A stretch of DNA of 64,000 nt from Candidatus Amesbacteria bacterium RIFCSPLOWO2_01_FULL_48_25 (GTDB lineage Bacteria > Patescibacteriota > Microgenomatia > CAZETR01 > Amesbacteraceae). The notes under the pieces are model-generated. The model was not told the origin of the DNA. It did no database searches and saw nothing but the letters and a program-made list of their open reading frames with translations. The stretch is taken from contig MEXN01000007.1 in NCBI GenBank assembly GCA_001773695.1, positions 47,388 to 111,387 on the forward strand, written 5' to 3'. The position numbers and the translations under genes are program-made. Position 1 is the first letter of the stretch; the number at the start of each line of letters is the position of its first letter. Positions 1-64,000 of this stretch are shown here, piece after piece.

Positions 1-176
1 CCACTTGGCAAAATCCTCATCATTAATCAGGTTGGATTTTTCTAACTTGGAGATAGTTTGATTAATTGAAGTGGTGTCGGATGTTTTGGTTTTGAGAAAA
101 CGTTCTACTTCGGCGCGGCTTCTGGGACGGAATGACAAAAACTTAAGCGCGCTATCGATAAGGTTCACTATATTTA
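1..176 (-). CDS. recX: Regulatory protein RecX, N-terminal part. The gene continues beyond the window start. Putative GTG start at 174-176.
   Basis: Minus-strand frame is open from 176 to position 1. It translates to VNLIDSALKFLSFRPRSRAEVERFLKTK..., which is RecX-like. It lies immediately downstream of recA, the usual recA-recX arrangement. Confidence 0.5.
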
Positions 177-178
177 TT

Positions 179-1216
179 TTACTCTTCTTCAATTTCCCCT
201 ACTTGTTTAGGCAGGGGGGTTTTACTGGATTTGACGGATTTCCAGATTGCGTCTTCGAGCTGTTTGGCAGCTTTATGATTTTCTTTGAGATAAGAGCGGG
301 CGGCCTCGCGGCCCTGGCCGATAATGGCCTCAGCAAAGTAAATGAAGGCACCTTTTTTGGTAAGGACGCCTAATTCCAGTCCGACGTCAATTAAGCCGCC
401 CTCTCTGGAGATGCCGCCGTCATTTAGAATATCGAACTCGGCGACTCTAAAGGGTGGGGCGACCTTGTTTTTGACGATTCTGGCCCGGTGGCGGGAACCG
501 ATAGCAAGGTCACCGTCTTTTAGGGTTTCAATTTTCCGGACGTCGATGCGGACGGAGGCATAAAATTTGAGCGCCATACCACCAGGGGTAGTTTCGGGGT
601 TGCCGAACATGACCCCGATCTTCATCCGAAGCTGGTTCGTAAAAATGACGACGGTTTTGCTTTTGGAAATGGCGCCGGTAATTTTCCTTAGAGCCTGGGA
701 CATAAGCCGGGCCTGGACGCCCATGACGCTGTCTCCCATTTCGCCTTCGATTTCTGATCGGGGGACGAGGGCAGCTACTGAGTCGATAACGATAACGTCG
801 ATGGCCCCGGAACGAATGAGGGTTTCGACAATTTCTAAGGCTTGCTCGCCGGTATCGGGTTGGGAAATGTATAAATTGTCCAGGTCAACGCCAATTGCCT
901 CTGCTCGGGAGGGATCGAGAGCGTGCTCGGCGTCGATAAAAGCGGCGGTGCCACCAGCTTTTTGAGCCTGGGCGATACAGTGCAAGGCAATTGTGGTTTT
1001 ACCGGAAGCTTCGGGACCGTAAATTTCGGTAATGCGGCCGCGGGGAAATCCACCGATGCCCAGGGCAATATCAATAGCAATTGAACCCGTAGAAATAACC
1101 TCGACATTAAATTTGTCCCCTTTTTCGCCAAACTTCATGATCGAACCTTTGCCAAACTGTTTTTCAATCTGTTCCATGGCGATTTTAATCGCCTGAAGTT
1201 TTTGGTCTAATGCCAT
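179..1216 (-). CDS. recA: Recombinase RecA
   Basis: 345 aa. P-loop GPEASGKTT and the RecA signature [10 protein letters not shown] are present. The whole length is RecA-like. Confidence 0.97.
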
Positions 1217-1261
1217 GCAAGGGCGAATATCGCAGAAGACTTATAAAAAATCAAGGGTGAG

Positions 1262-2053
1262 TTAGCGGTTGGGGGAAGTTTTAGATGAAGTCAGATTCCA
1301 AAACCAAGACAGTGAGTAAAAAAGGAATAGACCCAGACCCAGATAGTTTAGAAATGCGTTGGGAGAGAGGGAGTTAACGGCGGAAACTAAGAGGGGTAAA
1401 ACCGAAGCGTAGATGGTGAGTTTGAAAAAAGTGAGATAGGGCAAGGGGCGGTGAGTGAAACGGCTGATTAGCCAAAATAATCCGGCCCATAAACTGAAGG
1501 AGGATAAACGCAAACTCCAAAAAAATAAAGAAAATGTGAGTGCCCCCACAATGAGTACTGATAAGCCAATGGCCCAAGCGCGTAAAGAGTGTCGGCTGAG
1601 CCAAAAAACCAAATCCGACTTGGAGAGAGAAAAATCACCTACATTTTTGAGAGGCTGAATACGAGTAGAGCTGTCTTGGGATTTGGAAACAATCCGGTCG
1701 CGAAGTACCAATATCCCTGCTGAAAAATCATTAAGCTGGTCTTCGGTACCGGACGGATCTAAAATAATGGCAAAGTCGGAATTGCCCCAGGTGACGGGCG
1801 TGGGTTGGGTAGTGGAAATTTGGTCGTTTTTAATGGCAATGTCGAATTGAGGAACATTAGTCTCTATGAGACGGGGGAGTTGAGGGACGTAGTAAGTAAT
1901 CAGGGAGATGCCAAAAACTATGACGATGACGGCCAAAAGAAGAATATATTTGGTCCAGTACCATAGCACCTGGCGAAGTGATCTGGTGGAAATGACCTTG
2001 CCATAATACTTGTCCTGGAGACTGGTTAAGGTTTCACGAAATGTGGCTAGCAC
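1262..2053 (-). CDS. Hypothetical polytopic membrane protein
   Basis: 263-aa ORF with several hydrophobic segments. No family recognised. Confidence 0.45.
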   Translation of the reverse strand: MLATFRETLTSLQDKYYGKVISTRSLRQVLWYWTKYILLLAVIVIVFGISLITYYVPQLPRLIETNVPQFDIAIKNDQISTTQPTPVTWGNSDFAIILDPSGTEDQLNDFSAGILVLRDRIVSKSQDSSTRIQPLKNVGDFSLSKSDLVFWLSRHSLRAWAIGLSVLIVGALTFSLFFWSLRLSSFSLWAGLFWLISRFTHRPLPYLTFFKLTIYASVLPLLVSAVNSLSPNAFLNYLGLGLFLFYSLSWFWNLTSSKTSPNR

Positions 2054-2092
2054 CGTTTAATTCTAGACTGAGGTAGGGTAAAATACAAATAC

Positions 2093-2163
2093 CGGGGCGG
2101 AGTTTGACGGTAGAACGCGCGCATGGGGTGCGTGTAGAGGCAGTTCAATTCTGCCCGCCCCGA
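2093..2163 (+). tRNA. tRNA-Pro (anticodon GGG), 71 nt, no encoded CCA
   Basis: Hand-folded cloverleaf. Acceptor stem CGGGGCG/CGCCCCG gives a C1-G72 pair with A73 discriminator, as in bacterial tRNA-Pro. D-arm GTTT/GAAC carries GG in its loop. Anticodon stem CGCGC/GCGTG has loop ATGGGGT with U33 and G37. T-arm GGCAG-TTCAATT-CTGCC is canonical. G8 and G14 are non-canonical. Confidence 0.5.
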
Positions 2164-2220
2164 CTGGTTAGCGTTTGGGGGATTGTTCTTCGACTGCGCT
2201 CAGGACTGCAGATTGTAATT

Positions 2221-2631
2221 TTATCGTTTTGGACTTTGCTTTTTGCGGCGGCTCTTGCCGCCCATGCCGACCATCCGCCTTTGGCGAACTCTGGAATCCC
2301 GGGTGAGAAGACCGAGTTTTCGCAAAGGAGATTTATATTCGGCTTTGAGGGAGGAGATAGCCCGGGCGATGCCTAGTGTGAGAGCGTCCAACTGGCCAGT
2401 AGAACCCCCGCCACGGATTTTGGCTTCGACCGAATAGGTTTTGCTTTTGGGTAGGACGGACAGGGGGGAAGTGGCTCGGGTTTTGGCGATGATGGATGAG
2501 AAATAACGGTCCGCCGGCCGGCCGTTGACCACGATACTCCCGTCACCGGCTATTAGCCTGACTTGGGCTACGGCTTCCTTGCGCCGGCCGACGGCTGTGG
2601 CATAAATCTTATTTTTTAAATTGTTTGGCAT
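2221..2631 (-). CDS. rpsI: 30S ribosomal protein S9
   Basis: GRRKEAVAQVRL... with the basic ...SRRKKQSPKR C-terminus. Start trimmed to the second Met so it does not overlap rplM. Confidence 0.9.
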   Translation of the reverse strand: MPNNLKNKIYATAVGRRKEAVAQVRLIAGDGSIVVNGRPADRYFSSIIAKTRATSPLSVLPKSKTYSVEAKIRGGGSTGQLDALTLGIARAISSLKAEYKSPLRKLGLLTRDSRVRQRRMVGMGGKSRRKKQSPKR

Positions 2632-3025
2632 ATGGGTGGTCGGGGCCGGGATAGACATGAAGATGTTTTAACATGCGGTCGTGAAGCTTGTTTTTGGGGA
2701 GCATACCTGATATGGCGTGGGTGATAATCCTGTCGGGGTGGGAAGCTTGGACTTGGGCGTAGGTTAAGACCACCATGCCTCCCGGATAGCCAGAGTGACG
2801 GTGGTAGAGTTTTTGGGCAGATTTCCGGCCGGTGACTTTGACTTTGGCGGCGTTTATTATGACCACGTGGTCACCCATGTCCAGGTGGCGAGAGAAATCT
2901 ACCCTATTTTTGCCCATGAGCAGCCTGGCTATTCTCGTCGCCATGCGGCCTAAAACCTGACCATTGGCGTCTACTAAATGCCAATCACGGTTTATTTGGG
3001 ATAATTTGGGGGAAAGAGTGGGCAT
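2609..3025 (-). CDS. rplM: 50S ribosomal protein L13
   Basis: N-terminal motif DWHLVDANGQVLGRMATRIARLLMGK is the L13 family signature. Confidence 0.9.
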   Translation of the reverse strand: MPTLSPKLSQINRDWHLVDANGQVLGRMATRIARLLMGKNRVDFSRHLDMGDHVVIINAAKVKVTGRKSAQKLYHRHSGYPGGMVVLTYAQVQASHPDRIITHAISGMLPKNKLHDRMLKHLHVYPGPDHPYAKQFKK

Positions 3026-3444
3026 TACTTAGTTGATCGCTTAATTTTCGCCGGGGCAATTGGTTTGGAGGTAGATGGAGGTGTGGCTTTGGGAGAAGTG
3101 AACTCCATACGAACCATGGGGGCATTGTCGCCTGTTCGGTTGCCAAGCTTAGTTAGACGTAAATACCCGCCGGGGCGAGTTTTGAAACGGGGAGCAATTT
3201 CGTGGACCAGTTTTTCTACCAGGGACTTGTCGGTGACTACTGCCTCGATTGCACGGACGTCGGTCAAAGATCCGTGTTTGGCTTTGGTGATGAGATTTTC
3301 GATCAGGGATACGGCGGCTTTGCCTTTGGCTTCGGTAGTTTCTATCGCCTCGGAACGAATAAGTGCCCCGGCGAGCCCCCTTAGAAGAGCTTGCCGCTGA
3401 TTAGTATCGCGATTGAGTTGACGGCCGAAAACGTTGTGGCGCAT
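3025..3444 (-). CDS. rplQ: 50S ribosomal protein L17
   Basis: MRHNVFGRQLNRDTNQRQALLRGLA... is a typical L17 N-terminus. Confidence 0.9.
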   Translation of the reverse strand: MRHNVFGRQLNRDTNQRQALLRGLAGALIRSEAIETTEAKGKAAVSLIENLITKAKHGSLTDVRAIEAVVTDKSLVEKLVHEIAPRFKTRPGGYLRLTKLGNRTGDNAPMVRMEFTSPKATPPSTSKPIAPAKIKRSTK

Positions 3445-3449
3445 GTCAT

Positions 3450-4376
3450 TTAGAGTACAAAGTCAAACCCTCTCTCCTTGAGGGCGATTTCAATAATTTT
3501 GACTGATTTGGAACCTAAGTTCTTGACTTTGGCTAGTTGGGCCTTGGGGAGAGCGGTGAGCTGGGCGACGGTTTCAAGACCCGCTTTTTGGAGAGCGTTG
3601 GCTATACGGGTGGGAAGATCCAATTCCTCGACCGATAGGGACGACCCTGTGGAGGAGGATGGAGATGAGCCTACTGAAGGGCCGGATACGGAAGAGGGAG
3701 TCTGGGGGTTGGCGATGGCCGAAAAATATCCTACTAAAGTCTGGGAAGCTTGGGACAAAGCTCTCGCGGGGGAAACGGTGCCGTTGGTCGTAATATCGAG
3801 AATCAGCTTGTCAAAATTGGTAAAACGGCCAACGCGGGTAGCCTCGACGGAAAAGTTGACCCGGGTGACGGGGGTGAAAGTGGCGTCTGTCGGGACGGCC
3901 CCGACAGTCGTCGATTTTCGGTCATCGGCGGGGGAATAACCCAAACCGGCTTCGACAGTGGCTACTAGTTCCAGTTTGGCAGATTTGTCCGAAAGATGGG
4001 CAACAATTGCTTGGGGATTGGCAATAATTACGTCCGGAGGGAGTTGGAAATCACCGGCTTTAACTTGCCCTGGGCCTTTGGCTGAAAGTTCTATTTGAAC
4101 GGGTGAATCGCCGGAATACTGGAGACGGATTTGCTTTAGGTTCAGGATAACTTGAACCACATCCTCCCTGACCCCGGGGAGAGTGGTGAATTGGTGGTTG
4201 GTGCCGGTTATATTGACGGAGGTGATGGCTGCCCCAGGAATAGAAGTGTAAAGTACCCGGCGAAGCGAATTTCCCAATGTATGCCCGTAACCTTGAGGCA
4301 GGGGCTCGATAGTAAAACGGGCTTGGGTCGGGTGATCGTCTGATTGGATAGTGAATTGGGGGGTGAGTGAGATCAT
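3450..4376 (-). CDS. rpoA: DNA-directed RNA polymerase alpha subunit
   Basis: 308 aa. NTD carries GYGHTLGNSLRRVLY. CTD helix-hairpin-helix region is present. Confidence 0.95.
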   Translation of the reverse strand: MISLTPQFTIQSDDHPTQARFTIEPLPQGYGHTLGNSLRRVLYTSIPGAAITSVNITGTNHQFTTLPGVREDVVQVILNLKQIRLQYSGDSPVQIELSAKGPGQVKAGDFQLPPDVIIANPQAIVAHLSDKSAKLELVATVEAGLGYSPADDRKSTTVGAVPTDATFTPVTRVNFSVEATRVGRFTNFDKLILDITTNGTVSPARALSQASQTLVGYFSAIANPQTPSSVSGPSVGSSPSSSTGSSLSVEELDLPTRIANALQKAGLETVAQLTALPKAQLAKVKNLGSKSVKIIEIALKERGFDFVL

Positions 4377-4428
4377 ATGGGCCTTTTATCGGCAATATGT
4401 CATCATTTTGATGCCATATATCCGATTT

Positions 4429-5028
4429 TCATCGGCTATAAAACTCCACGATTAACTGTTCATCTATAGGGCTGTCGACATCGGTACGAGATGGGAGCGT
4501 GGTTACAACGCCTACTGCTCCCTGACGATCCAGCCAGGCAGGAAGATGGTGGTCGGTACTTTGGAGAAGAGCACTTACTACTGGCGTTTGCATCGCCTTG
4601 GGGCTTAAGGAAATTTGCTGCCCCGTACTAATTTGGAAAGAGGGAATGGTGACTCTTTTCCCATCCAGTCGAACGTGACCGTGGGAAACTAATTGCCGCG
4701 CCATGGCGCGAGTGGGAGCCATTCCCAGACGGTAGACGACGTTGTCCAGGCGCGTTTCTAATAAACGCAGGAGGACTTCGCCTGTCTTGCCGCGAACTTT
4801 AGTGGCCTTCTCAAAGTACTTGCGGAATTGCCGTTCCATTATACCATAAATTCTCTTCGTTTTCTGCTTTTCCCTGAGCCTGACTGCATAATCTGACGGA
4901 CGCCTGGTGCCTTTGGGGCCGTGTTGACCCGGGGGTTGGGTGGCGCGGCGAAGCTTGTTACCACGGCCGAATAGGTCGAAACCTTCACGGCGGGAGAGGC
5001 GATTTTTGGGTTCAGTATAGCGGGCCAT
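4429..5028 (-). CDS. rpsD: 30S ribosomal protein S4
   Basis: MARYTEPKNRLSRREG... followed by an S4 domain. Confidence 0.95.
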   Translation of the reverse strand: MARYTEPKNRLSRREGFDLFGRGNKLRRATQPPGQHGPKGTRRPSDYAVRLREKQKTKRIYGIMERQFRKYFEKATKVRGKTGEVLLRLLETRLDNVVYRLGMAPTRAMARQLVSHGHVRLDGKRVTIPSFQISTGQQISLSPKAMQTPVVSALLQSTDHHLPAWLDRQGAVGVVTTLPSRTDVDSPIDEQLIVEFYSR

Positions 5029-5066
5029 AAATTATCCTTCGACTTCGCTCAGGATGACACTACGTG

Positions 5067-5543
5067 TCACCATCTAAAATGGGCGAAGGCTTTGTTGGCT
5101 TCGGCCATGCGGTGGGTATCTAACTTTTTCTTGACAGCAGCGCCTGAGTTGGCTGCGGCTTCGACTATTTCGGCGCAGAGTTTTTGGGCAAAAGTGGGAT
5201 AAGTGCTGTTGGGACGGGCGAGAGTAGCCATCAATAGCCAACGAATGGCTAAGGAGTCACGGCGATCTGCCCGGACCGGAGTGGGAACCTGGTAGGCCGC
5301 ACCACCGATTCTTCGGGAGCGGACTTCCATTTGGGGCCGGATATTTTCAATTGCAGCGAGAAAGAGGGGCAAGGGTTCTTGTTTGGTTTGAACTCCAAGG
5401 AGTTCAAATGCCTTATAAACTTGTTTTTGGGCCACGGCTTTTTTACCGTCACGCATGGAGCGATTGATCAACTGGGTAACTAGGGAATGATGATAAATCG
5501 GGTCTGGGACAGTCAATTTTTTGGGGGCTGGTTTACTTCTCAT
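5067..5543 (-). CDS. rpsG: 30S ribosomal protein S7
   Basis: S7 family sequence runs from MRSKPAPKK... The ORF-track N-terminal extension overlaps rpsL, so the start is placed at the internal Met. Confidence 0.9.
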   Translation of the reverse strand: MRSKPAPKKLTVPDPIYHHSLVTQLINRSMRDGKKAVAQKQVYKAFELLGVQTKQEPLPLFLAAIENIRPQMEVRSRRIGGAAYQVPTPVRADRRDSLAIRWLLMATLARPNSTYPTFAQKLCAEIVEAAANSGAAVKKKLDTHRMAEANKAFAHFRW

Positions 5544-5550
5544 ATTTTTT

Positions 5551-5985
5551 TTAGGATGCCGTGGCGACACTGGGGCCGACGGTTGCTTTGGTGCCGTAGC
5601 GAGAACGGCCTTGCTTACGGTTTTCGACTCCGATGGCGTCGTACTTGCCACGAACGATATGGTATTTAACTCCGGGTAAATCTTTAACTCGACCGCCACG
5701 AATCATAACGATGGAGTGCTCGGCTATGGTGTGACCGATACCGGGGATGTAGGCTGTGACCTCACTAGAATTGGAAAGACGAACACGGGCGATCTTTCGA
5801 AGGGCCGAATTGGGTTTTTTGGGAGTCATTGTTTTGACTATAGTAACTACTCCTCGTTTAAAAGGATTGAAACCTTCGGTGAAACGGCGGGACTTGGAAT
5901 TGAACGACCGACGGAGGCTGGTAGCCTTGATTTTTTTGGTCTTGGCCTTTCTGCCGTGACGGATAAGTTGATTGATTGTCGGCAT
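5551..5985 (-). CDS. rpsL: 30S ribosomal protein S12
   Basis: [12 protein letters not shown]... and KKPNSALRK motifs. Confidence 0.95.
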
Positions 5986-5996
5986 ATGAGAGGGGA

Positions 5997-8900
5997 TTAT
6001 TGTACCAATTTGGCTCGCTCGGGGCTAGTTGGTATAAGCCGGCCAATAATGACGTTTTCTTTGAGTCCAATTAAAGGATCGATCCGGCCTTCGATGGCCG
6101 CGTCGGCCAATTGGGAGGTGGTTTCGATAAACGAGGCGGAGGATAACCAGGATCCGGTTTTGAGGGCGGCCCGGGTGATGCCCAAAACTACAACCTGGGC
6201 AGTGGCTGGTTCGCCGCCGGCGGCTAAAATACGGGCATTTTCTACCTCGAAGCCAGTGCGGTCGATAATATCTCCGGGCAGAAGAGTAGTATCTCCTTGG
6301 GAGAGGACCCGAACCCGGTCGCTCATCTTTCTGACAATTACTTCGAAATGTTTGTCGTGGATGGGCACGCCCTGGGACTCGTATACCAATTGAATCTCTT
6401 CGATGAGGTATTCCTGGGCACCCCTGAGGCCACGAATTTCCAATACTTCTTTAATATCTAATGAACCGGTGGCAAGTTGAGTTCCTGAGTCGACCAGATC
6501 TCCATCGGCTACTTTAAGCTCGGCAGTAAGGGGAATAATATATTCGCGTTCGTCGACAGGTTTGACTGAAGTATTTCGAATCCTAACCTTGTAACCGGAA
6601 TCGGTCTGGGTGACCTCGACCCGCCCGGAAATTTCAGCCAGAGGAGCTACTAATTTGGGAGTCCGGGCTTCGAACAGTTCTTCGATTCTGGGTAGCCCTT
6701 GGGTGACGTCGATGCTGCCTACGGACAGACCACCCCGTTTACCGTGTAAGGTCATTTGTGTTCCCGGCTCGCCGATACTTTGGGCGGCAATGACGCCAAC
6801 CGGGTCGCCAATTGATGCTTGGGCCATGGCACCTAATTGCCAGCTATAGCAGGTAGCGCAAAGGCCGTATTTGGCGTTACATGTTAAAGGCGAGCGAACA
6901 ATTACTTCATTTACTGACTCGGTGTTGATCTGAGATACCTTGTCCTCGTCAAGAACCGTCCCTGCCGGAATGAGGACTTTTTTAGACTTGGGAGAAACTA
7001 TGTCGGAAGCCGTAACGCGGCCAAAAATCCGGGCCGGGAAAGACTTGGCCCTACGGCCGGACCGGAAAATGGAGAGACCGGAAGTGGTACCGCAGTCTTC
7101 CCGGCGGATTATGGCGTCGTGGGCTACGTCTACCAAGCGACGGGTGAGATATCCGGCGTCGGCAGTACGAATAGCAGTGTCGGACAAGCCCTTGCGTTCG
7201 CCACGAGCGGCAGAAACATATTCGAAAGTGGAAAATCCCTCCCGATAGTTACTTTTTAGAGGCAGGTCGACGATCCGGCCCAAGGGGTCAACCACCAGGC
7301 CGCGCATGGCGGAGAGTTGCTTGACCTGTTCACGGGAAACCTTACCCACCTGAGCATCCACCATGAGATGAATGGGGTTAGTTTGATCAATTAATTTCCA
7401 GGTATTGTCGGCCAATATATCCGTGGTTTCCAGCCAGGTTCCTTGGGTGAGGCGTTTTTTCTCCTCGGCGGTAATTAACCCTAATGAAAAGTTTTGTTCG
7501 ATTTCAGCAACTTTGCGATTGGCCCCCGAAATAATCTCGGTTTTGTCCGGCGAAATAACACAGTCGGTAATGCTGACCGAAAGACCGGCTATGGTTCCGG
7601 CCCAGAAACCTAAAGATTTAATATCGTCGATCAGCTTGACGATTACTCCGGGATCGGTCTCGCCGAAGAGGCGGAAAGCCTTGTTGAAAATGGCCACGAC
7701 GGTGGAACGGCGGACGGGTTCGTTTACAAAACGCAGAGGTTCGGGTAGAACCTCGTTAAAGAGCAAGCGGCCAACAGTGGTTTCCACTAAGTGACCCTCT
7801 TGACGGACAAGAACTAGTTGGCGCAATTTGAGAATACCGGTGTGGTAGGCCAGAATGGCTTCCGCGTCTGAGGCCATGGGGGTGGAAGCACTTGGAATTT
7901 GGGAATCTACCGAAGTGAGGTAGTAATTGCCCAAAGCCATTTCTTTGGTGGAAGGAATAGTGATAGGCGTACCGTCGGCCGGTTTTCGAAGATTATTTTG
8001 AGGCATCATGGTGGCAATCACTTCGGCGATAGCCCCCTGGCTTAAAGGAATATGAACGGCCATTTGATCACCGTCGAAATCGGCGTTAAAACCGGGACAA
8101 ACACAGGGGTGGATGCGGATGGCCGAACCCTCAATCAAAATGGGATAAAAGGCCTGGATAGATAACTTGTGCAGGGTAGGGGCCCGATTTAGTAGCACCG
8201 GGTGGTCGCGGGTGATGTCTTCCAAAATATCAAAAACTTCGGGGGGGCGGGTTTCTAGCAAATTCTTGGCTGATTTGACGTTTGGCGCCAGACCCTTAAC
8301 AATCATTTGGCGTAAGACAAACGGCTTGAACATTTCCAGGGCCATGTCCTTGGGGAGTCCACATTGATTGATCTTGAGCTCCGGGCCGACGACGATGACC
8401 GAACGGCCGGAGTAGTCCACCCGCTTGCCCAAAAGGTTTTGACGGAAGCGGCCCTGCTTGCCCCGCAACATGTCCGAAAGAGATTTGGAATGAGCGCTGG
8501 TCGGCAGACGAGTGACCCGAGTGTGTTGGGAAGAGTCGATTAGAGCATCGACGGCTTCCTGGAGCATGCGTTTTTCATTTCTCAAGATTATTTCCGGGGC
8601 TCCCAAATCAATGAGGTGCTTAAGGCGGTTGTTGCGATTTATGACTCGGCGATATAGATCGTTTAGGTCACTGGTCGCAAAGCGGCCCCCGGAGAGCTGA
8701 ACCATGGGACGCAGGTCGGGAGGAATAACAGGTAAGATCTTGATTATCATCCAGACGGGATCGATGCTGGCGCGGCGCAAGCCGTCCACGACTCGAAGGC
8801 GTTTGGTGGCTTTAATGTGGCGTTGTCCGGTAGAATTGGCTACTTCCTCCCTAAGGGTGGCTGAAAGGCTGCCGAGATCTAGAGTTCTGATAACATCCAA

Positions 8901-9743
8901 AATGGCTTCAGCGCCCATGCCAACGCCCACGAATTCCAATGCGTCGTATTCATTGAGTTTGGTGTATTCCTCTTCGGTGATCAGGGAGCCGACGTGCAAG
9001 CTCTGAATAATTTCTATCAGCCGGTCGTAAAGATCGGAAATTTTCTCGGTTTCTGCTAATTCTTGGTCTTTGAGAGCTTGTGTTTGCTGGCGGAATTTGA
9101 GAGAGAGCTGGTCTGTAGCCATGACTTGGGCATCGATATTTAAGGCTTGGCCTGAAAGCTCGGCTACATCTTTTTGTTCTTCTTTTCGGAGAGCAGTTGC
9201 TTGGGCCGTTAGTGATTTATGGATTTCATCTTTTTTTCGACTAGCATCTTTGGCTAATCGTTCGATAGCTAGGTCTTTTTGCTTGGAATCGCAGGAGGTA
9301 ACGATGTACTGGGCAAAGTAGATAACTGATTCCAAAGCTTTGGGGGAGACGTCCAAAAGCAGGCTTAGGCGACTAGGGGCTCCTTTGAAATACCAAACGT
9401 GGGCTACCGGGGAAGCTAGGGTAATATGACCCATGCGCTCGCGGCGAACCCGAGAGTGGGTGACTTCCACACCACATTTGTCACAGGTGATGCCTTTGTA
9501 TCGAATGCGTTTGTATTTACCACAGTAACATTCCCAGTCTTTGACCGGACCAAAAATGCGTTCGTCAAATAGTCCGTCTTTTTCGGGCCGAAGAGTGCGG
9601 TAGTTGATGGTTTCCGGCTTGGAGATCTCGCCATATGACCAAGACTTGACCACATCGGGAGAAGCCAATTTGAGTTGGAGCGACTGAAAGTCGGTAACGT
9701 TTTTGAAAGTGTCCTGATGATCTGGATTAATTTTGGCTGGCAT
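5997..9743 (-). CDS. rpoC: DNA-directed RNA polymerase beta' subunit
   Basis: 1248 aa. Zn-binding CxxC...CxxC region near the N-terminus. The NADFDGD catalytic motif is present. Confidence 0.97.
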
Positions 9744-9748
9744 AATTT

Positions 9749-12700
9749 TTAGACGTCCGGTTGGTCTTTAACAGTTACTTTGTCATCTACAGCTAAGGTG
9801 GACACCTGAGTGGCAGTTGTATCGTCGGCGATATTTAAGGGAGGGGTGGCGGCCGTGTCATCGGTAACCTTGGTTTGTACCCCGATGGGTACCACTTGAA
9901 GACTGAGGCTCTGCAACTCCTTGACCAGAACATTAAATGATTCCGGAACGGTTGACGTGGGGATGTCCGTGCCCTTGACGATGGCCTCGAAAGCTTTGGC
10001 ACGGCCGATAACATCGTCGGACTTGATGGTGAGCATTTCTTGAAGAGTGTGGGCGGCTTTGTGGCTCTCCAAGGCCCAAACTTCCATTTCTCCCAGTCGC
10101 TGACCGCCCATTTGAGCCTTGCCTCCCAAGGGTTGTTGAGTCACCAGTGAATATGGACCAGTGGAACGGGCATGAGTTTTGTCTTCCACCATGTGATGGA
10201 GTTTGAGAATATAGCCCACCCCAACCACCGTCGGTTGTTCATAAGGCAACCCGGTGCGACCGTCGTGGAGAGTGATTTTCCCGCTGGTTGGCAAATTGCT
10301 GGCTTGCATTTCGATTGCGATTTGATCCTCAGAAACTTTTTCAAACGCCGGGATGGAGACTTTGCGATGCTGTTTGTCCATCGCCCAGCCCAAACGGGCT
10401 TCCAGAAGTTGGCCCAAATTCATACGGGCCAGAACTGATAAGGGGGAAATCATTATATCTATGGGGGTTCCGTCGGGAAGGTAGGGCATGTCTGCCACGG
10501 GAACGATTTTACTGATGACTCCCTTGTTGCCGTGGCGTCCAGCCAGTTTGTCCCCGACACTGATTTTTCTGATTTGGGCAACCTTGACAATCACCCGCTG
10601 GTTGACTCCAGGGGGGAGCTCGTCACCGGCTTCTTTACTAAGTATATGTATATCGACTACAATCCCCCGCTCTCCGTGGGGCATGCGCAAAGAAGTGTCC
10701 CGGACGTCCCTGGCCTTCTCACCAAAAATGGCTCTGAGCAGGCGCTCCTCGGCCGAAAGTTCGGTCTCTCCTTTGGGGGCAATTTTGCCAACTAAGATAT
10801 CATTTGGGCTGACTTCAGAGCCGATGGCGACAATACCTTGAGCGTCCAGATGAGCTAGATAATTTTCACCGATATTGGGGATGTCACGGGTAAGTTCTTC
10901 CGGACCGAGTTTGGTGTCTACCACGTCTGCTTCATGCTCCTCGATATGAATGGAGGTTAAGAGATCTTCGGTGACTAATCTATCCGAGATAACAACAGCG
11001 TCCTCGTAGCCCAAGCCATCGTAAGAGTGATAGGCGATGACTAGGTTTTGGCCGAGGGCAATTTCGCCGTTTTGGCAGGAGGGTCCGTCAATAATGAGTT
11101 GGCCCTTGGCGATTTTCTGGCCGGTTGTGACCGTGGGAACTTGATTGAAGCAGGAACTTTGGGCCGTCCGTTTGAACTTGGTCAGATAGTAAATTTCGGT
11201 GTCGCCTTTGGAAACTATATTTTCAGTGTCCGGCGGAGGAGAGGCCGGCTTTTTATCCAGTTTAACAATGATTTTGGAAGCATCCACAAAAGAAACCGTG
11301 CCGGCATGACGAGCATAGACACACCAGTCCATGGCGGCTGCTACTGTTTGTTCCATGCCAGTGCCTACAACGGGGCTCGCGGGCTTAAGTAAAGGAACAG
11401 CTTGGGTTTGCATGTTGGCGCCCATCAGTGCCCGATTGGCAGCGTCGTTGGCTAGAAAAGGAATGAGAGAGGCGGAAGTGCCAACCACTTGGCGAGGTAC
11501 AGCATCTATATATTCCACCTGGCTAGCGGGTCCTTCGGAAAAAACGCCTTGATACCGGATGGGAAGCCACTCGTCTTGGATATAACCCTTTCCGTCCACT
11601 CGGACGTCAGAATGGGAGATGCGAAAGTTGGCCTCGTCGTCGGCAGTAAAATAGACAATTTCATTACCCAATCTGACTCCAGTGGTATCGGAAATTAGTT
11701 TTCGGTAAGGTGCTTCCAGAAAGCCATAGTCATTGACCCGGGCATAGAGGGCCATATAAGTGACAAGACCGATATTGGCGCCTTCTGGCGAACGGACCGG
11801 ATCGATACGACCATATTGGCTGCTATTAACGTCACGGATACTAAATGAGGCGCGTTCCCGGGTAATGCCCCCCCGGCCCATGACGGTCAGACGGCGGAGG
11901 TGATCGATTTCAGATAAGGGGTTGGTTTGTTCCAGAATCTGGGACAGTTGAGAGCTTCTAAAAAACTCGTTGATGGAGGCGATAACAGGACGAGCGTTGA
12001 CTAACATAGCCGGGACGACTAAATCTTCGGGCGAGACTAAACTCATCTTTTCTTTGATAGCCCGCTCGAGGCGCAGAAGCCCGTCTCTAAATGCGGTTTG
12101 GTTGACCAGCTCGCCTACCCGGCGGATGCGGCGATTACCCAGGTTGTCTATATCGTCAATGTGGCCCTGATCATTTTGTAGGCCAATAAGGTAGGAAATG
12201 GTGGCGACTAGATCGTCCCTGGTCAAAACGGTTTTATCTGAGGTGAGGTCCAGGCGTTTATTGAGTTTATACCTACCCACCTGGCCCAAATCATAGCGGC
12301 GAGGGTTGAAAAAGAGATCATAAAGGAGGCGTTGGGCGTTTTCCAGAACAATCGGCTCCCCGGGGCGCATTTTCTTGTATATTTCGATCAGGGCTTCCTC
12401 GGTAGTTTTGGTAGTATCTTTGCCCAGCGTCGCTTCCAGATAATGGTGATTGGCGTTTGTATCTACAGCGGCAAACAGGCTGGTTAGTTGGTCCGGATCA
12501 GATAGACCCATGGCCCGCAGGAGAGTGGTAACTACAAACTTGCGCCGGCGGTCGATACGAACAGAAATGACATTTGACCTAGAAATTTCGAACTCCAGCC
12601 AGGTGCCACGGATAGGGCGAAGTTCAGCAGTATGGAGCATCCGGCCTGAGGCGGCATCTAGTTCGGCGCCAAAATAGGCCCCTGGGGAACGGACGACTTG

Positions 12701-13087
12701 GTTGATGACCGCCCGCTCTACCCCATTGACTATAAATGTGCCCCGGTCGGTCATCTGGGGTAGTTCGCCTAAGTAAACTTCGCCGGAAGTGGTTTTGCCG
12801 GTTTGCTTATTGGTAAGCTTGGTCGTGACACGCAGGGCTGCCGAGTAAGTAAGTCCTTTTCGAAGGGCTGTCTGGGGGGTGATTTTGGGCTTTTCGATCG
12901 AGTGAGTGGAAAATTCCAGTAACCAATTTTTACTGGTAAAATCTTCGATGGGGGAAATTTCAGCTAGATTTTGAGGAATGCCCTTGGTCAAAAACCAGGC
13001 CCACGAGTCGAGCTGAACCCGGGTGAGGTTGAGAGTTGGGAGATTTGTGTATTGTCTCCCCCAATATATGCGCTGGTTGGCCGTCAT
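9749..13087 (-). CDS. rpoB: DNA-directed RNA polymerase beta subunit
   Basis: 1112 aa with conserved rpoB blocks throughout. Sits immediately upstream of rpoC. Confidence 0.97.
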   Translation of the reverse strand: MTANQRIYWGRQYTNLPTLNLTRVQLDSWAWFLTKGIPQNLAEISPIEDFTSKNWLLEFSTHSIEKPKITPQTALRKGLTYSAALRVTTKLTNKQTGKTTSGEVYLGELPQMTDRGTFIVNGVERAVINQVVRSPGAYFGAELDAASGRMLHTAELRPIRGTWLEFEISRSNVISVRIDRRRKFVVTTLLRAMGLSDPDQLTSLFAAVDTNANHHYLEATLGKDTTKTTEEALIEIYKKMRPGEPIVLENAQRLLYDLFFNPRRYDLGQVGRYKLNKRLDLTSDKTVLTRDDLVATISYLIGLQNDQGHIDDIDNLGNRRIRRVGELVNQTAFRDGLLRLERAIKEKMSLVSPEDLVVPAMLVNARPVIASINEFFRSSQLSQILEQTNPLSEIDHLRRLTVMGRGGITRERASFSIRDVNSSQYGRIDPVRSPEGANIGLVTYMALYARVNDYGFLEAPYRKLISDTTGVRLGNEIVYFTADDEANFRISHSDVRVDGKGYIQDEWLPIRYQGVFSEGPASQVEYIDAVPRQVVGTSASLIPFLANDAANRALMGANMQTQAVPLLKPASPVVGTGMEQTVAAAMDWCVYARHAGTVSFVDASKIIVKLDKKPASPPPDTENIVSKGDTEIYYLTKFKRTAQSSCFNQVPTVTTGQKIAKGQLIIDGPSCQNGEIALGQNLVIAYHSYDGLGYEDAVVISDRLVTEDLLTSIHIEEHEADVVDTKLGPEELTRDIPNIGENYLAHLDAQGIVAIGSEVSPNDILVGKIAPKGETELSAEERLLRAIFGEKARDVRDTSLRMPHGERGIVVDIHILSKEAGDELPPGVNQRVIVKVAQIRKISVGDKLAGRHGNKGVISKIVPVADMPYLPDGTPIDIMISPLSVLARMNLGQLLEARLGWAMDKQHRKVSIPAFEKVSEDQIAIEMQASNLPTSGKITLHDGRTGLPYEQPTVVGVGYILKLHHMVEDKTHARSTGPYSLVTQQPLGGKAQMGGQRLGEMEVWALESHKAAHTLQEMLTIKSDDVIGRAKAFEAIVKGTDIPTSTVPESFNVLVKELQSLSLQVVPIGVQTKVTDDTAATPPLNIADDTTATQVSTLAVDDKVTVKDQPDV

Positions 13088-13189
13088 TTGTAATCGTTAG
13101 TTAAACGAAGCACCCGAGGCAGGGGGCATTGGGACGCAAAAAACCAGGCGACAATGGCCGCCTAGGGTTATATATTCAGTTTGGTTATA

Positions 13190-14164
13190 TCAGGGCTTGA
13201 GATATTTGTCAACGTTTATATTGTGCTCGGTCAAGGTTTTGGCGTAATAAGTTACTCCGTCTGTTCCAGCAAGATAATACCAATAAGGCGAATCAACTGG
13301 AGCTAGGACAGCCTGGATGGATGCTAGGCCGGGATTGGCTATGGGGTGAGGAGGTAAGCCCACATTTTGGTAGGTATTAAAAACTGAGGAGAGTTTAGTA
13401 TCAAAGACCGGTTGCCAGAATTGACAGTTGACAGTTAACAGTTGACAGTTGGCGCTGTCACGGGCGTATTGAACGGTGGCATCGATTTGCAGCGGCCAGT
13501 TGTTTTTCAGGCGCTTTTGGATGATACCTGCGATTATCGGCCTGTCGACTGCCAGTTTAGCCTCGCGTTCTACCAGCGAAGCGATAATAAGCAAGTCTTG
13601 TTGGGAAGGAATTGAAAGGCCGGATTTGCGACGGAAATTTTCGGTCATGATGCGGATAACATCGGAGGCTTGAGATGTGGGAGAAAACCGATATGTATCG
13701 GGGAAAAGCTGCCCTTCTATCGAGGCGGTTTGGTAAACAAACTCAAGGGTGTCAAAATTTGGCAGATCACTACTTACGCGGAGGGCAATTTGTTCCCGGC
13801 GCCAGCCTTCAGGAAGAGTAATTTTGACGTCTTGGGGTCCGGTGGCGAGAGCCGCAAAAATTTCCTTGGCTGAAAGAGCCGGTGAGAGGGAGTATGAACC
13901 GGGACGAAGGCGGCTATCTAACCCCGTAAATTTAAGATAAACACGAGCGGCTAAAATGGAGCGGATGAGACCAGTAGTATGAAGACTGGAAACTGTCGTG
14001 AGAGCGGGTTGGTTTGGGGCAATATTAAAAGTTACTGAAGGGGAACCAGACGATCCTGCTGGGGAAAGCTGGGAGAAAATCCAGAAGTAGGAAAAGGTAA
14101 TTGAGGCTGCGGCGCAAAATCCTAAGAAGAGGGCAAGGATTAGGCTGAGGTTTTTTCCGGTCAC
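13190..14164 (-). CDS. mltG: Endolytic murein transglycosylase MltG (YceG family)
   Basis: N-terminal TM segment, then a YceG-like domain with the EGQLFPDTY motif. Confidence 0.85.
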   Translation of the reverse strand: MTGKNLSLILALFLGFCAAASITFSYFWIFSQLSPAGSSGSPSVTFNIAPNQPALTTVSSLHTTGLIRSILAARVYLKFTGLDSRLRPGSYSLSPALSAKEIFAALATGPQDVKITLPEGWRREQIALRVSSDLPNFDTLEFVYQTASIEGQLFPDTYRFSPTSQASDVIRIMTENFRRKSGLSIPSQQDLLIIASLVEREAKLAVDRPIIAGIIQKRLKNNWPLQIDATVQYARDSANCQLLTVNCQFWQPVFDTKLSSVFNTYQNVGLPPHPIANPGLASIQAVLAPVDSPYWYYLAGTDGVTYYAKTLTEHNINVDKYLKP

Positions 14165-14397
14165 ACTTCCTCAAACAAGGCGCGGCGATATTTTCCAGAT
14201 TGGGCTTCCTTGACAAAAATCCGGCCGCATTTTTTGCAGGTAATTTTTTCGGTATCACCCTTTTTTTCTAATTTCCCAGTGGAAAGTTCCACACCACAAC
14301 CTACACAACGACCTTGAGACAAAAGCCATGCCTGAACGGGAGCGATGACGTTTTTGAACACTAGGATTACTTTACTATGTGGAATCCTGGGAGTCAA
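14161..14397 (-). CDS. Small zinc-ribbon protein (TTG start)
   Basis: Two CxxC pairs: CVGCG ... CKKCG. 78 aa. Overlaps the mltG start by 4 nt. Confidence 0.4.
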   Translation of the reverse strand: MTPRIPHSKVILVFKNVIAPVQAWLLSQGRCVGCGVELSTGKLEKKGDTEKITCKKCGRIFVKEAQSGKYRRALFEEV

Positions 14398-14404
14398 CTT
14401 AAAT

Positions 14405-14443
14405 ACCTCACCCCTGACCCCTCTCCTAAATTTAGGAGAGGGG
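14405..14443 (-). repeat. Conserved junction element, copy 1: ACCTCACCCCTG plus the perfect 26-nt palindrome CCCCTCTCCTAAATTTAGGAGAGGGG. The ruvX stop codon lies in the loop.
   Basis: A second, similar copy lies at 21413-21450. Both are situated between co-directional minus-strand genes. Confidence 0.8.
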
Positions 14444-14821
14444 AACTGAGGGGGAGAGGTTAGAATCGAGCCAAGATTGCAAGATTATGGCTGCGGCTAC
14501 AGCGTGCTCGTTGGTTTTGCGTCTTTTTTGTGAAGTATGTAGGAGAGATTGACGGGAGTCGTGAGATGAAAGAGTCTCATCAACAATATTTAATGTTAAA
14601 TGTTTAATGTCTAATGCTTTGATAAATTCTTCAAAATCTTTCTTTAACTTTTTATCCGGGCGGCCGATAATTATTGTTCGGATGGAATTATCATCGACTA
14701 ATTGTTTAATTAACTGAACTGCGGATTTGGTAGGTAAAGTGGTCAACGGCTCGGCCAAAGGGCCAGTAGCCAGAGCAACTCCGACGTGTTTTAGCCCATA
14801 ATCGAGACCCAGGCAATTCAT
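14432..14821 (-). CDS. ruvX: Putative pre-16S rRNA nuclease / Holliday-junction resolvase-like YqgF (RuvX)
   Basis: LGLDYGLKHVGVALA N-terminal motif of the YqgF/RNase H-like family. Confidence 0.8.
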   Translation of the reverse strand: MNCLGLDYGLKHVGVALATGPLAEPLTTLPTKSAVQLIKQLVDDNSIRTIIIGRPDKKLKKDFEEFIKALDIKHLTLNIVDETLSSHDSRQSLLHTSQKRRKTNEHAVAAAIILQSWLDSNLSPSVPLS

Positions 14822-14826
14822 ACTAG

Positions 14827-15498
14827 TTAGTTTACCAGTTCGGCGGTGGCTACGAAGCGGCGCCAGTAAGTGCCTAGGGGGACGCAGGTGACGAGGGTTA
14901 GCTGCCTTTTCGATTTGTTTTGAGTCAAAACGTCGATTTGAGACGGAGCGACTTCGCGAGTCGATTTGATCAGATATTTGTAAGTGACTGAGTCGTATTT
15001 AACTGTAATTTGGGCGCCAACTTTAATCTCGGGCAGGGGATTAAAAATGGTCAGGGGATTTCCTTCCCGATATAAATAGGGCGAGGACGAGTGGCCGAAA
15101 ATGACGACGTTTCCAGATTCTCCGGGAAATGCCGTACCGGGAAAATGAACAGCGCCTTTTTTTAAGTCGACGCTATTAACTGAAACCGGAATTCCGTTTA
15201 GACCTATATCTGGAATCGATAAAGCAAAACTGGTTGATTTGGCTGCGGACGGCTTCTGGGGGGTGGACGCCGGAAACCAGTTGGTGGCTTGGGTGAGATC
15301 GGCTGTGGGCATCCCTTGGGGATAAATAATCAGGAACGGCCGGCGACCGGAGGGAACCGTGGGGTCGATCAGGCGGGACTCGGGTGAAAAATAATATTTT
15401 ACCTGGGCGGAAATTATAGGAAAAGTGGCGAGGCCAAGCAAAGCCAGCCCTAGGCTGAAAAGCACGAAACCCAGCGCCTTTGGACGGATAAGAGTCAT
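14827..15498 (-). CDS. Sortase family transpeptidase
   Basis: N-terminal TM segment. VIFGHS supplies the catalytic His. TLVTCVP supplies the TLxTC catalytic Cys motif. Confidence 0.8.
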   Translation of the reverse strand: MTLIRPKALGFVLFSLGLALLGLATFPIISAQVKYYFSPESRLIDPTVPSGRRPFLIIYPQGMPTADLTQATNWFPASTPQKPSAAKSTSFALSIPDIGLNGIPVSVNSVDLKKGAVHFPGTAFPGESGNVVIFGHSSSPYLYREGNPLTIFNPLPEIKVGAQITVKYDSVTYKYLIKSTREVAPSQIDVLTQNKSKRQLTLVTCVPLGTYWRRFVATAELVN

Positions 15499-17574
15499 TT
15501 ATGGAGTCTGGATCGAGACGGTGATATGTCCAGGGAGACGAGGGAGAAAGACAATGGGGTCCGGCAAGGGTAAGCTATAAGTAATTTGGGCACCAGTGAC
15601 GCCGGGATATGAATTGAGGTGGTTTCTGGCCCAGGCGATATTTTTGCCCGCGATCTGAGAGACAATTTGGCTAGAGTCGACTTGAGGCGTAAACCGGGCA
15701 GAAACATTAGTAAATACCGTATTTTCAGACCCGGTAGAACCACGCACTGAAAAACGATAATTTGTCAACTGCCCCAGTTGATAGTTATCGGGGATTTGAT
15801 CTTGCAACTTTTGCTGGACAAGCTCTTCCAGGTTGGATCTGGATACGACCGGGCTTTGGGCTTTAAGAGTGAGCTTGTAGGTGATTTCATTGGCTTCATC
15901 TCCTGTTTTGTGATTTAATTCTTCAGATGTGGTTTGGCTTGTGAAGGTATCCGGGACCAAGATCTGGTCGGGGGTTAATTCTTCGGTAATTTTGGCTTGA
16001 AGAGCTTCGCGAAGTTGGGACATGAGGGTGGATTTGAGCTGGGAAATATCCTCCTGAGCCACAACCCGAGCTTCCCTACTTGAGCCGCCCGAGAGGGCAG
16101 CCTCATTTTTGGCCACCACGTCCAGCTGAGGATAAGTGCCAACACGAAACTCAGTGCCGGCTGTAAGGTTGCCATCAGAGCCAATTTGAGAAGCGGTGAT
16201 CTTGACTGTGACACGGCCTGGTTGGTAGGAATTGGGGTCGGCGGTACCTGAGGCAGAGGCTACCAAGACGCTTGAGTCGGTTGTGAATTTTAGGCTCGTC
16301 GGGGAAGTCAGCAGCGTGCCCGCGGGTAAGTTTTTGACGGTGCTGGTGCCATTTATTATGGTGACAGATCCGGAAGCTGGCTCGCCAACTACTTTGGATC
16401 CGGTGGTAGGAGCGGATTTGGAATCGGATGCCGAGGTTTGTACAAAACTGCCAGTTGTATCGAATTCGGTTGACAAATCCAGGGGAGAAATTTGCAATTC
16501 GACCTTGGCGGATGGTAGATAAAGCGTAGCTAAAACGAGGGCGGCCAAAATGGTAATTATGCCAATCCCCCAAAAAACTAGCCCGAGACGGGGGAGTGTT
16601 GGCCAAGATATGGTAAATGATGGTAATTTGAATTGAGGAAGTTTTAGCTTTGGCAAAGTAAATCGCTTTGATGCGGGGGAGAGCTCATTTTTGGGAGGAG
16701 GGGGAATGGAGGGAGAAGGCGGGGAATTTGGGTTCGGAGCATTTACTCCGGGAGAAAATCCAAGTTGATCTGGAGAAATTTCTAGCGAAGTTTCTTCTCC
16801 CGTGGTGATTAGACCTATGGCTTGGGCGACTTCGGAACCACCTGCCAGGGCAATGGCCCGAATTACAAAATCTTGGGGTAGGGACTCCACCTTGGGAAAA
16901 TGCAGAAATGGCAATCTGGTTTGGGGGGATTGCCAGGGATGAGAGAGTAATTGTTGGCGAATGCTTTCTAGATCCTGGCTGGAATTGTAAAGCAAAATCC
17001 GAGAGGGGAGCATGTCTGTGGGTAAGAGTCGGGAAATGCCTTCGATAACATCGTCTGTGAGCTTGGGGCTGCGACGGACAGTGTGAGTTCCGGTAATCTT
17101 ACCCAAACGAACCAATGAGACTTCCAGATATCCGGCCCAGAAACCCAAGAGGATGGCCGTGGGGGGGGCATTTTCCTGGCTTTGCAAAAAACGGACGGTG
17201 GCTTCGGGGATAACCACATAACCAACTGGTTTGAGAGCCAGTTTGTCAAAAAGCGGACGCAGTAAATTTACTTTGGCGGGATGGATTTTTTCCGTTTCCA
17301 ACCAATCCGGTAATAGTCCTAAAATGATTTTTTCGGGTTGGGTTTTACCCTGGGGATCGAGGTGGTTGCCTGCGTCTGACAGGCTTTGATCGCTGGCTGT
17401 GACCAAGCTATCAGCAGACGAATCGTCCCAGGCGACGCTGCTTCCTACGGCTATAACTTGAGGCCGATTATTGATGACTGCCCAGACGGCACCTTGCACT
17501 TGGCCGTGGCCAATCTGCAAGGCGAAGAGGTATTCGCGTTTGGGATTGGGGTGATTTAAGAAAGGCAGGGTCAT
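15499..17574 (-). CDS. Large membrane-anchored protein. Cytoplasmic N-domain with a tentative actin/FtsA/PilM-like phosphate-1 motif, Pro-rich linker, one TM segment, Ser/Thr-rich extracytoplasmic domain.
   Basis: 691 aa. The motif LFALQIGHGQVQGAVWAV resembles an ASKHA phosphate-1 motif. The linker is PNPNSPPSPSIPPPP. The TM segment is LGLVFWGIGIITILAALVLATLYL. Confidence 0.5.
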   Translation of the reverse strand: MTLPFLNHPNPKREYLFALQIGHGQVQGAVWAVINNRPQVIAVGSSVAWDDSSADSLVTASDQSLSDAGNHLDPQGKTQPEKIILGLLPDWLETEKIHPAKVNLLRPLFDKLALKPVGYVVIPEATVRFLQSQENAPPTAILLGFWAGYLEVSLVRLGKITGTHTVRRSPKLTDDVIEGISRLLPTDMLPSRILLYNSSQDLESIRQQLLSHPWQSPQTRLPFLHFPKVESLPQDFVIRAIALAGGSEVAQAIGLITTGEETSLEISPDQLGFSPGVNAPNPNSPPSPSIPPPPKNELSPASKRFTLPKLKLPQFKLPSFTISWPTLPRLGLVFWGIGIITILAALVLATLYLPSAKVELQISPLDLSTEFDTTGSFVQTSASDSKSAPTTGSKVVGEPASGSVTIINGTSTVKNLPAGTLLTSPTSLKFTTDSSVLVASASGTADPNSYQPGRVTVKITASQIGSDGNLTAGTEFRVGTYPQLDVVAKNEAALSGGSSREARVVAQEDISQLKSTLMSQLREALQAKITEELTPDQILVPDTFTSQTTSEELNHKTGDEANEITYKLTLKAQSPVVSRSNLEELVQQKLQDQIPDNYQLGQLTNYRFSVRGSTGSENTVFTNVSARFTPQVDSSQIVSQIAGKNIAWARNHLNSYPGVTGAQITYSLPLPDPIVFLPRLPGHITVSIQTP

Positions 17575-17580
17575 TAAAAA

Positions 17581-17601
17581 ATTTCTAATTTCTAATTTCT
17601 A
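17581..17601. repeat. Tandem heptanucleotide repeat (ATTTCTA)x3 in the 24-nt alaS to downstream-gene spacer. It overlaps the alaS stop codon.
   Basis: Read directly: atttctaatttctaatttcta. Confidence 0.9.
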
Positions 17602-19347
17602 AACAATTCTTGCATATATTCTCCGAGTGCCTGATCCTAACGACTCCTCCTTGAATATTTTAATACTGCCAATCTCGGCTGTCGAATTTACATGAGGCCC
17701 GCCGCAGAGTTCTTTGGAAAAACCGCCAATTGAATAGACGTTGGCGATATCGGGGTATTTCTCTGGGAAGAAGGCGAGCGCCCCTTCGGCCAGGGCTTGC
17801 TTTTTTTGCATTTCGACTTTGGTCACTGGAATATCCTCAGCTATTTTTTGGTTAATTAACTCTTCCACCTGAATTATTTGTTGATTTGTTAATTTGTCAG
17901 GATGGGAAAAATCAAAACGCAATCTTTCAGCAGTAATATTGCTGCCGGCCTGATGAACGTGATCGCCCAAAACCTGGCGGAGGGCGGCGTGCAACAAGTG
18001 GGTGGCGGTGTGATACTTGGTGGTAATTTCAGACCGGTCCTGCAACCCGCCCTTAAACATGCCCTTGGAGGCAGTACGGGAAAGATCTTGATGTTCTTTT
18101 AATTCTGCCTCGAACTCATTTTCATCAAACTCGATATTTCTTTTCTCGTATAAGTCTTCTATCACCTCTCTTGGGAATCCATAGGATTGATATAAGTCAA
18201 AAGATGGGGCGTTTCCTAGCAGCTTAATTCCAGCTTCGAGAGTTTTATTAAATTTTGTTAACTCATTTTCAATTTCATCAATAATGTCCTTCTTGTTTTT
18301 TAGTAATGTGGGGTATGTGTTTGAATATTCATTTACAAATGCGCTTGTTAGCAACGTGACAATTCCGTTTTCTAAATCACAATTTGCAATTTTTGCGTGT
18401 GCGGCTGCACGTCGTATTAATCGTCTTAACACGTAGCCCTTGTCTTTATTAGATGGAGCAACTCCGCTATCTATAAGAAACATTGCTGCCCTAATGTGGT
18501 CAAGAATAATTCTTAAACCTCTTGAGTCGTCTATAATTTCGTCTTCAAGAACCTTCTTTGCGCTTATAAAAAAGTCTGTTTTAAAAATATCTGGGTCGTT
18601 GTATGCTGCAGCAGTGAGACGTTCTAAGCCCCCACCGAAATCAACATTTTTTTGGGGCAATTCTTTTAAAGACCCGTCGGCTTGTTTCTGGTATTGCATG
18701 AAAACCGAATTGCCGATCTCCAAGAAACGACCGCATTCACAATTGGGATGACATTCACTTCCAAATTTTGGGTCGTGAGGAACTTCGGTAAATTCGTAAA
18801 ATACTTCCGAGTCCGGTCCGCCCGGTTCTCCTGCTGGCATTAAATCTGGGACTCCCGAACGGGACCACCAATTTTTTTTAACTCCGTAATGGAAAATCTT
18901 ATTTTCTGAAATACCGAGTTTTTTCCAAATACCTGCTGATTCATCGTCACGGGGAACTGATACATCGCCTTCGAAAACCGAGACATAGAGCCTATCTTTG
19001 GAGAGACTTACTTCTGAGGTCAAAAATTCGTAAAACCAAGCCAGTTGTTCTTCTTTGAAATAATCGCCCAGAGACCAATTGCCAAGCATTTCAAAAAATG
19101 TGGTATGGCGGTTATCTCCAACCTCCTCGATATCCTGGGTGCGAATGCATTTTTGACTGTTAACAAGCCTGGTTCCGGAGGGATGAGGTTGGCCTAATAA
19201 ATTTAAGACTAGGGGTTGCATGCCACTTGAGGTAAATAATGTCGTGGGGTCGTTTTCGGGGATGAGTGGTGCCGAAGGAATAATTTTGTGTCCCCTGCTC
19301 TCAAAAAATTTCAAGTATTTCTGTCTAATTTCATTAGCTGAAATCAT
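17599..19347 (-). CDS. alaS: Alanine--tRNA ligase (short form lacking the C-terminal C-Ala domain)
   Basis: Catalytic-domain motifs FTSSGMQP, KCIR and DNRHTTFFEMLGNWSLGDYFK. Editing-domain HxxxH and CGGPH are present. The protein ends after the editing domain. Confidence 0.9.
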   Translation of the reverse strand: MISANEIRQKYLKFFESRGHKIIPSAPLIPENDPTTLFTSSGMQPLVLNLLGQPHPSGTRLVNSQKCIRTQDIEEVGDNRHTTFFEMLGNWSLGDYFKEEQLAWFYEFLTSEVSLSKDRLYVSVFEGDVSVPRDDESAGIWKKLGISENKIFHYGVKKNWWSRSGVPDLMPAGEPGGPDSEVFYEFTEVPHDPKFGSECHPNCECGRFLEIGNSVFMQYQKQADGSLKELPQKNVDFGGGLERLTAAAYNDPDIFKTDFFISAKKVLEDEIIDDSRGLRIILDHIRAAMFLIDSGVAPSNKDKGYVLRRLIRRAAAHAKIANCDLENGIVTLLTSAFVNEYSNTYPTLLKNKKDIIDEIENELTKFNKTLEAGIKLLGNAPSFDLYQSYGFPREVIEDLYEKRNIEFDENEFEAELKEHQDLSRTASKGMFKGGLQDRSEITTKYHTATHLLHAALRQVLGDHVHQAGSNITAERLRFDFSHPDKLTNQQIIQVEELINQKIAEDIPVTKVEMQKKQALAEGALAFFPEKYPDIANVYSIGGFSKELCGGPHVNSTAEIGSIKIFKEESLGSGTRRIYARIV

Positions 19348-19383
19348 GGCCTCATTTTATCTTTTGTATTATACTTTAAGCAA

Positions 19384-19755
19384 ATGAGGCTTCGGCTGCT
19401 TCTGATGTTGCTGTTAATTTCAGGATTGGCAATTTTATTCGCTCCGATTCCTCTCATTCTCCAAGAGTCGGCACAATGCATGCCGTGTGAGCTCAATCTT
19501 TCCCCCTCTCAATGTCCCAGATGTCCACAAAAAGGAGACATAGAATGGAAACCATCGTTGGCTCTCATAATTTGGGGTCGGTTAACTAGAACATACCAAG
19601 AAGGTGAAATGGAACGCTCTCCTACCACAGGTAAGAAGGATTGTAATTACAATGGGGTCGATTATAAAGATGGAGAAGGGTTTGGCGCCGATGACGGCTG
19701 TAACGTTTGTTCGTGTGATGATGGTTTTGTGAAGTGCACGTTAATAGCTTGTTAG
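19384..19755 (+). CDS. Secreted cysteine-rich small protein with a VWC-like Cys pattern
   Basis: Signal peptide MRLRLLLMLLLISGLAILFA and 12 Cys. C-terminal block is CNYNGVDYKDGEGFGADDGCNVCSCDDGFVKCTLIAC. Confidence 0.5.
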   Translation: MRLRLLLMLLLISGLAILFAPIPLILQESAQCMPCELNLSPSQCPRCPQKGDIEWKPSLALIIWGRLTRTYQEGEMERSPTTGKKDCNYNGVDYKDGEGFGADDGCNVCSCDDGFVKCTLIAC

Positions 19756-19763
19756 TAAAAATC

Positions 19764-20153
19764 TCACGAATTGAATGGGCTGGAGTGGGAGCGGAGCCAG
19801 GAGGAGATTTCGTCTACAGACAGATTTTCGTTGGCGACTGATACCATGAATTTAACGACTTCTTTTTGGGAAGCCGTAATTTTAACTTTGTTGTACTTGA
19901 GGATAGTGAATGCCGAGACATAAGCTGTGCGTTTGTTGCCATCAACAAAAGGGTGGTTTTTGACTAGGGACTGAATTAGAGCCCCAATTTTTAGAAATAT
20001 GTCTGAATAGAGATCCTCTCCTCCGAAAGTCGCGAAAGGGCGGTGAACGGCTGACTCTAACGTCCCGAGATCCCGCACCCCTGACGAACCGCCGTGTTTC
20101 TTGACCATAGTTTCGTGAAGAGCCAGTATTTGGCGGAGGGAGAGGGTTTTCAC
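19764..20153 (-). CDS. doc: Type II toxin, Doc/Fic family (death-on-curing)
   Basis: Fic motif HPFVDGNKRTA. About 129 aa. Immediately downstream of, and overlapping, the antitoxin gene. Confidence 0.8.
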   Translation of the reverse strand: MKTLSLRQILALHETMVKKHGGSSGVRDLGTLESAVHRPFATFGGEDLYSDIFLKIGALIQSLVKNHPFVDGNKRTAYVSAFTILKYNKVKITASQKEVVKFMVSVANENLSVDEISSWLRSHSSPFNS

Positions 20154-20401
20154 TGAAGTTTGGCTAGTGCATCGAGAGCGTTACCGTAGCGCGCTTCTAC
20201 TTCCCGAATCGCTTCATCTAATTGCCTGTCCGAAATTGCTTCGTACTGAGTAGATTTGGGAAGACGGCTGGAATAAGTAATACTCCCGTTATTATGAGTG
20301 ACTGATATCTTTGAGTTTTTGGTGATTTTGTTCTTAACCACAAAATTCTTGGGAAGAGTAACACCCAAAGAGTTGCCTATTTGAACTACTGATTGGAGCA
20401 T
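20150..20401 (-). CDS. Antitoxin, AbrB/MazE (SpoVT-AbrB) fold, Phd-like partner of Doc
   Basis: IGNSLGVTLPKNF swapped-hairpin motif. 83 aa. 4-nt overlap with doc. Confidence 0.7.
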   Translation of the reverse strand: MLQSVVQIGNSLGVTLPKNFVVKNKITKNSKISVTHNNGSITYSSRLPKSTQYEAISDRQLDEAIREVEARYGNALDALAKLQ

Positions 20402-20403
20402 GG

Positions 20404-20438
20404 TTCTATGTTATAACATGTTATAACTCTTGTCAAGA
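20404..20438 (-). promoter_or_regulatory. Putative autoregulated TA promoter. Minus strand reads TTGACA, 16-nt spacer, TATAAC. Two direct copies of the palindrome GTTATAAC overlap the -10. Transcript is essentially leaderless.
   Basis: GTTATAAC at 20410-20417 and 20420-20427. TTGACA (minus) at 20432-20437. ATG at 20401. Confidence 0.45.
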
Positions 20439-20753
20439 GGGGTGGAGGGGAGTGTGGGAACGGTGGAAGAAACGGCGGGGGTGGGCCGGTGTAGAAATTA
20501 CTCTATCGGGAGTGGAATTTACAATTTCGTCCTGGGTTTCGTTAACCAATTTTTTTACTTCCGTGAAGAAATTGCCTATGTTTACCTCCCCCCGGTGGGC
20601 AATAGTGGGGTGGCGGTCGAGATATTGGTTGAGGTGACGGAGGGTTTGGCGAAACTCGTGAATTAAATGAAAAACTTGGAGGGCGGCGAATGCCAGAAGA
20701 AAAGTCAGAGTACAGACAACGACGACTAGAAGTAATTGGATAGCGTTGGCCAT
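20433..20753 (-). CDS. Hypothetical small membrane protein
   Basis: 106 aa with an N-terminal TM helix. Its 3' end overlaps the TA promoter region. Confidence 0.3.
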   Translation of the reverse strand: MANAIQLLLVVVVCTLTFLLAFAALQVFHLIHEFRQTLRHLNQYLDRHPTIAHRGEVNIGNFFTEVKKLVNETQDEIVNSTPDRVISTPAHPRRFFHRSHTPLHPS

Positions 20754-20758
20754 GTGAA

Positions 20759-21394
20759 TTATTGTACTCTACTGATTGTCCGGGTGATAGAAGTGGACTT
20801 GCCGGATTTGGCGGTGGAGGTGACGACAATGGTATTGAGCCCTGGTTCTAAGGGTAGGCGGAGGTAAAACTGGCCGCCTTTCTCCAGAGCAACTAGTTGG
20901 CGATTTACAGAGATAGTGGCTTCGGGATCGGTGACCCCGGTAATTTCTACCGTCGCCTCACCGGTCGTGGCGCCAGGCTGCGGTTGGGAGATGGTCAGAG
21001 GCGGAGGACCGGTAAGAAGACGGTACTGATAAATCAGATAAACGCCAAAGAAGGCGAATATTAAACAGACGATGGCTGTGATGGTGGTTTTGGGAGTCCA
21101 GAAATCGGGACGGCTAACCGGCTCGGCCATACCGCGGGGGACTATTTGGCCTTGCGGATTTTCGACAAAGTCCCTTCTGAAGACGGCCAAGAGATGATCT
21201 GGATTCAGGTTTAAGTACTCGCTGTAGTTTCTGATAAACCCCCGGGCAACGGCGCCTGAAGGTAATGCCCGGTAGTCGTCCGATTCGATACTTTTTATAA
21301 AATGAGGGCGGATTTTGGTGACTCTGGCCACATCTTCCAATTCTAGTTTTTTACTGACCCGAGTCGCGCTTAGAATTTGACCAGCGGTTTTCAT
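20759..21394 (-). CDS. rodZ: RodZ-like protein (HTH domain, TM segment, C-terminal domain)
   Basis: N-terminal XRE-like HTH ILSATRVSKKLELEDVARVTKIRPHFIKSIE. One TM segment. Pro-rich linker. C-terminal beta domain. Confidence 0.6.
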   Translation of the reverse strand: MKTAGQILSATRVSKKLELEDVARVTKIRPHFIKSIESDDYRALPSGAVARGFIRNYSEYLNLNPDHLLAVFRRDFVENPQGQIVPRGMAEPVSRPDFWTPKTTITAIVCLIFAFFGVYLIYQYRLLTGPPPLTISQPQPGATTGEATVEITGVTDPEATISVNRQLVALEKGGQFYLRLPLEPGLNTIVVTSTAKSGKSTSITRTISRVQ

Positions 21395-21412
21395 CAAATG
21401 AAGAATACCACA

Positions 21413-21450
21413 ACCTCACCCCTGCCCTTCTCCTTACTTTAGGAGGGGGG
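21413..21450 (-). repeat. Conserved junction element, copy 2: ACCTCACCCCTG, CCCTTCTCCT, TACTTT, AGGAGGGGGG. The stop of the upstream 82-aa ORF lies in the loop.
   Basis: Shares the 12-mer ACCTCACCCCTG and the hairpin architecture with copy 1. Confidence 0.8.
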
Positions 21451-21687
21451 CGAGTCGATTGTTTCTCCCAACAACTTTGAAGCACTTGCGCGAATATTTG
21501 CCAGAACGTTTTCTTTTTCATCCGGATTTCTTAAAAAATATAAGGCGTGTCCTCTATTGCCACCTAAAGGTTCGGCTAAAATTGCCTGAATTATTCCAGA
21601 AATATCAAGTAAATCTTTGTGACCAGGAGGAAGAGATGCCTGTTTTTCTCTCAACCTTTCAATAAGCGTTTCCCATTCCGAAGCCAT
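21439..21687 (-). CDS. Hypothetical protein
   Basis: 82-aa ORF. Its stop codon lies inside a conserved hairpin element. Confidence 0.35.
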   Translation of the reverse strand: MASEWETLIERLREKQASLPPGHKDLLDISGIIQAILAEPLGGNRGHALYFLRNPDEKENVLANIRASASKLLGETIDSPPS

Positions 21688-21753
21688 TCTGTCCAGATTT
21701 TACACCTAACCTGGATTCTTCGACTCGCTGCGCTCGCTCAGGGTGACACGTTT

Positions 21754-23898
21754 CTACAATGAAGGTTGTTGGGAGGAGAGGAAGCCCTCGACGTCGGTGA
21801 CTAAGATGTCGCGGGGTTTGGCGCCATCAGTTGGGCCAATTATTCCCACCTGGTGCAACTCGTCCAATATACGGGCAGCCCGGGCATAACCGATCGATAG
21901 TTTGCGCTGTAAAAATGATGCGGAGGCGTTTTGATGCTGGACTATGAGACGAAAGGCATCTACAAACAGGGGGTCTCGGGGTTCGCCATTGGGAGAGATA
22001 AAGGCGGCTCCCGTGGCCCCCCTGTTTAAGGATTTACGACTGCCAAGACCTAAGGGCATATTGGTCACTTCATCAGTGTAGTGAGGAGTAACTCCCTGCT
22101 TTTTGAGAAAATCAATTAAATGGTGGATTTCTTTATCCGAGACAAAGGCACCCTGGATGCGAGAGGGCTTTGCCTGGTCGGGCGGAATGTATAGCATATC
22201 GCCTCGGCCGAGAAGTTTCTCGGCGCCGGGAGTATCAATAATTACCCGGGAGTCGATCATGGAGGAAACGGCAAAGGCGATGCGGGCGGGAATATTGGCT
22301 TTGATTAGGCCTGTTATTATATCTACTGAGGGACGTTGGGTGGAAATAACCAGGTGAATTCCGGTGGCCCTGGCCATTTGGGCAATTCTGGTTATGGCGT
22401 CCTCTACCTCTACTGGGGCATATAACATGATATCTGCCAGCTCGTCGATGAAAATGACGATATAGGGCAGAGCCTGAAAACCGGATAGTTCATTGTAGGC
22501 TTCTACGTTTCTAACCCCGACTTCGGCGAAAAGTTTGTAGCGGCGATCCATTTCTCCCATGGCCCATTTGAGAGCAGATAGAACTTTGTCCGGTTCGACT
22601 ATTACCGGGGCTAGCAGATGGGGAATTCCGTTATATCCCGTAAGTTCCACCCGCTTGGGGTCGACCATAATGATATTTAACTCTTGGGGACTGGTGCGGA
22701 AAAGCAAGGAAGCGATAAAGGCGTTTATACACACTGACTTACCAGAGCCGGTACTGCCGGCGATGAGGACGTGGGGCATTTTGCTAATATCGGCTACAAC
22801 CGGTGTTCCGGATACGTCCAGGCCTAGGCTGACTGCTAATTTACTTTTGTGATGACGCATGGTGTCGGATTCGAGGATCTTTCGCAGGCTGACGAATTCC
22901 GGAGCCCGGTTGGGGAGTTCAATACCCACCAGTGAGCGACCGGGAATGGGGGCTTCTATCCTGATTTGGCCGGTGGGGGCTGCTAGGGCGAGGGCCAGAT
23001 CAGAGCCAAGGGCGCTAATTTTGGACAGTTTGGTGCCGATAGCAACTTCCAGGGCGTATTGAGTGACAGCTGGGCCGAAATTGATTTCTAATACCTTGGC
23101 TATAATACCAAACGCCTCAAGTGTCTTTTCGATAACAGCGGCGTTGGTTCTGGGATCTCCCCGGTCGGCTTTACCGGAGATGTTTTCCGAAAGCAGAGAT
23201 AGGGGCGGATAAGTCCAAGGCATGTCTGAAGCGGAAGGGACGCTGGATATGGGAGAAATGCCGGATGGTGATGAAGGCGGGGTATTGGGAAAAACTGGGG
23301 CTGGTTTGGGCTTGTCTATTAGTCCTGTGGTTTTGATCTGGATTGGAGAGGGATTAGTTTTTAAAATTTTGGGCATGGTCGGAAATGCCGGCCGGAGACG
23401 TGAGGGTAAGGACGCAAGAGTGGTGAATATTTTCACAATAAATTGTAAAACATCTTCGAAGGGGATGTTGAACATGATAATTAGGCCGATGGCTAGCCCG
23501 CTTACGAGAAAAATCCCAGCGCCGGGGGGAGAAATAAAAGTCGCCAGACCGGCCCAGAGGAACTGACCCAACATACCCTGGTTGAGTAGCCCAGAAAGGA
23601 CGGCTAAAACGATTAAACTGCCCAGAAGAACGTTGGGTTCGGTTAGGGGAGCCTTAATTTTGGTGAGCATCAGTCCGCCAATAACCAGCGACACGGGGAG
23701 GAGAAAGGCGGAAGCGAGTCCAAGATAAGCAAGGAGAAGGTCGTTTAAAGAGGCCAAGGGTGGACTAGGCCTAGTAAAAGATAACCAAATAAGGGCGGAG
23801 AGAGCGAAGAGAAGTATCGCGACAATGGAATAAAGGGTGGATTTTTTGAGCTTGACCTGATATTTCTTGCGGCCGAGCAGTGACCGTGGGCGAGGCAT
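21754..23898 (-). CDS. ftsK: DNA translocase FtsK/SpoIIIE
   Basis: N-terminal TM helices. Walker A reads GSTGSGKS. FtsK motor and gamma domains follow. Confidence 0.9.
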   Translation of the reverse strand: MPRPRSLLGRKKYQVKLKKSTLYSIVAILLFALSALIWLSFTRPSPPLASLNDLLLAYLGLASAFLLPVSLVIGGLMLTKIKAPLTEPNVLLGSLIVLAVLSGLLNQGMLGQFLWAGLATFISPPGAGIFLVSGLAIGLIIMFNIPFEDVLQFIVKIFTTLASLPSRLRPAFPTMPKILKTNPSPIQIKTTGLIDKPKPAPVFPNTPPSSPSGISPISSVPSASDMPWTYPPLSLLSENISGKADRGDPRTNAAVIEKTLEAFGIIAKVLEINFGPAVTQYALEVAIGTKLSKISALGSDLALALAAPTGQIRIEAPIPGRSLVGIELPNRAPEFVSLRKILESDTMRHHKSKLAVSLGLDVSGTPVVADISKMPHVLIAGSTGSGKSVCINAFIASLLFRTSPQELNIIMVDPKRVELTGYNGIPHLLAPVIVEPDKVLSALKWAMGEMDRRYKLFAEVGVRNVEAYNELSGFQALPYIVIFIDELADIMLYAPVEVEDAITRIAQMARATGIHLVISTQRPSVDIITGLIKANIPARIAFAVSSMIDSRVIIDTPGAEKLLGRGDMLYIPPDQAKPSRIQGAFVSDKEIHHLIDFLKKQGVTPHYTDEVTNMPLGLGSRKSLNRGATGAAFISPNGEPRDPLFVDAFRLIVQHQNASASFLQRKLSIGYARAARILDELHQVGIIGPTDGAKPRDILVTDVEGFLSSQQPSL

Positions 23899-23927
23899 GG
23901 GTTTGATTATACTGCAAACTTGGAGGT

Positions 23928-24311
23928 TTAAGGGGTATTGGGGCGTCTAATCTTTCGTAATCTTCTTTTTACAACGGCCTGGGGTTGTATTGGCTCCCCA
24001 TATAAGACTTTATCCATTAAAGTATCTCTCTCTTCTGCTTCTGCGGAAGTCAGTCCCATTGTTAGGCCGTCTTTAGCCGGTTGATTTTGGGTGTGGAGTT
24101 CCAACAGTCTATCTTTTTCTAATTGTCGAAGGTTTGGTGAATTGGTAATAACAGAAGTCTCTAGGGCTGTTACGGCTTGGGCAACTCGTTGAAGGGCGTC
24201 CAGCCCCTCTTTTAGATCTCCAGCTTCGCTGGCCACTTTGGCGGCATTTAACCCGCCTTTGGCTGCAGCCAAAAAAAATTGTACTTCTTGGGGATTAGTT
24301 GTAAGGGGCAT
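23928..24311 (-). CDS. Hypothetical protein (coiled-coil-like)
   Basis: 127-aa ORF upstream of ftsK. Confidence 0.35.
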   Translation of the reverse strand: MPLTTNPQEVQFFLAAAKGGLNAAKVASEAGDLKEGLDALQRVAQAVTALETSVITNSPNLRQLEKDRLLELHTQNQPAKDGLTMGLTSAEAEERDTLMDKVLYGEPIQPQAVVKRRLRKIRRPNTP

Positions 24312-24319
24312 GGGGCAAA

Positions 24320-25999
24320 TTATACCTCGACAACAATGGGAAGGACCATGGGGCGGCGGTGGGTGCGGTCAAAAAAGAAGCGTTCAAGAGTGTCGACGAT
24401 TATCTGGCGGGCGTAGCGATCCGAGTCTATGTGTCCGGCGTGACGAGTGAAATTGTTTTTAACCTCGTCGGTGGCCCGTTTTAATAAATCCATGTTTTGC
24501 TTGTCAAAAACAAATCCCCGACTGATGAGTTCTAGGTCGATTAGTTTACTAAAGTCGTTTTGGTCGATTTGACTGACGGCGACGACGATACCCTCTTCGG
24601 CCAGGTGTTTACGATCGCGCAGGACCACGTGGCCCACATCCCCAACTCCCAAGCCGTCTACCATGACATTTTTTATCTCAACCGGTTTACCTAGGGCGGC
24701 GCCATCTGCAGACACTTCTATGATCTGATTATAAGCTGGGAGCAAAACCTGGTTTGAGGCCAAACCAGTGGACTGGGCTAAAAGAGAGTATTGGACCATG
24801 TGCCGGTAAGTGCCGCCTATAGGGACGACGTATTGAGGGCGAGTGAGAGCCAGCATGAGCAGTAGATCCTGTCTGGAACCGTGACCGGAGACATGAAGAT
24901 CGTCGGTAATGTTGGAGTAAATTACCGTCGCCCCCAAATGAGAGAGAGTGTCGATAAGGGATTGAACGGCATTTTCGTTGCCGGGGATGTAGTCTGAGGA
25001 AAAGACGATCTTGTCACCGGGTAAAATTTGGGCGTCATGATGATCTCCGACTGCCAACCGCTCCAGAGCGGAACCGGGTTGGGCTTGGGAGCCGGCGACC
25101 AAAAGGCAGAGATTTTTGGGGGGCATACGGCGGATGTTTTTGGGAGAGACAAAGACACTAGGCGGAAAACTTAAATACCCAAGTTTAGCGGCTGCGGTAA
25201 TGTTTCTGTCTATGGATTTACCTAAGATGGCGACTCTGCGGCCATGACGGACGGCGGCCTCAATGGCTTGGCGAAAACGGCTGATGTTGCTGCTCATGGT
25301 AGTCATAATGAATTTTCCCTGACAGTGGGAAATTTCCCGATCAAACATTTCCTCAAGAGACTTTTCTGACGGGGTGTAGCCTTTGCGTTCACTCCCTAAC
25401 GAATCTGACAGAAGAAGTTTTATGCCAAGATTCCCTGCCGCTGCAATCCGACCGACGTCAGGGGCCTGGCCGTCAACAGGCGTGAAATCAAATTTAAAGT
25501 CGGAGCCATGAAAGACGGTTCCTACCGGAGTGGAGATGATGAGGTTGGTAGCGTCGGGAATGGAGTGGGTGACGTGAACTGATTCGACGGTAAATGCCCC
25601 AAGACGGAGGGGTTTTCTGGTTTCCAAGACATTAATTTGGCGGGGCATGTTGGCATATTCAGCCAGTTTTTCCATGACCAGTTGGGCCGTAAGTCGGCTG
25701 CCATAGACAGGGACGTTCCCTAATTGGGGCAAAATATAAGGCAGGGCGCCAGTGTGATCTTCGTGGCCGTGAGTCAGGACCAGGCCTTTTACCCGGCTAA
25801 TATTGGGCTTTAGGTACGAGACGTCGGGGATGAGAATATCAATGCCTAGCATCTCTTCGGAAGGAAAACCCATGCCGCAGTCTACCAGGAGTATGTCTTG
25901 CCCGTACTCGTAGGCAAACATATTGGAGGTGACCCGACCAAAACCGCCGAGAGCGACGATTTTTAGTTTGGGTGAGGGGGCGGAAAATGGAAGTTTCAT
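24320..25999 (-). CDS. rnj: Ribonuclease J (metallo-beta-lactamase/beta-CASP)
   Basis: HxHxDH motif LVLTHGHEDHTGAL. 559 aa with an RNase J architecture. Confidence 0.9.
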   Translation of the reverse strand: MKLPFSAPSPKLKIVALGGFGRVTSNMFAYEYGQDILLVDCGMGFPSEEMLGIDILIPDVSYLKPNISRVKGLVLTHGHEDHTGALPYILPQLGNVPVYGSRLTAQLVMEKLAEYANMPRQINVLETRKPLRLGAFTVESVHVTHSIPDATNLIISTPVGTVFHGSDFKFDFTPVDGQAPDVGRIAAAGNLGIKLLLSDSLGSERKGYTPSEKSLEEMFDREISHCQGKFIMTTMSSNISRFRQAIEAAVRHGRRVAILGKSIDRNITAAAKLGYLSFPPSVFVSPKNIRRMPPKNLCLLVAGSQAQPGSALERLAVGDHHDAQILPGDKIVFSSDYIPGNENAVQSLIDTLSHLGATVIYSNITDDLHVSGHGSRQDLLLMLALTRPQYVVPIGGTYRHMVQYSLLAQSTGLASNQVLLPAYNQIIEVSADGAALGKPVEIKNVMVDGLGVGDVGHVVLRDRKHLAEEGIVVAVSQIDQNDFSKLIDLELISRGFVFDKQNMDLLKRATDEVKNNFTRHAGHIDSDRYARQIIVDTLERFFFDRTHRRPMVLPIVVEV

Positions 26000-26013
26000 G
26001 AGCTCATTTTACA

Positions 26014-26649
26014 TTAAAATAAACTTGTTTGGGCCTGTGGGGGCGGCATTGGTACGATTGGCGAAACTGGGGAGAGCAATGTTTTGAGCTTGTGAAAGTC
26101 GGCTATAAACTCCTGCATCATGGACCCCGCTCGGAGAGCGGCGGCTGGGTGATACATGGGGAAAATAATATATTTAATACCACCAAATTCTACAAATCTG
26201 GATTGGCCGTGAACGCGAGAAATAGTCACATCGGGGATGAATTTGGCCATACTGAAACGACCTAGAGTGCAGATAATTTTGGGCGCTATTATTGATATTT
26301 GCCGGTCCAACCAATCCCGGCAGGCTTCGATCTCAACGGGGGTCGGATCGCGATTGTCGGGAGGCCTGAATTTGACAATATTAGTTATATAAACGTCATC
26401 CCGTTTTAGGTTCATGACTTCGGCTAGAGTTTTTTCGAGCAATTTGCCAGCTTGGCCTACAAAAGGCCGACCCTCCCGGTCTTCGTTAAAACCCGGGGCT
26501 TCACCAATAAACATAATTTTAGTATCGGGATTACCTTCGCCAGGGACGGCGTGAATGGCGTTTTTGGCGATATCAAGGCTTTTGAAATCTCTAATTTCCT
26601 GGGCAACTTTATTTAATTCGTCTATTTTTTCTTGCGTGGTCATAATCAA
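26014..26649 (-). CDS. udg: Uracil-DNA glycosylase, family 4
   Basis: GEAPG motif. FVGQAGKLL. C-terminal HPAAALR. Confidence 0.85.
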   Translation of the reverse strand: MIMTTQEKIDELNKVAQEIRDFKSLDIAKNAIHAVPGEGNPDTKIMFIGEAPGFNEDREGRPFVGQAGKLLEKTLAEVMNLKRDDVYITNIVKFRPPDNRDPTPVEIEACRDWLDRQISIIAPKIICTLGRFSMAKFIPDVTISRVHGQSRFVEFGGIKYIIFPMYHPAAALRAGSMMQEFIADFHKLKTLLSPVSPIVPMPPPQAQTSLF

Positions 26650-27146
26650 AGCTTTCCCGATTGCTTTTGCAACTCAATAACTTGATCGATGGGTTTGGAG
26701 TGAAATTTGACATTGGCATCGTCAGGGAACTTGAGGATCAGTTCAGGATTTATCTCTCTGGATATAGCTTTAGTAATGAAATCAACAAAGGGATATTTGG
26801 CCATAAACTTTTGCAAATCACCGACAACAACTTCTATATGCTCCAATACATTGTTGTAATTGTCACCTTCGGCGGGGGCTAAAATTTCCACAATTGGGAT
26901 GGTGTATTGCTTATATCTCAAAGGAATGTTTAATTTGATATTTGAAACGGGACGATTGCGAATGACTGTTTCCTCTAGCGAAGTTCCGATTTTCTTCAAG
27001 TCACTTGTGAGTTTTTGATAATCTTCAAGGCTTTGTGTGCGATACGCTATGTGATCTATTTGATATTGAGAAATGTCTATTGGGGTGGTAGAAAGATTGG
27101 TAAACACTCGGTCTAAGAATGGTTGGTATTCGTCGTAAAGTTGCAT
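26646..27146 (-). CDS. Hypothetical protein, possibly a VOC/YecM-like metal-binding fold
   Basis: Candidate metal-ligand motifs DHIAYRT and EHIEVVV. Assignment is tentative. Confidence 0.3.
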   Translation of the reverse strand: MQLYDEYQPFLDRVFTNLSTTPIDISQYQIDHIAYRTQSLEDYQKLTSDLKKIGTSLEETVIRNRPVSNIKLNIPLRYKQYTIPIVEILAPAEGDNYNNVLEHIEVVVGDLQKFMAKYPFVDFITKAISREINPELILKFPDDANVKFHSKPIDQVIELQKQSGKL

Positions 27147-27200
27147 CTGATTGGCTGCTTTAATTAATTGAAGTCCTTTGGTGGGTTTGAAAGGGAAGCG

Positions 27201-28388
27201 TTAATATTTCGGCAGGAATTCTTTAATGTTGTCTTCGGTTATCGTAAATTGGGTGCCTTTGCCTTCGACCATGAGGCGGGCAGCTTTTCTGGTGATACCT
27301 TCGATAGTACGCTCGACAGAACGGATACCGGCGTCAAAACCCATGGGGCGAATTATTTTGGGCCAGACGCTGTCTTGAATTACCAAAGAATGAGGAGGCA
27401 GGCTGGAATTTTTCAACTGGTGGGGAAGAATGTAATCACGGGCGATATGCAACTTTTCGTCGTCGGAATACGAGGGCATGAGGATGGGTTCGAGCCGGTC
27501 CATGACGGCGGTACTAATATTTGCGGTGTTATTTGAGGTGCAAATAAACAGAACCTGGGATAAATCGAAGGGGTAATCCAGAAAGTGGTCGGTGAAGGCC
27601 ATGTTTTGCTCCGGATCGAGAAGTTCTACCAGAACGCCCATAATTTCACCGTAGGCGTTGGGCGAGACGCGGTCGATCTCGTCTAAAAGAATTACGGGGT
27701 TGCGGCTTTTTGCCCGGCGCATGGCTTTTATGATGTGGCCGGGCTCGGCTTCAGGATGAACCCGGGATTGACCACGCAGATCGAGGGCCGAACTCATACC
27801 GCCAAAGGGAATGCGGACAAACCGGCGATTTAAAGCATCGGCGATGCTGCCTGCCAGGGTAGTTTTACCGGTGCCGGCTAGACCGACTAAAAGCAGAACT
27901 GGGGCGTGAAAGTTGGTGGCGTTTTTTTGATTGAGGACAAGAACCGAAACATACTCCAAAAATCGCGACTTAAGTTCGTCTAGGCCATAGTGGTTTTTGT
28001 CCATGATTTGACGAATAAGGATCAGGTCCAGGTTGTCCTTGGTAACTTCGGTCCAGGGAAGATGAGTAATCCAATCAATATAGTGTTGGGCGGTTTCGAA
28101 TTCGCTTGAGTATTGGCCATATTGAGCTTGGCGCTCCAGCCGGTCTAATAGGCTCGTGGCCTTGGCTTCGAGTTCTTCGGGAAGAGATACGGAGTCGATA
28201 AGAGCCCTTAATTTGGCAATATCCGAAGCTAGATGAGAGTCTTGGGGCACAGATTTGATGATATCACAGAAATTACTATCTATACCGACGGTCCGATGAG
28301 TGACGACGAGGTATGGGAGCGGAGAAATGGCCGGAGGGTCTGGGCGAAGGCTCGGGGCGAGCTTTGGACTCGGGCCGACCTTGGTCAT
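27201..28388 (-). CDS. Lon-derived AAA+ ATPase module. Lacks the Lon N-domain and the entire C-terminal protease domain. Start codon uncertain: the track ORF overlaps pnp by 113 nt.
   Basis: Collinear with Lon from YIDWITHLPW through the AAA+ domain. Walker A reads GLAGTGKTT. Walker B reads ILLDEIDRV. The alpha-helical lid ends ...NIKEFLPKY and is followed by a stop. Confidence 0.75.
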   Translation of the reverse strand: MTKVGPSPKLAPSLRPDPPAISPLPYLVVTHRTVGIDSNFCDIIKSVPQDSHLASDIAKLRALIDSVSLPEELEAKATSLLDRLERQAQYGQYSSEFETAQHYIDWITHLPWTEVTKDNLDLILIRQIMDKNHYGLDELKSRFLEYVSVLVLNQKNATNFHAPVLLLVGLAGTGKTTLAGSIADALNRRFVRIPFGGMSSALDLRGQSRVHPEAEPGHIIKAMRRAKSRNPVILLDEIDRVSPNAYGEIMGVLVELLDPEQNMAFTDHFLDYPFDLSQVLFICTSNNTANISTAVMDRLEPILMPSYSDDEKLHIARDYILPHQLKNSSLPPHSLVIQDSVWPKIIRPMGFDAGIRSVERTIEGITRKAARLMVEGKGTQFTITEDNIKEFLPKY

Positions 28389-30465
28389 CGAAAATCATGC
28401 TCAAGCCCACTTTACCTTGGGAATCGACATCCGTCACCCAGACTTTAATTTTTTGGCCTTCGGAAACTACTTGAAACGGATCTGAAACAAAATCACGGCC
28501 CATTTGAGAAACATGGACTAAGCCGTCTTTGTTGGGGGCGATGTTGACAAAAGCTCCGTAGGGCTGAATCCGGGCCACTGTACCTTCGTAAATTTCTCCA
28601 ACCTGAATTTCTTTACCAATACCTGCTATCCAGGCCAGGGCCTTTTTGACGCCGTCGGCATTTGTCCCAGAAACAAAAACAGACCCGTCATCACGAACGT
28701 CAATTGTGGTTTCGGTATCGGCCATGAGCTTCTTTATAACTTTGCCGCCGGGACCTATGAGTTCGCCGATTTTTTCCGGGGGAATTTGAGTGGTACTAAT
28801 CTGGGGGGCATACGCTGACAGTTGGGGCCGGCTTTGGGGTAAAACGGCTAACATGGCTTCGAGAATTTGCAGCCGGGCGGACTTGGCTTGAGTAAGCGTG
28901 TCCTTACAAATATCCAGGGTTAACCCCGGGACTTTGACGTCCAGCTGGATGGCAGTGACGCCGGTTTTGGTACCGGCAACTTTAAAGTCCATATCCCCGT
29001 GGTGATCCTCGAGGCCGATGATGTCTGTTAATAGTGCGTAGTTCTTAGTACTTAGGGGGTAGTCGTCGGGCGTGACAAGACCTACTGATATTCCGGCCAC
29101 TGGAGCTAAAATAGGCACGCCGGTGTCCATGAGAGACAAAGTCGAACCGCAAGCGGAAGCCATGGAAGTGGAACCGTTGGAGGACATGATTTCGGAGACG
29201 ACGCGGATGGCGTAGGGGAAATCGGACTCGGGGGGGATGACCGGGGCTAGAGCTCTTTCGGCCAGAGCACCATGGCCAATTTCCCGGCGGCCGGGTTGAC
29301 CTATTTTGCCGGTTTCACCGGTGGAAAAGGGCGGGAAGTTGTAGTGAAGCATGAAGCGCTTTTGTTCCTCGCCTTCGGCCGACTCGAGTGATTGGGACAG
29401 AGACGGCGCGCCAAGTGTGGTTACTACCAGGGCCTGGGTTTGACCGCGCTTGAACATGGCCGAGCCGTGGACCCGGGGCAGTACCCCGACTTCGATTGAA
29501 AGATCACGAATTTCATCTAACTTGCGCCCGTCAGGACGAATGGATTTAGTTAAAATATTTTTTCTAATAGTTTTATAGAGAAGGTCCTCGACTATAACGG
29601 GGACTTGGGGCTTGAGGGCTACATCTACCGACTCGGAAAGGGAGCTTATGATTTCTGTTAGGCTGTTTCCCTCTTTGGTAGATGAGGAGGAAATATATTC
29701 ATCTATCATTTTTTGACCGGATGCGTGAATTTGAGTTACCAAATCAGCATTGAGCTGGGGGGGGGCGATTGATATTCTGGCCGGGGAGATCTCGGAGGCC
29801 AGGTCTGAGATGAGTTTGATGACATCCTGATTGGTGGCAAAACCGGTTTCCAGGGCTTTAAATACCAGGTCTTCGGGAACTTGGTTTGCACCGGCTTCGA
29901 TCATATCGATTAATTTGTCGGTGCTGGTAACTACTAAATCTAGCTTGGCGCCGAAACGATTGCCGTTTTCGGGGTTGACGACCAATTGATCATCGGGGGT
30001 AAGTCCGACGCGGACGGCGCCTACCGGGCCGGCCCAAGGAAGAGGAGAAAGGGCTAGGGCGGCCGAGGCAGCAATAATGCCTAAAACATCGGCATCGTTT
30101 TTCATATCCACAGACAAAACGGTGACGATAACCTGAATTTCGTGGCGGAGGCTTTTGGGAAAAAGGGGACGAATGGAACGGTCGATGAGGCGGCCGGACA
30201 AAATCTCGGCGTCCGTGCCACGGCCCTCGCGTTTGACCCAACGCGAGCCCTTAATGCGGCCACCGGCATAGAGCCGTTCCTGGTAATCGACCTGGAGGGG
30301 GACGTAGTCCTTTTTGAGGGCTTCGGCGCCCATGACAACTGTCGCCAATAGAGAAGTATCCCCATAACGGGCGTAGACAGCGCTGGTTGCCTGGGCAGCG
30401 TATTTGCCGACTTCAAGCGTGAGAGTCCGACCGGCCAGTTCAATAGATTTACTTACAACTTTCAT
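28276..30465 (-). CDS. pnp: Polyribonucleotide nucleotidyltransferase (PNPase)
   Basis: 729 aa with two RNase PH domains, KH and S1 domains. Basic C-terminal extension. Confidence 0.95.
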   Translation of the reverse strand: MKVVSKSIELAGRTLTLEVGKYAAQATSAVYARYGDTSLLATVVMGAEALKKDYVPLQVDYQERLYAGGRIKGSRWVKREGRGTDAEILSGRLIDRSIRPLFPKSLRHEIQVIVTVLSVDMKNDADVLGIIAASAALALSPLPWAGPVGAVRVGLTPDDQLVVNPENGNRFGAKLDLVVTSTDKLIDMIEAGANQVPEDLVFKALETGFATNQDVIKLISDLASEISPARISIAPPQLNADLVTQIHASGQKMIDEYISSSSTKEGNSLTEIISSLSESVDVALKPQVPVIVEDLLYKTIRKNILTKSIRPDGRKLDEIRDLSIEVGVLPRVHGSAMFKRGQTQALVVTTLGAPSLSQSLESAEGEEQKRFMLHYNFPPFSTGETGKIGQPGRREIGHGALAERALAPVIPPESDFPYAIRVVSEIMSSNGSTSMASACGSTLSLMDTGVPILAPVAGISVGLVTPDDYPLSTKNYALLTDIIGLEDHHGDMDFKVAGTKTGVTAIQLDVKVPGLTLDICKDTLTQAKSARLQILEAMLAVLPQSRPQLSAYAPQISTTQIPPEKIGELIGPGGKVIKKLMADTETTIDVRDDGSVFVSGTNADGVKKALAWIAGIGKEIQVGEIYEGTVARIQPYGAFVNIAPNKDGLVHVSQMGRDFVSDPFQVVSEGQKIKVWVTDVDSQGKVGLSMIFDDQGRPESKARPEPSPRPSGHFSAPIPRRHSSDRRYR

Positions 30466-30564
30466 TGATGCAATTCCGAAGCGTTCCAGAAGTCTGAAGA
30501 AGAGTGAAAAACTGTTCTTCGCACCTCTTGAACTGCTTCGCTTTGTAGGTGGATTATAACAGAG

Positions 30565-30834
30565 TTATTTAGATAATCCAAGTTTTTTAACTAAGGCTTG
30601 ATATCTTTTAAGATCTTTTTTCTGCAGGTAATACAACAGTCGGCGGCGTTTACTGACCATACTAATGAGGCCTCTTCGAGAATGATTGTCTTTTTTGTGG
30701 GCTTTTAAATGCTCGGAAAGCTTGACGATCTTTTCGGTTAGAAGAGCCACCTGGACCTCAGGAGATCCAGTGTCCCCCGCCCCCTGGGCATATTTTTGGA
30801 TGATGTCGAGTTTGGCGGTAGTAGGTAGAGCCAT
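30565..30834 (-). CDS. rpsO: 30S ribosomal protein S15
   Basis: 89 aa. [25 protein letters not shown] motif. Confidence 0.95.
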
Positions 30835-30946
30835 ATGGCATTAAAAAATTAAGAGATAGGGCGAAAGAGAGTATCACAACTGAACCGTCTTTCGTTAATT
30901 CTCTTGTTTAGGATGGAGCTATTATACAACTAAATATAAGATATTT

Positions 30947-31171
30947 CTAGGACTTGGTTTCAAAAGGGGCTTTTAGGGCTTGGTAAAGTCTATCGAATTC
31001 CCCGTCAGTTAGATAGCCAAGTGCACGTCGGAGTTGAAGATTAACAATAAAGGGGGGTGAAAGAGTGGCTAATGCAGCGGATCTTACTTCGGATGTGGAA
31101 AAAACTTTAAGAATGTTATTTCTAAAACCTTGAATGTCAGCTAAAGTTTGGGTTTCCAATTGTTGTGTCAT
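30947..31171 (-). CDS. Hypothetical protein
   Basis: 74-aa ORF. A duplicated 3' fragment of the nrnA-like gene lies just upstream of it. Confidence 0.35.
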   Translation of the reverse strand: MTQQLETQTLADIQGFRNNILKVFSTSEVRSAALATLSPPFIVNLQLRRALGYLTDGEFDRLYQALKAPFETKS

Positions 31172-31190
31172 ACTTTAATGAATTGAGCTA

Positions 31191-31219
31191 TTGTAGCATG
31201 GGGCCGCGGTAGATTTTGG
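31191..31219 (-). repeat. Orphan duplicate of the last 7 codons plus stop of the nrnA-like gene (the intact tail is at 32465-32493), 28 of 29 nt identical
   Basis: On the minus strand both copies encode KIYRGPMLQ*. Confidence 0.85.
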
Positions 31220-31262
31220 TCGGTTTGACATAAGTCTATATGCAGTGTAGTATCCGGCTTAA

Positions 31263-31718
31263 ATGTTGGATAGATTGAAAACGGAGGACACACGGCTCAA
31301 AGAGGCAATTGCTTTGTACGAGCCGGTGAGGGTTTCCTTCGCGAGGCTTATGGAACAAGAGGGAAAGAGGATAGACCTGGGGTGGGGACATACTCTTATT
31401 ACTGGTGCTGGGAGCAGATATGTGTGGGAGTGTTCAGGGGTTCAAGTGGGTGGTGTGAAAATATCAATGGAGACGAGTGACGATGATAGGTTTGGTGGAG
31501 ATTTAAGAAGTGCGACACTTCACGTTGTGGTGTCTAGGGAATGGGCTAGTGAGAAGTTTGATCTGGAACCGACTGGGCATGTTGGAAGCGGGAGACTAAA
31601 CTCTAGGAGTGTGGGGAAGATGGCGGAAGATTTGAAAGAGCTGGCGGATGAAATTAACCAATACTTAAATCCTCGCAAAAACATTCATAGGAATTATGGA
31701 GGGGCAGGGTCGAGGTAG
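31263..31718 (+). CDS. Hypothetical protein
   Basis: 151-aa ORF on the opposite strand inside a minus-strand block. No family recognised. Confidence 0.4.
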   Translation: MLDRLKTEDTRLKEAIALYEPVRVSFARLMEQEGKRIDLGWGHTLITGAGSRYVWECSGVQVGGVKISMETSDDDRFGGDLRSATLHVVVSREWASEKFDLEPTGHVGSGRLNSRSVGKMAEDLKELADEINQYLNPRKNIHRNYGGAGSR

Positions 31719-31726
31719 ATCTAGCT

Positions 31727-31785
31727 AAAGTTCTTTTGCTAGATATTGCACCAGACATATACTCTTCCTGTGGGCGGATCTTCTC
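31727..31785 (-). repeat. Degraded duplicate of the 3' end of the 76-aa gene (intact copy 32232-32408). It carries an internal ~114-nt deletion bounded by a CTAGAT microhomology.
   Basis: An 18-nt block and a 41-nt block are identical to the 32232-32249 and 32368-32408 segments of the intact copy. Confidence 0.85.
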
Positions 31786-31834
31786 AACCAGCTTTCGTTA
31801 GTTCTCTTGGACAGGTGTGATTGTATCACCAAAG

Positions 31835-32179
31835 CTAAGCTTTGAAAAGATTCTTTACAAACACCTCTACTCTTTCGCTGGGTTCATTCGCTCGCGCGCA
31901 GTGAATTAGGGCGGCTGCAGCAAGAGCTTCCAGTTCTCCACTTATATTTTCTCGCATTATAGTTACTGAGTCGTACCCTTCTTGTGGATGATTTATAAGG
32001 AAATTAATACCGGTTACATAGGCGACAAAAGCAACTTCAACGTCAGGCATACCTTTAATTTTTTCTGCAATTTGTAATTGGTCGGGTTTGTCGTACCCAG
32101 CTAATTTAGCCATGTCTTCAAGATCTTGGGCAGTGACACGGATTTCTTCTTTTCTTGCGGGCCTACCTTTTCGTCTCAT
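31835..32179 (-). CDS. Hypothetical protein
   Basis: 114-aa ORF, flanked by a degraded copy of the 3' end of the neighbouring 76-aa gene. Confidence 0.4.
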   Translation of the reverse strand: MRRKGRPARKEEIRVTAQDLEDMAKLAGYDKPDQLQIAEKIKGMPDVEVAFVAYVTGINFLINHPQEGYDSVTIMRENISGELEALAAAALIHCARANEPSERVEVFVKNLFKA

Positions 32180-32229
32180 TGCGCAATTATAGGATATTTT
32201 TGGTTGTTGTCAATTATTGCAACCTGGAG

Positions 32230-32460
32230 TCAAAGTTCTTTTGCTAGATCTGGATAGATTTTCGTGAGAAATGGACAGTTCTTACAATCGTTGGTCTTTG
32301 GTTCATTCACCCAATATATTTCATCAGGAGTCAGGTGCCGGTTTATGCAAAGTGAGGCAGTGGCTAGATTGCACCAGACATATACTCTTCCTGTGGGCGG
32401 ATCTTCTCCAAAAAGTTCAGCGTAAGGGAACTTGTCCTTTTCAAAAACGAGCTGGCTCAT
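32230..32460 (-). CDS. Hypothetical small Cys-containing protein (possible Zn-binding)
   Basis: Start placed at Met (MSQLVFEK...), one nt after the stop of the upstream gene. Cys in WCNLATASLC and DCKNC. Confidence 0.4.
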   Translation of the reverse strand: MSQLVFEKDKFPYAELFGEDPPTGRVYVWCNLATASLCINRHLTPDEIYWVNEPKTNDCKNCPFLTKIYPDLAKEL

Positions 32461-32461
32461 T

Positions 32462-33367
32462 TTATTGGAGCATGGGGCCGCGGTAGATTTTGGGGGCGTA
32501 CCAGTCGGCGGGGGCGGTAGTAGTGGGGCCGGGAGTGTCTTTGAATTCGGCAACGGCTTCGGCAGTGCCCGGCGAGGTGGGAATGGAGCCGGCTGGGAAA
32601 TCTGCAGCTGAAATGGGCGCTTGCCTGCGGGCGCCACTCTTCATAAGCCGGGCGGCAGTTTCGAAAGTGCCGGCAGAAATGGCGGGGTGGGTGAAATTCT
32701 GGGTAGCGCCTTCTAAGCCTATAAATAGATTGGTGGCGGCATCGGCAGAAAAAGGAAGACTTAAGGATTCTATAATATACGTCGTGACTTCGATTAATGA
32801 AGTGGCGGTAGGGTCATAGAATTGATGGGGGGTGTAGTTTTCGGCTGGGGGGCGGGTGGTAAGAGAGACCAGCTGGCGGTGGGATTGAAGAAGATCGCGA
32901 CTATTTTCGTAAATTTGACCAAGATCCGAAAGACGATCGACTCCGACTAGAAAAATAGTATCGGCTTGGCTTGCTGGAATATATTTGAGTTTTTGATGAT
33001 CAATAAGGGGAGCGTCGGGTTTGGGAGAGACTACCAGGCGCAGTTCCCCGGACTCGATGTGGTAACTGATCTTATCCACGTGCTCGGTCTGTTCGGGAAA
33101 GGAAATAATTAGATTCCTACCTCCAAAATGGGTGGAAACCGAGTCCACTCCAACCAGGCGGTTAAACTCGACCGTCATGGGGTCGGGGCAGCCGACGTGG
33201 GTGGATTTGCCAACTTCGTCGCAAATTAGTTTCAGGGCCAGAGCAGTGGCTACAGCGTCAAGGCTGGGATTTTGGGGAAGCAAAAAGGCCAGGGATTGGG
33301 AAGAGGTGAGCAGACTCTTTAGTTGGGTAGTATCGGGATCGGCCATGAAATTAAACCTCGACGGCAA
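32462..33367 (-). CDS. DHH-family protein, NrnA-like but catalytically degenerate, with a disordered C-terminus in place of DHHA1
   Basis: Collinear with NrnA. It retains the conserved block NLFIGLEGATQNFTHP. The DHH position reads YHIE and the DxD motif is not conserved. The gene sits in the infB-(rbfA)-nrnA syntenic slot. Confidence 0.5.
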   Translation of the reverse strand: MPSRFNFMADPDTTQLKSLLTSSQSLAFLLPQNPSLDAVATALALKLICDEVGKSTHVGCPDPMTVEFNRLVGVDSVSTHFGGRNLIISFPEQTEHVDKISYHIESGELRLVVSPKPDAPLIDHQKLKYIPASQADTIFLVGVDRLSDLGQIYENSRDLLQSHRQLVSLTTRPPAENYTPHQFYDPTATSLIEVTTYIIESLSLPFSADAATNLFIGLEGATQNFTHPAISAGTFETAARLMKSGARRQAPISAADFPAGSIPTSPGTAEAVAEFKDTPGPTTTAPADWYAPKIYRGPMLQ

Positions 33368-34754
33368 TTATAAGATCGCCGGGTTTAAAGTCAATATATG
33401 GGCTGAACACGGCACCGAATTCCAAGCCAGATTTTACAGTGATGACATTGGATTTTCCTGATTTTAAGGACTTTATTCGAGTTTCTCCGACTAGAATGTC
33501 GCCGCGCATTATCTTTATTTTATGGGACTTGTTAATGACTCCCTCGGTGCATTTACAGCCTGCAATCCGGTCGGTGTTAATTTTGAACTGGGCGATTATT
33601 TGGGCTCGTCCGAGTATGTTCTCCACCACCGGCTGGACTATAAGTTTATCGATTTGCTCCAATAGTTCGTAAATGATTTTGAAGGAGTAAATACTAACTT
33701 TTTCGACTTCGGCAAGCTTGGATACTGAGGCTGGAGCTTTGACATTGAAGCCGACCACAATGCCAGCCCCGGACTTGGCGGTGGAAATGTTGGTTTCAGT
33801 GATATCGCCGGTACCAGAAGATAAGACAGTTACTGTTGGGGGGAGAGCATTTAATATAGCCTCTAAAGAGCCGGCGACATCGGCACGAAGAATGATATTG
33901 AGCCCGGAGGATTCTGTAACTCCCCCTGCATCCCCTCTTGATTCAAGAGGGGGAACTTTAGTGGGAAACATTGGGGCTGCACTAATCAGTGACCCTACAA
34001 CAGGTACTGTGTTTAGACCTAATATTTCAACCGGGGTTGAGGGGGGAGCTTGTTTAATATTTTGACCATCTGAGTCAATTAGAGCCCGGGCTTTACCGAT
34101 GACTTGGGCCTGATAAATTGCCGAACCTACCCGTAAAGTACCATTTTTCACGATAACCGTGGCTAGCGGGCCTTTTTGAGAATCCAGACGTGATTCCAAA
34201 ACTACCGCCGTTGCTGGAAGATCGGGATCGGATTGAGGGGGGTGAAGAGAAACAAGCAATTCAAGCATTTCAAGCAATTCAGGCAAGCCCTGGCCAGTTT
34301 TGGCTGAAATTGAAACCGCAGGAATTTTGCCACCAAAGTCTTCTACTATTACATTGGCTTCAGTTAATTGAGTCTTTACTTTATCGGGATTTGAGTCGGG
34401 CAAATCTGATTTGTTTAGAACCACGACGAAGGGAATGCCGGCTGCTTTTATAAACTCTATTGACTCTCTCGTCTGGGGCATAACACCATCGACCGCTGAA
34501 ATTACGAGAATGGCAATATCGGCAATTTCACTGCCCCGGGAACGCATAGCTGTAAAGGCCGCGTGACCGGGAGTGTCGATAAAAGTCATTAGCTTTAAGC
34601 TTTCAGTCTTTAGCTGGAAGGAGCGGATAGCTTGAGTGATGCCTCCGGTTTCACGGGCGGCAATGCTGGATTTTCGCAAGTAATCCAACAGAGTGGTCTT
34701 GCCATGATCGACATGGCCTAAAATTACTACGATGGGAGGACGAGGGATTTGCAT
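33351..34754 (-). CDS. infB: Translation initiation factor IF-2 (short form, G-domain onward)
   Basis: [21 protein letters not shown]. 467 aa. Confidence 0.92.
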   Translation of the reverse strand: MQIPRPPIVVILGHVDHGKTTLLDYLRKSSIAARETGGITQAIRSFQLKTESLKLMTFIDTPGHAAFTAMRSRGSEIADIAILVISAVDGVMPQTRESIEFIKAAGIPFVVVLNKSDLPDSNPDKVKTQLTEANVIVEDFGGKIPAVSISAKTGQGLPELLEMLELLVSLHPPQSDPDLPATAVVLESRLDSQKGPLATVIVKNGTLRVGSAIYQAQVIGKARALIDSDGQNIKQAPPSTPVEILGLNTVPVVGSLISAAPMFPTKVPPLESRGDAGGVTESSGLNIILRADVAGSLEAILNALPPTVTVLSSGTGDITETNISTAKSGAGIVVGFNVKAPASVSKLAEVEKVSIYSFKIIYELLEQIDKLIVQPVVENILGRAQIIAQFKINTDRIAGCKCTEGVINKSHKIKIMRGDILVGETRIKSLKSGKSNVITVKSGLEFGAVFSPYIDFKPGDLIIAVEV

Positions 34755-34805
34755 AAATTATTCTAATTGTTCTAATTAACCTGATTTCTAAACAAGCTCC
34801 AGTTG

Positions 34806-35900
34806 TCATTGTGGCTTGTCGTCATTTGTGACGGTGTTTTCTTTCTTTTCCGAGGTGCCTTTTTCTTGGAGAATGGCTTTGCCGTCGCCTTTGATGTCGA
34901 TATGAAGCCCAGTAAGTTTCCCGGCTAATTTGGCGTTCTGACCCTCACGACCAATGGCCAGGGACAATTGATCTTCTGGGGCGGTAACTAAAGCGACTTG
35001 GTTTTTCAAGTCGACTTTGACACCCAGACCGGTAGCGGGAGAAAGAGCTGAGGCAACAAACTTTTCGATGTCTTCATTGAACTGGATGATGTCGATTTTC
35101 TCGCCATTTAGTTCGCCGATAACCGCCTGAACCCGGACACCCTTTTGGCCGACGCAGGAACCGACAGGATCCACGCCGGATTGGTGGGAGTAAACGGCAA
35201 TCTTAGTACGAGAGCCGGGGTCGCGGGCTATGGCTTTGACCTCCACGGCACCGGAGTTGACCTCCGGAACTTCGCGGCGAAAGAGTTCTTTTATAAGTCC
35301 CGTGTCGGTTCTGGAGACGACTACCTCCCGACCCCGGGCAGTCTCACGAATCGATAGTAAAAGGAAGGTGAGGCGTTGGTTGAGGTGATAATTTTCGGAG
35401 TGCACTTGTTCGGAGGGGGGGAGCACAGCTTCGGATTTACCAATGTCCACCATTATTTCGTTACCCACGAAGCGGATAATCATGCCGCTTACCAGTGTGC
35501 CCAGGCGCTTCTCGTATTCGGCGACGATAGTGGATTTCTCAGCCTCACGGATTTTTTGGATAATGACTTGTTTGGCAGTTTGGGCGGCAATACGGCCAAA
35601 CCCTGGCGGGGTAACGTCAGAACGGGGAGAACCCGCAACTGGCTTGACTTTACTGATTCCGTCTTCTTCGTATAACTCTCCGGCGACTTCGAAAATGCGG
35701 GCTTCGCCGGTACCAGGGTCCAGTTCCACATCGTAGACGTGGTCTTCTTGGTATATTTCGGGGTGGTCTTTTTTGAAAGCGGCGACAATTGATTGCCTGA
35801 TGGCATCAAGAATTATTTGGGGGTCCAGATTTCTTTCATGGGCCACCTGATTTAGAGCTGAGGCAAACTCGGATCTGGCGGTGATATTTGATCTGGACAT
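34806..35900 (-). CDS. nusA: Transcription termination/antitermination factor NusA
   Basis: N-terminal domain, then S1 and two KH domains, with GxxG-type motif VGQKGVRVQAV. No C-terminal AR repeats. Confidence 0.88.
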   Translation of the reverse strand: MSRSNITARSEFASALNQVAHERNLDPQIILDAIRQSIVAAFKKDHPEIYQEDHVYDVELDPGTGEARIFEVAGELYEEDGISKVKPVAGSPRSDVTPPGFGRIAAQTAKQVIIQKIREAEKSTIVAEYEKRLGTLVSGMIIRFVGNEIMVDIGKSEAVLPPSEQVHSENYHLNQRLTFLLLSIRETARGREVVVSRTDTGLIKELFRREVPEVNSGAVEVKAIARDPGSRTKIAVYSHQSGVDPVGSCVGQKGVRVQAVIGELNGEKIDIIQFNEDIEKFVASALSPATGLGVKVDLKNQVALVTAPEDQLSLAIGREGQNAKLAGKLTGLHIDIKGDGKAILQEKGTSEKKENTVTNDDKPQ

Positions 35901-35966
35901 AATTGGCCGCAATAAAAAAGTGGGCCTTAACTCCCACCTTAGAATACTTAACCCGGGTTTATTATA

Positions 35967-36842
35967 TCAGCTTCTTCCGAATTCTTCCAGTAATTGTCTT
36001 TGTCTTCTGGATAAATTTTCGGGGAGTTTGATGAGGAGGCGGATATAGAAATCGCCGTGATCGCCTGAGCGAAGAGAGTGCAGTCTGGGTGCGCCACGGC
36101 CTGCTAGCCGGACGGTGGTCCCTGGTTGGGTACCTGGACGGATTTTGAGTTTTAAATCTCCGTCTAGCGTCGGAACTTCGGTCTCCCCCCCTAATATGGC
36201 CTGGGTGAAGGGGATGGGATGGTCTAGATAAAGGTCGTCGCTGTCACGCTTGAACTTGGCGTGAGTTTCAACTTCAAATGTGACGTCAAAATCGGAAAAA
36301 CGGAGGTGGGTGCCGGTATCGGCACCGGGGGGGATTTTTATGGTGTGTTTCTTGCCATCTATAGTCACTTCCTCGGTACCGCCTTTGATGGCGGTTAAAA
36401 ACGGAATACGCAAGGAGTAGTGGGGTTTGGCAGGCCCGCGACGGCCAGAAAAGCCGGTGCCACCGAAAAACTGTTCGAATATCTCGAAGGGATCGGAAAA
36501 ACCTCCAAAGTCGAAGTCGCCAAAGGGATTGGCACTGCCACCTCCGCCAGAATAATAATAGGTAAAGGGGCCTTGCTTGTATCCGCCTTGACCGCCAAAT
36601 CCACTAGCTGCGGCCGGGTCAAAGGCGGCATGGCCAAATTGATCGTATGTGGCTTTTTTCTTGGAATCGGAAAGAACTTGGTAGGCTTCGTTGATTTCTT
36701 TAAATTTGGTTTCGGCTTCCGGGGATTTATTTTTGTCCGGGTGCCACTCGAGGGCAAGCTTGCGGTAGGCTGATTTGAGTTCGGCAGCTGAGGCGGTCTT
36801 GGAAACGCCTAAAATATCGTAATAGTCTCTCTTGGTGGCCAT
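35967..36842 (-). CDS. dnaJ: DnaJ-family co-chaperone lacking the Zn-finger domain (CbpA-like)
   Basis: J-domain [32 protein letters not shown], Gly/Phe-rich region, C-terminal substrate-binding domains. No CxxCxGxG repeats. Confidence 0.85.
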
Positions 36843-36925
36843 GGCTGGTTATCAATTCTACCCCCGGAGTGCTAAGTTGACAATTGGAAATGACAAATCA
36901 CTTTTAAATTATTATCCTGTAGTAG

Positions 36926-37234
36926 TTGGTTGAACCGATTTTCAGAGGGATAGAAAGAGCGTTTTTGATTGACCAAATAAGAAAAGTTGATAGACAAATG
37001 GGTTTCCATCAGGGGGCGGCAAATACTTTTGGTATAGCTGCTTCAAAAGAAGGCGTAGGGGGTTGGCCTAAAGTTTACTTCGGGAACGAGAGGAGAGCTC
37101 TTGGTCGGGACATCAAAAAAGAGGGGGGGGAGCTGGGCCGGCTTTTGAATTCACAGGCATTAAGACTTCGGGCTATGGAAGCTGTGATGGTATGGTCGGC
37201 AGTGGCAGGATTGGCAATTGGAATGTTGAAATAG
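36926..37234 (+). CDS. Hypothetical small protein with a C-terminal TM helix
   Basis: 102-aa ORF ending ...RLRAMEAVMVWSAVAGLAIGMLK. Confidence 0.25.
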   Translation: MVEPIFRGIERAFLIDQIRKVDRQMGFHQGAANTFGIAASKEGVGGWPKVYFGNERRALGRDIKKEGGELGRLLNSQALRLRAMEAVMVWSAVAGLAIGMLK

Positions 37235-37329
37235 AGCTGCGGGAGATATTAAAATTACTTCCTACTTCGACAAAAATTTTGAGAAGATGGGGTTTGAGGT
37301 GTTATAATTTCGGCTATGTCTGCATTTGA

Positions 37330-37491
37330 ATGGCGAGGGCGGCAATAAAACAAAAGAATGAGTTTCGGGAGAGAGCACAAAATGCTGAAAGGAAGGAGTG
37401 GAATCTGGTAGTATTGGGGGGCACGATAAGCGGTGTTTTCGCTGGAGCTGCTGTGTATCTGGCTAGTACGCATATTTTCGGGTGGTGGTAA
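37330..37491 (+). CDS. Hypothetical 53-aa tail-anchored membrane protein. Not in the ORF track; found by manual translation.
   Basis: ATG at 37330 reads MARAAIKQKNEFRERAQNAERKEWNLVVLGGTISGVFAGAAVYLASTHIFGWW*. An extended -10 TGtTATAAT lies at 37292-37300. Confidence 0.25.
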   Translation: MARAAIKQKNEFRERAQNAERKEWNLVVLGGTISGVFAGAAVYLASTHIFGWW

Positions 37492-37541
37492 TCAAGTGAG
37501 GGGTTTGATACAATCGAGAGGAGCCGGATGGCTTTATTTTT

Positions 37542-39692
37542 ATGGCGGCGGGAGATATTAAGACTACAAATCGGGATGTGCCGTTGGATCGGGTGCGGAA
37601 TATTGGGATAATTGCCCATATCGATGCGGGGAAGACGACCACCACGGAGCGGATTTTATTTTATACCGGAAAGAGCTACAAAATCGGAGATATCGATGAG
37701 GGTGACACCCAAATGGATTGGATGGCGCAGGAAAGGGAGCGGGGAATTACGATCGTTTCGGCGGCAACGACGACATTCTGGACTGTGACCGACCCCAATT
37801 CCCCGGTGGGCAACGAATCGTTTAGGGTAAATATTATTGACACACCGGGACACGTGGACTTTACGGCGGAAGTAGAACGATCTTTGCGGGTATTGGACGG
37901 TGCGGTGACAGTACTAGATGCAGAGGAGACGGTGCAGTCACAAACTGAAACGGTATGGCGACAAGCTGATAAATACAAGGTTCCGCGGATTATTTTTGTG
38001 AATAAAAACGACAAACTGGGAGCCAATTTTGAGGGAACAGTTAAGGCTATTATCGAAAGACTAGGAGCAAACCCTGCAGTGATGGCATATCCTATTGGGG
38101 CTGAACAATCATTTCGCGGAGTAGTATTACTATTGGAAAAGAAGGCTTTGATTTGGCAGGGAGACGAGACGGGGGCAAAATTTACTGAAGAAGAAATACC
38201 GACTGACATGGCTGAAGTGGTAGAAAAGTGGCGGGCAAAACTAATTGAGCAGATTTGTGAAACGGATGACACTCTTTTAGAAAAATTTCTGGCGGGCGAA
38301 GAGCCGACCGTACCAGAGTTGAAAGCGGCAATGCGCCGGGCGGTAATTGCTTATAAATTGGTACCGGTCTATGCGGGCGCGTCATTACGCAACAAAGGAG
38401 TGCAGCCGATGCTGGATGCTATCGTAGAATACCTGCCCTCGCCTGTGGACATAGACCACGTCAAAGGAGTGGCGCCAACAACGGGTGAGACAGTTTTTCG
38501 AAAAACCGTGGTGGAGGAACCGTTTTCCGGGCTGGCTTTCAAAATCCAGACCGATCCGCATGTGGGAAGATTGACTTATGTGCGGATCTACTCCGGAAAA
38601 CTTTCGGCCGGGCAGTCGGTGTGGAATGCTTCCAAGCAGAAAGAAGAGCGGATCTCCCGGATGCTTCTCATGCATGCTAACAAGCGAGAAGAAATTGATG
38701 CGGCTTATGCGGGGGAAATCGTGGCCTTGGTCGGACTGAAAGAGGCAACAACGGGAAACACCCTATCCGACCGGAGTCACCCGATAATATTGGAGTCGAT
38801 AACATTTCCGGAGCCGGTAATCTCACTGGCCATCGAGCCCAAAACTAAATCCGACCAGGAAAAGATGGGGTATGCCCTAAACAAATTATCGGATGAAGAT
38901 CCGACGTTTAAGATCAAGACCAATCACGAGACTGGGCAGACGATCATATCCGGAATGGGGGAACTGCATCTGGAGATTATCGTGGACCGGATGAAGCGGG
39001 AGTTTTCTGTGGAGGCGGATACTGGGGCGCCCCAGGTGGCATATAAAGAGACTATTAAAAAGATGGCCGAGGGAGAGGGAAAATATATCCGTCAGTCCGG
39101 TGGGCGGGGGCAATATGGACATTGTTATATCCGGATTGAACCACAAACCCGGGGAGTTGGATATGAATTTGTGGATGCGATTAAAAGCGGGGCGATTCCG
39201 AATGAATTTATTCCGGCTGTAGAAAAGGGTGTGCGTGAAGCGATGGAGAATGGTGTACTGGCTGGGTTTCCGACTGTAGACATGAAGGTGACTTTGTACG
39301 ATGGGACTTATCACGACGTCGATTCCTCGGAAATGGCGTTTAAGATTGCCGGGTCGATGGCATTCCAGCATACGGCCAAAATAGCCGACCCAGTTTTGAT
39401 TGAGCCGGTAATGAAGGTGGAAGTATCCACCCCAAACCAGTTCATGGGAGACGTGATTGGGGACTTGTCCTCAAAAAGGGCCCAGATATTGGGAACGGAC
39501 AAGCGGGGGCATCTGACGATTATTAATGCCTATGTCCCCTTGGCCGAATTGTCCGGGTACGCGACGAAGTTACGGTCGCTGACCCAAGGGCGGGCGTCAT
39601 ATTATATGGAGCCGTCGCATTACGAAGAAGTGCCGCGAAACATTGCTGAGGGAATAATCGCCAAATCTGGTAAAATGGCTGCAAATGGCTGA
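37542..39692 (+). CDS. fusA: Elongation factor G
   Basis: 716 aa. [15 protein letters not shown] and DTPGHVDF. Ends with a TGA stop. Confidence 0.97.
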
Positions 39693-39885
39693 CTTGGTTA
39701 AAAAAAGGTTGACTCGGGGGACGGAGAAAAAATTGGTGGGGGTGTGCTCTGGTATTGGAGATTATTTGGGAGTTGATCCGGTGCTCGTTAGATTGGCATG
39801 GGTACTGATAACTGTGTTTACGGGAATATTTCCAGGGCTGATTGCCTACATACTGGCCGCTTGGGTGATGCCGGAAAAGAAGTAG
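39685..39885 (+). CDS. PspC-domain small membrane protein
   Basis: [49 protein letters not shown] matches the PspC N-terminal domain. The start overlaps the fusA stop. Confidence 0.6.
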
Positions 39886-39889
39886 AGGA

Positions 39890-40126
39890 CTAGGGCAGGT
39901 CAGTAAGAAAGACGTGAACCGCGGCTCCGGTAACAAGGGAGACACCTGGAACAGCGTAGTTGTCACCTCTGGCTTTCCAGAGTTCGAGTTGATCAGGGGT
40001 AATGTTGTGTAATCGGACTTCTTCTCCAGTTTTAATTATGATGACTGCGTGTTTTTCGGGAGGTAAAGCGGGAGAGCCGGCGCCACAACCAAAGCCTGGT
40101 CCTTCAATTCGAGACATCGGGGCCAA
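39890..40126 (-). CDS. Hypothetical protein
   Basis: 78-aa ORF. GFGCGAG near the N-terminus. No family recognised. Confidence 0.3.
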   Translation of the reverse strand: MAPMSRIEGPGFGCGAGSPALPPEKHAVIIIKTGEEVRLHNITPDQLELWKARGDNYAVPGVSLVTGAAVHVFLTDLP

Positions 40127-40180
40127 AAAAAAGAGCCGGGTGGCTCTTTGAAATAAAATAATTTGTCCAGGTAGTCATGA

Positions 40181-40570
40181 ATGGCTCCTGGGAGTAAAGT
40201 ATATCACATGAAGTGGAGCGATAGGTTTTGGGTGACAATGCTCGTTCTTCTGCCTTTAATCGGAGTGTATCGGATAGGATATTATTTTTGGTACCACAAG
40301 CAGGTAATTGTAAAACCCTTAGAAGGAGAGTGGAAAAACTATGGGAAATGTAAGAGGGATAGCGAGTGTGCAAAAACCGCTAACCCTAATTGCAGCGGGT
40401 GCGGGTGCGGGGTGTATATAAATCGAGAATCTTTAGGAAATTATATGGATCAACTTAAGAAACAGTGTCAGGGAGAGTCGGGGCAGGTGTGTTTCGGGGC
40501 AGTATGCCCACAAACCAATGCGGCGTGTATTGAGGGATATTGCGTGGGGAAGAGAATTGAGTCCCAGTAA
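40181..40570 (+). CDS. Cysteine-rich membrane-anchored/secreted small protein
   Basis: N-terminal signal-anchor FWVTMLVLLPLIGVY. 10 Cys in the C-terminal 70 aa (CKRDSECAKTANPNCSGCGCG...CIEGYCVG). Confidence 0.5.
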   Translation: MAPGSKVYHMKWSDRFWVTMLVLLPLIGVYRIGYYFWYHKQVIVKPLEGEWKNYGKCKRDSECAKTANPNCSGCGCGVYINRESLGNYMDQLKKQCQGESGQVCFGAVCPQTNAACIEGYCVGKRIESQ

Positions 40571-40621
40571 TTGACCCTTGCAAAGGGAAGCTGGGATGCG
40601 ATAGAATCGTTACCGCATCAT

Positions 40622-41800
40622 ATGGCGACATTTCAAAGAACCAAACCGCACGTCAACATCGGAACTATTGGTCATGTGGACCATGGGAAGACGACTTTAA
40701 CTTCGGCTATCACCATGGTTTTGGCCAAAAAGGGGATGGCGACTGCCAAAAAGTACGAGGACATTGATTCGGCACCGGAAGAAAGAGCCCGAGGAGTGAC
40801 GATTAATTTATCCCACCAGGAGTATGAGACGGAGAAGAGGCACTATGCCCACATCGATGCGCCGGGTCACGCCGACTACATCAAGAACATGATTACCGGA
40901 GCTGCCCAAATGGACGGGGCGATTTTGGTAGTATCTGCCGCGGATGGGCCTATGCCCCAGACCCGAGAGCATATTCTTTTGGCCAAGCAGGTGAATGTGC
41001 CGGCGATCGTAGTGTTTTTGAACAAATGCGATATGGTGGATGACGAGTCACTTTTGGATCTGGTCGAGATGGAAGTTAGGGAGCTACTGACTAAATACGG
41101 CTACAAGGGGGACGAAGTGCCCATAATCCGGGGATCGGCACTAAAGGCTACTGAGGGGGATGCCAAGTATGAAGAGAAAATAATTGAACTGATGAAGGCG
41201 GTCGATGAACACGTGCCAACTCCCGTACGGGAACTGGACAAGCCGTTTTTGATGCCGATTGAAGACGTGTTTTCTATTAAAGGCCGGGGGACGGTGGTAA
41301 CCGGCCGGATTGAGCGGGGCGTGGTCAAGCTAAACGAGACTATTGAAATTGTAGGAATTAAGGCTACTAAGTCGACGGTTGTAACCGGGGTAGAGATGTT
41401 TAGAAAGCAACTTGATGAGGGTCAGGCGGGAGACAATGTGGGAGTCTTGCTGCGCGGAATTGAAAAGGACGACGTGGAAAGAGGGCAAGTGCTAGCTAAG
41501 CCGGGGAGCATTACCCCGCACACCGAGTTTGAAGCCGAAGTGTACATCTTGAAGAAGGAAGAGGGTGGACGGCACACTTCTTTCTTCACTGGGTATAGGC
41601 CGCAGTTTTACATCCGGACAACGGATGTGACGGGCGAGGTGACCCTCGCTTCTGGCGTCGAGATGGTCATGCCCGGAGATAACGCCAAGATGAAAGTGAA
41701 GTTGATCGTGCCAGTCGCTATTGAAGAGGGATTGAGGTTTGCTATTCGCGAGGGCGGTAAAACCGTGGGTGCGGGAGTAGTGACCAAAATTATTAGTTAG
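40622..41800 (+). CDS. tuf: Elongation factor Tu
   Basis: Start placed at [27 protein letters not shown]. The track ORF begins at an upstream TTG. Confidence 0.97.
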
Positions 41801-41816
41801 TGCGTTGCTCTTTTAT

Positions 41817-42125
41817 ATGGCAAAGGGAAGACTGAGAGTCAGACTGAAGTCTTTTGACCACCGGGTCATAGATGAGGCGGTAGCCAAGATATTGGATGCC
41901 GCGATTTCCACAGGGGCAAAAGTTGTAGGCCCAATCCCCTTGCCAACAGATAGAAAACTGATGGCGGTAAATACCTCTCCGCATACGGATAAAGACGCTC
42001 GGGAACATTTTGAGATGTTGGTGCACAAGCGGTTGATTGACGTGGTCGACCCGACGCCGAAGACCATCGAAGCTCTTTCTAATCTGGATCTGCCAGCCGG
42101 AGTGGATATTGAAGTGAAGATGTAG
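41817..42125 (+). CDS. rpsJ: 30S ribosomal protein S10
   Basis: MAKGRLRVRLKSFDHRVIDEA... ATG at 41817. Confidence 0.92.
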   Translation: MAKGRLRVRLKSFDHRVIDEAVAKILDAAISTGAKVVGPIPLPTDRKLMAVNTSPHTDKDAREHFEMLVHKRLIDVVDPTPKTIEALSNLDLPAGVDIEVKM

Positions 42126-42134
42126 AATAAGATT

Positions 42135-42374
42135 ATGCCGGAATACGATGTGGTTGTAACTACGAATGGTAACTACGCAAAGGCCACTCTTGACGGTTTT
42201 GTTCTAACCGCTGCGGTCATAGACGGTGGAGTTGTAAAGAGGTTTTGGTTTGACGGAGCAACACTGAGGATGGAAACGCCTGATATTTCTCATGAGGTAG
42301 CGAAGGCTTTGATGTTGGGATTAAGACTTAATTCCCGAGTCACTAAAGTGGAACTCGAACCTAAAAGGGTTTGA
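42135..42374 (+). CDS. Hypothetical 79-aa protein inserted between rpsJ and rplC
   Basis: Intact ORF MPEYDVVVTTNGNYAKATLDGF... No family recognised. Confidence 0.4.
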   Translation: MPEYDVVVTTNGNYAKATLDGFVLTAAVIDGGVVKRFWFDGATLRMETPDISHEVAKALMLGLRLNSRVTKVELEPKRV

Positions 42375-42377
42375 TGG

Positions 42378-42407
42378 TTGGAAACTTTCGGGGAAATCTG
42401 GTATACT
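42378..42407 (+). promoter_or_regulatory. Putative sigma70-type promoter: TTGGAA, 18-nt spacer with TG, TATACT. Lies upstream of the rplC leader.
   Basis: -35 TTGGAA at 42378-42383. TG at 42399-42400. -10 TATACT at 42402-42407. Confidence 0.3.
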
Positions 42408-42482
42408 GGGTTCACTGTGGGCAGAGAGAATTGCCAGACTATTGCTCCGGTACCGTAAGGTTGGCTAGGTAAGTTTTTATAT

Positions 42483-42504
42483 AGCGCCGACGGGCGCTTT
42501 TTTT
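42483..42504 (+). terminator. Intrinsic terminator or attenuator hairpin (AGCGCC-GACG-GGCGCT followed by TTTTTTT), 14 nt upstream of the rplC ATG
   Basis: Perfect 6-bp GC-rich stem, 4-nt loop, 7-T tract. Lies within an approximately 100-nt leader. Confidence 0.55.
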
Positions 42505-42518
42505 GACCGAAAACATAA

Positions 42519-43082
42519 ATGAACACCATATTTGCCAAAAAAATTGGAATGACTGGAAAATATACCCCTGACCGGGCGAGGGTGGGAGTAACAACGTTAC
42601 GGGTATTTCCAACTACGGTTGTGGGGTTAAGAACTAAGGACAAACATGGTTATGAGGCGGTGGTGGTCAAGTCACAAGTCACAAGTCACAAGTCACAGCT
42701 GCGGGAAATAAGGACCGGGGAGAAAATGGAGCCGGGGACGGAGATAAAATTGGAGGAGGTCTTAAAAGTCGGGGACGTGGTAAGAGTGGCTGGGATAAGC
42801 AAGGGAAAGGGATTTGCGGGAGTGGTAAAGAGGCACGGGTTTGCCGGGGGTCCCAGAACCCATGGACAATCTGACCGGGAGCGGGCGCCGGGATCGAGTG
42901 GGTCGACCACCACTCCGGGGAGAGTTTACAAAGGAAAGAGACGGGCGGGAAGAATGGGAAATGAAAGAATAAGCGTAAAGGGTCTTAAGGTTTTGGAAGT
43001 TGACACACAGAATAACTTGTTGACAATTATTGGGTCAGTGCCGGGAAGCCGCGGGGGGCAATTGGAGGTAAGCCGGATATGA
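42519..43082 (+). CDS. rplC: 50S ribosomal protein L3
   Basis: KKIGMTGKY... and GKGFAGVVKRHGF motifs. Confidence 0.95.
   Translation: MNTIFAKKIGMTGKYTPDRARVGVTTLRVFPTTVVGLRTKDKHGYEAVVVKSQVTSHKSQLREIRTGEKMEPGTEIKLEEVLKVGDVVRVAGISKGKGFAGVVKRHGFAGGPRTHGQSDRERAPGSSGSTTTPGRVYKGKRRAGRMGNERISVKGLKVLEVDTQNNLLTIIGSVPGSRGGQLEVSRI
42668..42698 (+). repeat. Perfect tandem heptanucleotide repeat (CAAGTCA)x4 inside rplC
   Basis: Read directly: tcaagtcacaagtcacaagtcacaagtcacag. Encodes QVTSHKSQ. Confidence 0.95.
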
Positions 43083-43705
43083 TTAGCGCAGGAAGTATTA
43101 ATTGGAAAGGAGAAGCCGGGGAAAAGATCACTTTACCCAAGGCTGTGTTTGAAGCGAAGGTCTCTCCTACTCTTTTGGCCCAAGCTCAGAGAGTGTACTT
43201 GGCAAACCAGAGGAAAGCTAGGGCCCGGACTAAAACCCGGGGGGAAGTGGAGGGATCGACCCGCAAAATCTACAGACAAAAAGGTACTGGGGGAGCGAGG
43301 CATGGCTCGATCAGAGCGCCAATTTTTGTAGGTGGAGGAATTTCCCACGGGCCGACGGGAGGACAAAATTATATACTGAAAATGCCGCGAAAAATGGGGT
43401 CGACGGCGCTTCTGGGGGCATTGGCTGATCGAGCGGCTTCTAAAAGAATAGTCGTCGTGACTGGCCTGAAGCTGCCGGAAAAAACCAAGGCGGCATCTTC
43501 GATGTGGAAGAAGGCAAAATTGGAAAAAGGGGCCCTTTTGGTAATATCCGACAAAGAGATGGCGGGGAGGAAGAGTTTTAGAAATTTGAAAGATGTGGAG
43601 GTAGCGCTGGCTTCTAGTTTAAACCCGTACGAGGTGCTTGGTTGTAAGCAATTAGTTATTTCTCAGGCTGCGATTGAGGCTCTTTCTAAAAGATATGTTA
43701 ATTAG
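43079..43705 (+). CDS. rplD: 50S ribosomal protein L4
   Basis: 208 aa, L4 family, overlaps rplC by 4 nt. Confidence 0.92.
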   Translation: MISAGSINWKGEAGEKITLPKAVFEAKVSPTLLAQAQRVYLANQRKARARTKTRGEVEGSTRKIYRQKGTGGARHGSIRAPIFVGGGISHGPTGGQNYILKMPRKMGSTALLGALADRAASKRIVVVTGLKLPEKTKAASSMWKKAKLEKGALLVISDKEMAGRKSFRNLKDVEVALASSLNPYEVLGCKQLVISQAAIEALSKRYVN

Positions 43706-43985
43706 GCCAATTATTACGGAAAAATCTCTGAGAGAAGCGGGTTTAAAACGGTATGCTTTCCGGGTAGCTAAGGATGCTTCTAAGCCTAAAATAGGGAAGG
43801 CTGTGGAAAAAATGTTTGGAGTAAAAGTACTTTCGGTACGAACAATGACCATGCCCGGAAAAGCTTACCGGACGGGTAAAAAGTGGAAACTGGGCCGTAG
43901 GGAAGACTGGAAAAAGGCTGTGGTAGCAATTAAACCGGATCAAAAAATTGATTTATTTGAAGTCGGGTCCCAAAAGGACAAATAA
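43695..43985 (+). CDS. rplW: 50S ribosomal protein L23
   Basis: MLIRPIITEKS... ATG at 43695. The track ORF begins at an upstream TTG. Confidence 0.9.
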   Translation: MLIRPIITEKSLREAGLKRYAFRVAKDASKPKIGKAVEKMFGVKVLSVRTMTMPGKAYRTGKKWKLGRREDWKKAVVAIKPDQKIDLFEVGSQKDK

Positions 43986-43988
43986 CAT

Positions 43989-44729
43989 ATGGAAAAAAAA
44001 CTAAGGCGGGTAATACCCAAACAATCAGGGCGAGGAGCTACTGGGCAAATAACTACCAGACACCAAGGAGGGCGGGAAAAGAGATTTTTCAGAGTGATCG
44101 ACTGGAAACGAGAGAAAAGGGATATGCCGGCCGTGGTAGAAGGGATTGAATATGATCCCAATCGGTCAGCTGATATAGCCTTGATCCTATATCCGGATGG
44201 AGAGAGAAGATATATTTTGGCACCAGACGGACTTAAGACTGGTCAATTGGTATCTAGTGGAGAAGCAGCACCACTGACATCTGGAAACGCATTGCCCCTG
44301 CGGGCGATACCAGTGGGAACACCGATTCATGCCGTAGAAATCCACCCAGGTAAAGGGGCCCAAATAGTGAGAGGTGCGGGGACTGCGGCGACTATTGTAG
44401 GCTTTGAAGATGCCTTCGCTTTGGTAAGATTGCCCTCCGGGGAAGTCCGGAGGTTTGCGACCGAGGCCTTGGCCACAATCGGTCAAGTGGGAAACACCGA
44501 GTGGAAAAACACGGTTTGGGGCAAAGCCGGGAGGAGACGCCATTTGGGAATAAGGCCCACGGTTCGAGGAACGGCCCAAAATCCAAGAAGCCATCCCCAC
44601 GGTGGCGGGGAAGGCCGATCTGGCGAGGGAATGCATCCCAAAACGCCGTGGGGCAAGCCCGCGCGGGGCAAAAGAACCCGGAATAAATTTAAGTATTCTA
44701 ATTATTTAGTCGCCCAAAGGAGAAAGTGA
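43989..44729 (+). CDS. rplB: 50S ribosomal protein L2
   Basis: 246 aa. Basic C-terminus [23 protein letters not shown]. Confidence 0.95.
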
Positions 44730-44730
44730 T

Positions 44731-45015
44731 ATGGCCAGATCAAACAAAAAAGGACCATATATAGACCTAAAATTAATGAAGAAGGTGCAAAAACTCAAGG
44801 AGTCAGGCACTAGTACGGCTATTAAAACGTGGGCTAGGGGGAGTCAGATTCCGCCCGAGTTTGTAGGACTAACTTTTTCTATTCACACCGGAAACAAATT
44901 CGTAGATGTATTTATCACCGAAAGCATGGTAGGGCACCGGTTGGGAGAGTTTGCCCCAACGAGAGTGTTCCGCGGCCATGGAGCTATTGTTAAGAGAACA
45001 ATGGAAAAGACATAA
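44731..45015 (+). CDS. rpsS: 30S ribosomal protein S19
   Basis: [19 protein letters not shown]... with [11 protein letters not shown]. Confidence 0.95.
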
Positions 45016-45017
45016 AA

Positions 45018-45395
45018 ATGACAAATCAAAAATCAAAAATCAAAAATCAAAAGACAGTGGTGGCGAGGGCGAGTTTTGTGAGAAATGCGCCTCGGAAATT
45101 GAGGTTGGTAGCTGATGCGGTGCGAGGACTGTCGCCGCTGTCTGCAATAGAAGCTCTAAAACACTTACCACAACGGGGGGCGAGGCCTGTGAGGCTGGTG
45201 CTGGAGCAGGCGATGGGTAATGCCAAAAACAACGCTGGGTTTTCCCCGGATCGACTGCTTATTGATACTATCCAGGTTATGGGGGGGCCAAGGGTCGCAA
45301 AAAAAAGCGATGTTCATGCTCGAGGGGCGAGATTTGGCAGGGGGACAAGAGTAAAAAGGTTATCTCATGTTTTAGTTCGATTAAAGGAGGTATAA
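45018..45395 (+). CDS. rplV: 50S ribosomal protein L22 (N-terminal extension encoded by a heptamer repeat)
   Basis: NAPRKLRLVADAVRG... is L22. The N-terminal sequence TNQKSKIKNQK is encoded by four AAATCAA repeats. Confidence 0.93.
   Translation: MTNQKSKIKNQKTVVARASFVRNAPRKLRLVADAVRGLSPLSAIEALKHLPQRGARPVRLVLEQAMGNAKNNAGFSPDRLLIDTIQVMGGPRVAKKSDVHARGARFGRGTRVKRLSHVLVRLKEV
45023..45052 (+). repeat. Perfect tandem heptanucleotide repeat (AAATCAA)x4 inside the rplV start region
   Basis: Read directly: acaaatcaaaaatcaaaaatcaaaaatcaaaag. Confidence 0.95.
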
Positions 45396-45397
45396 AA

Positions 45398-46063
45398 ATG
45401 GGACAAAAAGTAAACCCTATTAGCTTTCGAATTCCCCTGGCACCATCGACTGCTTGGGTTTCCCGCTGGTTTACCACTAATCATAAACGCTATGCGGACT
45501 ATTTGGCTACGGATGTAAAGTTGCGTCTGGCGGTAATGGAAAAGCTAGTCTCTGCCGGGGTAACCAGAGTGGAGATTGAACGGTCACTAAAAAGCATGAG
45601 GATTGTGGTGTATGTGACGCGGCCGGGGATTGTTATCGGACGGGGAGGATCGGGCTTAGAGGAGCTAAAAAAGTTTATTTATGCGCACTTGGGCCACACA
45701 GCTTCTGGAAAGACCGCGCCCAAAATAGACCTGCAGGTAGAAGAGGTGAAAAACCCCGATTTATCAGCCTGGTTGGTAGCCACTAGAATTGCTGAACAGC
45801 TAGTAAAAAGGATGCCGCCAAGAAGAGTCGTTAACAGGGCGATGGAGAGAACTATCCAATCGGGAGCCCGGGGAGTGAAGGTGTTACTGTCTGGGCGGAT
45901 AAACGGAGCGGAAATTGCGCGGCGTGAGCCTTATAAATCCGGATCCGTACCATTGCAGACCTTGAGGGCAAATATTGATTACGCCCAAGTACCGGCTTTA
46001 ACCAGGTCGGGGTACGTGGGGGTTAAAGTGTGGATATGTAAGGGGGAAAATGTTACAACCTAA
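45398..46063 (+). CDS. rpsC: 30S ribosomal protein S3
   Basis: KH domain plus S3 C-terminal domain. 221 aa. Confidence 0.95.
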   Translation: MGQKVNPISFRIPLAPSTAWVSRWFTTNHKRYADYLATDVKLRLAVMEKLVSAGVTRVEIERSLKSMRIVVYVTRPGIVIGRGGSGLEELKKFIYAHLGHTASGKTAPKIDLQVEEVKNPDLSAWLVATRIAEQLVKRMPPRRVVNRAMERTIQSGARGVKVLLSGRINGAEIARREPYKSGSVPLQTLRANIDYAQVPALTRSGYVGVKVWICKGENVTT

Positions 46064-46457
46064 AAAACAAAAATACCGGAAACAATTTAGAGGACAGATG
46101 CCGGGCCTGGCTTGGAGGGGGTCGGAGGTGGCGTTTGGAGAGTTTGGGCTGCAATCGATGCAGCGGGGTTGGTTGTCTGCCCGACAAATAGAAGCGGCCA
46201 GAAAGGCCATTACTCACCATGTGCAAAGAGGAGGTAAGGTGTGGATCAAGGTATTTCCGGATAAACCTGTGACCAAAAAGGCCCTGGGAACGAGGATGGG
46301 TTCGGGGAAGGGAGATATTCACGAATATGTGGCTGTAATCCGCCCGGGGAGAATTATTTTTGAGATTGCCGGAGTCCCGGAAGATATTGCCAAAACCGCT
46401 TTTTTACGAGCGGCGGCTAAATTACCGTTTGATGTGAAGATTATTTCGAAAAGATAA
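46050..46457 (+). CDS. rplP: 50S ribosomal protein L16
   Basis: MLQPKKQKYRKQFRG... is L16. Confidence 0.95.
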   Translation: MLQPKKQKYRKQFRGQMPGLAWRGSEVAFGEFGLQSMQRGWLSARQIEAARKAITHHVQRGGKVWIKVFPDKPVTKKALGTRMGSGKGDIHEYVAVIRPGRIIFEIAGVPEDIAKTAFLRAAAKLPFDVKIISKR

Positions 46458-46461
46458 AACC

Positions 46462-46668
46462 ATGGCCAAGAAAAAACAAGAAGTGATAAAGATTACCGAT
46501 ATGACGGGCACGGAGTTGGCCGCCCGGGCAAAAGAGCTAAGACGAGAAGTGGCCAAAACTAGAATGGAAATCGCTGCTAAAAAGCAAAGGAATACCAGGA
46601 AAGCATTTAACTTGCGGCGTGAATTGGCCCGGACACTGACAGTGTTAAATATCAAGTTAATGCGATAA
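46462..46668 (+). CDS. rpmC: 50S ribosomal protein L29
   Basis: 68 aa with a coiled-coil L29-like sequence, located between rplP and rpsQ. Confidence 0.88.
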   Translation: MAKKKQEVIKITDMTGTELAARAKELRREVAKTRMEIAAKKQRNTRKAFNLRRELARTLTVLNIKLMR

Positions 46669-46682
46669 AATAGCCAATACTT

Positions 46683-46922
46683 ATGAAAACTTTAAGCGGA
46701 TTAGTTGTTTCAGACAAAATGCAAAATACCGTAGTGGTGGCTGTCGCTAAGTGGATGAAACACCCCAAATACGACAAACGGACAAAGAAAACCAGGAAGT
46801 ACCACGCCCGGAATGAGACCGGAGCCAAAGTGGGGGACACTGTCACTATAGTTGAGGTGAAACCTGTGGCTAAGACAGTATTTTTTAAAGTGGTGGGAGT
46901 AGAAAGCGGGGGTAAGAAATAA
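46683..46922 (+). CDS. rpsQ: 30S ribosomal protein S17
   Basis: [18 protein letters not shown]... is S17. Confidence 0.92.
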
Positions 46923-46923
46923 T

Positions 46924-47295
46924 ATGTTACAACTGCGAAGTATCTTAAAACTCGCCGACAACTGTGGCGCTCGAAAATTGCGCCTGATTCACATCGTGGG
47001 TGGATCGAAGCGCAAATGGGCATACTTGGGAGACACCGTCACGGCGGTTGTGGATCGAGCCGACCCCATGGGAGTAGTAAAAGACTCGGAAATAGTGAAG
47101 GCGGTAATAGTGCGCACCCGAAGGGGAGGAAGGCGTCGGGACGGAAGTTTTATAAGATTTGATGACAACGCGGCTGTTGTTATCGACCCCAAAACGGGGG
47201 AGCCCAGGGGGACGCGAATTTTCGGGCCGGTGGCTCGGGAAGTGAAAGACAGAGGATTTAATAAAATTGCCTCATTGGCAGCAGAGGTACTATGA
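46924..47295 (+). CDS. rplN: 50S ribosomal protein L14
   Basis: [17 protein letters not shown]... is L14. Confidence 0.95.
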
Positions 47296-47612
47296 AAAAG
47301 CCGAAACTAAAAATAAAGAAGGGGGATCTGGTTGTGGTTGGAGTGGGGAAGGATCGGGGTAAGCAAGGGAAAGTTGAGAAGGTCTTTCCAAAAGACGGCA
47401 TGCTACTGGTGACAGGAGTTAACCAGTACAAGAAGCACCGCAAGTCACAAGGAGAAGGGCGGCCGGGGGAAATTGCCACGTTGACCAGGCCTATCCTTAC
47501 ATCTAGGGTTGCGTTGATTTGTCCGAAGTGTAAACAACCTACTCGAGTGGGATATAGATATCAGGACGCCAAAAAAATTAGGGTATGTAGGAAGTGCGGA
47601 GGGGATATATGA
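47292..47612 (+). CDS. rplX: 50S ribosomal protein L24
   Basis: [22 protein letters not shown]... is a KOW-type L24. Confidence 0.9.
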
Positions 47613-48142
47613 ATTTAACCCAGCAATTAATGGGTGAGTTTGGGATAAAAAACCAAATGGCGGTACCCAAAATAACCCGGATAGTTGTGAATATCGGGCT
47701 TAAAGAGGCGGCAAATGATAAGGGGGTCTTGGATAAGGCTTCTGAACAGCTGGGTGTAATTACCGGCCAAAAACCCAAGGTTACCCGAGCCAGAATGTCG
47801 ATTGCTAATTTTAAGCTGCGCCAGGGGGCACCGGTGGGCTTGACCGTGACACTAAGAAATCGGCGGATGAATGACTTTATAACCAGATTGTTTAGAGTCG
47901 CGTTACCCCGAGTGAGAGATTTTCATGGGGTGTCAACAACGGCATTTGATAAAACGGGAAATTATACTTTGGGACTTTCCGAACAGATCGTTTTCCCTGA
48001 GATAGATTATTCAAAAATTGATAAAGTGAGGGGCTTAGAAATTACGTTCGTAATTAAAAACGGCAATGGTACAATCTCGAGGCGGATGCTGGAGTTAATG
48101 GGGATGCCATTTAAGAAAGAGCAGGAGAGCAGGAGAGTATAA
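47609..48142 (+). CDS. rplE: 50S ribosomal protein L5
   Basis: L5 family. ATG at 47609 overlaps the rplX stop (ATGA). The track ORF begins at an upstream GTG. Confidence 0.92.
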
Positions 48143-48144
48143 GT

Positions 48145-48333
48145 ATGGCAAAAACATCAAAGATTGTTAAACAAGAAAAGGGCAGACTCAAATATCCGAC
48201 TCAATACCGGAACCGGTGTCGGATATGCGGTCGGCCGCGGGGGTTTATGCGGATGTTTGGAGTATGCAGGTTGTGCTTTCGAGAATTAGCTAGTCGGGGA
48301 GAGTTACCCGGAGTAAGGAAGGCATCATGGTAA
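48145..48333 (+). CDS. rpsN: 30S ribosomal protein S14, Zn-ribbon (type Z)
   Basis: 61 aa. [25 protein letters not shown]. Confidence 0.9.
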
Positions 48334-48707
48334 ACGACCATTTATCAGATTTGGTGACTAGGGTGCGCAACGGTTATCTGGCCGGGAAACTAGTAGTGGA
48401 GGCGCCACTGACCAAGACTTCGAAAGCGGTATTGGAGGTCTTGGTCAGTGAAGGGTTTTTGGAAAAAGTTGAGGTACAAGATGGGTCACTAATAATTACT
48501 TTGAAATATAAGAAGAAGACCCCGGTGGTGACCGGGATCAGACGGGTAAGCAAACCGGGGAAGCGGGTGTACGGAGGATTTCGGGAGTTGCCGCGGGTGC
48601 TGGGGGGCTTAGGTATAAATATACTGTCAACTCCTGCCGGAATAATATCGGAAAAGAAAGCCAGAAAGTTAAATGTGGGCGGGGAAATTATCGCCCAGGT
48701 ATGGTAG
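48327..48707 (+). CDS. rpsH: 30S ribosomal protein S8
   Basis: [17 protein letters not shown]... is S8. Confidence 0.93.
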
Positions 48708-48719
48708 AGGTTAAAAATT

Positions 48720-49265
48720 ATGTCCAAAATTGCTAAAAAAGTAATTCCAGTGCCATCGGGGGTGGCGGTGTCTGTTTCCGACAGGACCGTCAGGGTGGTC
48801 GGACCTAAGGGGGAGTTGACAATGGGACTGCCGGCACAAGTCGAGGTGTTAGTAGAGGGAAATATCATTAATACAACCTATGACGAGGGTGCTAGTCATT
48901 TGGCAGGCCTGACCAGGTCTACGATTGCCAACATGACTTATGGAGTAACGACTGGCTGGAGTAAGGTTTTGGAGCTATCCGGGACCGGGTATAGGGCGGC
49001 GGCTACAAATGAGCAGTTGACATTGAATTTGGGTTTTTCCCATCCGGTAATAATGGTTGCCCCCGGAGGAATCGCTTTTGAAGTTAAAGAAAACAAGATT
49101 ACGGTTTTGGGGGCAGACAAAATCCTGGTAGGAGGGGTGGCGGCCAAAATCAGAAATCTGCGCCCGGCCGACCCATATAAGGCCAAGGGGTTAAAATATG
49201 AGGGTGAAGTTATTGTACGCAAGGCTGGCAAAGCCGCCAAAGCAGCGGCCGGGGCTACCAAATAA
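48720..49265 (+). CDS. rplF: 50S ribosomal protein L6
   Basis: Two-domain L6 fold sequence. 181 aa. Confidence 0.93.
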   Translation: MSKIAKKVIPVPSGVAVSVSDRTVRVVGPKGELTMGLPAQVEVLVEGNIINTTYDEGASHLAGLTRSTIANMTYGVTTGWSKVLELSGTGYRAAATNEQLTLNLGFSHPVIMVAPGGIAFEVKENKITVLGADKILVGGVAAKIRNLRPADPYKAKGLKYEGEVIVRKAGKAAKAAAGATK

Positions 49266-49271
49266 TCCAAA

Positions 49272-49586
49272 ATGATCAAACGCTATAAAAATAAATCCCA
49301 GAGAAGAGCAGTAAGAACCAGGTTTAAAGTCCGGGGAACGGGGAAGTATCGGCTCACGGTGTTTAGGTCCAATAAGTATATCTATGCCCAAGTGGTAGAC
49401 TTAGCACGAGGAGATACTCTGGTCGGAGTGAGTGGAAAAAGTCCTTCTGAAGTGGGAGAAAAAATTGCCAAAAAAGCTCTGAAATCGGGAATTGGCTCAA
49501 TCGCTTTCGACCGGGGCAGTTATCGTTATCACGGCCAGGTAAAACAGCTGGCTGAAGCTGCAAGGGTGGCCGGATTAAAATTTTAA
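49272..49586 (+). CDS. rplR: 50S ribosomal protein L18
   Basis: RLTVFRSNKYIYAQVVD... is L18. Confidence 0.9.
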   Translation: MIKRYKNKSQRRAVRTRFKVRGTGKYRLTVFRSNKYIYAQVVDLARGDTLVGVSGKSPSEVGEKIAKKALKSGIGSIAFDRGSYRYHGQVKQLAEAARVAGLKF

Positions 49587-49592
49587 TTTGAT

Positions 49593-50075
49593 ATGAGACC
49601 CAGCTTTCATCAATCCAGAAACCGTCTACCACAAGAACCGCGCGAGTTCGAGGAGAAAGTGGTGCAGGTTAACCGGGTAAGTAAAAAGACTAAAGGTGGA
49701 AATAGAATCGGATTTTCGGCGCTGGTCGTGGTGGGAAATAAAAAGGGGAAAGTGGGGGTGGGTCTTGGAAAAGCGGCCGATGTAGCTACCGCGGTACGTA
49801 AAGCCAACACTTACGCTGGACGCCACTTGATTGACGTGCCGATGAAAGGGACGACAATCCCTCACGAAGTCCACATAAAATTGGGTGCGGCAAGATTACT
49901 GATAAAACCTGCTCCCGAAGGAAGCGGAGTTATTGCGGGAGGAGCCGTACGAGCTGTGGCAGAAGCGGTGGGGATTAAAGATATAGTGGGCAAAATTTTG
50001 GGGACCAATAACAAGGCCAGCAACGTGTATGCGACGTTTGAAGCCTTTAAGAGGCTGAGATTAATAGAAAAATGA
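49593..50075 (+). CDS. rpsE: 30S ribosomal protein S5
   Basis: VVQVNRVSKKTKGGNRIGFSALVVVGN... is S5. Confidence 0.93.
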   Translation: MRPSFHQSRNRLPQEPREFEEKVVQVNRVSKKTKGGNRIGFSALVVVGNKKGKVGVGLGKAADVATAVRKANTYAGRHLIDVPMKGTTIPHEVHIKLGAARLLIKPAPEGSGVIAGGAVRAVAEAVGIKDIVGKILGTNNKASNVYATFEAFKRLRLIEK

Positions 50076-50509
50076 ACCTATCAGATTTACCAAAAATAGT
50101 CGCTAGATCCAAAAAAAGGGTGGGGAGGGGTATTGGATCCGGGAAAGGAGGACATACTGCCGGACGAGGAACAAAGGGACAGAAAGCCAGAGAAAAGATT
50201 GGTTTGACATTTGAAGGAACCAAGGTCAAGAAGTCGTTCGTTAAAAAAACTCCACTTTTACGCGGGAAGGGGAAATTCAGACCCGCTTTGGGGGGTCCAG
50301 TGATCATTAAATTGAAGGACTTGGCCGATTGGCCGGTAAAGACTGAGGTGACTGTGGAAAATCTAATTAAAAGGGGCCTGGTAAAATACGGGCCGGTCAA
50401 AATTTTAGGCGACGGGGAAATTAAAACAGCATTGGTTGTGAAAGTGGCGACTTCTAAACAAGCGGCAGAGAAGATAACTAAGGCAGGTGGTAAGATGGTT
50501 GAGCCATGA
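50072..50509 (+). CDS. rplO: 50S ribosomal protein L15. Follows rpsE directly, with no rpmD (L30) between.
   Basis: [25 protein letters not shown]... is L15. 4-nt overlap with rpsE. Confidence 0.9.
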
Positions 50510-51795
50510 ACAAGGTTTTTTCTTTTTGGCGACAGGTGTGGTCTTCTCCTGATTTGCGAAAAAAAATCCTATTTACTGGAGGCATTTTACTGGTATATCG
50601 ATTGTTGGCTCACATTCCGGTGTCGGGGATCGACAGGACTGCTTTAAGACAACTATTTAGCGGTAACCAGCTGTTGGGTCTACTGGACATCTTCTCGGGC
50701 GGAACTCTGGCCAATTTTAGCGTAGCGGCACTGGGGTTGGGCCCGTATATCAACGCGTCGATTATTATCCAATTGTTATCAGTCGTTTACCCTAAACTGG
50801 AAGAATTGCAGAAAGAGGGGGAGTATGGCCGAGAACTGGTAAACCAATACACCAGGCTTTTGACTGTGCCGATTGCCATTTTACAGGGGGTGGGGATGTT
50901 CTTTTTGCTTCGCAACCAAAAAGTCATCGGAAGTGTTTCTCCGTTGGAGATGGTGGGGCTTTTGATTACCATTGCCGCGGGAACAATGTTGACCGTTTGG
51001 CTGGGAGAACTGATAACCGAGTATGGAGTGGGAAATGGAATTTCCCTTCTGATTTTTGCCGGAATTGCCGGCCGATTGCCGGTGATATTGACCCAGACGG
51101 CGGTAACATTGGAGACTATCAACGTGGCCAATTTGCTGGTGTTTGGGGCCCTGAGCCTGGCTGTTGTCGCGGCAGTAGTATTTATGAATGAAGCCTCGCG
51201 AAATGTGACGGTCCAGTATGCAAAGCGAATCCGGTCGGGCAAGGAGTACGGTGGGCAGACTACCCATCTCCCCCTACGGGTAAACCAGGCGGGGGTTATC
51301 CCGATAATTTTTGCCGTATCTTTAGTGTTATTGCCATCGATGGTGGGAGGTTTTTTGGAGCAAGTACCAAATCCGGCCATATCCGGAGCAGCCAGGTCCG
51401 TGGTGCAAATTATGAATCCCGCGGGGTGGGCGTACAGTATCGTGTATTTTGCCCTAGTAATCGGCTTTACTTATTTTTATACGGCGGTGGTGTTTAACCC
51501 GGAGAAAATTTCCGAGGACCTGAAAAAATACGGCGGATTTGTTCCGGGGATCAGGCCGGGGGTAGCGACTACGGCGTATTTGAACGGGATTTTGAACCGG
51601 ATCACTCTCGCTGGGGCGGTATTTTTGGGCCTGATTGCCGTGCTGCCAAATATTATGCAGGCGATATTTAAAATTCCGACATTGTCAATCGGCGGGACGG
51701 GGATTCTGATCGTAGTATCGGTGGTACTTGAAACCACCAAGTCGCTACAATCGCAGCTGTTGGTGCGTAGTTATGATAGCCTGGGAAAACTATAG
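50506..51795 (+). CDS. secY: Protein translocase subunit SecY
   Basis: 429 aa with 10 predicted TM helices and a SecY family sequence. Confidence 0.95.
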
Positions 51796-51798
51796 ATT

Positions 51799-52476
51799 AT
51801 GAACCTGGTTTTGCTGGGACCACAGGGGAGCGGAAAAGGGACGCAAGCTGAGTTACTGTCTCACAATTTGGGCTTGGCATATTTGGAGATGGGCCGGGTA
51901 CTGCGAAGTGTAGCAAATTCGGACAATAAATATGCCGAGGTCGTGAAGAATACTTTGGACCGGGGTGAGTTGGTCCCCGATGAATATGTGAGGTTGATTG
52001 CCTGGGATTTTATTAACAAACACCAAGGTGGGGTGACGGGGTTTATTTTTGACGGATATCCCAGATCGCTGGCCCAATACGAGCACCTGGAAGACATGCT
52101 GCGCAAATTTGGAAAAAAAATAGACAGAGTCATCTTTTTGAAACTGTCGGAGGAGGAGACGATACGCCGCTTGTCTGCCAGAAGAATTTGTGAGAAGTGC
52201 GGGGAAATTTATAACTTGTTGACAAACCCCCCTCTAAATATGGATGTTTGCGATAAATGTGGTGGCAATCTAGTTTTTCGGGAGGATGATAAACCGGACT
52301 CAATAAAGAGACGGTTGCAGATATTTGGGGAGAGGACCAAGCCGGTTTGGGAAAAAGCCAAGAGTGAGGGCGTGGCTCTGGAAATAAATGGCGAGCAGCC
52401 TATAAAAGCCGTTCACGAAGAGATTGTGAACAAATTAACCCTTCGGCTGCGCTCGGGGCAAGCCCCCGATAACTAA
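51799..52476 (+). CDS. adk: Adenylate kinase (with Zn-binding lid CxxC...CxxC)
   Basis: GPQGSGKGTQA P-loop. CEKCGEIY...CDKCGGNL lid. Confidence 0.93.
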   Translation: MNLVLLGPQGSGKGTQAELLSHNLGLAYLEMGRVLRSVANSDNKYAEVVKNTLDRGELVPDEYVRLIAWDFINKHQGGVTGFIFDGYPRSLAQYEHLEDMLRKFGKKIDRVIFLKLSEEETIRRLSARRICEKCGEIYNLLTNPPLNMDVCDKCGGNLVFREDDKPDSIKRRLQIFGERTKPVWEKAKSEGVALEINGEQPIKAVHEEIVNKLTLRLRSGQAPDN

Positions 52477-53244
52477 ATGGATAGATTCACGATAAAAATG
52501 GCTGAGGAAGTTAAAATTATGGCCCAGGGGGGGAAAATTCTGGCGGGGATTAGAGATAGGATCGCGGGGGCGGCAAAGCCGGGAATGACGACGGTCCAAC
52601 TGGATAAACTGGCAGAAGATTCAATCGTGAAAGCCGGGGGTAAGGCTTCTTTTAAAATGGTGCCAGGGTATCACCACGCGACCTGTATCAATGTTAATGA
52701 TGTGGTAGTACATGGAGTGCCGGGATCTTACAAGATTAAAGTCGGGGACAAAGTGGGAATTGACGTAGGACTTTTTTATAGGGGGTTTCACACAGATACG
52801 AGTACCACCGTCGTGGCGACAAATGAAGCTACAAATCCCAATACTATAAAATTTCTGGAGGTGGGAAAAAAGGCGCTATTGGAAGCGATACTCCAGGCTA
52901 GGCCGGGGAAAAGAATTGCCGATATATCAAGAGCCATGCAGGAGACGGTGGAGGGAGCGGGGTATTCGGCGGTACGGGCTCTGACCGGGCATGGAATAGG
53001 CCGGCACTTACACGAAGAACCGGCGATCCCCTGCTTTGTAATGGGCAAATATAACCACTCGCCCAAGATTGTGCCGGGAATGGTGCTGGCTATCGAAGTG
53101 ATGTATAACGAGGGCACGTTCGAGGTGGTATACAAAAATGGGGACGGTTGGACAATAGGCACGGCTGATGGTAAAATGTCTGGGCTATTTGAGGAGACTG
53201 TGGCCGTTACCCGAGCGGGGCCGGTAATCTTAACTCGCACTTGA
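52477..53244 (+). CDS. map: Methionine aminopeptidase type I
   Basis: Pita-bread fold with metal ligands (D, D, H, E, E). 255 aa. Confidence 0.92.
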   Translation: MDRFTIKMAEEVKIMAQGGKILAGIRDRIAGAAKPGMTTVQLDKLAEDSIVKAGGKASFKMVPGYHHATCINVNDVVVHGVPGSYKIKVGDKVGIDVGLFYRGFHTDTSTTVVATNEATNPNTIKFLEVGKKALLEAILQARPGKRIADISRAMQETVEGAGYSAVRALTGHGIGRHLHEEPAIPCFVMGKYNHSPKIVPGMVLAIEVMYNEGTFEVVYKNGDGWTIGTADGKMSGLFEETVAVTRAGPVILTRT

Positions 53245-53462
53245 TGAATAATTCCCAAGTCACATTTGTCGAGGGAGTAGTGGCCGAAAATTTGCCAAAC
53301 GCCCTATTCAGGATAAAAACTGATGATGAACGAATGATATTGTGCCGTTTGTCGGGGAAGATGAGGACAAATTACATCAGATTGCTGCCCGGGGACAGGG
53401 TGAGGTGCGAGACACCAATACAGGACCCCAACCGGGGGAGGATAATCTTCAAATTTAGATGA
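53241..53462 (+). CDS. infA: Translation initiation factor IF-1
   Basis: S1-like OB-fold sequence VTFVEGVVAENLPNALFRIKTDDE... Confidence 0.9.
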   Translation: MMNNSQVTFVEGVVAENLPNALFRIKTDDERMILCRLSGKMRTNYIRLLPGDRVRCETPIQDPNRGRIIFKFR

Positions 53463-53474
53463 CCAATTAACTAT

Positions 53475-53588
53475 ATGAAAGTGCAAGCTTCCATCAAAAT
53501 TCGATGCCGGAATTGCCGGATAGTTCGGCGCAAGGGAAATCTGTTTGTTATTTGCACCAATCCCAAGCACAAACAAAGACAAGGATAA
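53475..53588 (+). CDS. rpmJ: 50S ribosomal protein L36 (37 aa; not in the ORF track)
   Basis: [37 protein letters not shown]. Confidence 0.85.
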
Positions 53589-53594
53589 GAGACA

Positions 53595-54020
53595 ATGCCG
53601 AGAATTGCTGGAGTAGATATCCCCGAGAAAAAAAGAGTAGACGTCGCTTTGACGTATATTTACGGCATTGGCAGGACGAATGTAAAACCGATTTTAGAGA
53701 GAGCGCAAGTGAATCCGGCCAAACGAACGGCCGAGTTGACGTCTGAAGAATTATCCCGTTTGCAAAAATTGGTGGACGCTTTGAAAGTGGAGGGAGACTT
53801 ACGAAAAGAGATAGGGCAAAATATTACTAGACTTAAAGAGACTGGGAGTTACAGAGGAATCCGGCACAGCAAGGGCTTGCCGGTCAGAGGACAGCGGACA
53901 CGGACAAATGCCCGAACCAAAAGAGGGAAGAGAGTGACTATTGGAGCTTTGAAGAAGGAGGCCTTGGGCAAGGTAGAAGCGGCCAAGGCGGAAAAAGAAA
54001 AGAAGGAGGCGGCCAAATAA
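53595..54020 (+). CDS. rpsM: 30S ribosomal protein S13
   Basis: [26 protein letters not shown]... is S13. Confidence 0.95.
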
Positions 54021-54021
54021 A

Positions 54022-54363
54022 ATGAAGGGCAAAGTATTTATCACGGCAACTTTTAATAATACTTTGGTGACTATCACGGATATGTCTGGGAATACCGTAG
54101 CTTGGGGGTCGGCTGGAGCGGCGGGATTTAAGGGAGCCAGGAGAGCCACGCCGTTTGCGGCTACAACTGCCGTCGAGGTGGCGGCTAGAAAAGCCATGGG
54201 GGCCGGGATTAAAGAAGTGGAAGTATACCTAAAAGGCCCCGGGTCTGGGCGGGATGCGGCACTGCGCGCTTTAAAAGCGGTGGGGATGAAGATGAGCTTG
54301 ATTGCGGATGTGACTCCCCTGCCCCATAACGGGCCCAGGCCGGAAAAAAGAAGGAGGGTTTAG
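54022..54363 (+). CDS. rpsK: 30S ribosomal protein S11
   Basis: [18 protein letters not shown]... is S11. Confidence 0.95.
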
Positions 54364-54381
54364 TTCATTGTTACTTAGTTC

Positions 54382-55233
54382 ATGGTTCATAGCATTTTGA
54401 TTCCGGAAGAGTGGAGAGACTATGAGTTGGTGGATACAGGGGACGGAATGAAACTGGAGAGGTGGGGGCAGTATATGATGGCCAGGCCGGACCCGAGGAT
54501 TATTTGGAGTAAAGGTGATCCTGAATTGTGGAAAAAAGCAGATGCAGTATTTGAAGGCGAAAATTGGAAATTCAGAAACGAGCCGCCTCAGGATTGGGTT
54601 GTTAGTTGGGAACGTTTGCGTTTTATGCTGCGTCCGACTGACTTTAAGCATACGGGGGTTTTCCCGGAACAAGCGGTCAATTGGCAATGGCTGCAACAGA
54701 AAAAAGCTACAAGGGTTTTAAATTTGTTTGCATATACCGGGGGGGCGACGATGGCTGCGGCACTGGCTGGGGCACACGTGACCCATGTGGATAGTTCGAA
54801 ACCGGCGATGATGTGGGCGGGGGAAAACGCCAGATTGTCGAGAATTTCTAAAGATAAAATCCGGTGGATCCAAGAAGACGCTTTGAAATTTGTAAGCCGA
54901 GAAATCAGGCGAGGAGTGAAATATGACGGGATAATTATGGACCCGCCGAGATTTGGAAGAGGGCCGTCCGGAGAAGTGTGGAAATTGGAAGAAAAATTAC
55001 CAGAATTGGTTAGGGCGGCTCACGAAATACTGTCCCCTACCCCGCAATTCTTCTTAATCAACGCCTATACGGCGGATTTATCTAGCATCGCTTTGGGGAA
55101 CTTACTTTCGGATGTGATGGGGAAAGAAGTGGAGAGCGGAGAGTTGGGGTTGAAAGAAAGCTCTAAAGGGCGAGTCTTGCCCGCTGGAATTTTCGCCAGG
55201 TGGAAAAGCCTAACGCAAAAGATACCAAATTAG
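54382..55233 (+). CDS. Class I SAM-dependent methyltransferase, RlmI/PF10672-like (rRNA m5C-type MTase core without a PUA domain)
   Basis: SAM-binding motif LNLFAYTGGATMAAALAGA. Catalytic motif IIMDPPRFG. It occupies the slot where rpsD-rpoA-rplQ normally follow rpsK. Confidence 0.6.
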   Translation: MVHSILIPEEWRDYELVDTGDGMKLERWGQYMMARPDPRIIWSKGDPELWKKADAVFEGENWKFRNEPPQDWVVSWERLRFMLRPTDFKHTGVFPEQAVNWQWLQQKKATRVLNLFAYTGGATMAAALAGAHVTHVDSSKPAMMWAGENARLSRISKDKIRWIQEDALKFVSREIRRGVKYDGIIMDPPRFGRGPSGEVWKLEEKLPELVRAAHEILSPTPQFFLINAYTADLSSIALGNLLSDVMGKEVESGELGLKESSKGRVLPAGIFARWKSLTQKIPN

Positions 55234-55374
55234 CCCCAAACAGACCGTGGAAAAAACAGCCAGGGTTCCTATTCTGTCGGCTTTTCCCCAGTCAATTGGT
55301 TTCCTACCGGCAGTTCTTTTTATTATTTCTTCTTGGATGTCGGGACGGATAGGGATAATCTCTATAACTTTAGT

Positions 55375-55542
55375 TTACCACTTCGCCTTTTGAAAAAGCT
55401 GAATCCAGAGTGGAGAGGTGAGCATTGCAATGACTCCAAGAAATGCAGCTCCCAAAATTGCTGCTTCAGCTATATTATCTCGCAACGAAAACTCTCTTAC
55501 ATTTTTAAACACTTGCTTCCAGAAATCTTTTTCGGCGCCCAT
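55375..55542 (-). CDS. Hypothetical 55-aa small membrane protein immediately downstream of dnaK. Not in the ORF track.
   Basis: ATG lies 3 nt after the dnaK stop. It reads MGAEKDFWKQVFKNVREFSLRDNIAEAAILGAAFLGVIAMLTSPLWIQLFQKAKW*. Its last 16 nt duplicate the dnaK 3' end. Confidence 0.3.
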   Translation of the reverse strand: MGAEKDFWKQVFKNVREFSLRDNIAEAAILGAAFLGVIAMLTSPLWIQLFQKAKW

Positions 55543-55544
55543 GA

Positions 55545-57413
55545 TTAATTTACCACTTCGCCTTCTTCGGGTTTCTTGGTGTCGGTTTTTTCTTCAGTGG
55601 GAGGCGTTTGGGTTTGGTCTTGCTGTTGGTACATGCTGGAACCTAGGGCTTGGAGGGAGTCCATGAGGTCTTTGGATTTGGCTTCCAAGTCTTCTTTGGT
55701 ACCGGTTTCTAAGATATCTTTTAAGGCTTTAATTTTTTCTTGAACTGGGTTTTTTAGATTTTCGGGTGATTTATCTGCATCTTTGAGGGTTTTTTCGGCG
55801 GTGAAGATTAAACCATCAGCCTGATTTCTGGCCTCTATTTTGGCTTTTTTTTCAATATCCTCTGATGCGTGCACTTCAGCTTCCTGGCGCATGCGCTCTA
55901 CTTCTTTTTCGTCCAAATTGGTGGAGTTGGTAATGGTAATGTGTTGAATTTTATTGGTAGCTTTGTCTTTGGCGGAAACTTTTAAAATACCGGATGCATC
56001 GATATCGAAAGTAACTTCGATTTGGGGGATACCGCGGGGGGCGGGAGGAATGCCGTCAAGGATAAAGCGGCCAAGGGTCTTGTTGTCCGTGGCCATAGGC
56101 CGCTCGCCCTGGAGGACATGGATTTCGACAGATGTTTGGGTGTCAGCTGCGGTCGAAAAAACCTGGGACTTGGAAGTGGGGATGGTGGTGTTTCTCTCGA
56201 TGAGGGAAGTCATTACGCTACCTAGGGTTTCAAGGCCCAGGGTAAGCGGAGTAACGTCCAGCAAGACTACGTCTTTGACGTCTCCGGTTAATACCCCGCC
56301 CTGAATGGCGGCGCCGACGGCCACTACTTCGTCCGGATTAACGGAGCGGTTGGGCTCTTTGCCAAAGAAGGATTTGACGACCTCGATAACTTTTGGCATC
56401 CGGGTCATGCCGCCAACCAAAACTACTTCATCTATTTCTTTGATGTCTTTTTTGGCGTCTTTGAGGCAGGCCTTGACAGGAGTTATCGTCTTTTGAATGA
56501 GTTCATCGACAATCGTTTCGAGCTTGGACCTTGTAAGCTTGAGTGTGAGATGTAAGGGGTTGCCGTCTTTTTGGGTAATGTACGGCTGGTTGATTTCCAC
56601 TTCGACTGAAGAAGAGAGTTCTATTTTGGCTTTTTCGGCGGCATCCCGAATGCGCTGGAGGGCATGGGAATCTTTTTTGAGATCTACTCCATGCTCGCTT
56701 TTAAACTCACCCACGATCCAGTCCATGATTTTTTGGTCGAAGTCGTCACCTCCCAAATGGGTGTCACCATTGGTGGCTTTGACTTCAAATACACCATCGC
56801 CCAGCTCTAAGATAGAAATATCAAAAGTACCACCACCCAAATCATAGACCGCCACGGTGTGGGAATTTTTCTTGTCCAGGCCGTAGGCCAGAGCTGCAGC
56901 CGTAGGTTCGTTTATTATTCGTTCAACTTTGAGACCGGCAATTTCCCCAGCTTGCTTGGTGGCCTGGCGTTGGGAATCGTCAAAATAAGCCGGGACGGTG
57001 ATGACAGCCCGGTCTACAGAACCTCCCAAATAGGCTTCGGCGTGGGCTTTCATGGTTTGTAAAACTTTGGCGGAAATTTCCTGGGGGGTATAGACCTTGC
57101 CATCGACTTCGACGCAGGCCATGTTGTCTTTTCCGGAAACTATTTTGTAAGGCACCATATCCATGGTGCGTTTGACTTCGCTGTCTGTGAATTTGCGGCC
57201 CATTAGTCGTTTGATGGAATAAATGGTGTTTTTGGGATTTAGGATCATTTGGCGCTTGGCTACATCGCCAACCAGATTCTTGACGGGTTCTACAATCGAA
57301 GGAGTGACATTTCTGCCGGTATCGGCCGCAGTAATAACCTTGGGAGAGCCGCCTTCCATGACGGCCACACAAGAGTTGGTAGTACCTAAATCAATGCCGA
57401 TTATTTTGCTCAT
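55545..57413 (-). CDS. dnaK: Chaperone DnaK (Hsp70)
   Basis: [22 protein letters not shown] and the rest of the Hsp70 signature. 622 aa. Confidence 0.97.
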
Positions 57414-57832
57414 ATTTTTTTATAGACTTTCACCTTCGCTGGTCTTATAACTAAGCCATCAATTTTATAACCCTTTGCGACTAATTCTACAACAGAATTA
57501 TCTGGTTCGCCGAGTATGGTCTCGATGCATTCGTGGATGGTGTGATCAAACGGCTCCCCAGGAGCTGTGATGATGGATTGGAGACTTTCGGAGGACAAAA
57601 CATCCTGAAATTGTTTGACGGCCATTTGAATACCGGGATCGGAAGAATGGGCGGCGGCCAACTCCAAGACGTCTAAGGTGGGAATAAGTTTGGTAACGAT
57701 ATTGGCCGCCGCGAACTTGACGAATTCTTTTTTATCGGCCTCGACCCTTTTACTTAGGTTTTGATAATCAGCCAAAGCTCGCTTCCAATTCTCATTGAGA
57801 GTTTTTATTTCATCGGTTTTTTTGGTTTTCAT
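57410..57832 (-). CDS. grpE: Nucleotide exchange factor GrpE
   Basis: 140 aa with a GrpE-like coiled coil and beta domain. Overlaps the dnaK start. Confidence 0.85.
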
Positions 57833-57835
57833 AAT

Positions 57836-58570
57836 TTACCAGCTGCTGGCGAGTTCGGTCATTAGACCGGAAAAATAACGCAGACAAGGGATGACATGGG
57901 GAAAGTTGAGGCGGCATGGGCCGACGACGGCTAACGACCCCCGGCGGGACCCGGAATCGTAATAAGTAAAAGCCATGCCCACCGGCTCAAAATACGGCCA
58001 GCCCAGTTCGGCGCCAAAGACAATATGAACAGGCTCGGGTCCATATGTTCGGCCAAAGAAGAGTTGGCGCAGACGTTGCTGTTGGTCAAGCATTGACAAC
58101 ACGGTGCGAGCAACGTCGATATCAAAAAACTCCGGCATGTCTAGGATATTGGCTACCCCGGAATAGTAGACGTCTCCTTGGTCGGTGGTAATTAAAGACA
58201 GGGCCTTGGTGCGGTCGGCCAAAGCGGCCGAGGTGTGGCGCAGGAGACGATCGTAATCCAGGCGAACGTCCCAGACTTGTTCTTTGGTAGCTACTTCTTC
58301 GGCCAAGGAAAGCTGTTTTTCCTGCATGAGATGGTCTACATAAAAGCGCAAGGCCTGGGGGGTGGGAATGCGGCCGGCAGAGGTGTGGGGTTGACGCAAA
58401 AAACCCATCTGAGTCAGCTCACCCATCTCGTTTCTAATGGTGGCCGGGGAGACGCCGAGGTTGTATTTCTTGTCCACCTGTTCGCTGGCTACCGGTTCGG
58501 CTGAGGTGATGTACTCGTCGATGATAGCTTTTAAAAGCTGGTTCTGGCGGGGGGTGAGATCCATGGACAT
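57836..58570 (-). CDS. hrcA: Heat-inducible transcription repressor HrcA
   Basis: LTPRQNQLLKAIIDEYITSAEPVASE... is the HrcA wHTH N-terminus. Confidence 0.85.
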   Translation of the reverse strand: MSMDLTPRQNQLLKAIIDEYITSAEPVASEQVDKKYNLGVSPATIRNEMGELTQMGFLRQPHTSAGRIPTPQALRFYVDHLMQEKQLSLAEEVATKEQVWDVRLDYDRLLRHTSAALADRTKALSLITTDQGDVYYSGVANILDMPEFFDIDVARTVLSMLDQQQRLRQLFFGRTYGPEPVHIVFGAELGWPYFEPVGMAFTYYDSGSRRGSLAVVGPCRLNFPHVIPCLRYFSGLMTELASSW

Positions 58571-58574
58571 AATA

Positions 58575-58601
58575 TTAGCAGAATGATAATAGGAGTGCTA
58601 A
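58575..58601 (-). promoter_or_regulatory. CIRCE-like HrcA operator TTAGCAgaa-N9-GAGTGCTAA. It overlaps a putative TTGACA, 17-nt spacer, TATCAT promoter of hrcA-grpE-dnaK.
   Basis: The right half matches the CIRCE consensus GAGTGCTAA exactly. The left half reads TTAGCAGAA, against consensus TTAGCACTC. The element lies immediately upstream of hrcA. Confidence 0.7.
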
Positions 58602-58641
58602 TAGTTGTCAAGAGGCTCCCCCGGGAAGTACAATCTGGCAA

Positions 58642-59997
58642 ATGCAAAAAAAATCCGAAAACTGGTGGTCGATTGCGGGAGTGGTGGGGCTGGCATTGGC
58701 ACTACCAATATTCTTGCGGGGAATTAATTATTTGCAAAGACTGTGGGTGGGAGCCGAAGGAAGACTGGCGGCAATTTCAGTAAGCACAGAAAGAGAGCTG
58801 GGGCCGATGCCGGCTCCCTGGAAAGCTATGGCCCAGGGCGGATTTGAGGTGAAGAATTTTCTGGATGGAAACGAGGAAAAAATAAAATCGCTGGGACCAG
58901 AACAAATCAGGATCGACCATATATACGACCAGTTTGGTGTAGTGACGAGACGGGAGGGAAAGTTGGAATTTGATTGGTCTAATCTCGACAGGACGGTCGA
59001 TGGAATTTTGGCAGTTGGAGCCCAGCCGTTTTTGGTTTTATCTTATATGCCGGAAGCAATTGCTAAGGAACCCCCGAGCGGGGAAGACAAAACTTTGCAA
59101 GGCCCAGTAAATTGGGACGAGTGGGCAAATGTCGTTCAAAGGACGATTGAACACTATAGCGGTGAAAAGGGGTTGGGAAATGTGTACTACGAAGTGTGGA
59201 ATGAACCGGACTTATTCGGGAAGTGGAGAATGGGAGGGAGAAAAGATTACCGCCTTCTATATGCCTACTCTGCTCGGGGAGCGGCTGCGGCCCGGGGAGT
59301 CAGACCGTTTAAACTGGGAGGACCTGCGACGACGGGTTTATATAAGAACTGGACAGATCAATTTTTGGAATATGTGTTGAAAAATAGATTGCGGTTAGAC
59401 TTTTATTCTTGGCACAGGTATGAAAGAGGGGTGGAGAAATATACCGCCGATATTTCAAATATAGACGGCTGGTTGGACCGGCACCCTTATTTTTCTCAAG
59501 TAGAAAAAATTATCAGCGAGACGGCCTTGTCCAGCGAAAAAAATGGGGGGAATAACTCGAAAGTAGGGGCAGTTCAACTGATTGCTACGGCTCGAGAGCT
59601 TTTATACAAAGTAAGATATGGTTTCAATTTCTCTGTTGTGGGAGAGAGTTTTGGGATTTTGGGAACTCCACGGGAAAATGCCTTGAAAATGCTTTCACAA
59701 TTGGGACAGGCTAGATTACCAGTGGATGGGGAAGGAACTTGGGTGAGAGCAATCGCTGCCAAAAACAGGGACGGGGTGCAGGTGGTAATAGTAAATTATG
59801 ATCCCAAGGGAGAACATAGCGAGGTAGTGCCAGTGACTTTTTTGGGCTTGACCCCGGGAAAATATGTCATAAGGGAGATGTATTTGGGAGGAGTGGTGAC
59901 GACACGGGAGATGGCCACCGATGCGGCCATGTGGCAAAAAGAAATACCGATGACACCTAATAGTGCGGTATTGTTGGAGTTGGAACCTAAACTTTGA
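58642..59997 (+). CDS. Secreted or membrane-anchored TIM-barrel glycoside hydrolase (clan GH-A, GH39-like)
   Basis: N-terminal hydrophobic segment. YYEVWNEPD supplies the NEP catalytic acid/base motif. FDWSNLDRTVDGILAVGAQPFLVL is also present. Confidence 0.5.
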   Translation: MQKKSENWWSIAGVVGLALALPIFLRGINYLQRLWVGAEGRLAAISVSTERELGPMPAPWKAMAQGGFEVKNFLDGNEEKIKSLGPEQIRIDHIYDQFGVVTRREGKLEFDWSNLDRTVDGILAVGAQPFLVLSYMPEAIAKEPPSGEDKTLQGPVNWDEWANVVQRTIEHYSGEKGLGNVYYEVWNEPDLFGKWRMGGRKDYRLLYAYSARGAAAARGVRPFKLGGPATTGLYKNWTDQFLEYVLKNRLRLDFYSWHRYERGVEKYTADISNIDGWLDRHPYFSQVEKIISETALSSEKNGGNNSKVGAVQLIATARELLYKVRYGFNFSVVGESFGILGTPRENALKMLSQLGQARLPVDGEGTWVRAIAAKNRDGVQVVIVNYDPKGEHSEVVPVTFLGLTPGKYVIREMYLGGVVTTREMATDAAMWQKEIPMTPNSAVLLELEPKL

Positions 59998-61768
59998 GAA
60001 TTGACAGGAAGGCCTCTTGGGGAATGTCAATCTTACCGAAACGGCGCATGCGAGCTTTACCTTTCTTTTGCTTTTTTAATAACTTGTCTTTTCTTGTCTG
60101 ATCGCCGCCAGACATTTTGGCCAGGACATCTTTACGAAACGACTTGAGATCTGCGCGAGCTATAATATGGCCGCCAATGGCTGCCTGGATACTGATTTCA
60201 AATTGCTGACGGGGAATAATATTTTTGAGACGTTCCACCAGATCGCGGGCAATATATGGAGATTGGAATCTGGGGACAATTTGAGAAAAAGCATCGACGC
60301 GATCGCCGCCAATCAAAATATCCAGCTTTACTAGATCCCCGGCTTTGAACTCGGCTACTTGGTAGTCGATAGTTGCATAGCCGGCTGAAGCACTTTTAAG
60401 TTGGTCATAAAAACCACGAATGAGCTCGACTAACGGTAAATTGTAACTGAGGTGAACGAGTTTGCCTTTGTAGGACATATCGATAAGTTCTCCCCTGTGA
60501 TTTTGACAAACTTGCATGACGGATCCCAGAAATTCCTGGGGTAAGAAAAGAGAAGCGTTGATGAACGGTTCGCGGATCTCTTTAATTGTTGAGGGGTCGG
60601 GTAGATCAGACGCCTTGGAAATAGTCTGTAGCTTATGGTTGGTAGTCGCTAGCTCGTAGGAGACGGATGGGGCGGCGGCAATCAGATTGAGGCCAAACTC
60701 GCGTTCGAGGCGCTCCTGAACTATATCCGCATGCAGTAGCCCCAACAGTCCCAAACGAAAGCCGTTACCCAGGGCTGGAGAAAACTCGGGGACATAAGTA
60801 AATGAGCTGTCCTGAAGGCGGAGTTTGGTTAGCGCGTCTCTAAAATTACTTATTTCGGCACCGTCGGTAGGATAAAAGCTGATAAACACGACGGGCTTTA
60901 GCGGTTGGTAACCAGGTAGTTGAGAGGAGGAGAAAGTATTGGAAAGTGTGTCGCCGATTTGGATTTGAGAGATGTCTTTAAGATTGGTGACCACATAGCC
61001 GACCTCGCCAGCGGATAATTTACCGGTAGGGGTTTTGGCGGGAGTGAAGACCCCGACTTCAATTGCCGAAACTAGGGTATTGGTAGCAAGCAAAAACAAC
61101 TTCTCTCCTGTTTTTATTTCTCCATCCACAATTCTAACCCAAGCTATTACTCCAAGGTGGGAATCAAAATTCGAATTAAAGACAAGGGCGCGAGTGGTTT
61201 GCGGCTGAAACCCGGGAGCTGGGACTTTATTGATTATGGTCTCCAGAAGTTCGGGGATACCGGCGCCAGTTTTGGCGGAGACGAGAAGAATAGAATCAAT
61301 GTCGAAATCTAAAATATCGTGCACTTGCTGTTTAGTCCCTTCGATATCGGCGGTTACTACGTCGATTTTGTTGATGACCGGGATAATCGTCAGGCTCAAT
61401 TTCTTGGCCTGGTTGTAATGGGCCAGGGTTTGGGCTTGAACCCCTTGGGTGGCATCGACTAACAAAATCGCACCTTCACAAGCGGCTAGAGAACGGTTGA
61501 CTTCATAAGAAAAGTCCACATGTCCCGGTGTGTCGATCAGGTTTAAGGTATAGGGTATATCGTATAACGTATAACGCATCCGTACCGGGGCGAGTTTGAT
61601 AGTAATCCCCCGCTCTCTTTCGATAGGGTTGCTATCTAGAAGTTGGTCCTGCATTTCTCGCTTGGAGACTGTGCCGGTTAGCTCCAGCATCCGGTCTGCC
61701 AGGGTGGATTTGCCGTGATCAACGTGGGCAATAATCGCGAAATTGCGGATGTTTCTGATATTTTGCAC
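59987..61768 (-). CDS. lepA: Elongation factor 4 (LepA)
   Basis: [26 protein letters not shown] and a LepA-specific C-terminal domain. 593 aa. Confidence 0.95.
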   Translation of the reverse strand: MQNIRNIRNFAIIAHVDHGKSTLADRMLELTGTVSKREMQDQLLDSNPIERERGITIKLAPVRMRYTLYDIPYTLNLIDTPGHVDFSYEVNRSLAACEGAILLVDATQGVQAQTLAHYNQAKKLSLTIIPVINKIDVVTADIEGTKQQVHDILDFDIDSILLVSAKTGAGIPELLETIINKVPAPGFQPQTTRALVFNSNFDSHLGVIAWVRIVDGEIKTGEKLFLLATNTLVSAIEVGVFTPAKTPTGKLSAGEVGYVVTNLKDISQIQIGDTLSNTFSSSQLPGYQPLKPVVFISFYPTDGAEISNFRDALTKLRLQDSSFTYVPEFSPALGNGFRLGLLGLLHADIVQERLEREFGLNLIAAAPSVSYELATTNHKLQTISKASDLPDPSTIKEIREPFINASLFLPQEFLGSVMQVCQNHRGELIDMSYKGKLVHLSYNLPLVELIRGFYDQLKSASAGYATIDYQVAEFKAGDLVKLDILIGGDRVDAFSQIVPRFQSPYIARDLVERLKNIIPRQQFEISIQAAIGGHIIARADLKSFRKDVLAKMSGGDQTRKDKLLKKQKKGKARMRRFGKIDIPQEAFLSILKV

Positions 61769-61914
61769 TCTTTGATTTTATCAATTACTGGTATATATTA
61801 CGAATGTGGCTTATCCAAAAAACATTGAAAGTGTGGTAATCTGCTTAAGTATCTTGTGACTGCGTTGAAACAGTTGGTCAAGCGGGGTTGACTTGTTTTT
61901 TGGGGATTTATCGG

Positions 61915-62160
61915 CTACAGTTTCTCCATAGTCCACATGCGAATTAATTGAGTCACCCCCAACCCCCTTCTATGGGCCTTATAACGAAGTGTCTTCATGG
62001 AGTTTGAGTCGAATCGCACGTTAATTGTTTCAGAGAGGTTCTTAGCAAATCTAACCCTGACCGGTTTACCTTTTTTCCATGCTTTGTCAAAGTTCTTCTC
62101 CCAAAAACTCGCTTCTTTTTCCCTGTTTCTAAAAATAGCTTTGTTTGGTGCTTTATTCAT
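61915..62160 (-). CDS. brnA: BrnA-like antitoxin (RHH/CopG-like)
   Basis: C-terminal INVRFDSNSMKTLRYKAHRRGLGVTQLIRMWTMEKL resembles BrnA. Start placed at MNKAPNK, just after the toxin stop. Confidence 0.55.
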   Translation of the reverse strand: MNKAPNKAIFRNREKEASFWEKNFDKAWKKGKPVRVRFAKNLSETINVRFDSNSMKTLRYKAHRRGLGVTQLIRMWTMEKL

Positions 62161-62407
62161 AGTACGCAGTAATAACATAATAAATCCCACCGCCATACGG
62201 TTTAAGATTGGTGTCTTCCGGCGAAAGGATTATAGACAAATTTTTCCCGGTTTTAGTTTGGCCTTTGACCATGATTCTTTTGCGATAACTTTCTGTTGTT
62301 TGATGGTCGCCGTTGCAAACTTCTTCCACTTCTTCCGGGGTGATATGGTGTCGAGCTAGATGCTCCCGGTTCCAATCGTCCCAGACTAGGCTGTCTACCA
62401 CGAGCAT
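62153..62407 (-). CDS. brnT: BrnT-like toxin (DUF497 ribonuclease toxin)
   Basis: VWDDWNREHLARHHITPEEVEEV N-terminal motif of the BrnT family. 84 aa. Toxin gene precedes antitoxin, as in brnTA. Confidence 0.6.
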   Translation of the reverse strand: MLVVDSLVWDDWNREHLARHHITPEEVEEVCNGDHQTTESYRKRIMVKGQTKTGKNLSIILSPEDTNLKPYGGGIYYVITAYYE

Positions 62408-62424
62408 AATTAACTAGAATTAGT

Positions 62425-62476
62425 GTAGCACGTTGTGCTACAAAGTCAATGGGCGACTCATGGTCAAGTTAACTTG
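62425..62476. promoter_or_regulatory. Two perfect palindromes in the divergent brnT/nudix promoter region: GTAGCAC-gtt-GTGCTAC and CAAGTTAACTTG
   Basis: 62425-62441 and 62465-62476, 18 to 70 nt upstream of the brnT start. Confidence 0.35.
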
Positions 62477-62505
62477 ACTTGCTTTTGGGAATTTAGGACT
62501 TAGTA

Positions 62506-63225
62506 TTGGTTTTAATGAAACAGTTGCACGAGATCCAATTGCAGATACTTAAAAGGCTGCTTTTTGCCAACGAACTGAGATATGCACAGGTCAAACCTGA
62601 CCAGGGGATGGAAAATAACCAGTTTGATTTCCACTTGGATCAGCTAATCGACGGAGGATATGTGGCCAAGAAAGACAAGTCATATAAACTAACTAATTTT
62701 GGCAAGGAGTATGCCAACCGGATGGATACGGAAGAGGTGGTGGTGGCCAAACAATCAAAGATTTCAGCCTGGATTTGCTGTACAAGAGAAGGGAACAAAC
62801 AAAAACAATTTTTGATTTACACCAGACTAAAGCAGCCTTTTTACGGCTGCCAGGGATTTATGTCCGGTAAAGTTAGGTACGGCGAAAAAGTGGTTGATGC
62901 GGCCAGAAGAGAGTTAAAAGAAGAAACGGGTCTAGGGGGCGAGCCTCAAATAGTGAGTGTTAAACACTTTTTGGTGTATGACAAAACTACGAATGAGTTA
63001 GTGGAAGATAAAATCATGGTTCTATGTGTGGTAAAAAATCCTAAAGGCGATCTAAAACCCCATAACGAGGGATTATATCAATGGGTGGGTGAACCTGATC
63101 TACGAAAACATATTACAAATCCGTTCGAGCCGATTGATGAGTTTTTGAAATATCTATATGAGGCGAAAAAGTTTAAAGGAAAAGTTAGTTTTATAGAAAT
63201 AGAACATTGGACCAGTAAATTCTAG
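62506..63225 (+). CDS. Nudix hydrolase with an N-terminal winged-helix domain
   Basis: Nudix box GKVRYGEKVVDAARRELKEETGL. N-terminal wHTH-like region of about 90 aa. Confidence 0.7.
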   Translation: MVLMKQLHEIQLQILKRLLFANELRYAQVKPDQGMENNQFDFHLDQLIDGGYVAKKDKSYKLTNFGKEYANRMDTEEVVVAKQSKISAWICCTREGNKQKQFLIYTRLKQPFYGCQGFMSGKVRYGEKVVDAARRELKEETGLGGEPQIVSVKHFLVYDKTTNELVEDKIMVLCVVKNPKGDLKPHNEGLYQWVGEPDLRKHITNPFEPIDEFLKYLYEAKKFKGKVSFIEIEHWTSKF

Positions 63226-63668
63226 AGTTCGCCTTGAATATTGTGTCTTACGGCCACTCCTAAAACCGCAAATTTGACCGCAAGATTAGAAACTGCCGCA
63301 ATTGCTGTGACCTCTGGCATATTAACCATGAGGCCAACCACACCAATGGGGATGGAGATTATATCAATACCGGCCAGGCCCATTCCTATGGACATGGCAT
63401 GAAGTTTGTCCCCTGTTGTCCTTTGGGGGAGAGTGAGGAGGGGTTTTCCATCCCTTTTTCTTCTTGTTACACCGTATGAGAAAGGGATGACATCAAGAAG
63501 GGCTGCGGCTGCGGTTTCGATCCAGGTTAGTCTGGGGTTTTCTGAGGCTATATGGGTAATTCTACTCTTTTCGAGTGGGATTTTCCACAGAGTCAGTTTT
63601 GGTCCGGGGCGGGGAGGATGACGGGTTCGGTGGGAGTTTCCTGGGGGGACGAAAGGAGTTTGCGCCAA
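63222..63668 (-). CDS. Hypothetical protein with a hydrophobic C-terminal half. It may be the downstream part of a frameshifted flippase-like gene.
   Basis: 148-aa ORF. Its C-terminal segment LHAMSIGMGLAGIDIISIPIGVVGLMVNMPEVTAIAAV is TM-like. It overlaps the next ORF in a different frame. Confidence 0.3.
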   Translation of the reverse strand: MAQTPFVPPGNSHRTRHPPRPGPKLTLWKIPLEKSRITHIASENPRLTWIETAAAALLDVIPFSYGVTRRKRDGKPLLTLPQRTTGDKLHAMSIGMGLAGIDIISIPIGVVGLMVNMPEVTAIAAVSNLAVKFAVLGVAVRHNIQGEL

Positions 63669-64000
63669 GTCCAGACCCGCCGACCGAGTTCGATAAATGT
63701 CACCAGTTCTGGAATTTTAAACAAGTACGCCAAAAGACCATAAACGGTCATGCCAATGAAACTGGTGGTCATTGTCAGGAATAATAAGGGGAAGGTGCGG
63801 GTGGTATCGAACACGAATTGATCCAAAAGGCGCATGGGGATCCACAAAAAGATTCCGGCTACAAAACTTATGAAGATCATCTTGGCTAATGACTTGAAAA
63901 TGATGCTTTCCAAAGGACGGGAAGTGCCGAGACGAACTTCTAGGGCGATGGCTAAGGCAAAGCATTCGATAATGTTGGTTATGGTAATGGCAGTGGCAAT
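63593..64000 (-). CDS. Partial polytopic membrane protein (MurJ/Wzx-like flippase C-terminal region?). The open frame continues beyond the window end.
   Basis: Frame is open from 64000 down to the stop at 63593. It contains several hydrophobic helices (IATAITITNIIECFALAIALE...FISFVAGIFLWIP...). Confidence 0.35.
   Translation of the reverse strand: MATAITITNIIECFALAIALEVRLGTSRPLESIIFKSLAKMIFISFVAGIFLWIPMRLLDQFVFDTTRTFPLLFLTMTTSFIGMTVYGLLAYLFKIPELVTFIELGRRVWTWRKLLSSPQETPTEPVILPAPDQN

Follow-up and report, generated by a model that had tools for sequence, protein, structure and literature searches.

A conserved pseudoknot-containing leader with a terminator-like hairpin, a candidate attenuator upstream of rplC in Amesbacteria-like CPR bacteria

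Results

Organization of the rpsJ-rplC region

We analysed a stretch of 64 kb (hereafter, the window) from the genome of a groundwater bacterium of the Amesbacteria (CPR). Here, rpsJ is followed in order by a small ORF (ORF79), a promoter, a leader, a hairpin with seven U and rplC, with these features:

41817-42125, + strand: rpsJ, ribosomal protein S10 (102 aa; Pfam PF00338, E=3e-31)
42135-42374, + strand: ORF79, an orphan of 79 aa (hypothetical protein A2634_00605 at NCBI), located after the rpsJ stop and ahead of the leader promoter
42378-42383, + strand: -35-like hexamer TTGGAA, with a spacer of 18 nt, common to this genome and species B alone (the second lineage containing ORF79)
42399-42407, + strand: extended -10 element TGgTATACT (TATACT at 42402-42407; family consensus TGnTAnnAT)
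42412-42504, + strand: match to the whole-leader covariance model R1 (88.1 bits, E=6.5e-16)
42483-42504, + strand: terminator-like hairpin plus U7 (AGCGCC at 42483-42488, loop GACG, GGCGCT at 42493-42498; T run at 42498-42504)
42519-43082, + strand: rplC, ribosomal protein L3 (187 aa; Pfam PF00297)

The rpsJ gene is the final conserved gene of a fusA-tuf-rpsJ run, and S10 in the relatives has 102 aa and the N-terminus MAKGRLRV. The long L3-L4-L23-L2-S19-L22-S3... operon begins with rplC, whose product is identical to L3 from Candidatus Amesbacteria bacterium RIFCSPHIGHO2_01_FULL_48_32; its ATG sits 14 nt past the U run and we found no Shine-Dalgarno sequence for it. An earlier note on this DNA had placed a small ORF between S10 and L3, and a leader of approximately 100 nt ahead of rplC; both were borne out, the first as an orphan of 79 aa and the second with a length of about 95-105 nt.

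ORF79 occupies an insertion hot spot

Homologues of ORF79 form only two clusters among 5.8e9 proteins; a full HMMER search retrieved none beyond these, and no Pfam model matched at E≤1, including that for Pentapeptide repeats. Residues 17-46 show a weak periodicity of five residues and align to repeat proteins at E~1e-5, although the resemblance is only one of low complexity and, with no Pfam match, we rejected ORF79 as a pentapeptide-repeat protein. Its AlphaFold model is of low confidence (pLDDT 45.6) and unsuitable for a fold search.

In comparisons with species B, dS was 0.24 for ORF79 (dN/dS 0.47) and 1.93 for tuf. The ORF is missing from seven compact relatives, where the leader -10 begins right past the rpsJ stop codon, and the gap between rpsJ and the leader contains, in other relatives, unrelated small ORFs or an IS30-type transposase, with no homology detected by BLASTP among the different inserted ORFs. 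ORF79 is a recent, lineage-specific acquisition, and the stretch from the rpsJ stop to the -10 element is an insertion hot spot. The -10 of the seven lineages without ORF79 starts at -3 to +4 nt relative to the rpsJ stop, indicating that the leader is older than the ORF. The suggestion that the promoter and the terminator were part of the inserted ORF had to be abandoned, because relatives without the ORF carry both directly after the rpsJ stop; ORF79 is external to the leader device and owns neither of them.

An extended -10 promoter precedes the leader

The promoter matches the consensus at 9 of 12 positions and includes the TG (promoter scan), with a predicted transcription start at around 42414. 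This match by itself is not above chance, and 18 kb contained 31 promoter-like sites versus 20.8 ± 4.4 in shuffled sequences. We nevertheless accepted the promoter and the hairpin as real because they are conserved in homologous leaders. Each of the 17 scanned leaders contains the motif TGnTAnnAT at 12-21 nt before an RGCR motif that lies within the first helix of the RNA (P1, see below), and TGnTAnnAT is also readable in L198-L200. This TGnTATAAT-like element at a fixed distance from a conserved RNA corresponds, at the sequence level, to a sigma-70 extended -10 promoter. The promoter had previously been given as TTGGAA-N18(TG)-TATACT: its extended -10 is conserved across leaders, whereas TTGGAA is confined to the lineages that carry ORF79, the sequence at the -35 position being different in the others.

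The leader is conserved and exclusively linked to rplC

We found 19 distinct homologous leaders, all of them immediately upstream of rplC. The structural alignment, scans and folding took in 17 of these; the other two, L199 and L200, were added later and read by eye from their sequence. The leader was present in the eight informative L3 relatives (8/8; 59-72% identity), which were picked on protein similarity alone. Conservation of the leader, whose absence had been singled out beforehand as refuting an attenuator, is therefore evident. A segment of around 50 nt ahead of the terminator hardly varies even though the L3 proteins of these lineages are only 59-72% identical and, at the DNA level, the core from the promoter to the second helix (P2) is 91.5% identical to that of species B, as compared to 66% for rplC and 77% for rpsJ. 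With model R1, the leader motif is single copy within the window, and none of 96 pattern hits placed it in any other context. It is therefore a conserved structured RNA that in several lineages precedes the same ribosomal protein gene, as part of its 5' UTR, as are ribosomal protein leaders in general.

Searching the whole window with Rfam 15 at gathering thresholds yielded no matches, and positions 42000-42700 gave only chance-level matches at E≤10. Comparison with L4-responsive leaders, likewise through Rfam, revealed no homology. The motifs described by Eckert and Weinberg in 2020 are reportedly included among the Rfam models.

A contig scan with L3 retrieved mostly distant phyla, and was used as a negative set, yet it exposed a common layout. 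The succession of rpsJ stop, extended -10, leader of ~95 nt, terminator and rplC recurs with unrelated leader sequences in L004 (Woesebacteria), L001 and L015. Locus L028 shows a comparable layout and also an unrelated leader, the end of rpsJ not being recognisable in the stretch read, and L054 contains, by eye, a terminator-like hairpin upstream of rplC. Across all phyla, a scan located a strong hairpin plus U run within 150 nt of rplC in 4 of 77 loci, one of which, L031 (Levybacteria), has no evident promoter. The occurrence of divergent sensor sequences in a fixed layout among neighbouring lineages suggests repeated replacement of ribosomal protein leaders.

Predicted fold of the leader

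Three structural elements were deduced upstream of the terminator:

42419-42447, + strand: helix P1 (GGGCA at 42419-42423 pairs with UGCUC at 42443-42447; RNAalifold consensus)
42433-42465, + strand: pseudoknot helix P2, 5 bp (GCCAG at 42433-42437, in the P1 loop, pairs with UUGGC at 42461-42465)
42466-42482, + strand: P3, a variable AU-rich linker or hairpin (from sequences and constrained folds)

Helix P1 has 5-6 bp across leaders and encloses a conserved purine loop (GAGAGAAUU, 42424-42432), the 5' strand of P2 and ACUAU (42438-42442), and a variable loop (CGGUACCGUAAGG, 42448-42460) lies between the P2 strands. P3 forms a clear AU hairpin of 5-9 bp in most relatives but only a weak one here (GCUA...UAGC). 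The five P1 pairs are each formed in 17/17 leaders, with alternative bases that include AU 15, GU 1 and GC 1 at one pair and AU 14 and GU 3 at another (RNAalifold). In P2, pair 4 is AU in nine leaders and UA in six, and pair 5 is AU, GC and GU in three each and CG in one. Pair counts were made on spliced segments of fixed length, because the MAFFT and covariance-model alignments mis-registered the 3' strand of P2. For P1 and P2 together, 90.9% of cells pair versus 85.6 ± 1.3 in shuffles (0/500), dropping to 23-48% in slid registers, and there were 11 double-sided changes versus 5.1 ± 1.8 in shuffles (0/500); these values come with the register of the P2 3' strand picked to maximise pairing, and the support for P2 consists of few independent changes among related sequences. 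The leader structure as a whole covaries, also with few independent events in related sequences, and RNAalifold independently recovers P1 and the terminator with compensatory pairs. Folded as a single sequence, the leader is not more stable than shuffles (z +0.59 and +1.24) and its minimum free energy structure misses P1. Two single-stranded loops of the leader, GAGARA and UUAK, are conserved.

We also looked for mimicry of ribosomal RNA. The leader profile gave no nhmmer match to E. coli 16S, 23S or 5S rRNA, and the best local Smith-Waterman scores against the E. coli rRNAs equalled the shuffle mean. The recurring best match, 23S 2757-2806, was rejected for its different structural context, with AGCAC forming there the 3' strand of a local hairpin; likewise, the sole GAGARA in E. 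coli rRNA (23S 1649) is in a long-range helix and not in a loop, and resemblances to 23S ~356-480 and ~2290 were at chance level.

The terminator and the search for an antiterminator

The hairpin before rplC contains 6 pairs, five of them GC (-10.9 kcal/mol), and is a GC-rich stem-loop followed directly by a U tract, which on sequence grounds makes it a putative intrinsic terminator. A hairpin and a U run are present in 19/19 variants, with -5.9 to -12.2 kcal/mol and U5-8 in the 17 that were folded, and an equivalent hairpin plus U7 visible in the sequences of L199 and L200. The stem shows compensatory changes in the 17-sequence alignment, one pair being CG in ten leaders, UA in four and UG in three. 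The terminator described in the earlier note, AGCGCC-GACG-GGCGCT plus T7 at 14 nt before the rplC ATG, is thus confirmed, with a stem that covaries in relatives. Such hairpins are scarce: the window contains, on both strands, only seven hairpin plus U6 sites of comparable strength, and our scan found no further terminator between tuf and rplC. Across leaders, the hairpin and U run end 0-16 nt before the rplC ATG, and therefore all rplC transcription must pass through the hairpin; there is no room for another promoter between the leader and rplC.

Truncated and constrained folds indicated that the 3' strand of P2 is able to pair with the 5' arm of the terminator, around P3. In a partner-swap test of this pairing, the cognate energy was -6.29 kcal/mol versus -5.96 ± 0.32 kcal/mol for swapped partners (783/5000), which is not significant. 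The proposed check for alternative antiterminator pairings therefore provided this one candidate, unsupported by co-variation, and neither the folds nor the partner-swap test revealed a conserved antiterminator in the leader. Complementarity of the P2 3' strand to rplC codons 5-7 (GCCAA) was rejected because the wobble base varies, with GCT in several relatives.

Discussion

A putative attenuator of the rplC operon

Conservation, exclusive linkage to rplC, the promoter motif and the covariation of P1, P2 and the terminator are observed. On this basis we propose, with confidence that is about evenly balanced, that the element acts in cis as the leader of the rplC operon in an Amesbacteria-like CPR clade, with its pseudoknot as a putative ribosomal protein site and acting as an attenuator; it is possibly also a translational operator for rplC. 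Transcription would start from the extended -10 (TGnTAnnAT) and the first ~50 nt of the RNA would fold into P1, the loop of which would pair with the downstream GGC segment to create the pseudoknot P2; the variable AU hairpin would follow and then the short GC hairpin with its U run, ending 0-16 nt before the rplC start. The pseudoknot domain would be the binding site for a ribosomal protein encoded in the rplC operon which, when in excess over rRNA, would bind the nascent leader and increase termination at an otherwise leaky hairpin and U run, in the manner of L4 acting with NusA in E. coli. The bound protein may also block initiation at the adjacent AUG, which lacks a Shine-Dalgarno sequence, and transcripts reading in from tuf-rpsJ, or from any gene inserted there, would meet the identical gate. 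That regulation runs in this direction, and that the terminator is leaky, we infer.

A known counterpart is the S10 operon of E. coli, which L4 controls via termination in the leader and inhibition of translation (PMC3616713). Both leaders precede the L3, L4, L23, L2... operon genes and have a hairpin with a U stretch inside the leader and near the first start codon, in our case in 19/19 variants. The E. coli leader has no classical antiterminator, and its control depends on structured RNA ahead of the terminator hairpin (PMC3616713). However, it is the 5' UTR of rpsJ, the first gene of its operon, whereas the Amesbacteria element is located past rpsJ, or past ORF79, and directly before rplC (19/19). 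The E. coli leader consists of ~170 nt with five hairpins (HA-HE), a conserved HD loop and HG overlapping the S10 start; that of Amesbacteria has ~95 nt with P1, the hairpin-loop pseudoknot P2, a variable hairpin and the terminator, and nothing in it overlaps the start codon. The E. coli S10 leader is also confined to Gammaproteobacteria and shows no detectable homology of sequence or structure to ours. Of the idea that this leader is the equivalent of the L4 control point, moved to rplC, we therefore keep the function and not the descent: most likely, it would be an attenuator that resembles the E. coli L4/S10 leader by analogy and not by homology. L4 is put forward as ligand purely from precedent, and L3 would be the next candidate.

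Other leaders offer partial parallels. A candidate leader of Archaeoglobi lies directly upstream of rplC-rplD-rplW-rplB, as ours does, with L4 as ligand presumed only by precedent (PMC7247131; Eckert and Weinberg 2020); that one is archaeal, whereas here there are a bacterial extended -10 and an intrinsic terminator, and no Rfam match. The candidate S10 leader of Firmicutes/Clostridia belongs to the equivalent gene cluster (PMC7247131), although it is situated upstream of rpsJ, unlike the rplC-adjacent leader of Amesbacteria, which Rfam does not match to it. In the B. subtilis infC leader, transcription attenuation depends on L20 (PMC1865079), and the parallel to our candidate is a leader terminator under the control of a ribosomal protein from the operon itself, in a bacterium outside the Gammaproteobacteria; that leader has ~200 nt, mutually exclusive terminator and antiterminator structures and clear 23S mimicry, whereas we found here neither a conserved antiterminator nor mimicry of E. 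coli rRNA. No ribosomal protein leader is described for CPR/Patescibacteria in the literature searched or in Rfam.

Alternative explanations

An unlikely alternative is constitutive punctuation without sensing: the hairpin would be a partly efficient terminator of the strongly expressed fusA-tuf-rpsJ transcript and its inserts, the -10 an internal top-up promoter, and the fold would stabilise or process the 5' end. This would agree with the lack of another terminator between tuf and rplC and of a conserved antiterminator, with hairpins short and moderate enough for a fixed partial read-through, with the need for EF-Tu in excess over ribosomal proteins, and with other CPR loci retaining the layout and not the leader sequence. 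It leaves unexplained, however, why ~50 near-invariant nt and a pseudoknot should be kept by compensatory changes while L3 diverges to 59-72% identity, and a promoter upstream of the terminator of its own operon would be wasteful unless termination is conditional.

We consider it improbable that the element is an independent small RNA gene of ~90 nt, acting in trans or with a housekeeping role, and that rplC is expressed by read-through. It does form a complete promoter-to-terminator unit of small RNA size, and GAGARA and UUAK could serve as seed; yet it is always 0-16 nt from rplC, with one copy in the window and none elsewhere among the pattern hits, it matches no Rfam family, SRP, 6S and tmRNA included, and the long hairpin expected of SRP RNA does not form.

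Slightly less probable still is a riboswitch-like pseudoknot aptamer for, e.g., an alarmone, Mg2+ or a nucleotide, gating the ribosomal protein operon via the terminator. The anatomy is typical of riboswitches, with a terminator preceded by a compact pseudoknot (H-type, ~50 nt) whose loop nucleotides are invariant, and the ability of the P2 3' strand to pair alternatively with the 5' arm of the terminator would make a switch possible. Nevertheless, no known class matches in Rfam, the variable hairpin separates the aptamer from the terminator, the alternative pairing is not conserved, and the motif is linked only to rplC, while riboswitches mostly lie ahead of metabolic or transport genes.

We give very little credence to attenuation by a leader peptide, in which translation of a near-leaderless ORF from an NUG before P1 (42417-42458, MGRENCQTIAPVP and a stop) would remodel the leader. 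A GUG, AUG or UUG with an open frame of 8-13 codons exists in 17/17 variants (L199 and L200 aside), and the variants nearest to this genome end in Pro-stop. However, GAG/GAA is the sole synonymous variation in codons 2-6 (AGC AGA GAR AAU UGC), pointing to constraint on the RNA and not on the peptide; subclades read through the invariant UGCUC in different frames, the position of the stop varies and is 25-55 nt before the terminator, beyond the reach of the ribosome, and an A-to-G change in codon 3 of L100 is compensated outside the ORF. Equally improbable is a BoxA-like loading site for NusB/S10 that would render RNA polymerase termination-resistant for the long operon. In its favour, one subclade has AUAAC after the invariant UGCUC, a combination similar to the rrn BoxA (UGCUCUUUAACAA), and the element adjoins the S10/NusE gene. 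Against it, UGCUC forms the 3' side of P1, where it and its partner change together (CGCUC/GAGCG in L100), whereas BoxA is bound as a single strand, and the bases that follow in the subclade of this genome (CGGUACC, CAGAACC) are unlike BoxA.

Significance

The attenuator reading would also admit an extended version, which we think doubtful: a three-state pseudoknot switch, responding to a signal other than L4 and gating a ribosomal protein super-operon of ~25 genes, with swappable sensors in CPR and the gap after rpsJ as a landing pad. If so, the pseudoknot would hold the GGC strand off the 5' arm of the terminator, and the free GGC strand would be the antiterminator; the signal would be L3, another ribosomal protein or a small molecule. 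CPR lineages would then have fitted a number of unrelated sensor domains, this leader among them, to one constant framework: rpsJ stop, extended -10, leader, terminator, rplC. In the landing pad, orphan or mobile small genes would obtain free high-level expression from tuf-rpsJ, with the leader terminator insulating the operon.

In this lineage, rpsJ would belong transcriptionally with tuf and the ribosomal protein operon would start at rplC, as it does in archaea. With its short length (~95 nt) and defined helices, the leader of the rplC operon is a concrete RNA to assay with recombinant proteins of the operon, L3 and L4 among them. The hot spot of unrelated orphan ORFs, in turn, constitutes a small natural experiment in gene insertion beside an essential operon.

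An orphan gene between rpsJ and a conserved rplC leader

Reading of the window found every sequence element described in the earlier note, and the splitting of the rpsJ-rplC linkage by an inserted orphan gene, here ORF79, was borne out. The junction is organized as follows.

ends 42125, + strand: rpsJ, S10 by Pfam
42135-42374, + strand: ORF79, 79 codons, no Pfam family
42378-42383, + strand: -35-like TTGGAA, followed by an 18-nt spacer with TGg at its end
42402-42407, + strand: -10 TATACT, read from the sequence
42483-42498, + strand: terminator-like hairpin AGCGCC-GACG-GGCGCT, with a 7-T run to 42504
42519, + strand: rplC ATG, 14 nt past the T run, L3 by Pfam

Both L3 and ORF79 have exact counterparts in a CPR/Microgenomates MAG from Rifle groundwater, Candidatus Amesbacteria bacterium RIFCSPHIGHO2_01_FULL_48_32, in which ORF79 is annotated as hypothetical protein A2634_00605. 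Taken alone, the promoter and hairpin signals carry little weight: the enrichment of promoter-like sites over shuffles is only mild (31 versus 20.8 ± 4.4, over 18 kb), the leader folds no more stably than its shuffled versions do (z +0.59 and +1.24), and an Rfam search returned no match for it.

We found the same leader directly behind rpsJ in relatives without ORF79, which contradicts the view that promoter and terminator belong to the inserted gene. Among relatives picked by L3 similarity alone (59–72% identity), the leader was present in 8 of 8 informative loci, while the ninth, L098, has an N-run precisely at the expected site. This locus is from Candidatus Amesbacteria RIFCSPLOWO2_02_FULL_48_11 (about 1400-1500) and carries a duplicated rpsJ 3'-end fragment just before the N-run, suggesting an assembly break at the variable rpsJ-rplC junction. 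The -10 starts from -3 to +4 nt relative to the rpsJ stop in seven lineages. Since ORF79-less relatives have the -10 at the rpsJ stop, where other lineages have unrelated insertions, we assign promoter and terminator to a conserved rplC leader, which by these comparisons is older than ORF79.

A degenerate-pattern scan of metagenome contigs, most of whose matches were due to chance, added further variants, giving 19 distinct leader sequences, each with an L3 gene immediately downstream. Searching with a covariance model detects the leader once in the window, at 42412-42504 with 88 bits, and made no convincing match in 80 loci from other phyla, Woesebacteria and Levybacteria. In one relative, L174, the model gives a weak second match at the tuf-rpsJ junction (542-626; 23 bits, E=0.044), which is probably spurious.

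Anatomy of the leader

The extended -10, TGnTAnnAT, occurs in all 17 scanned variants, ending 12–21 nt upstream of an RGCR motif within helix P1, and is also readable in L198-L200. The -35 is not conserved among variants; in compact relatives, without an inserted ORF, TTGAAG can be read within the last rpsJ codons, 17 nt upstream. P1 is a 5-bp helix (GGGCA, 42419-42423, with UGCUC, 42443-42447) that RNAalifold predicts independently, as it does the terminator stem (pair types CG 10, UA 4, UG 3); the P1 pairs are all retained in 17/17 sequences, with AU, GU and GC variation. Its loop contains a nearly invariant GAGARANUU followed by GCC, which together with the next two bases (42433-42437) pairs with a downstream GGC segment (42461-42465), forming pseudoknot P2.

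When 17 distinct variants are spliced into a gap-free alignment, P1 and P2 have 90.9% of cells paired, versus 85.6 ± 1.3 in shuffles (0/500) and 23–48% in slid registers, and show 11 double-sided changes versus 5.1 ± 1.8 in shuffles (0/500), although these counts come from related sequences with few independent events and from a GGC register selected for maximal pairing. The fourth P2 pair is AU in 9 variants and UA in 6, and the fifth is AU (3), GC (3), GU (3) or CG (1). Downstream lie P3, a variable AU-rich hairpin, and the GC terminator hairpin of 5–8 bp (-5.9 to -12.2 kcal/mol), followed by U5-8. The rplC ATG starts 0–16 nt past the U run, without a Shine-Dalgarno sequence in any variant; such sequences are sparse genome-wide anyway (about 17 of 73 crude ORFs).

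ORF79 and the insertion hot spot

Only two clusters of ORF79 homologues, with 97% and 81% identity, were found among 5.8 billion proteins, and HMMER, run in full against 1.8 billion representatives, added only low-complexity matches to pentapeptide-repeat proteins. Its AlphaFold model is unreliable (pLDDT 45.6). Compared with the 81% homologue, from a second ORF79-bearing lineage (species B, loci L081-L090), ORF79 shows dS 0.24 and dN/dS 0.47, versus 1.93 and 0.02 for the adjacent tuf. The far lower dS indicates that the common ancestor of ORF79 is much younger than the split of the genomes, and points to horizontal exchange or recombination; on these values, ORF79 is a recent passenger, only weakly constrained at the protein level.

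Species B contains an additional 87-aa ORF. In L082, L085 and L086 a 327-aa IS30-type transposase (HTH_38, rve; minus strand), missing from L081, L083 and L084, lies between this 87/88-aa ORF and ORF79. A 1394-nt metagenome contig, L091, is 99.5% identical to window 41700-43093, and its 7 differences all fall inside ORF79 nt 200-232, where it has the species B residues (VELRPKKV), as if a short tract had been exchanged by recombination between co-occurring populations.

In eight of the tabulated lineages, 212–1610 nt are inserted exactly between the rpsJ stop and the leader -10, and all these insertions contain ORFs save that of L092 (212 nt, no ORF of at least 40 aa). Another Amesbacteria locus, L198, has a 126-aa ORF at this junction. 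The inserted ORFs (72, 79, 83, 87, 90 and 153 aa, plus a transposase) are unrelated to each other, and the junction is an insertion hot spot. Some otherwise unrelated inserted ORFs start alike, with MPEYD (ORF79), MPKYE (87 aa, L180) and MPEYS (137 aa, L128), and the start region of ORF79 (window 42126-42150) shares with that of the L180 ORF a 9-nt AATA-type spacer behind the rpsJ stop; the likeness may come from a junction that they have in common or from a context for translational coupling.

Extra genes also occur in the fusA-tuf spacer (window 39685-40570): a 66-aa PspC-domain ORF overlapping the fusA stop and a 129-aa ORF ending exactly at the annotated tuf ORF start, which by eye is Cys-rich with a hydrophobic N terminus and has no convincing Pfam family. 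A palindromic GC hairpin lies between A8 and T8 at 40122-40149. The corresponding spacer of L092 contains a different 73-aa ORF on the minus strand, indicating that several junctions of the conserved cluster accept insertions. Inside rplC, a perfect 7-nt tandem repeat (CAAGTCA x4.3, window 42668-42697) encodes KSQVTSHKSQ, in an L3 loop of variable length among relatives; a single unit more or less would put this essential gene out of frame.

Possible function of the leader

The space between U run and rplC is too short for a promoter, so expression of the entire operon requires reading through the hairpin. A conserved promoter upstream of a conserved pseudoknot and terminator, linked exclusively to an r-protein operon, is the architecture of an autoregulatory attenuation r-leader, the reading we favour: an r-protein from the operon would enhance termination at the leader hairpin, and the adjacent rplC AUG might in addition be occluded. 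Protein-enhanced termination is favoured by two precedents. On the Escherichia coli S10 leader L4 acts in two ways, raising termination together with NusA and, separately, inhibiting translation (PMC3616713), and in Archaeoglobi a candidate leader upstream of rplC has been assigned to L4 by precedent (PMC7247131); L4 is likewise our leading candidate ligand, with L3 second. The attenuator suggested earlier thus stands as the best explanation of the conserved leader, which is an analogue of the E. coli L4/S10 leader from outside that family. Similarity of the leader to rRNA was at chance level in a comparison with E. coli rRNA.

As to the antiterminator pairing raised in the earlier note, a candidate was found: transcripts cut before the terminator 3' arm tend to fold with the P2 GGC strand paired, around P3, to the GCC of the terminator 5' arm, and P2 would then be, hypothetically, an anti-antiterminator. 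The partner-swap test was unsupportive, with no advantage of cognate partners (-6.29 versus -5.96 ± 0.32 kcal/mol swapped; 783/5000), and four variants pair weakly.

Constitutive punctuation, in which an insulating partial terminator is combined with an internal promoter, accounts for the layout but leaves the conserved pseudoknot unexplained. A metabolite riboswitch is conceivable but unsupported. Translation of a short ORF from an NUG before P1 was also considered. An equivalent frame of 8–13 codons exists in 17/17 variants examined; in the window (42417-42458, GUG...UAA, MGRENCQTIAPVP and stop) it begins 2–3 nt from where transcription is predicted to start, and it overlaps both P1 and P2. 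However, the codons of this ORF show no synonymous variation, subclades differ in its frame, and a long distance separates its stop from the terminator; we judge it a by-product of RNA conservation. Reading UGCUC as BoxA-like conflicts with its covariation as a helix strand, and the constant placement 0–16 nt from rplC, together with the lack of copies elsewhere, makes a stand-alone sRNA unlikely.

A wider pattern in CPR bacteria

We conclude that the rplC leader is a conserved, previously undescribed element that probably belongs among r-protein leaders. Of 77 loci from across the phyla, only 4 have a strong hairpin with U run within 150 nt of rplC. The layout of rpsJ stop, TGnTAnnAT, leader of about 95 nt, terminator and rplC is repeated, with unrelated leader sequences, in other loci of the genome scan, among them one from Woesebacteria and several from MAGs that have the L3 most similar to that of the window. 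The full layout (extended -10, leader of about 95 nt, GC hairpin with U run, rplC) occurs in L001, L015 and the Woesebacteria locus L004, with the -10 at the rpsJ stop in the first two; L028 has promoter and hairpin with U run, the latter about 90 nt ahead of the ATG, whereas L054 and the Levybacteria locus L031 have only a terminator-like hairpin, with no evident promoter in L031. L001, L015, L028 and L054 are titled 'uncultured Gammaproteobacteria', yet their L3 sequences are among the closest in the collection to the CPR L3 of the window. The leader described here is thus one of several sequence families that follow a more general CPR habit, in which the r-protein operon begins at rplC behind a terminator-containing leader.

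Follow-up and report, generated by a model that had tools for sequence, protein, structure and literature searches.

Why should the gene for an essential ribosomal protein carry, just behind its start codon, a perfect tandem repeat of a 7-nt unit? Non-triplet microsatellites are normally purged from essential coding sequence, and L22 (rplV) is essential. A direct scan of the whole stretch of DNA analysed here (64 kb, hereafter the window; its sequence is identical to JGI contig Ga0209431_10000004, 412 kb) found a perfect period-7 run of 30 nt with unit AAATCAA, composed of four full units (45023-45050) followed by AA. TRF calls a wider, imperfect array at the same place (45014-45052, period 7, 5.6 copies, 90% matches), and its score of 64 is the top score of the window. 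The gene sits in the S10 operon, with rpsS (S19) upstream and S3 (rpsC) downstream, and the features of the site are as follows.

44731..45015, plus strand: rpsS (S19), Pfam PF00203, with its TAA stop at 45013-45015
45018..45395, plus strand: rplV ORF read from ATG, 125 aa, Pfam PF00237; probable true start ATG 45018-45020
45023..45052, plus strand: heptanucleotide array (AAATCAA)x4.29, codons 2-12 of rplV; identical in 12 loci of the same species (L001, L089-L099)
45057..45062, plus strand: two GTG codons in frame, Val14 and Val15, the first being the JGI/ENA start of a 112-aa product

The ATG lies 2 nt past the S19 TAA, the array begins 5 nt after the ATG, and its end is 4 nt upstream of GTG 45057. 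Read from the ATG, the array gives TNQKSKIKNQK, which precedes the L22 core. A match to Pfam Ribosomal_L22 (E=1.9e-18, 67 bits versus a cut-off of 28) covers ORF residues 16-122, corresponding to profile positions 1-103 of 104. The original prediction had described the (AAATCAA)x4 repeat and its coordinates exactly, as the scan confirms, and its reading of TNQKSKIKNQK as preceding the core is borne out on the ATG frame by a Pfam match that starts at residue 16.

It was also claimed that such a repeat is beyond chance, and this holds: in mononucleotide shuffles, perfect period-7 runs reaching 18 nt or more turn up about 0.015 times per 64 kb. Since the sequence here is A-rich and errors do occur in metagenomes assembled from short reads, a low-complexity run that arose by chance, or an artefact of sequencing or assembly, had to be considered. 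Against this stand the shuffles, with about 0.015 or fewer such runs expected per window, and the length of the array: its 30 nt fit well within a single read or an assembly k-mer. Moreover, different pipelines arrived independently at the identical sequence in more than 10 samples, so the artefact reading is effectively refuted.

Start annotations conflict on identical DNA. NCBI and short-contig calls take the ATG (125 aa), while JGI/ENA long-contig calls take the first GTG (112 aa; P0001, P0031). The 125-aa form is recorded at NCBI as OGC98465.1, OGD03313.1 and HJZ05261.1 from Candidatus Amesbacteria (Microgenomates group, Candidate Phyla Radiation, CPR), here a groundwater bacterium not yet in culture. 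All GTG-start calls are found on contigs of at least 20 kb, so the choice looks like gene-caller behaviour. In nearly all relatives an ATG adjoins the S19 stop, as it does in the window, and three of them (L011, L007, L086) have no other canonical start ahead of the conserved ARASF motif. Two GTDB Amesbacteria, L011 (MKDAKLKIQGTKVVTARASF) and L018 (MKNTKSNIEELKTVVAKASF), have a tail of the same length as that of the window (MTNQKSKIKNQKTVVARASF), 15 residues before ARASF, and lack a perfect repeat; between the window and L018, 9 of the 15 tail residues are identical, with 49% identity over the L22 match. Since same-length tails occur in these two relatives without the perfect repeat, the tail appears to have come before the repeat, and the ATG is probably the genuine start. 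Judging from these sequence comparisons, we consider it quite likely, though short of certain, that ATG 45018 is the true start, that the tail is translated and that it predates the perfect array. The array-encoded residues thus do precede the core, as had been proposed, but the extension is no product of the repeat: the same-length tails of L011 and L018 rule out the repeat as its creator.

The two in-frame GTG codons had been offered as rescue starts. They do follow the repeat, but they are not kept as start codons in relatives: at those codons L011 has GTA GTT and L086 has ATT GTT ATT, which rules them out as conserved rescue starts. They are ordinary conserved Val codons whose start-codon identity is not maintained. 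A usable Shine-Dalgarno sequence (SD) is absent before both candidate rplV starts, the ATG having only GGA at 12 nt and the GTGs nothing; about half of the genes in the operon do have one of 4 bases or more. Because neither candidate start has an SD, we infer that rplV translation is most likely coupled to termination of S19, whose stop lies 2 nt before the ATG. The S19 stop, the rplV start and the array are all unpaired in the predicted RNA fold, and structure at the rplV start is no more stable than in shuffles (z=-0.5), which rules out a riboswitch-like or attenuator-like fold at this site. An Rfam search of window positions 40000-47000 gave zero family matches at E<=1.

Comparison of rplV 5' ends among relatives showed heptamer tracts with different units, perfect in a sister species and degenerate in others. 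The closest relatives by L22 (65-68% identity) bear such tracts right after the homologous ATG. L002 and L086 (the latter from the sister species) read ATGA(CCAAATC)x3 CCAAAAT, a perfect 26-nt run (x3.7); L003-L005 have CAAGTCA-CAAATCA-CAAATCC; and L101 has the degenerate CAATACC-CAAGTCC-CAAGTAT. The sister-species contig L086 came from a metagenome scan with the L22 core that returned three loci, none of the window's species. Residual lag-7 periodicity is detectable at the same place in L003 (P=0.0014), L018 (P=0.006) and L011 (P=0.04). Three related lineages or more have heptamer tracts of other units at the rplV site. The L22 genes of other CPR bacteria mostly begin 3-6 codons before ARASF, adjoining the S19 stop.

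Neither is the rplV repeat alone in the window, which holds at least six heptamer arrays in 64 kb, three perfect (at least 23 nt) and three imperfect. The other five are listed here, with the units of imperfect arrays given as they read on the plus strand.

42668..42697, plus strand: (CAAGTCA)x4.29, perfect over 30 nt, in frame inside rplC (L3, 42519..43082)
17580..17602, minus strand: (AGAAATT)x3.3, perfect; overlaps the stop codon of alaS and leaves 5 nt to the ATG of the following gene, which has no SD
13421..13451, minus strand: TTGACAG x4.4, imperfect, inside a YceG-family gene
14585..14616, minus strand: AATGTTT x4.6, imperfect, inside ruvX
61544..61576, minus strand: TAACGTA x4.7, imperfect, inside lepA

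All lie in or beside housekeeping genes. The rplV repeat is thus no isolated oddity. At the 17580 array the junction reads, on the minus strand, TAG..(AGAAATT)x3..TTTTA-ATG. An additional weak heptamer array was noticed in rpsM (S13).

This abundance is specific to the period. Of the four perfect arrays in the window that reach 18 nt or more, three have period 7, and the direct scan of the window found no perfect array of comparable length at period 5 or at periods 8-15. When 15% mismatch was allowed over four copies, five arrays appeared at lag 7 and none at lags 5, 6 or 8-12; control sequences shuffled within 60-nt blocks contained no imperfect four-copy array. Across about 635 kb of related loci, period 7 accounts for 11 perfect arrays of at least 18 nt, a figure that includes some duplicates of the sister-species array, and other periods for 0-5 each. 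This Amesbacteria genome and its relatives are thus specifically enriched in 7-nt direct repeats.

The rplC array encodes KSQVTSHKSQ in a variable loop of L3. Heptamer periodicity is seen in the homologous loop of 11 of 13 related species (lag 7 being the best lag, P<=0.015), for example (AAGATTY)x4 in L013 and (xxTCAAG)x4 in L017, and the repeat-encoded L3 peptide of the window, VKSQVTSHKSQL, is similar to the non-repeat VKIQTTDHKSQT of L015. Periodicity is retained at the same sites among species whose proteins are only 50-70% identical. With heptamer tracts present at the same rplV and rplC sites in relatives, both 30-nt arrays of the window are perfect versions of old, clade-wide tracts. 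Their perfection, synonymous positions included, implies recent homogenisation or constraint at the nucleotide level. Inside L3 the only simple route of change is by in-frame steps of three units (21 nt). The window has at least six arrays in its 64 kb, one of them well inside L3, where a rescue start is impossible; this suggests a mutational habit rather than a dedicated switch.

We can best explain these observations (with a probability of roughly 0.55) by assuming that the rplV tract is a translated heptanucleotide microsatellite, which arises from a lineage-wide bias towards 7-nt repeats and is held at a frame-preserving copy number. Translation from the ATG via coupling to S19 would produce a Lys/Gln/Asn/Ser-rich, probably disordered tail (MTNQKSKIKNQKT), itself presumably older than the perfect repeat. 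A bias of replication slippage or duplication towards 7-nt units throughout the lineage would create tracts and re-homogenise them, while selection on essential rplV would permit frame-preserving states only (1, 4, 7 ... units), the window species being kept at four. Off-frame alleles would then be mutational accidents, perhaps partly tolerated via downstream starts, and there would be no regulated switch.

It is possible, although we find it rather unlikely, that the array is instead a functional element replacing the SD in initiation or coupling, as proposed for the TAACTGA and STRR heptamers. It might work as a landing pad that is unstructured and poor in G, or it might bind a candidate factor such as S1, Csp or similar, either acting with the ATG or, if GTG 45057 were the true start, forming an untranslated leader. 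The lack of an SD at both rplV starts and the unpaired state of array and start in the predicted fold are in line with this notion. The 4-nt gap between the array and GTG 45057 mirrors the 5-nt gap that separates the 17580 array from an SD-less ATG. In ribosomal-protein operons of other CPR bacteria, heptamer arrays lie just in front of the SD-less start codons of L14 (L028), S3 (L050), L16 and S8 (both in L054, where the two arrays have one unit and one spacer in common) and L22 (L061, L042), and in L057 a heptamer array spans the ATG itself. Such placement, there and at 17580, hints at a possible role in initiation. A downstream start would, in addition, explain the viability of an off-frame allele described below, and the JGI/ENA callers do choose the GTG.

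The closest genome-wide precedent, by analogy, seems to be the TAACTGA direct repeats of marine Beggiatoaceae, cyanobacteria and some Bacteroidetes, which occur in 2-6 tandem copies (MacGregor 2015, PMC4679880). Most lie a few nt from start codons and they are over-represented near translation genes, including ribosomal-protein operons; an SD is usually absent, and a few are found inside ORFs at protein termini (PMC4679880). Their layout in Beggiatoaceae, ribosomal-protein operons and rarity of SDs included, thus resembles what is seen here (MacGregor 2015, PMC4679880), with short 7-nt arrays at many loci of one genome (at least six in 64 kb of the window) and no SD at the rplV ATG and GTGs or at the ATG downstream of the 17580 array. 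There are differences, however. One unit recurs genome-wide in 169 sets there, related heptamers being rarely repeated (PMC4679880), whereas all units in the window are distinct (AAATCAA, CAAGTCA, AATTTCT, TTGACAG, AATGTTT, TAACGTA), which rules out a TAACTGA-like unit common to all arrays. On its coding strand the 13421 array reads (CAACTGT)n and has only the AACTG core in common with TAACTGA. The forward TAACTGA repeat has stops in all frames and is intergenic, while the rplV and rplC arrays are open, in frame and inside essential genes; the host lineage, too, is not CPR. Placement of the TAACTGA type, intergenic and a few nt upstream of a start, fits the 17580 array and the other CPR arrays. 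The rplV array is downstream of the favoured ATG and would be upstream of a start only if GTG 45057 were used, and the L3, YceG, RuvX and LepA arrays are gene-internal.

Several further points speak against an initiation element at rplV. The ATG of relatives adjoins the S19 stop, and several of them have no other start; the sister species, in particular, has no canonical start between array and ARASF. Conservation of tail length and of 9 of 15 residues with L018 suggests constraint at the protein level, and of the three differences between L086 and L003 in array-encoded codons, two are synonymous. Since units differ among arrays, it is unlikely that one factor recognises all of them by sequence. 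The z-score of the fold does not stand out, and the confinement of GTG calls to contigs of at least 20 kb resembles a gene-caller effect.

As to gain or loss of units, the original prediction was correct: with a 7-nt unit any single-unit change shifts the frame. The ATG is in frame only at 1, 4 or 7 units of the rplV array. At 3 or 6 units the upstream ORF would stop at a TGA that overlaps a downstream GTG (GTGA), 22 nt past the first GTG, and at 2 or 5 units it would stop 56 nt past the first GTG. Four units were found in 12 of 12 readable loci of the window species (L001, L089-L099; more than 10 samples, 99.9-100% identical to the window), of which the ten ATG-start-protein loci have four units by construction. 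Contigs with the GTG-start product, for which the call is independent of copy number, also have four units in the 2 places, of 19, that were readable. With 0-4 substitutions per 5 kb relative to the window, copies from the same species are close to one clone, so this uniformity says little about stability. No exact match was found among about 15 billion proteins for the 1-unit and 7-unit proteins of the window, the 0-unit and 6-unit proteins of the sister species or the 5-unit upstream-ORF peptide.

Loss of a unit is seen in the sister species. Contig L100 (ENA ERZ27254858, 9.8 kb) is 99.65% identical to L086 over 5,769 nt, and besides 13 substitutions the two are separated by one indel only: L100 has lost exactly one CCAAATC unit. 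As a result, the ATG of L100 is out of frame and opens only 16 codons before a TGA. The L22 frame runs on from the S19 stop, and its first canonical start is the GTG of S-F-V-R, which is the start chosen by the gene caller (P0034, 110 aa); the remaining genes of L100 are intact. The allele is probably real, because the array is far shorter than a read. About 15 contigs of the sister species have the in-frame form versus one with the off-frame form. How L22 is made from L100 is a matter of speculation: initiation at AUU/AUC, use of the downstream GTG via the GTGA stop-start overlap, or a -1 slip at C_CCA_AAA might each serve. Judging from the sequence, the frame of L100 would be restored by a -1 ribosomal slip at C_CCA_AAA.

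Such an allele brings up the contingency switch that had been proposed for this locus, by which gain or loss of a unit would toggle rplV between an ATG-initiated L22 with the tail and a GTG-initiated L22 without it. The outcome would be heritable and reversible ribosome heterogeneity. The closest mechanistic precedent, on analogy, would be neuO, an O-acetyltransferase gene of the E. coli K1 prophage CUS-3 with a heptanucleotide VNTR (unit AAGACTC) in its 5' coding region (PMC13001214). Copy number there ranges over 3-53 units, 65.6% of genomes are out of phase, and only multiples of three turn the gene ON (PMC13001214). Both loci have a translated 7-nt tandem repeat at the 5' end of a coding sequence, where the non-triplet unit sets the frame and one of three copy-number classes yields the full-length protein; in neuO copy number changes by strand slippage (PMC13001214), as in the one-unit change of the sister species. 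The likeness ends at tract length, since neuO varies freely (3-53 units, mode 20), whereas rplV has about four (4.3 in the window, 3.7 in the sister species), invariant in readable copies of the species. It ends also at the kind of gene. The accessory, phage-borne neuO modifies the capsule and works without a downstream rescue start, while rplV is no dispensable, environment-facing gene, and an OFF state of it would need such a start.

High slippage rates typically go with many-unit tracts. What favours a switch at rplV, besides the non-triplet unit in the 5' coding region and the off-frame allele of a sister-species strain, is that 3 or 6 units end at GTGA and could permit re-initiation, and that GTG GTG stands directly before the core; as many CPR L22 proteins start about there, the GTG product would be a complete core. 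We nevertheless consider a switch improbable. Copy number is constant in every readable, if near-clonal, copy of the window species, with only about four units as opposed to the 3-53 of neuO, most genomes of which are out of phase. The gene belongs to housekeeping, neither to the surface nor to defence. The GTGs have no SD and are not conserved as starts, off-frame contigs of the sister species number one against about 15, and an equally perfect array lies in L3, where switching would be lethal. In sum, one-unit slippage does occur, as the comparison of L100 with L086 demonstrates for the sister species, but with four units throughout the window species and no 1- or 7-unit protein the switch itself stays hypothetical.

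Other heptamer systems are more distant precedents than neuO and TAACTGA. The STRR of cyanobacteria and the heptamers of Nostoc are 7-bp tandem repeats found genome-wide, often near promoters or starts and sometimes over a start codon, and a regulatory or translational role was proposed for them (PMC2670836; bioRxiv 10.1101/2022.06.06.494920). They belong to a few recurrent unit families and are mostly non-coding, and none was reported as an in-frame tract in ribosomal protein genes. In Haemophilus influenzae, slippage of the 7-nt SSRs of hmw1A/hmw2A alters expression, but these 13-38 copies are located in the promoter, about 100 bp upstream (PMC2651432), and grade the transcription of an adhesin with no reading-frame effect on a housekeeping gene. 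Borg elements, in their general description, have perfect in-ORF tandem repeats that add low-complexity, probably disordered segments and undergo rapid turnover (PMC9879509). In-ORF nucleotide repeats encoding a low-complexity, probably disordered peptide are common to both cases, a likeness drawn from that description, and Borgs are archaeal extrachromosomal elements as opposed to an essential bacterial operon. A literature search on CPR or Patescibacteria gave no specific report of heptanucleotide repeats.

It should be noted that some observations do not sit easily with a microsatellite that is merely held in frame. The off-frame allele of L100 is the assembly consensus in one natural population, so that in the sister species L22 can apparently be made without the ATG, as the switch and leader ideas predict. 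Two arrays are perfect over 30 nt although the tracts are old, which calls for ongoing homogenisation or selection at the nucleotide level and is not explained by a purely passive model. Such a model is weakest inside L3, where single-unit intermediates should be lethal. The arrays of CPR operons and the 17580 array, lying just upstream of SD-less starts, are a further observation of this kind.

A bolder proposal can be made, and we regard it as a long shot. Heptamer arrays of Amesbacteria and other CPR bacteria might constitute an actively homogenised class of elements, positioned at or just inside translation starts and in surface loops of ribosomal proteins; at rplV, one-unit slippage might toggle between an ATG-initiated L22 with a Lys-rich tail and a tail-less L22 made by re-initiation or from a non-canonical start. 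The off-frame allele of the sister species, its C_CCA_AAA site included, is suggestive of such toggling.

For repeats of this sort the location is unusual: rplV and rplC each contain a heptamer array that is in frame and perfect over 30 nt, and a natural strain (L100) bears an out-of-frame rplV start. At a practical level, public start-site annotation is inconsistent, with 125 aa and 112 aa given for identical DNA. If the bias is mutational, then CPR bacteria, cyanobacteria and Beggiatoaceae have in common an unexplained preference for 7 nt, which could indicate a common peculiarity of replication or repair. If the arrays are functional, they would be elements of SD-independent initiation, or a switch on a ribosomal protein. 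Finally, if the toggling is true, rplV would be a contingency locus acting on the ribosome itself, a source of heritable ribosome heterogeneity in an organism with a minimal genome.

A second perfect heptamer array in the ribosomal operon of the window lies within rplC, the gene for the essential protein L3, and keeps its reading frame; a one-unit slip in it would be a frameshift and lethal. In the homologous loop, heptamer periodicity is present in 11 of 13 related species. The spacing between S10 and L3 is about 390 nt (42126-42518) and holds two features of its own.

42135-42374: 79-aa ORF within the S10-L3 gap, called as a gene by several pipelines
~42474-42497: terminator-like hairpin (GCGCC-GACG-GGCGC plus T7) downstream of this ORF, ~20 nt 5' of the L3 ATG
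42668-42697: perfect (CAAGTCA)x4.29 array in rplC

The ORF has no match in Pfam and the hairpin none in Rfam; the hairpin is a candidate attenuator that could act within the S10 operon.

Further repeats lie elsewhere in the window.

13421-13451: imperfect heptamer array, (CAACTGT)n on the coding strand, inside a YceG-family gene
17580-17602, minus strand: (AGAAATT)x3.3 array overlapping the alaS stop codon
34253-34286: period-9 array, (CAAGCAATT)x3.8, within the IF-2 gene
53986-54028: 21-nt tandem duplication at the S13 C-terminus and S11 start

The array at the alaS stop ends 5 nt before the ATG, lacking a Shine-Dalgarno sequence, of the next gene (15499-17574, with a weak Baseplate_J-like match), and this layout is that of the TAACTGA direct repeats of Beggiatoaceae. 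The array in the YceG-family gene has an AACTG core in common with the TAACTGA repeat of Beggiatoaceae and cyanobacteria, which may be a coincidence. The repeats in IF-2 and S13/S11, both translation genes, have in-frame lengths.

In other CPR ribosomal protein operons, unrelated heptamer arrays stand directly 5' of, or span, the start codons of L22, L14, S3 and one more ribosomal protein gene. Their positions in the homologous loci compared are as follows.

L061, 3900-3995: array at a ribosomal protein start
L028, 5890-5916: the same
L050, 4553-4572: the same
L057, 2865-2900: the same
L042: array upstream of rplV

In L054, from a Patescibacteria genome, one and the same spacer of ~60 nt stands before both L16 and S8 (~4980-5090 and ~7415-7525); it is built from a TTAGRGM-type heptamer array and, after it, (CTAAACT)x2.6. 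Since the two arrays are mutual reverse complements, they could form a hairpin, which would resemble the cyanobacterial 7-bp tandem repeats (STRR).

For rplV itself, public databases assign two starts to the same DNA: ATG 45018 (125 aa) in NCBI records and short contigs versus GTG 45057 (112 aa) in long JGI and ENA contigs. S19 calls are also split, between 94 and 79 aa. Within the Amesbacteria sister species, one strain (L100; ENA ERZ27254858 k141_1269927, 2380-2440) carries a one-unit deletion relative to the in-frame allele of another (L086), putting the rplV ATG out of frame and leaving no canonical in-frame start ahead of the conserved ARASF motif. A C_CCA_AAA site occurs in the shifted frame, and a -1 ribosomal slip there, as read from the sequence, would restore the L22 frame.

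Follow-up and report, generated by a model that had tools for sequence, protein, structure and literature searches.

Copies of the dnaK tail bracket a small insert in an Amesbacteria genome, and such tail copies recur around unrelated cargo in the clade

The window, a 64-kb stretch from Candidatus Amesbacteria, a groundwater bacterium with a tiny genome, carries dnaK as the final gene of an hrcA-grpE-dnaK operon, and 175 bp of extra DNA lie at the exact end of this gene. Downstream, a convergent methyltransferase gene forms the conserved right-hand border of a variable slot. The features of the locus are the following:

54382..55233, plus strand: convergent gene for a class I SAM-dependent methyltransferase (Pfam Methyltrans_SAM), the right-hand border of the slot
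55210..55365, minus strand: ORF-B, an unannotated gene for a 51-aa tail-anchored membrane protein, conserved in comparison with the closest relative, L089
55370..55389, minus strand: T2, the distal copy of the dnaK tail, AAGGCGAAGTGGTAAACTAA, with GEVVN-stop retained in the dnaK frame
55375..55542, minus strand: ORF-A, a 55-aa orphan; its ATG lies 2 nt past the dnaK stop and its TAA inside T2, in a different frame (...QKAKW-stop)
55390..55544, minus strand: X, 155 nt of inserted unique DNA, present as a single copy in the window
55545..55564, minus strand: T1, the proximal tail copy, AAGGCGAAGTGGTAAATTAA, which is the functional dnaK end with its TAA stop
55545..57413, minus strand: dnaK, 622 aa (HSP70 Pfam, E=7e-248)

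The original prediction was that a 16-nt direct repeat of the dnaK 3′ end flanks a small ORF, and we indeed found the exact 16-mer TTTACCACTTCGCCTT twice in the window, at 55374-55389 and 55549-55564. When up to 2 mismatches were allowed, 0.05 matches were expected by chance, and none of 100 shuffles contained two or more. The 16-mer lies at the core of a longer, 20-nt repeat with 19/20 identical positions (55370-55389 and 55545-55564), which reads AAGGCGAAGTGGTAAA[T/C]TAA on the dnaK strand and consists of the last six codons of dnaK and the stop codon, so that both copies encode GEVVN-stop in the dnaK frame. The C-terminus EEGEVV[N/S]-stop is conserved throughout Amesbacteria, and the AAC TAA of T2 is the tail allele of the window's closest relatives. 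The two copies bracket 155 nt of unique DNA with a copy-to-copy period of 175 nt; a duplicated host-gene tail does enclose the 55-aa ORF, whose stop codon is supplied by the distal copy as had been claimed. A second exact 16-nt repeat within dnaK (55834/56620) corresponds to the peptide KAKIE being encoded twice; a 16-nt repeat alone is thus unremarkable, and its position and context are what count. The gene at 14827..15498, which ends in ELVN-stop and is identical to the tail at 16/18 nt, was considered as a related C-terminus, but it is a sortase gene and the resemblance a coincidence.

Other gene-tail repeats had been suggested as a check, and a scan of the 84 gene tails in the window gave one more. 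A near copy within 3 kb downstream was found for dnaK (4 mismatches in 24) and for a 301-aa gene at 32462..33367 (2 in 24), while the best downstream match of every remaining tail had at least 7 mismatches. Analogous tail copies occurred in 0 of 616 background genes (Fisher p=0.014). The second example, the rpsO-infB island, is organized as follows:

32462..32493, minus strand: proximal copy, the last 10 codons and stop (KIYRGPMLQ-stop) of the 301-aa gene
31188..31219, minus strand: distal copy, 1274 nt downstream, with two differences that are both silent in the host frame (CTC/CTA, TAA/TAG)
31220..32461, minus strand: inserted DNA with a 76-aa ORF and a truncated second version of it, as well as an orphan of 114 aa and an ORF of 151 aa in antisense orientation

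The island was said to bear the same signature as dnaK, and it does: a 32-nt copy of the host-gene tail brackets the insert and the 76-aa ORF begins 1 nt past the stop of the 301-aa gene. Homologues of the 114-aa ORF were found within the same species only. A candidate third example at the fusA 5′ end (a 20/23 repeat, 309 nt upstream) does not rise above background, in which 1.3% of genes reach an equally good score.

No second copy of X was found in the 64 kb or at any relative locus retrieved, nor any similarity to relatives, and the comparison with the slot content of L089 gave no significant homology. X was rejected as a known RNA or stable structure: an Rfam search returned no family, only sub-threshold noise, and no stable fold was found on either strand (z-scores of about +1). 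The inverted-repeat search across 55340-55600 revealed no terminal inverted repeats at the X boundaries, and with no further copies at hand a MITE or IS was also dismissed. ORF-A, described earlier as a membrane ORF, has a polar N-terminal part and one C-terminal hydrophobic helix (residues 24-42, KD 2.08), which agrees with that description; its status as a gene is less secure, given that it is an orphan with a weak coding signal. Its coding score is the highest of the six frames, yet falls at the 8th percentile of real genes, and its homologues are restricted to the same species, with no remote ones retrieved by word-indexed search, exhaustive HMMER, Pfam, PHROGs or viral contigs. Compared with type I toxins and other small hydrophobic toxic peptides, it is likewise small and has one helix; no promoter-like site, Rfam match or Pfam/PHROG-type family was found. 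Its similarity to ORF-B is not significant. All of the approximately 23 assemblies of the species carry the insert, in variants that are all at least 99.5% identical and have the same structure, so no strain-level polymorphism was seen. The empty-junction pattern had no match in a metagenome collection that seems not to return this species at all, so that the result counts for little.

The 141 nt past T2, formerly taken for a spacer, turned out to be occupied by the conserved 51-aa gene ORF-B. ORF-B shares its frame with ORF-A, overlaps the 3′ end of the methyltransferase gene by 24 nt, and starts with ATA in the window and with ATG in L089. When we compared the two proteins, we found a gapless alignment with 51% identity and 76% positives (E=3e-21). 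The nucleotide differences number 16/13/36 by codon position, with a pN of 0.30 against a pS of 0.84, and the region is open in the ORF-B frame only. This substitution pattern clearly points to a real gene under purifying selection; its product, which has no entry in a collection of 15 billion proteins, has a hydropathy (KD) of 2.02.

Relatives had been proposed as a place to look for dnaK loci with and without the insert, and both kinds were found. In L015, L018, L110 and L111 the insert is missing, as expected: dnaK directly abuts the next gene, the dnaK and methyltransferase genes overlapping at their stop codons. The distal copy of L103 and the DNA downstream of it align continuously with the uninterrupted dnaK-rpsK junction of L097, which defines a 603-nt insertion and makes these two a clean filled and empty pair. 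For the window the correspondence is partial, as no relative joins the tail directly to ORF-B. L089 has the distal tail copy and ORF-B in common with the window, with different slot DNA, so the history of the site is one of turnover and not of one simple insertion; the distal tail of L089 (T2′) is diverged, with 5/9 codons identical, and forms, in frame, the C-terminal end of a 94-aa ORF. Across relatives, the slot that separates dnaK from the methyltransferase or rpsK gene measures from 0 to 2938 nt and has unrelated contents free of mobility genes.

A same-strand copy of the lineage's own dnaK tail was found in six lineages scattered across the DnaK tree, with periods of 175 nt (window), 603 nt (L103), 501 nt (L108), 592 nt (L112), 393 nt (L089/L121) and 670 nt (L101), whereas the reverse-strand controls never gave fewer than 6 mismatches in 21. 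Of about 34 Amesbacteria lineages, 6 have the duplication, compared with none of the roughly 115 other dnaK loci (p=1e-4); among 188 genes in the Amesbacteria loci, dnaK is alone in showing it. In all six cases the repeat extends on its right to the stop codon, which is also the limit of homology between lineages; its left edge is variable and gives lengths of about 20-40 nt that differ from case to case. The distal copies retain lineage-specific codons, for example KKA vs KKP and EVIN. Comparison of T1 with T2 over the last seven codons gave 13 codon differences, of which 10 are silent in the dnaK frame; on these 13 differences, the probability of the silent bias is 3e-5 for changes in a copy free of constraint and 0.003 for drift in both copies. 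The bias fits two coding-tail alleles that would have been joined by recombination. In L108 and L112 it is T2, not T1, that carries the odd allele, so the simple rule that the proximal copy comes from the donor fails. As far as the tree can tell, gain of an insert is indistinguishable from its precise loss. Judged from these comparisons, the recurrence marks the dnaK tail as an apparent docking site for small gene cassettes.

The inserts of the six cases are 155-650 nt long and mutually unrelated except for DUF2283. They contain DUF4258/DUF2283 toxin–antitoxin genes, Gp49/HTH_3, DUF5671, a 23S-IVP protein and others. Neither transposase nor integrase genes nor inverted repeats were found, and mobility genes are absent from all six: integrase, phage and conjugation genes were found in 0/6, and no recombinase was present among the cargo ORFs downstream of dnaK in about 24 lineages. 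No matches were found in viral contigs, and the retrieved flanks of the lineages contained no integrase-bearing element with the same att sites.

Starting from the directly observed duplication, its stop-codon register, the empty sites, the recurrence with unrelated cargo, the silent bias and the cargo devoid of mobility genes, we give somewhat better than even chances to the repeat being the footprint of a small DNA cassette integrated at the dnaK end by recombination of the single-crossover type within the conserved tail. The DNA that comes in would be a small molecule, in the simplest case a circle, and would carry the last 20-40 nt of the dnaK of a related lineage, up to the stop codon, beside its cargo. 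If this segment recombined with the chromosomal dnaK tail in a single crossover, the whole molecule would be brought in and a tail copy left on either side, with T1 completing dnaK and T2 remaining joined to the original downstream DNA. The tail would necessarily be duplicated, since the crossover lies within it, and both dnaK and its abutting neighbour would stay intact. These genomes are very compact, the dnaK stop touching or overlapping the following gene, and only tail-duplicating insertions would therefore spare both neighbours. ORF-A, possibly a 55-aa membrane peptide, would be co-transcribed and translationally coupled with dnaK, and the cargo of other lineages would be toxin–antitoxin genes or other small ORFs. 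We infer both a circular intermediate and an enzyme, which could be host RecA-type recombination or a recombinase acting in trans; recA, recX and ruvX are encoded in the window. After excision, the chromosome is predicted to read ...GAAGAAGGCGAAGTGGTAAA[C/T]TAA joined to AGTTATAGAGATT, and the circle junction ...CAGCTTTTTCAA-AAGGCGAAGTGGTAAA[C/T]TAA-TCATGGGCGCC. Single crossover of a circular molecule is the documented way in which an insert comes to be flanked by a duplicated homology segment, while homology-facilitated illegitimate recombination (HFIR) typically results in a deletion instead (PMC3240628). Against cassette integration, neither an excised circle nor an empty-site allele was found in the approximately 23 assemblies of this species, and no donor is known with X, an orphan, beside dnaK. 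It also counts against it that a 20-nt repeat does not exceed, and may fall short of, the length usually deemed efficient for a RecA-dependent crossover.

The locus could also be what is left of a decayed prophage or integrative element that once bore an integrase, with the dnaK 3′ end as attB and the replacement tail in attP, an internal deletion having left attL, a few hundred bases and attR. The architecture is classical in this respect, with direct repeats of the target 3′ end, silent differences in the replacement end and a clade-specific single site, and toxin–antitoxin genes are typical passengers. We consider such decay unlikely, however, given that integrase, phage and conjugation genes are missing in six of six cases and recombinases from the cargo ORFs of the wider set of lineages, that the inserts all lie between 155 and 650 nt with cargos sharing nothing but DUF2283, that the repeat length varies by case and that viral contigs gave no matches. 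A staggered cut also yields direct repeats around a unique insert, and the copies could therefore be a target-site duplication left by transposase action, or by the filling-in of a staggered double-strand break into which foreign DNA was ligated, having been identical at birth and drifted since. This is very unlikely in view of the missing terminal inverted repeats, transposase and second copy of X, and of a repeat that, at 20 to about 40 nt, is longer than usual and not fixed. Its right edge at the stop codon in 6/6 cases speaks against it as well, and the silent excess is improbable under drift (p=0.003 to 3e-5).

Cassette integration could account for the origin of the repeat while T2 is actively maintained, either because it helps translation initiation or coupling at the original downstream neighbour of dnaK (ORF-B, or the same-strand ORF of L112) or through gene conversion with T1, and in that case the 19/20 identity would be uninformative on age. 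T2 immediately precedes ORF-B in the window and L089, which share both although their neutral sites are saturated; in L112 an ORF has its ATG 4 nt past T2, and in L089 the distal tail serves as an in-frame C-terminus. In L103 and L108, however, a convergent gene follows T2 and a coupling role is impossible. The tail is not a clear Shine-Dalgarno element, and Shine-Dalgarno use is weak in this genome, so that this role was set aside; so was sequence-level constraint on the dnaK tail, whose synonymous diversity is ordinary, and the T2′ of L089 has diverged to 5/9 identical codons. We regard maintenance as quite unlikely. A tandem duplication arising locally, or slippage during replication, that took in the dnaK end and the DNA after it and was followed by divergence has a parallel in the true 40-nt tandem duplication across a stop codon at the unrelated locus L020, but X resembles neither Y, the DNA past T2 (local alignment vs shuffles, p=0.81), nor the dnaK 3′ region nor the rest of the window. 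Pure coincidence is excluded by the shuffles, the scan of 84 tails, the recurrence across lineages and the statistics; taken together, slippage and coincidence have next to no likelihood.

The dnaK-tail insertions are a variation on known att-site or minimal-mobile-element behaviour. Elements that integrate at the 3′ end of a protein-coding gene and supply a replacement for that end include e14 and phage 21 in icd of E. coli and ICESt1/ICESt3 in fda of Streptococcus thermophilus. As in these, the target gene is left intact, the displaced last codons are found at the far end of the insert with mainly silent differences, and a single conserved housekeeping gene is the site across a clade. Unlike these elements, which are kilobases long and encode their own integrase, the inserts here measure 155-650 nt, have a recombinase in 0/6 cases and show a variable repeat length. 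Among the hallmarks of integrative elements, gene-3′-end repeats with the gene rebuilt at one junction are present at both dnaK and the 301-aa gene, while an encoded integrase is lacking. Cis-mobilisable elements (CIMEs) are att-flanked DNA devoid of recombination genes that is mobilised by the integrase of a related element; the likeness lies in att-like direct repeats around cargo without mobility genes, and the difference in that no cognate integrase-bearing element is known for the dnaK-tail site. The identity between dnaK tails stops exactly at the limit of coding homology, a pattern that fits homology-driven and site-specific recombination alike. The minimal mobile elements (MMEs) of Neisseria are variable cassettes between two conserved genes, swapped by transformation and homologous recombination (PMC3787668). 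Different whole-gene cassettes per lineage likewise lie between dnaK and the methyltransferase or rpsK gene, without mobility genes, but MMEs are exchanged by a duplication-free double crossover in the flanks, whereas the dnaK tail is duplicated in six lineages, which points to single-crossover insertion or an equivalent. The microcin H47 island of E. coli is small, integrase-less and flanked by short direct repeats, and excises without a site-specific recombinase (PMC3191183, PMC5426353). It resembles the present inserts, as does single-crossover plasmid integration (PMC3240628), in its short direct repeats, in an island without recombinase and in a duplication that is diagnostic of a single crossover. 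In contrast, the repeats in those systems are not gene tails and do not recur clade-wide at one gene end.

CPR/Patescibacteria genomes are tiny, dense and rich in lineage-specific small ORFs, and the dnaK end is a concrete, repeatedly used entry point. Its recognisable footprint, a gene tail duplicated up to the stop codon, allows genome-wide searches that would map where accessory genes were gained and how. If host recombination alone suffices, the minimal-mobile-element idea would extend to single-crossover cassettes in uncultured episymbionts. We also put forward, as a tentative and rather doubtful possibility, that Amesbacteria have a minimal cassette-mobility system without an element-encoded integrase, in which a portable attachment and homology site would be provided by the conserved terminal 20-40 nt of an essential gene (dnaK and perhaps others, for example the 301-aa gene upstream of rpsO). 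T-X-T units could then leave as circles and re-insert at any related dnaK tail. Were this the case, it would be a distinct gene-gain route for ultra-small CPR genomes, one that would drive turnover of toxin–antitoxin modules and micro-membrane proteins where convergent genes share stop codons. ORF-B, for its part, illustrates how annotation overlooks real small genes, here one with a non-canonical ATA start.

The 16-nt direct repeat that the original prediction placed at the dnaK 3′ end (55374-55389 and 55549-55564) is present and occurs exactly twice in the window, where 0.05 matches with up to two mismatches would be expected and no shuffle gave two. It is part of a 20-nt repeat, 19/20 identical, which on the dnaK coding strand reads AAGGCGAAGTGGTAAA[T/C]TAA in both copies and encodes ...GEVVN followed by the TAA stop. 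The proximal copy (T1, 55545-55564) is the true dnaK end, and the distal copy (T2, 55370-55389) lies 175 nt downstream of it, beyond 155 nt of unique DNA (X).

55545..57413, minus strand, dnaK (HSP70, E=7e-248)
55375..55542, minus strand, ORF-A, a 55-aa ORF in X
55210-55365, minus strand, ORF-B, an unannotated gene for a 51-aa tail-anchored membrane protein, in the DNA after T2 (Y)

A second exact 16-nt direct repeat lies within dnaK itself (55834-55849 and 56620-56635) and merely encodes KAKIE twice with the same codons, so a 16-mer alone is no evidence of an event in this window; the position of the repeat, not the bare match, is the remarkable feature. A search for the final 24 nt of all 84 genes in the window, up to 3 kb downstream of each, gave a near copy for just two tails, those of dnaK and a 301-aa gene (32462..33367); all others showed at least 7 mismatches to their best downstream match. 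A sortase gene (14827..15498, minus strand) ends in ...AELVN and a stop, with 16/18 nt the same as in the dnaK tail (14827-14846), a resemblance that we judged coincidental. The gene upstream of it (15499..17574) encodes a Baseplate_J-like domain, unusual beside a sortase.

The source organism, a Candidatus Amesbacteria (Patescibacteria/CPR), has been assembled repeatedly from groundwater metagenomes. The structure of the locus is the same in about 23 assemblies and in every variant that could be retrieved, all of them at least 99.5% identical, and no polymorphism of the insert is visible among them. Exact-protein look-ups found the species in JGI and ENA assemblies. Searches of genome and metagenome contig collections with the window DnaK gave best matches of 88-91% and did not return its own species, so that negative pattern searches in these collections say little about it.

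The C-terminus EEGEVV[N/S] and its stop are conserved among Amesbacteria at 81-91% DnaK identity. The slot behind dnaK is hypervariable: the next conserved gene, which is rpsK or a convergent gene for a SAM methyltransferase, lies anywhere from -5 to 2938 nt beyond the dnaK stop. Relatives with and without an insert were both found, as the original prediction had proposed to check, and at four loci (L015, L018, L110, L111) the two genes meet with overlapping stop codons. The cargo of this slot varies by lineage: small membrane ORFs, DUF5671, RRM, YbaK-like, PIG-L and LamG, SDH protease, 23S-IVP protein, and the toxin-antitoxin pairs Gp49/HTH_3 and DUF4258/DUF2283. No recombinase was found among the slot contents of about 24 Amesbacteria lineages. 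The toxin-antitoxin cassettes that lie directly after dnaK are:

L108:4251-4731, a DUF4258+DUF2283 toxin-antitoxin cassette
L112:1777-2348, DUF2283 and a tail-anchored ORF
L091:3864-3963, probably DUF4258+DUF2283
L016:5909-6538, a Gp49+HTH_3 toxin-antitoxin cassette

At another locus, L107, dnaK has an in-frame TAA (AAA to TAA) eight codons ahead of its AEEGEVVN tail (L107:4840-4869); unless this is a sequencing error, its DnaK would be without the conserved tail.

Five other lineages have, on the same strand, a second copy of their own dnaK tail further downstream, with periods of 603 (L103), 501 (L108), 592 (L112), 393 (L089/L121) and 670 nt (L101), while reverse-strand controls never had fewer than 6 mismatches in 21. 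These lineages are scattered on the DnaK tree, with adjoining lineages that have no duplication. L103 and L097 form a clean filled and empty pair, in which the uninterrupted dnaK-rpsK junction of L097 aligns with the distal copy of L103 and all the DNA beyond it. The right edge of the repeat is the stop codon in every case and the left edge is variable (about 20-40 nt); lineage-specific codons are retained in the distal copies (for example KKA vs KKP, EVIN). Among 188 genes of the Amesbacteria loci dnaK alone shows tail duplication, and in about 115 non-Amesbacteria dnaK loci no gene does (p=1e-4). The duplication of the dnaK tail is real, non-random, recurrent and clade-specific.

The closest relative, L089 (DnaK 91%, methyltransferase 92%), carries T1, then 366 nt that have no similarity to X, then a diverged copy of the tail (PNEAEVVN and stop, 5/9 codons the same as in T1) and after it a 51-aa ORF. 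The distal copy is read in frame as the end of a 94-aa ORF (L089:4984-5265; also in L121), which so mimics the DnaK C-terminus, a likeness that may be chance (one frame in three) or may reflect a C-terminal motif common to both. The 51-aa ORF aligns ungapped with the translation of Y (51% identity, 76% positives, E=3e-21). Differences by codon position are 16/13/36, with pN at 0.30 and pS saturated at 0.84, and this frame is the only one open in both; Y, no mere spacer, is therefore a real gene under purifying selection. ORF-B is the firmest new gene of the region, absent from protein collections. It starts with ATA in the window and ATG in L089 and overlaps the 3′ end of the methyltransferase gene by 24 nt. 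T2 and ORF-B have persisted through a turnover of the slot content. Since neutral sites are saturated between the two genomes and the synonymous diversity of the dnaK tail is ordinary, the 19/20-identical T2 of the window either arose after the L089 split or was later refreshed.

ORF-A begins 2 nt past the dnaK stop, and T2 does supply its end as predicted, giving the last four codons and the stop (KAKW) in another frame. It has a single, C-terminal hydrophobic helix. Homologues were found only in the same species, at 98% (5.8 billion clusters; exhaustive HMMER of 1.84 billion representatives), with no match in Pfam, PHROG or viral contigs; X had no match in Rfam, and shuffled sequences fold as well as it does. 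Of the six frames that of ORF-A has the best coding score, which among true 55-codon windows reaches just the 8th percentile and is matched by 21% of the off-frame windows that are open by accident. Evidence for ORF-A as a gene is thin and any function is unsupported. ORF-B lies in the same frame, one TAA and three codons beyond, which makes a fusion by read-through conceivable.

Transposition and staggered-break repair are poor fits: there are no inverted repeats, transposase or second copy, and the duplications are long, differ in length and have the stop codon as their end every time. According to published experiments, one-ended homology with an illegitimate join (HFIR) usually gives a deletion, while a single crossover with a circular molecule leaves the homologous segment duplicated on both sides of the insert (PMC3240628). 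Of 13 codon differences between T1 and T2 in the last seven codons, 10 are silent when read in the dnaK frame (probability 3e-5 if an unconstrained copy changed, 0.003 if both drift). The two copies behave as alleles of a coding tail, as would be expected if one had arrived with DNA from a related lineage; in the window it is T1 (AAT) that stands out, T2 (AAC TAA) having the allele of the nearest relatives.

The best-supported reading is a single-crossover (Campbell-type) insertion of a small DNA bearing a dnaK-tail segment. The length of the incoming tail would set the left edge of the repeat, and the right edge would fall at the stop codon because homology between lineages stops there. Since dnaK in these genomes touches or overlaps the gene beside it, an insertion leaves both genes whole only if it duplicates the tail. 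The genome has recA, recX and ruvX; 20 nt is short for RecA. A site-specific recombinase acting in trans is possible, and so is decay of larger integrase-bearing elements, against which stand the variable repeat length and the lack of an integrase in 6/6 cases.

The architecture resembles the attL/attR pair of elements that insert into the 3′ end of a gene and supply a replacement end, and the inserts resemble CIMEs, att-flanked and integrase-less. The slot is like the Neisseria minimal mobile element (PMC3787668), but that element has no duplication. Unlike IS elements or MITEs, the insert lacks inverted repeats, a fixed target duplication and multiple copies, and unlike autonomous integrative elements it lacks an integrase. 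It is not a new category of system, and the duplicated gene tail is a useful search footprint.

The likeness to the rpsO-infB island holds for both the tail copy and the small ORF. The 301-aa gene ends in 32 nt (...KIYRGPMLQ and stop, 32462-32493) that recur 1274 nt downstream (31188-31219) with two differences, CTC/CTA and TAA/TAG, each silent in the host frame. A 76-aa ORF begins 1 nt past the host stop; further in lie orphan ORFs and a second, truncated copy of the 76-aa ORF. Across about 616 genes of other loci, the only tail "duplications" were a simple tandem repeat of 40 nt and one REP-like palindrome; against this background the tail, unique insert, tail pattern is enriched in the window's genome (p=0.014). 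Codons 2-9 of fusA have a copy 309 nt upstream (20/23; 37236-37258 and 37545-37567), with a 53-aa tail-anchored ORF (37330..37491) behind a TGTTATAAT box in the interval; being statistically no better than background, this repeat may be chance. The island itself (31188-32493) is internally rearranged: 31745-31785 equals 32368-32408 (41 nt) and 31727-31744 equals 32232-32249 (18 nt), the two together forming the truncated 76-aa ORF copy with a 118-nt internal deletion. Upstream of rpsO, a 27-nt element (30880-30906) has an 85% copy at 31783-31809.
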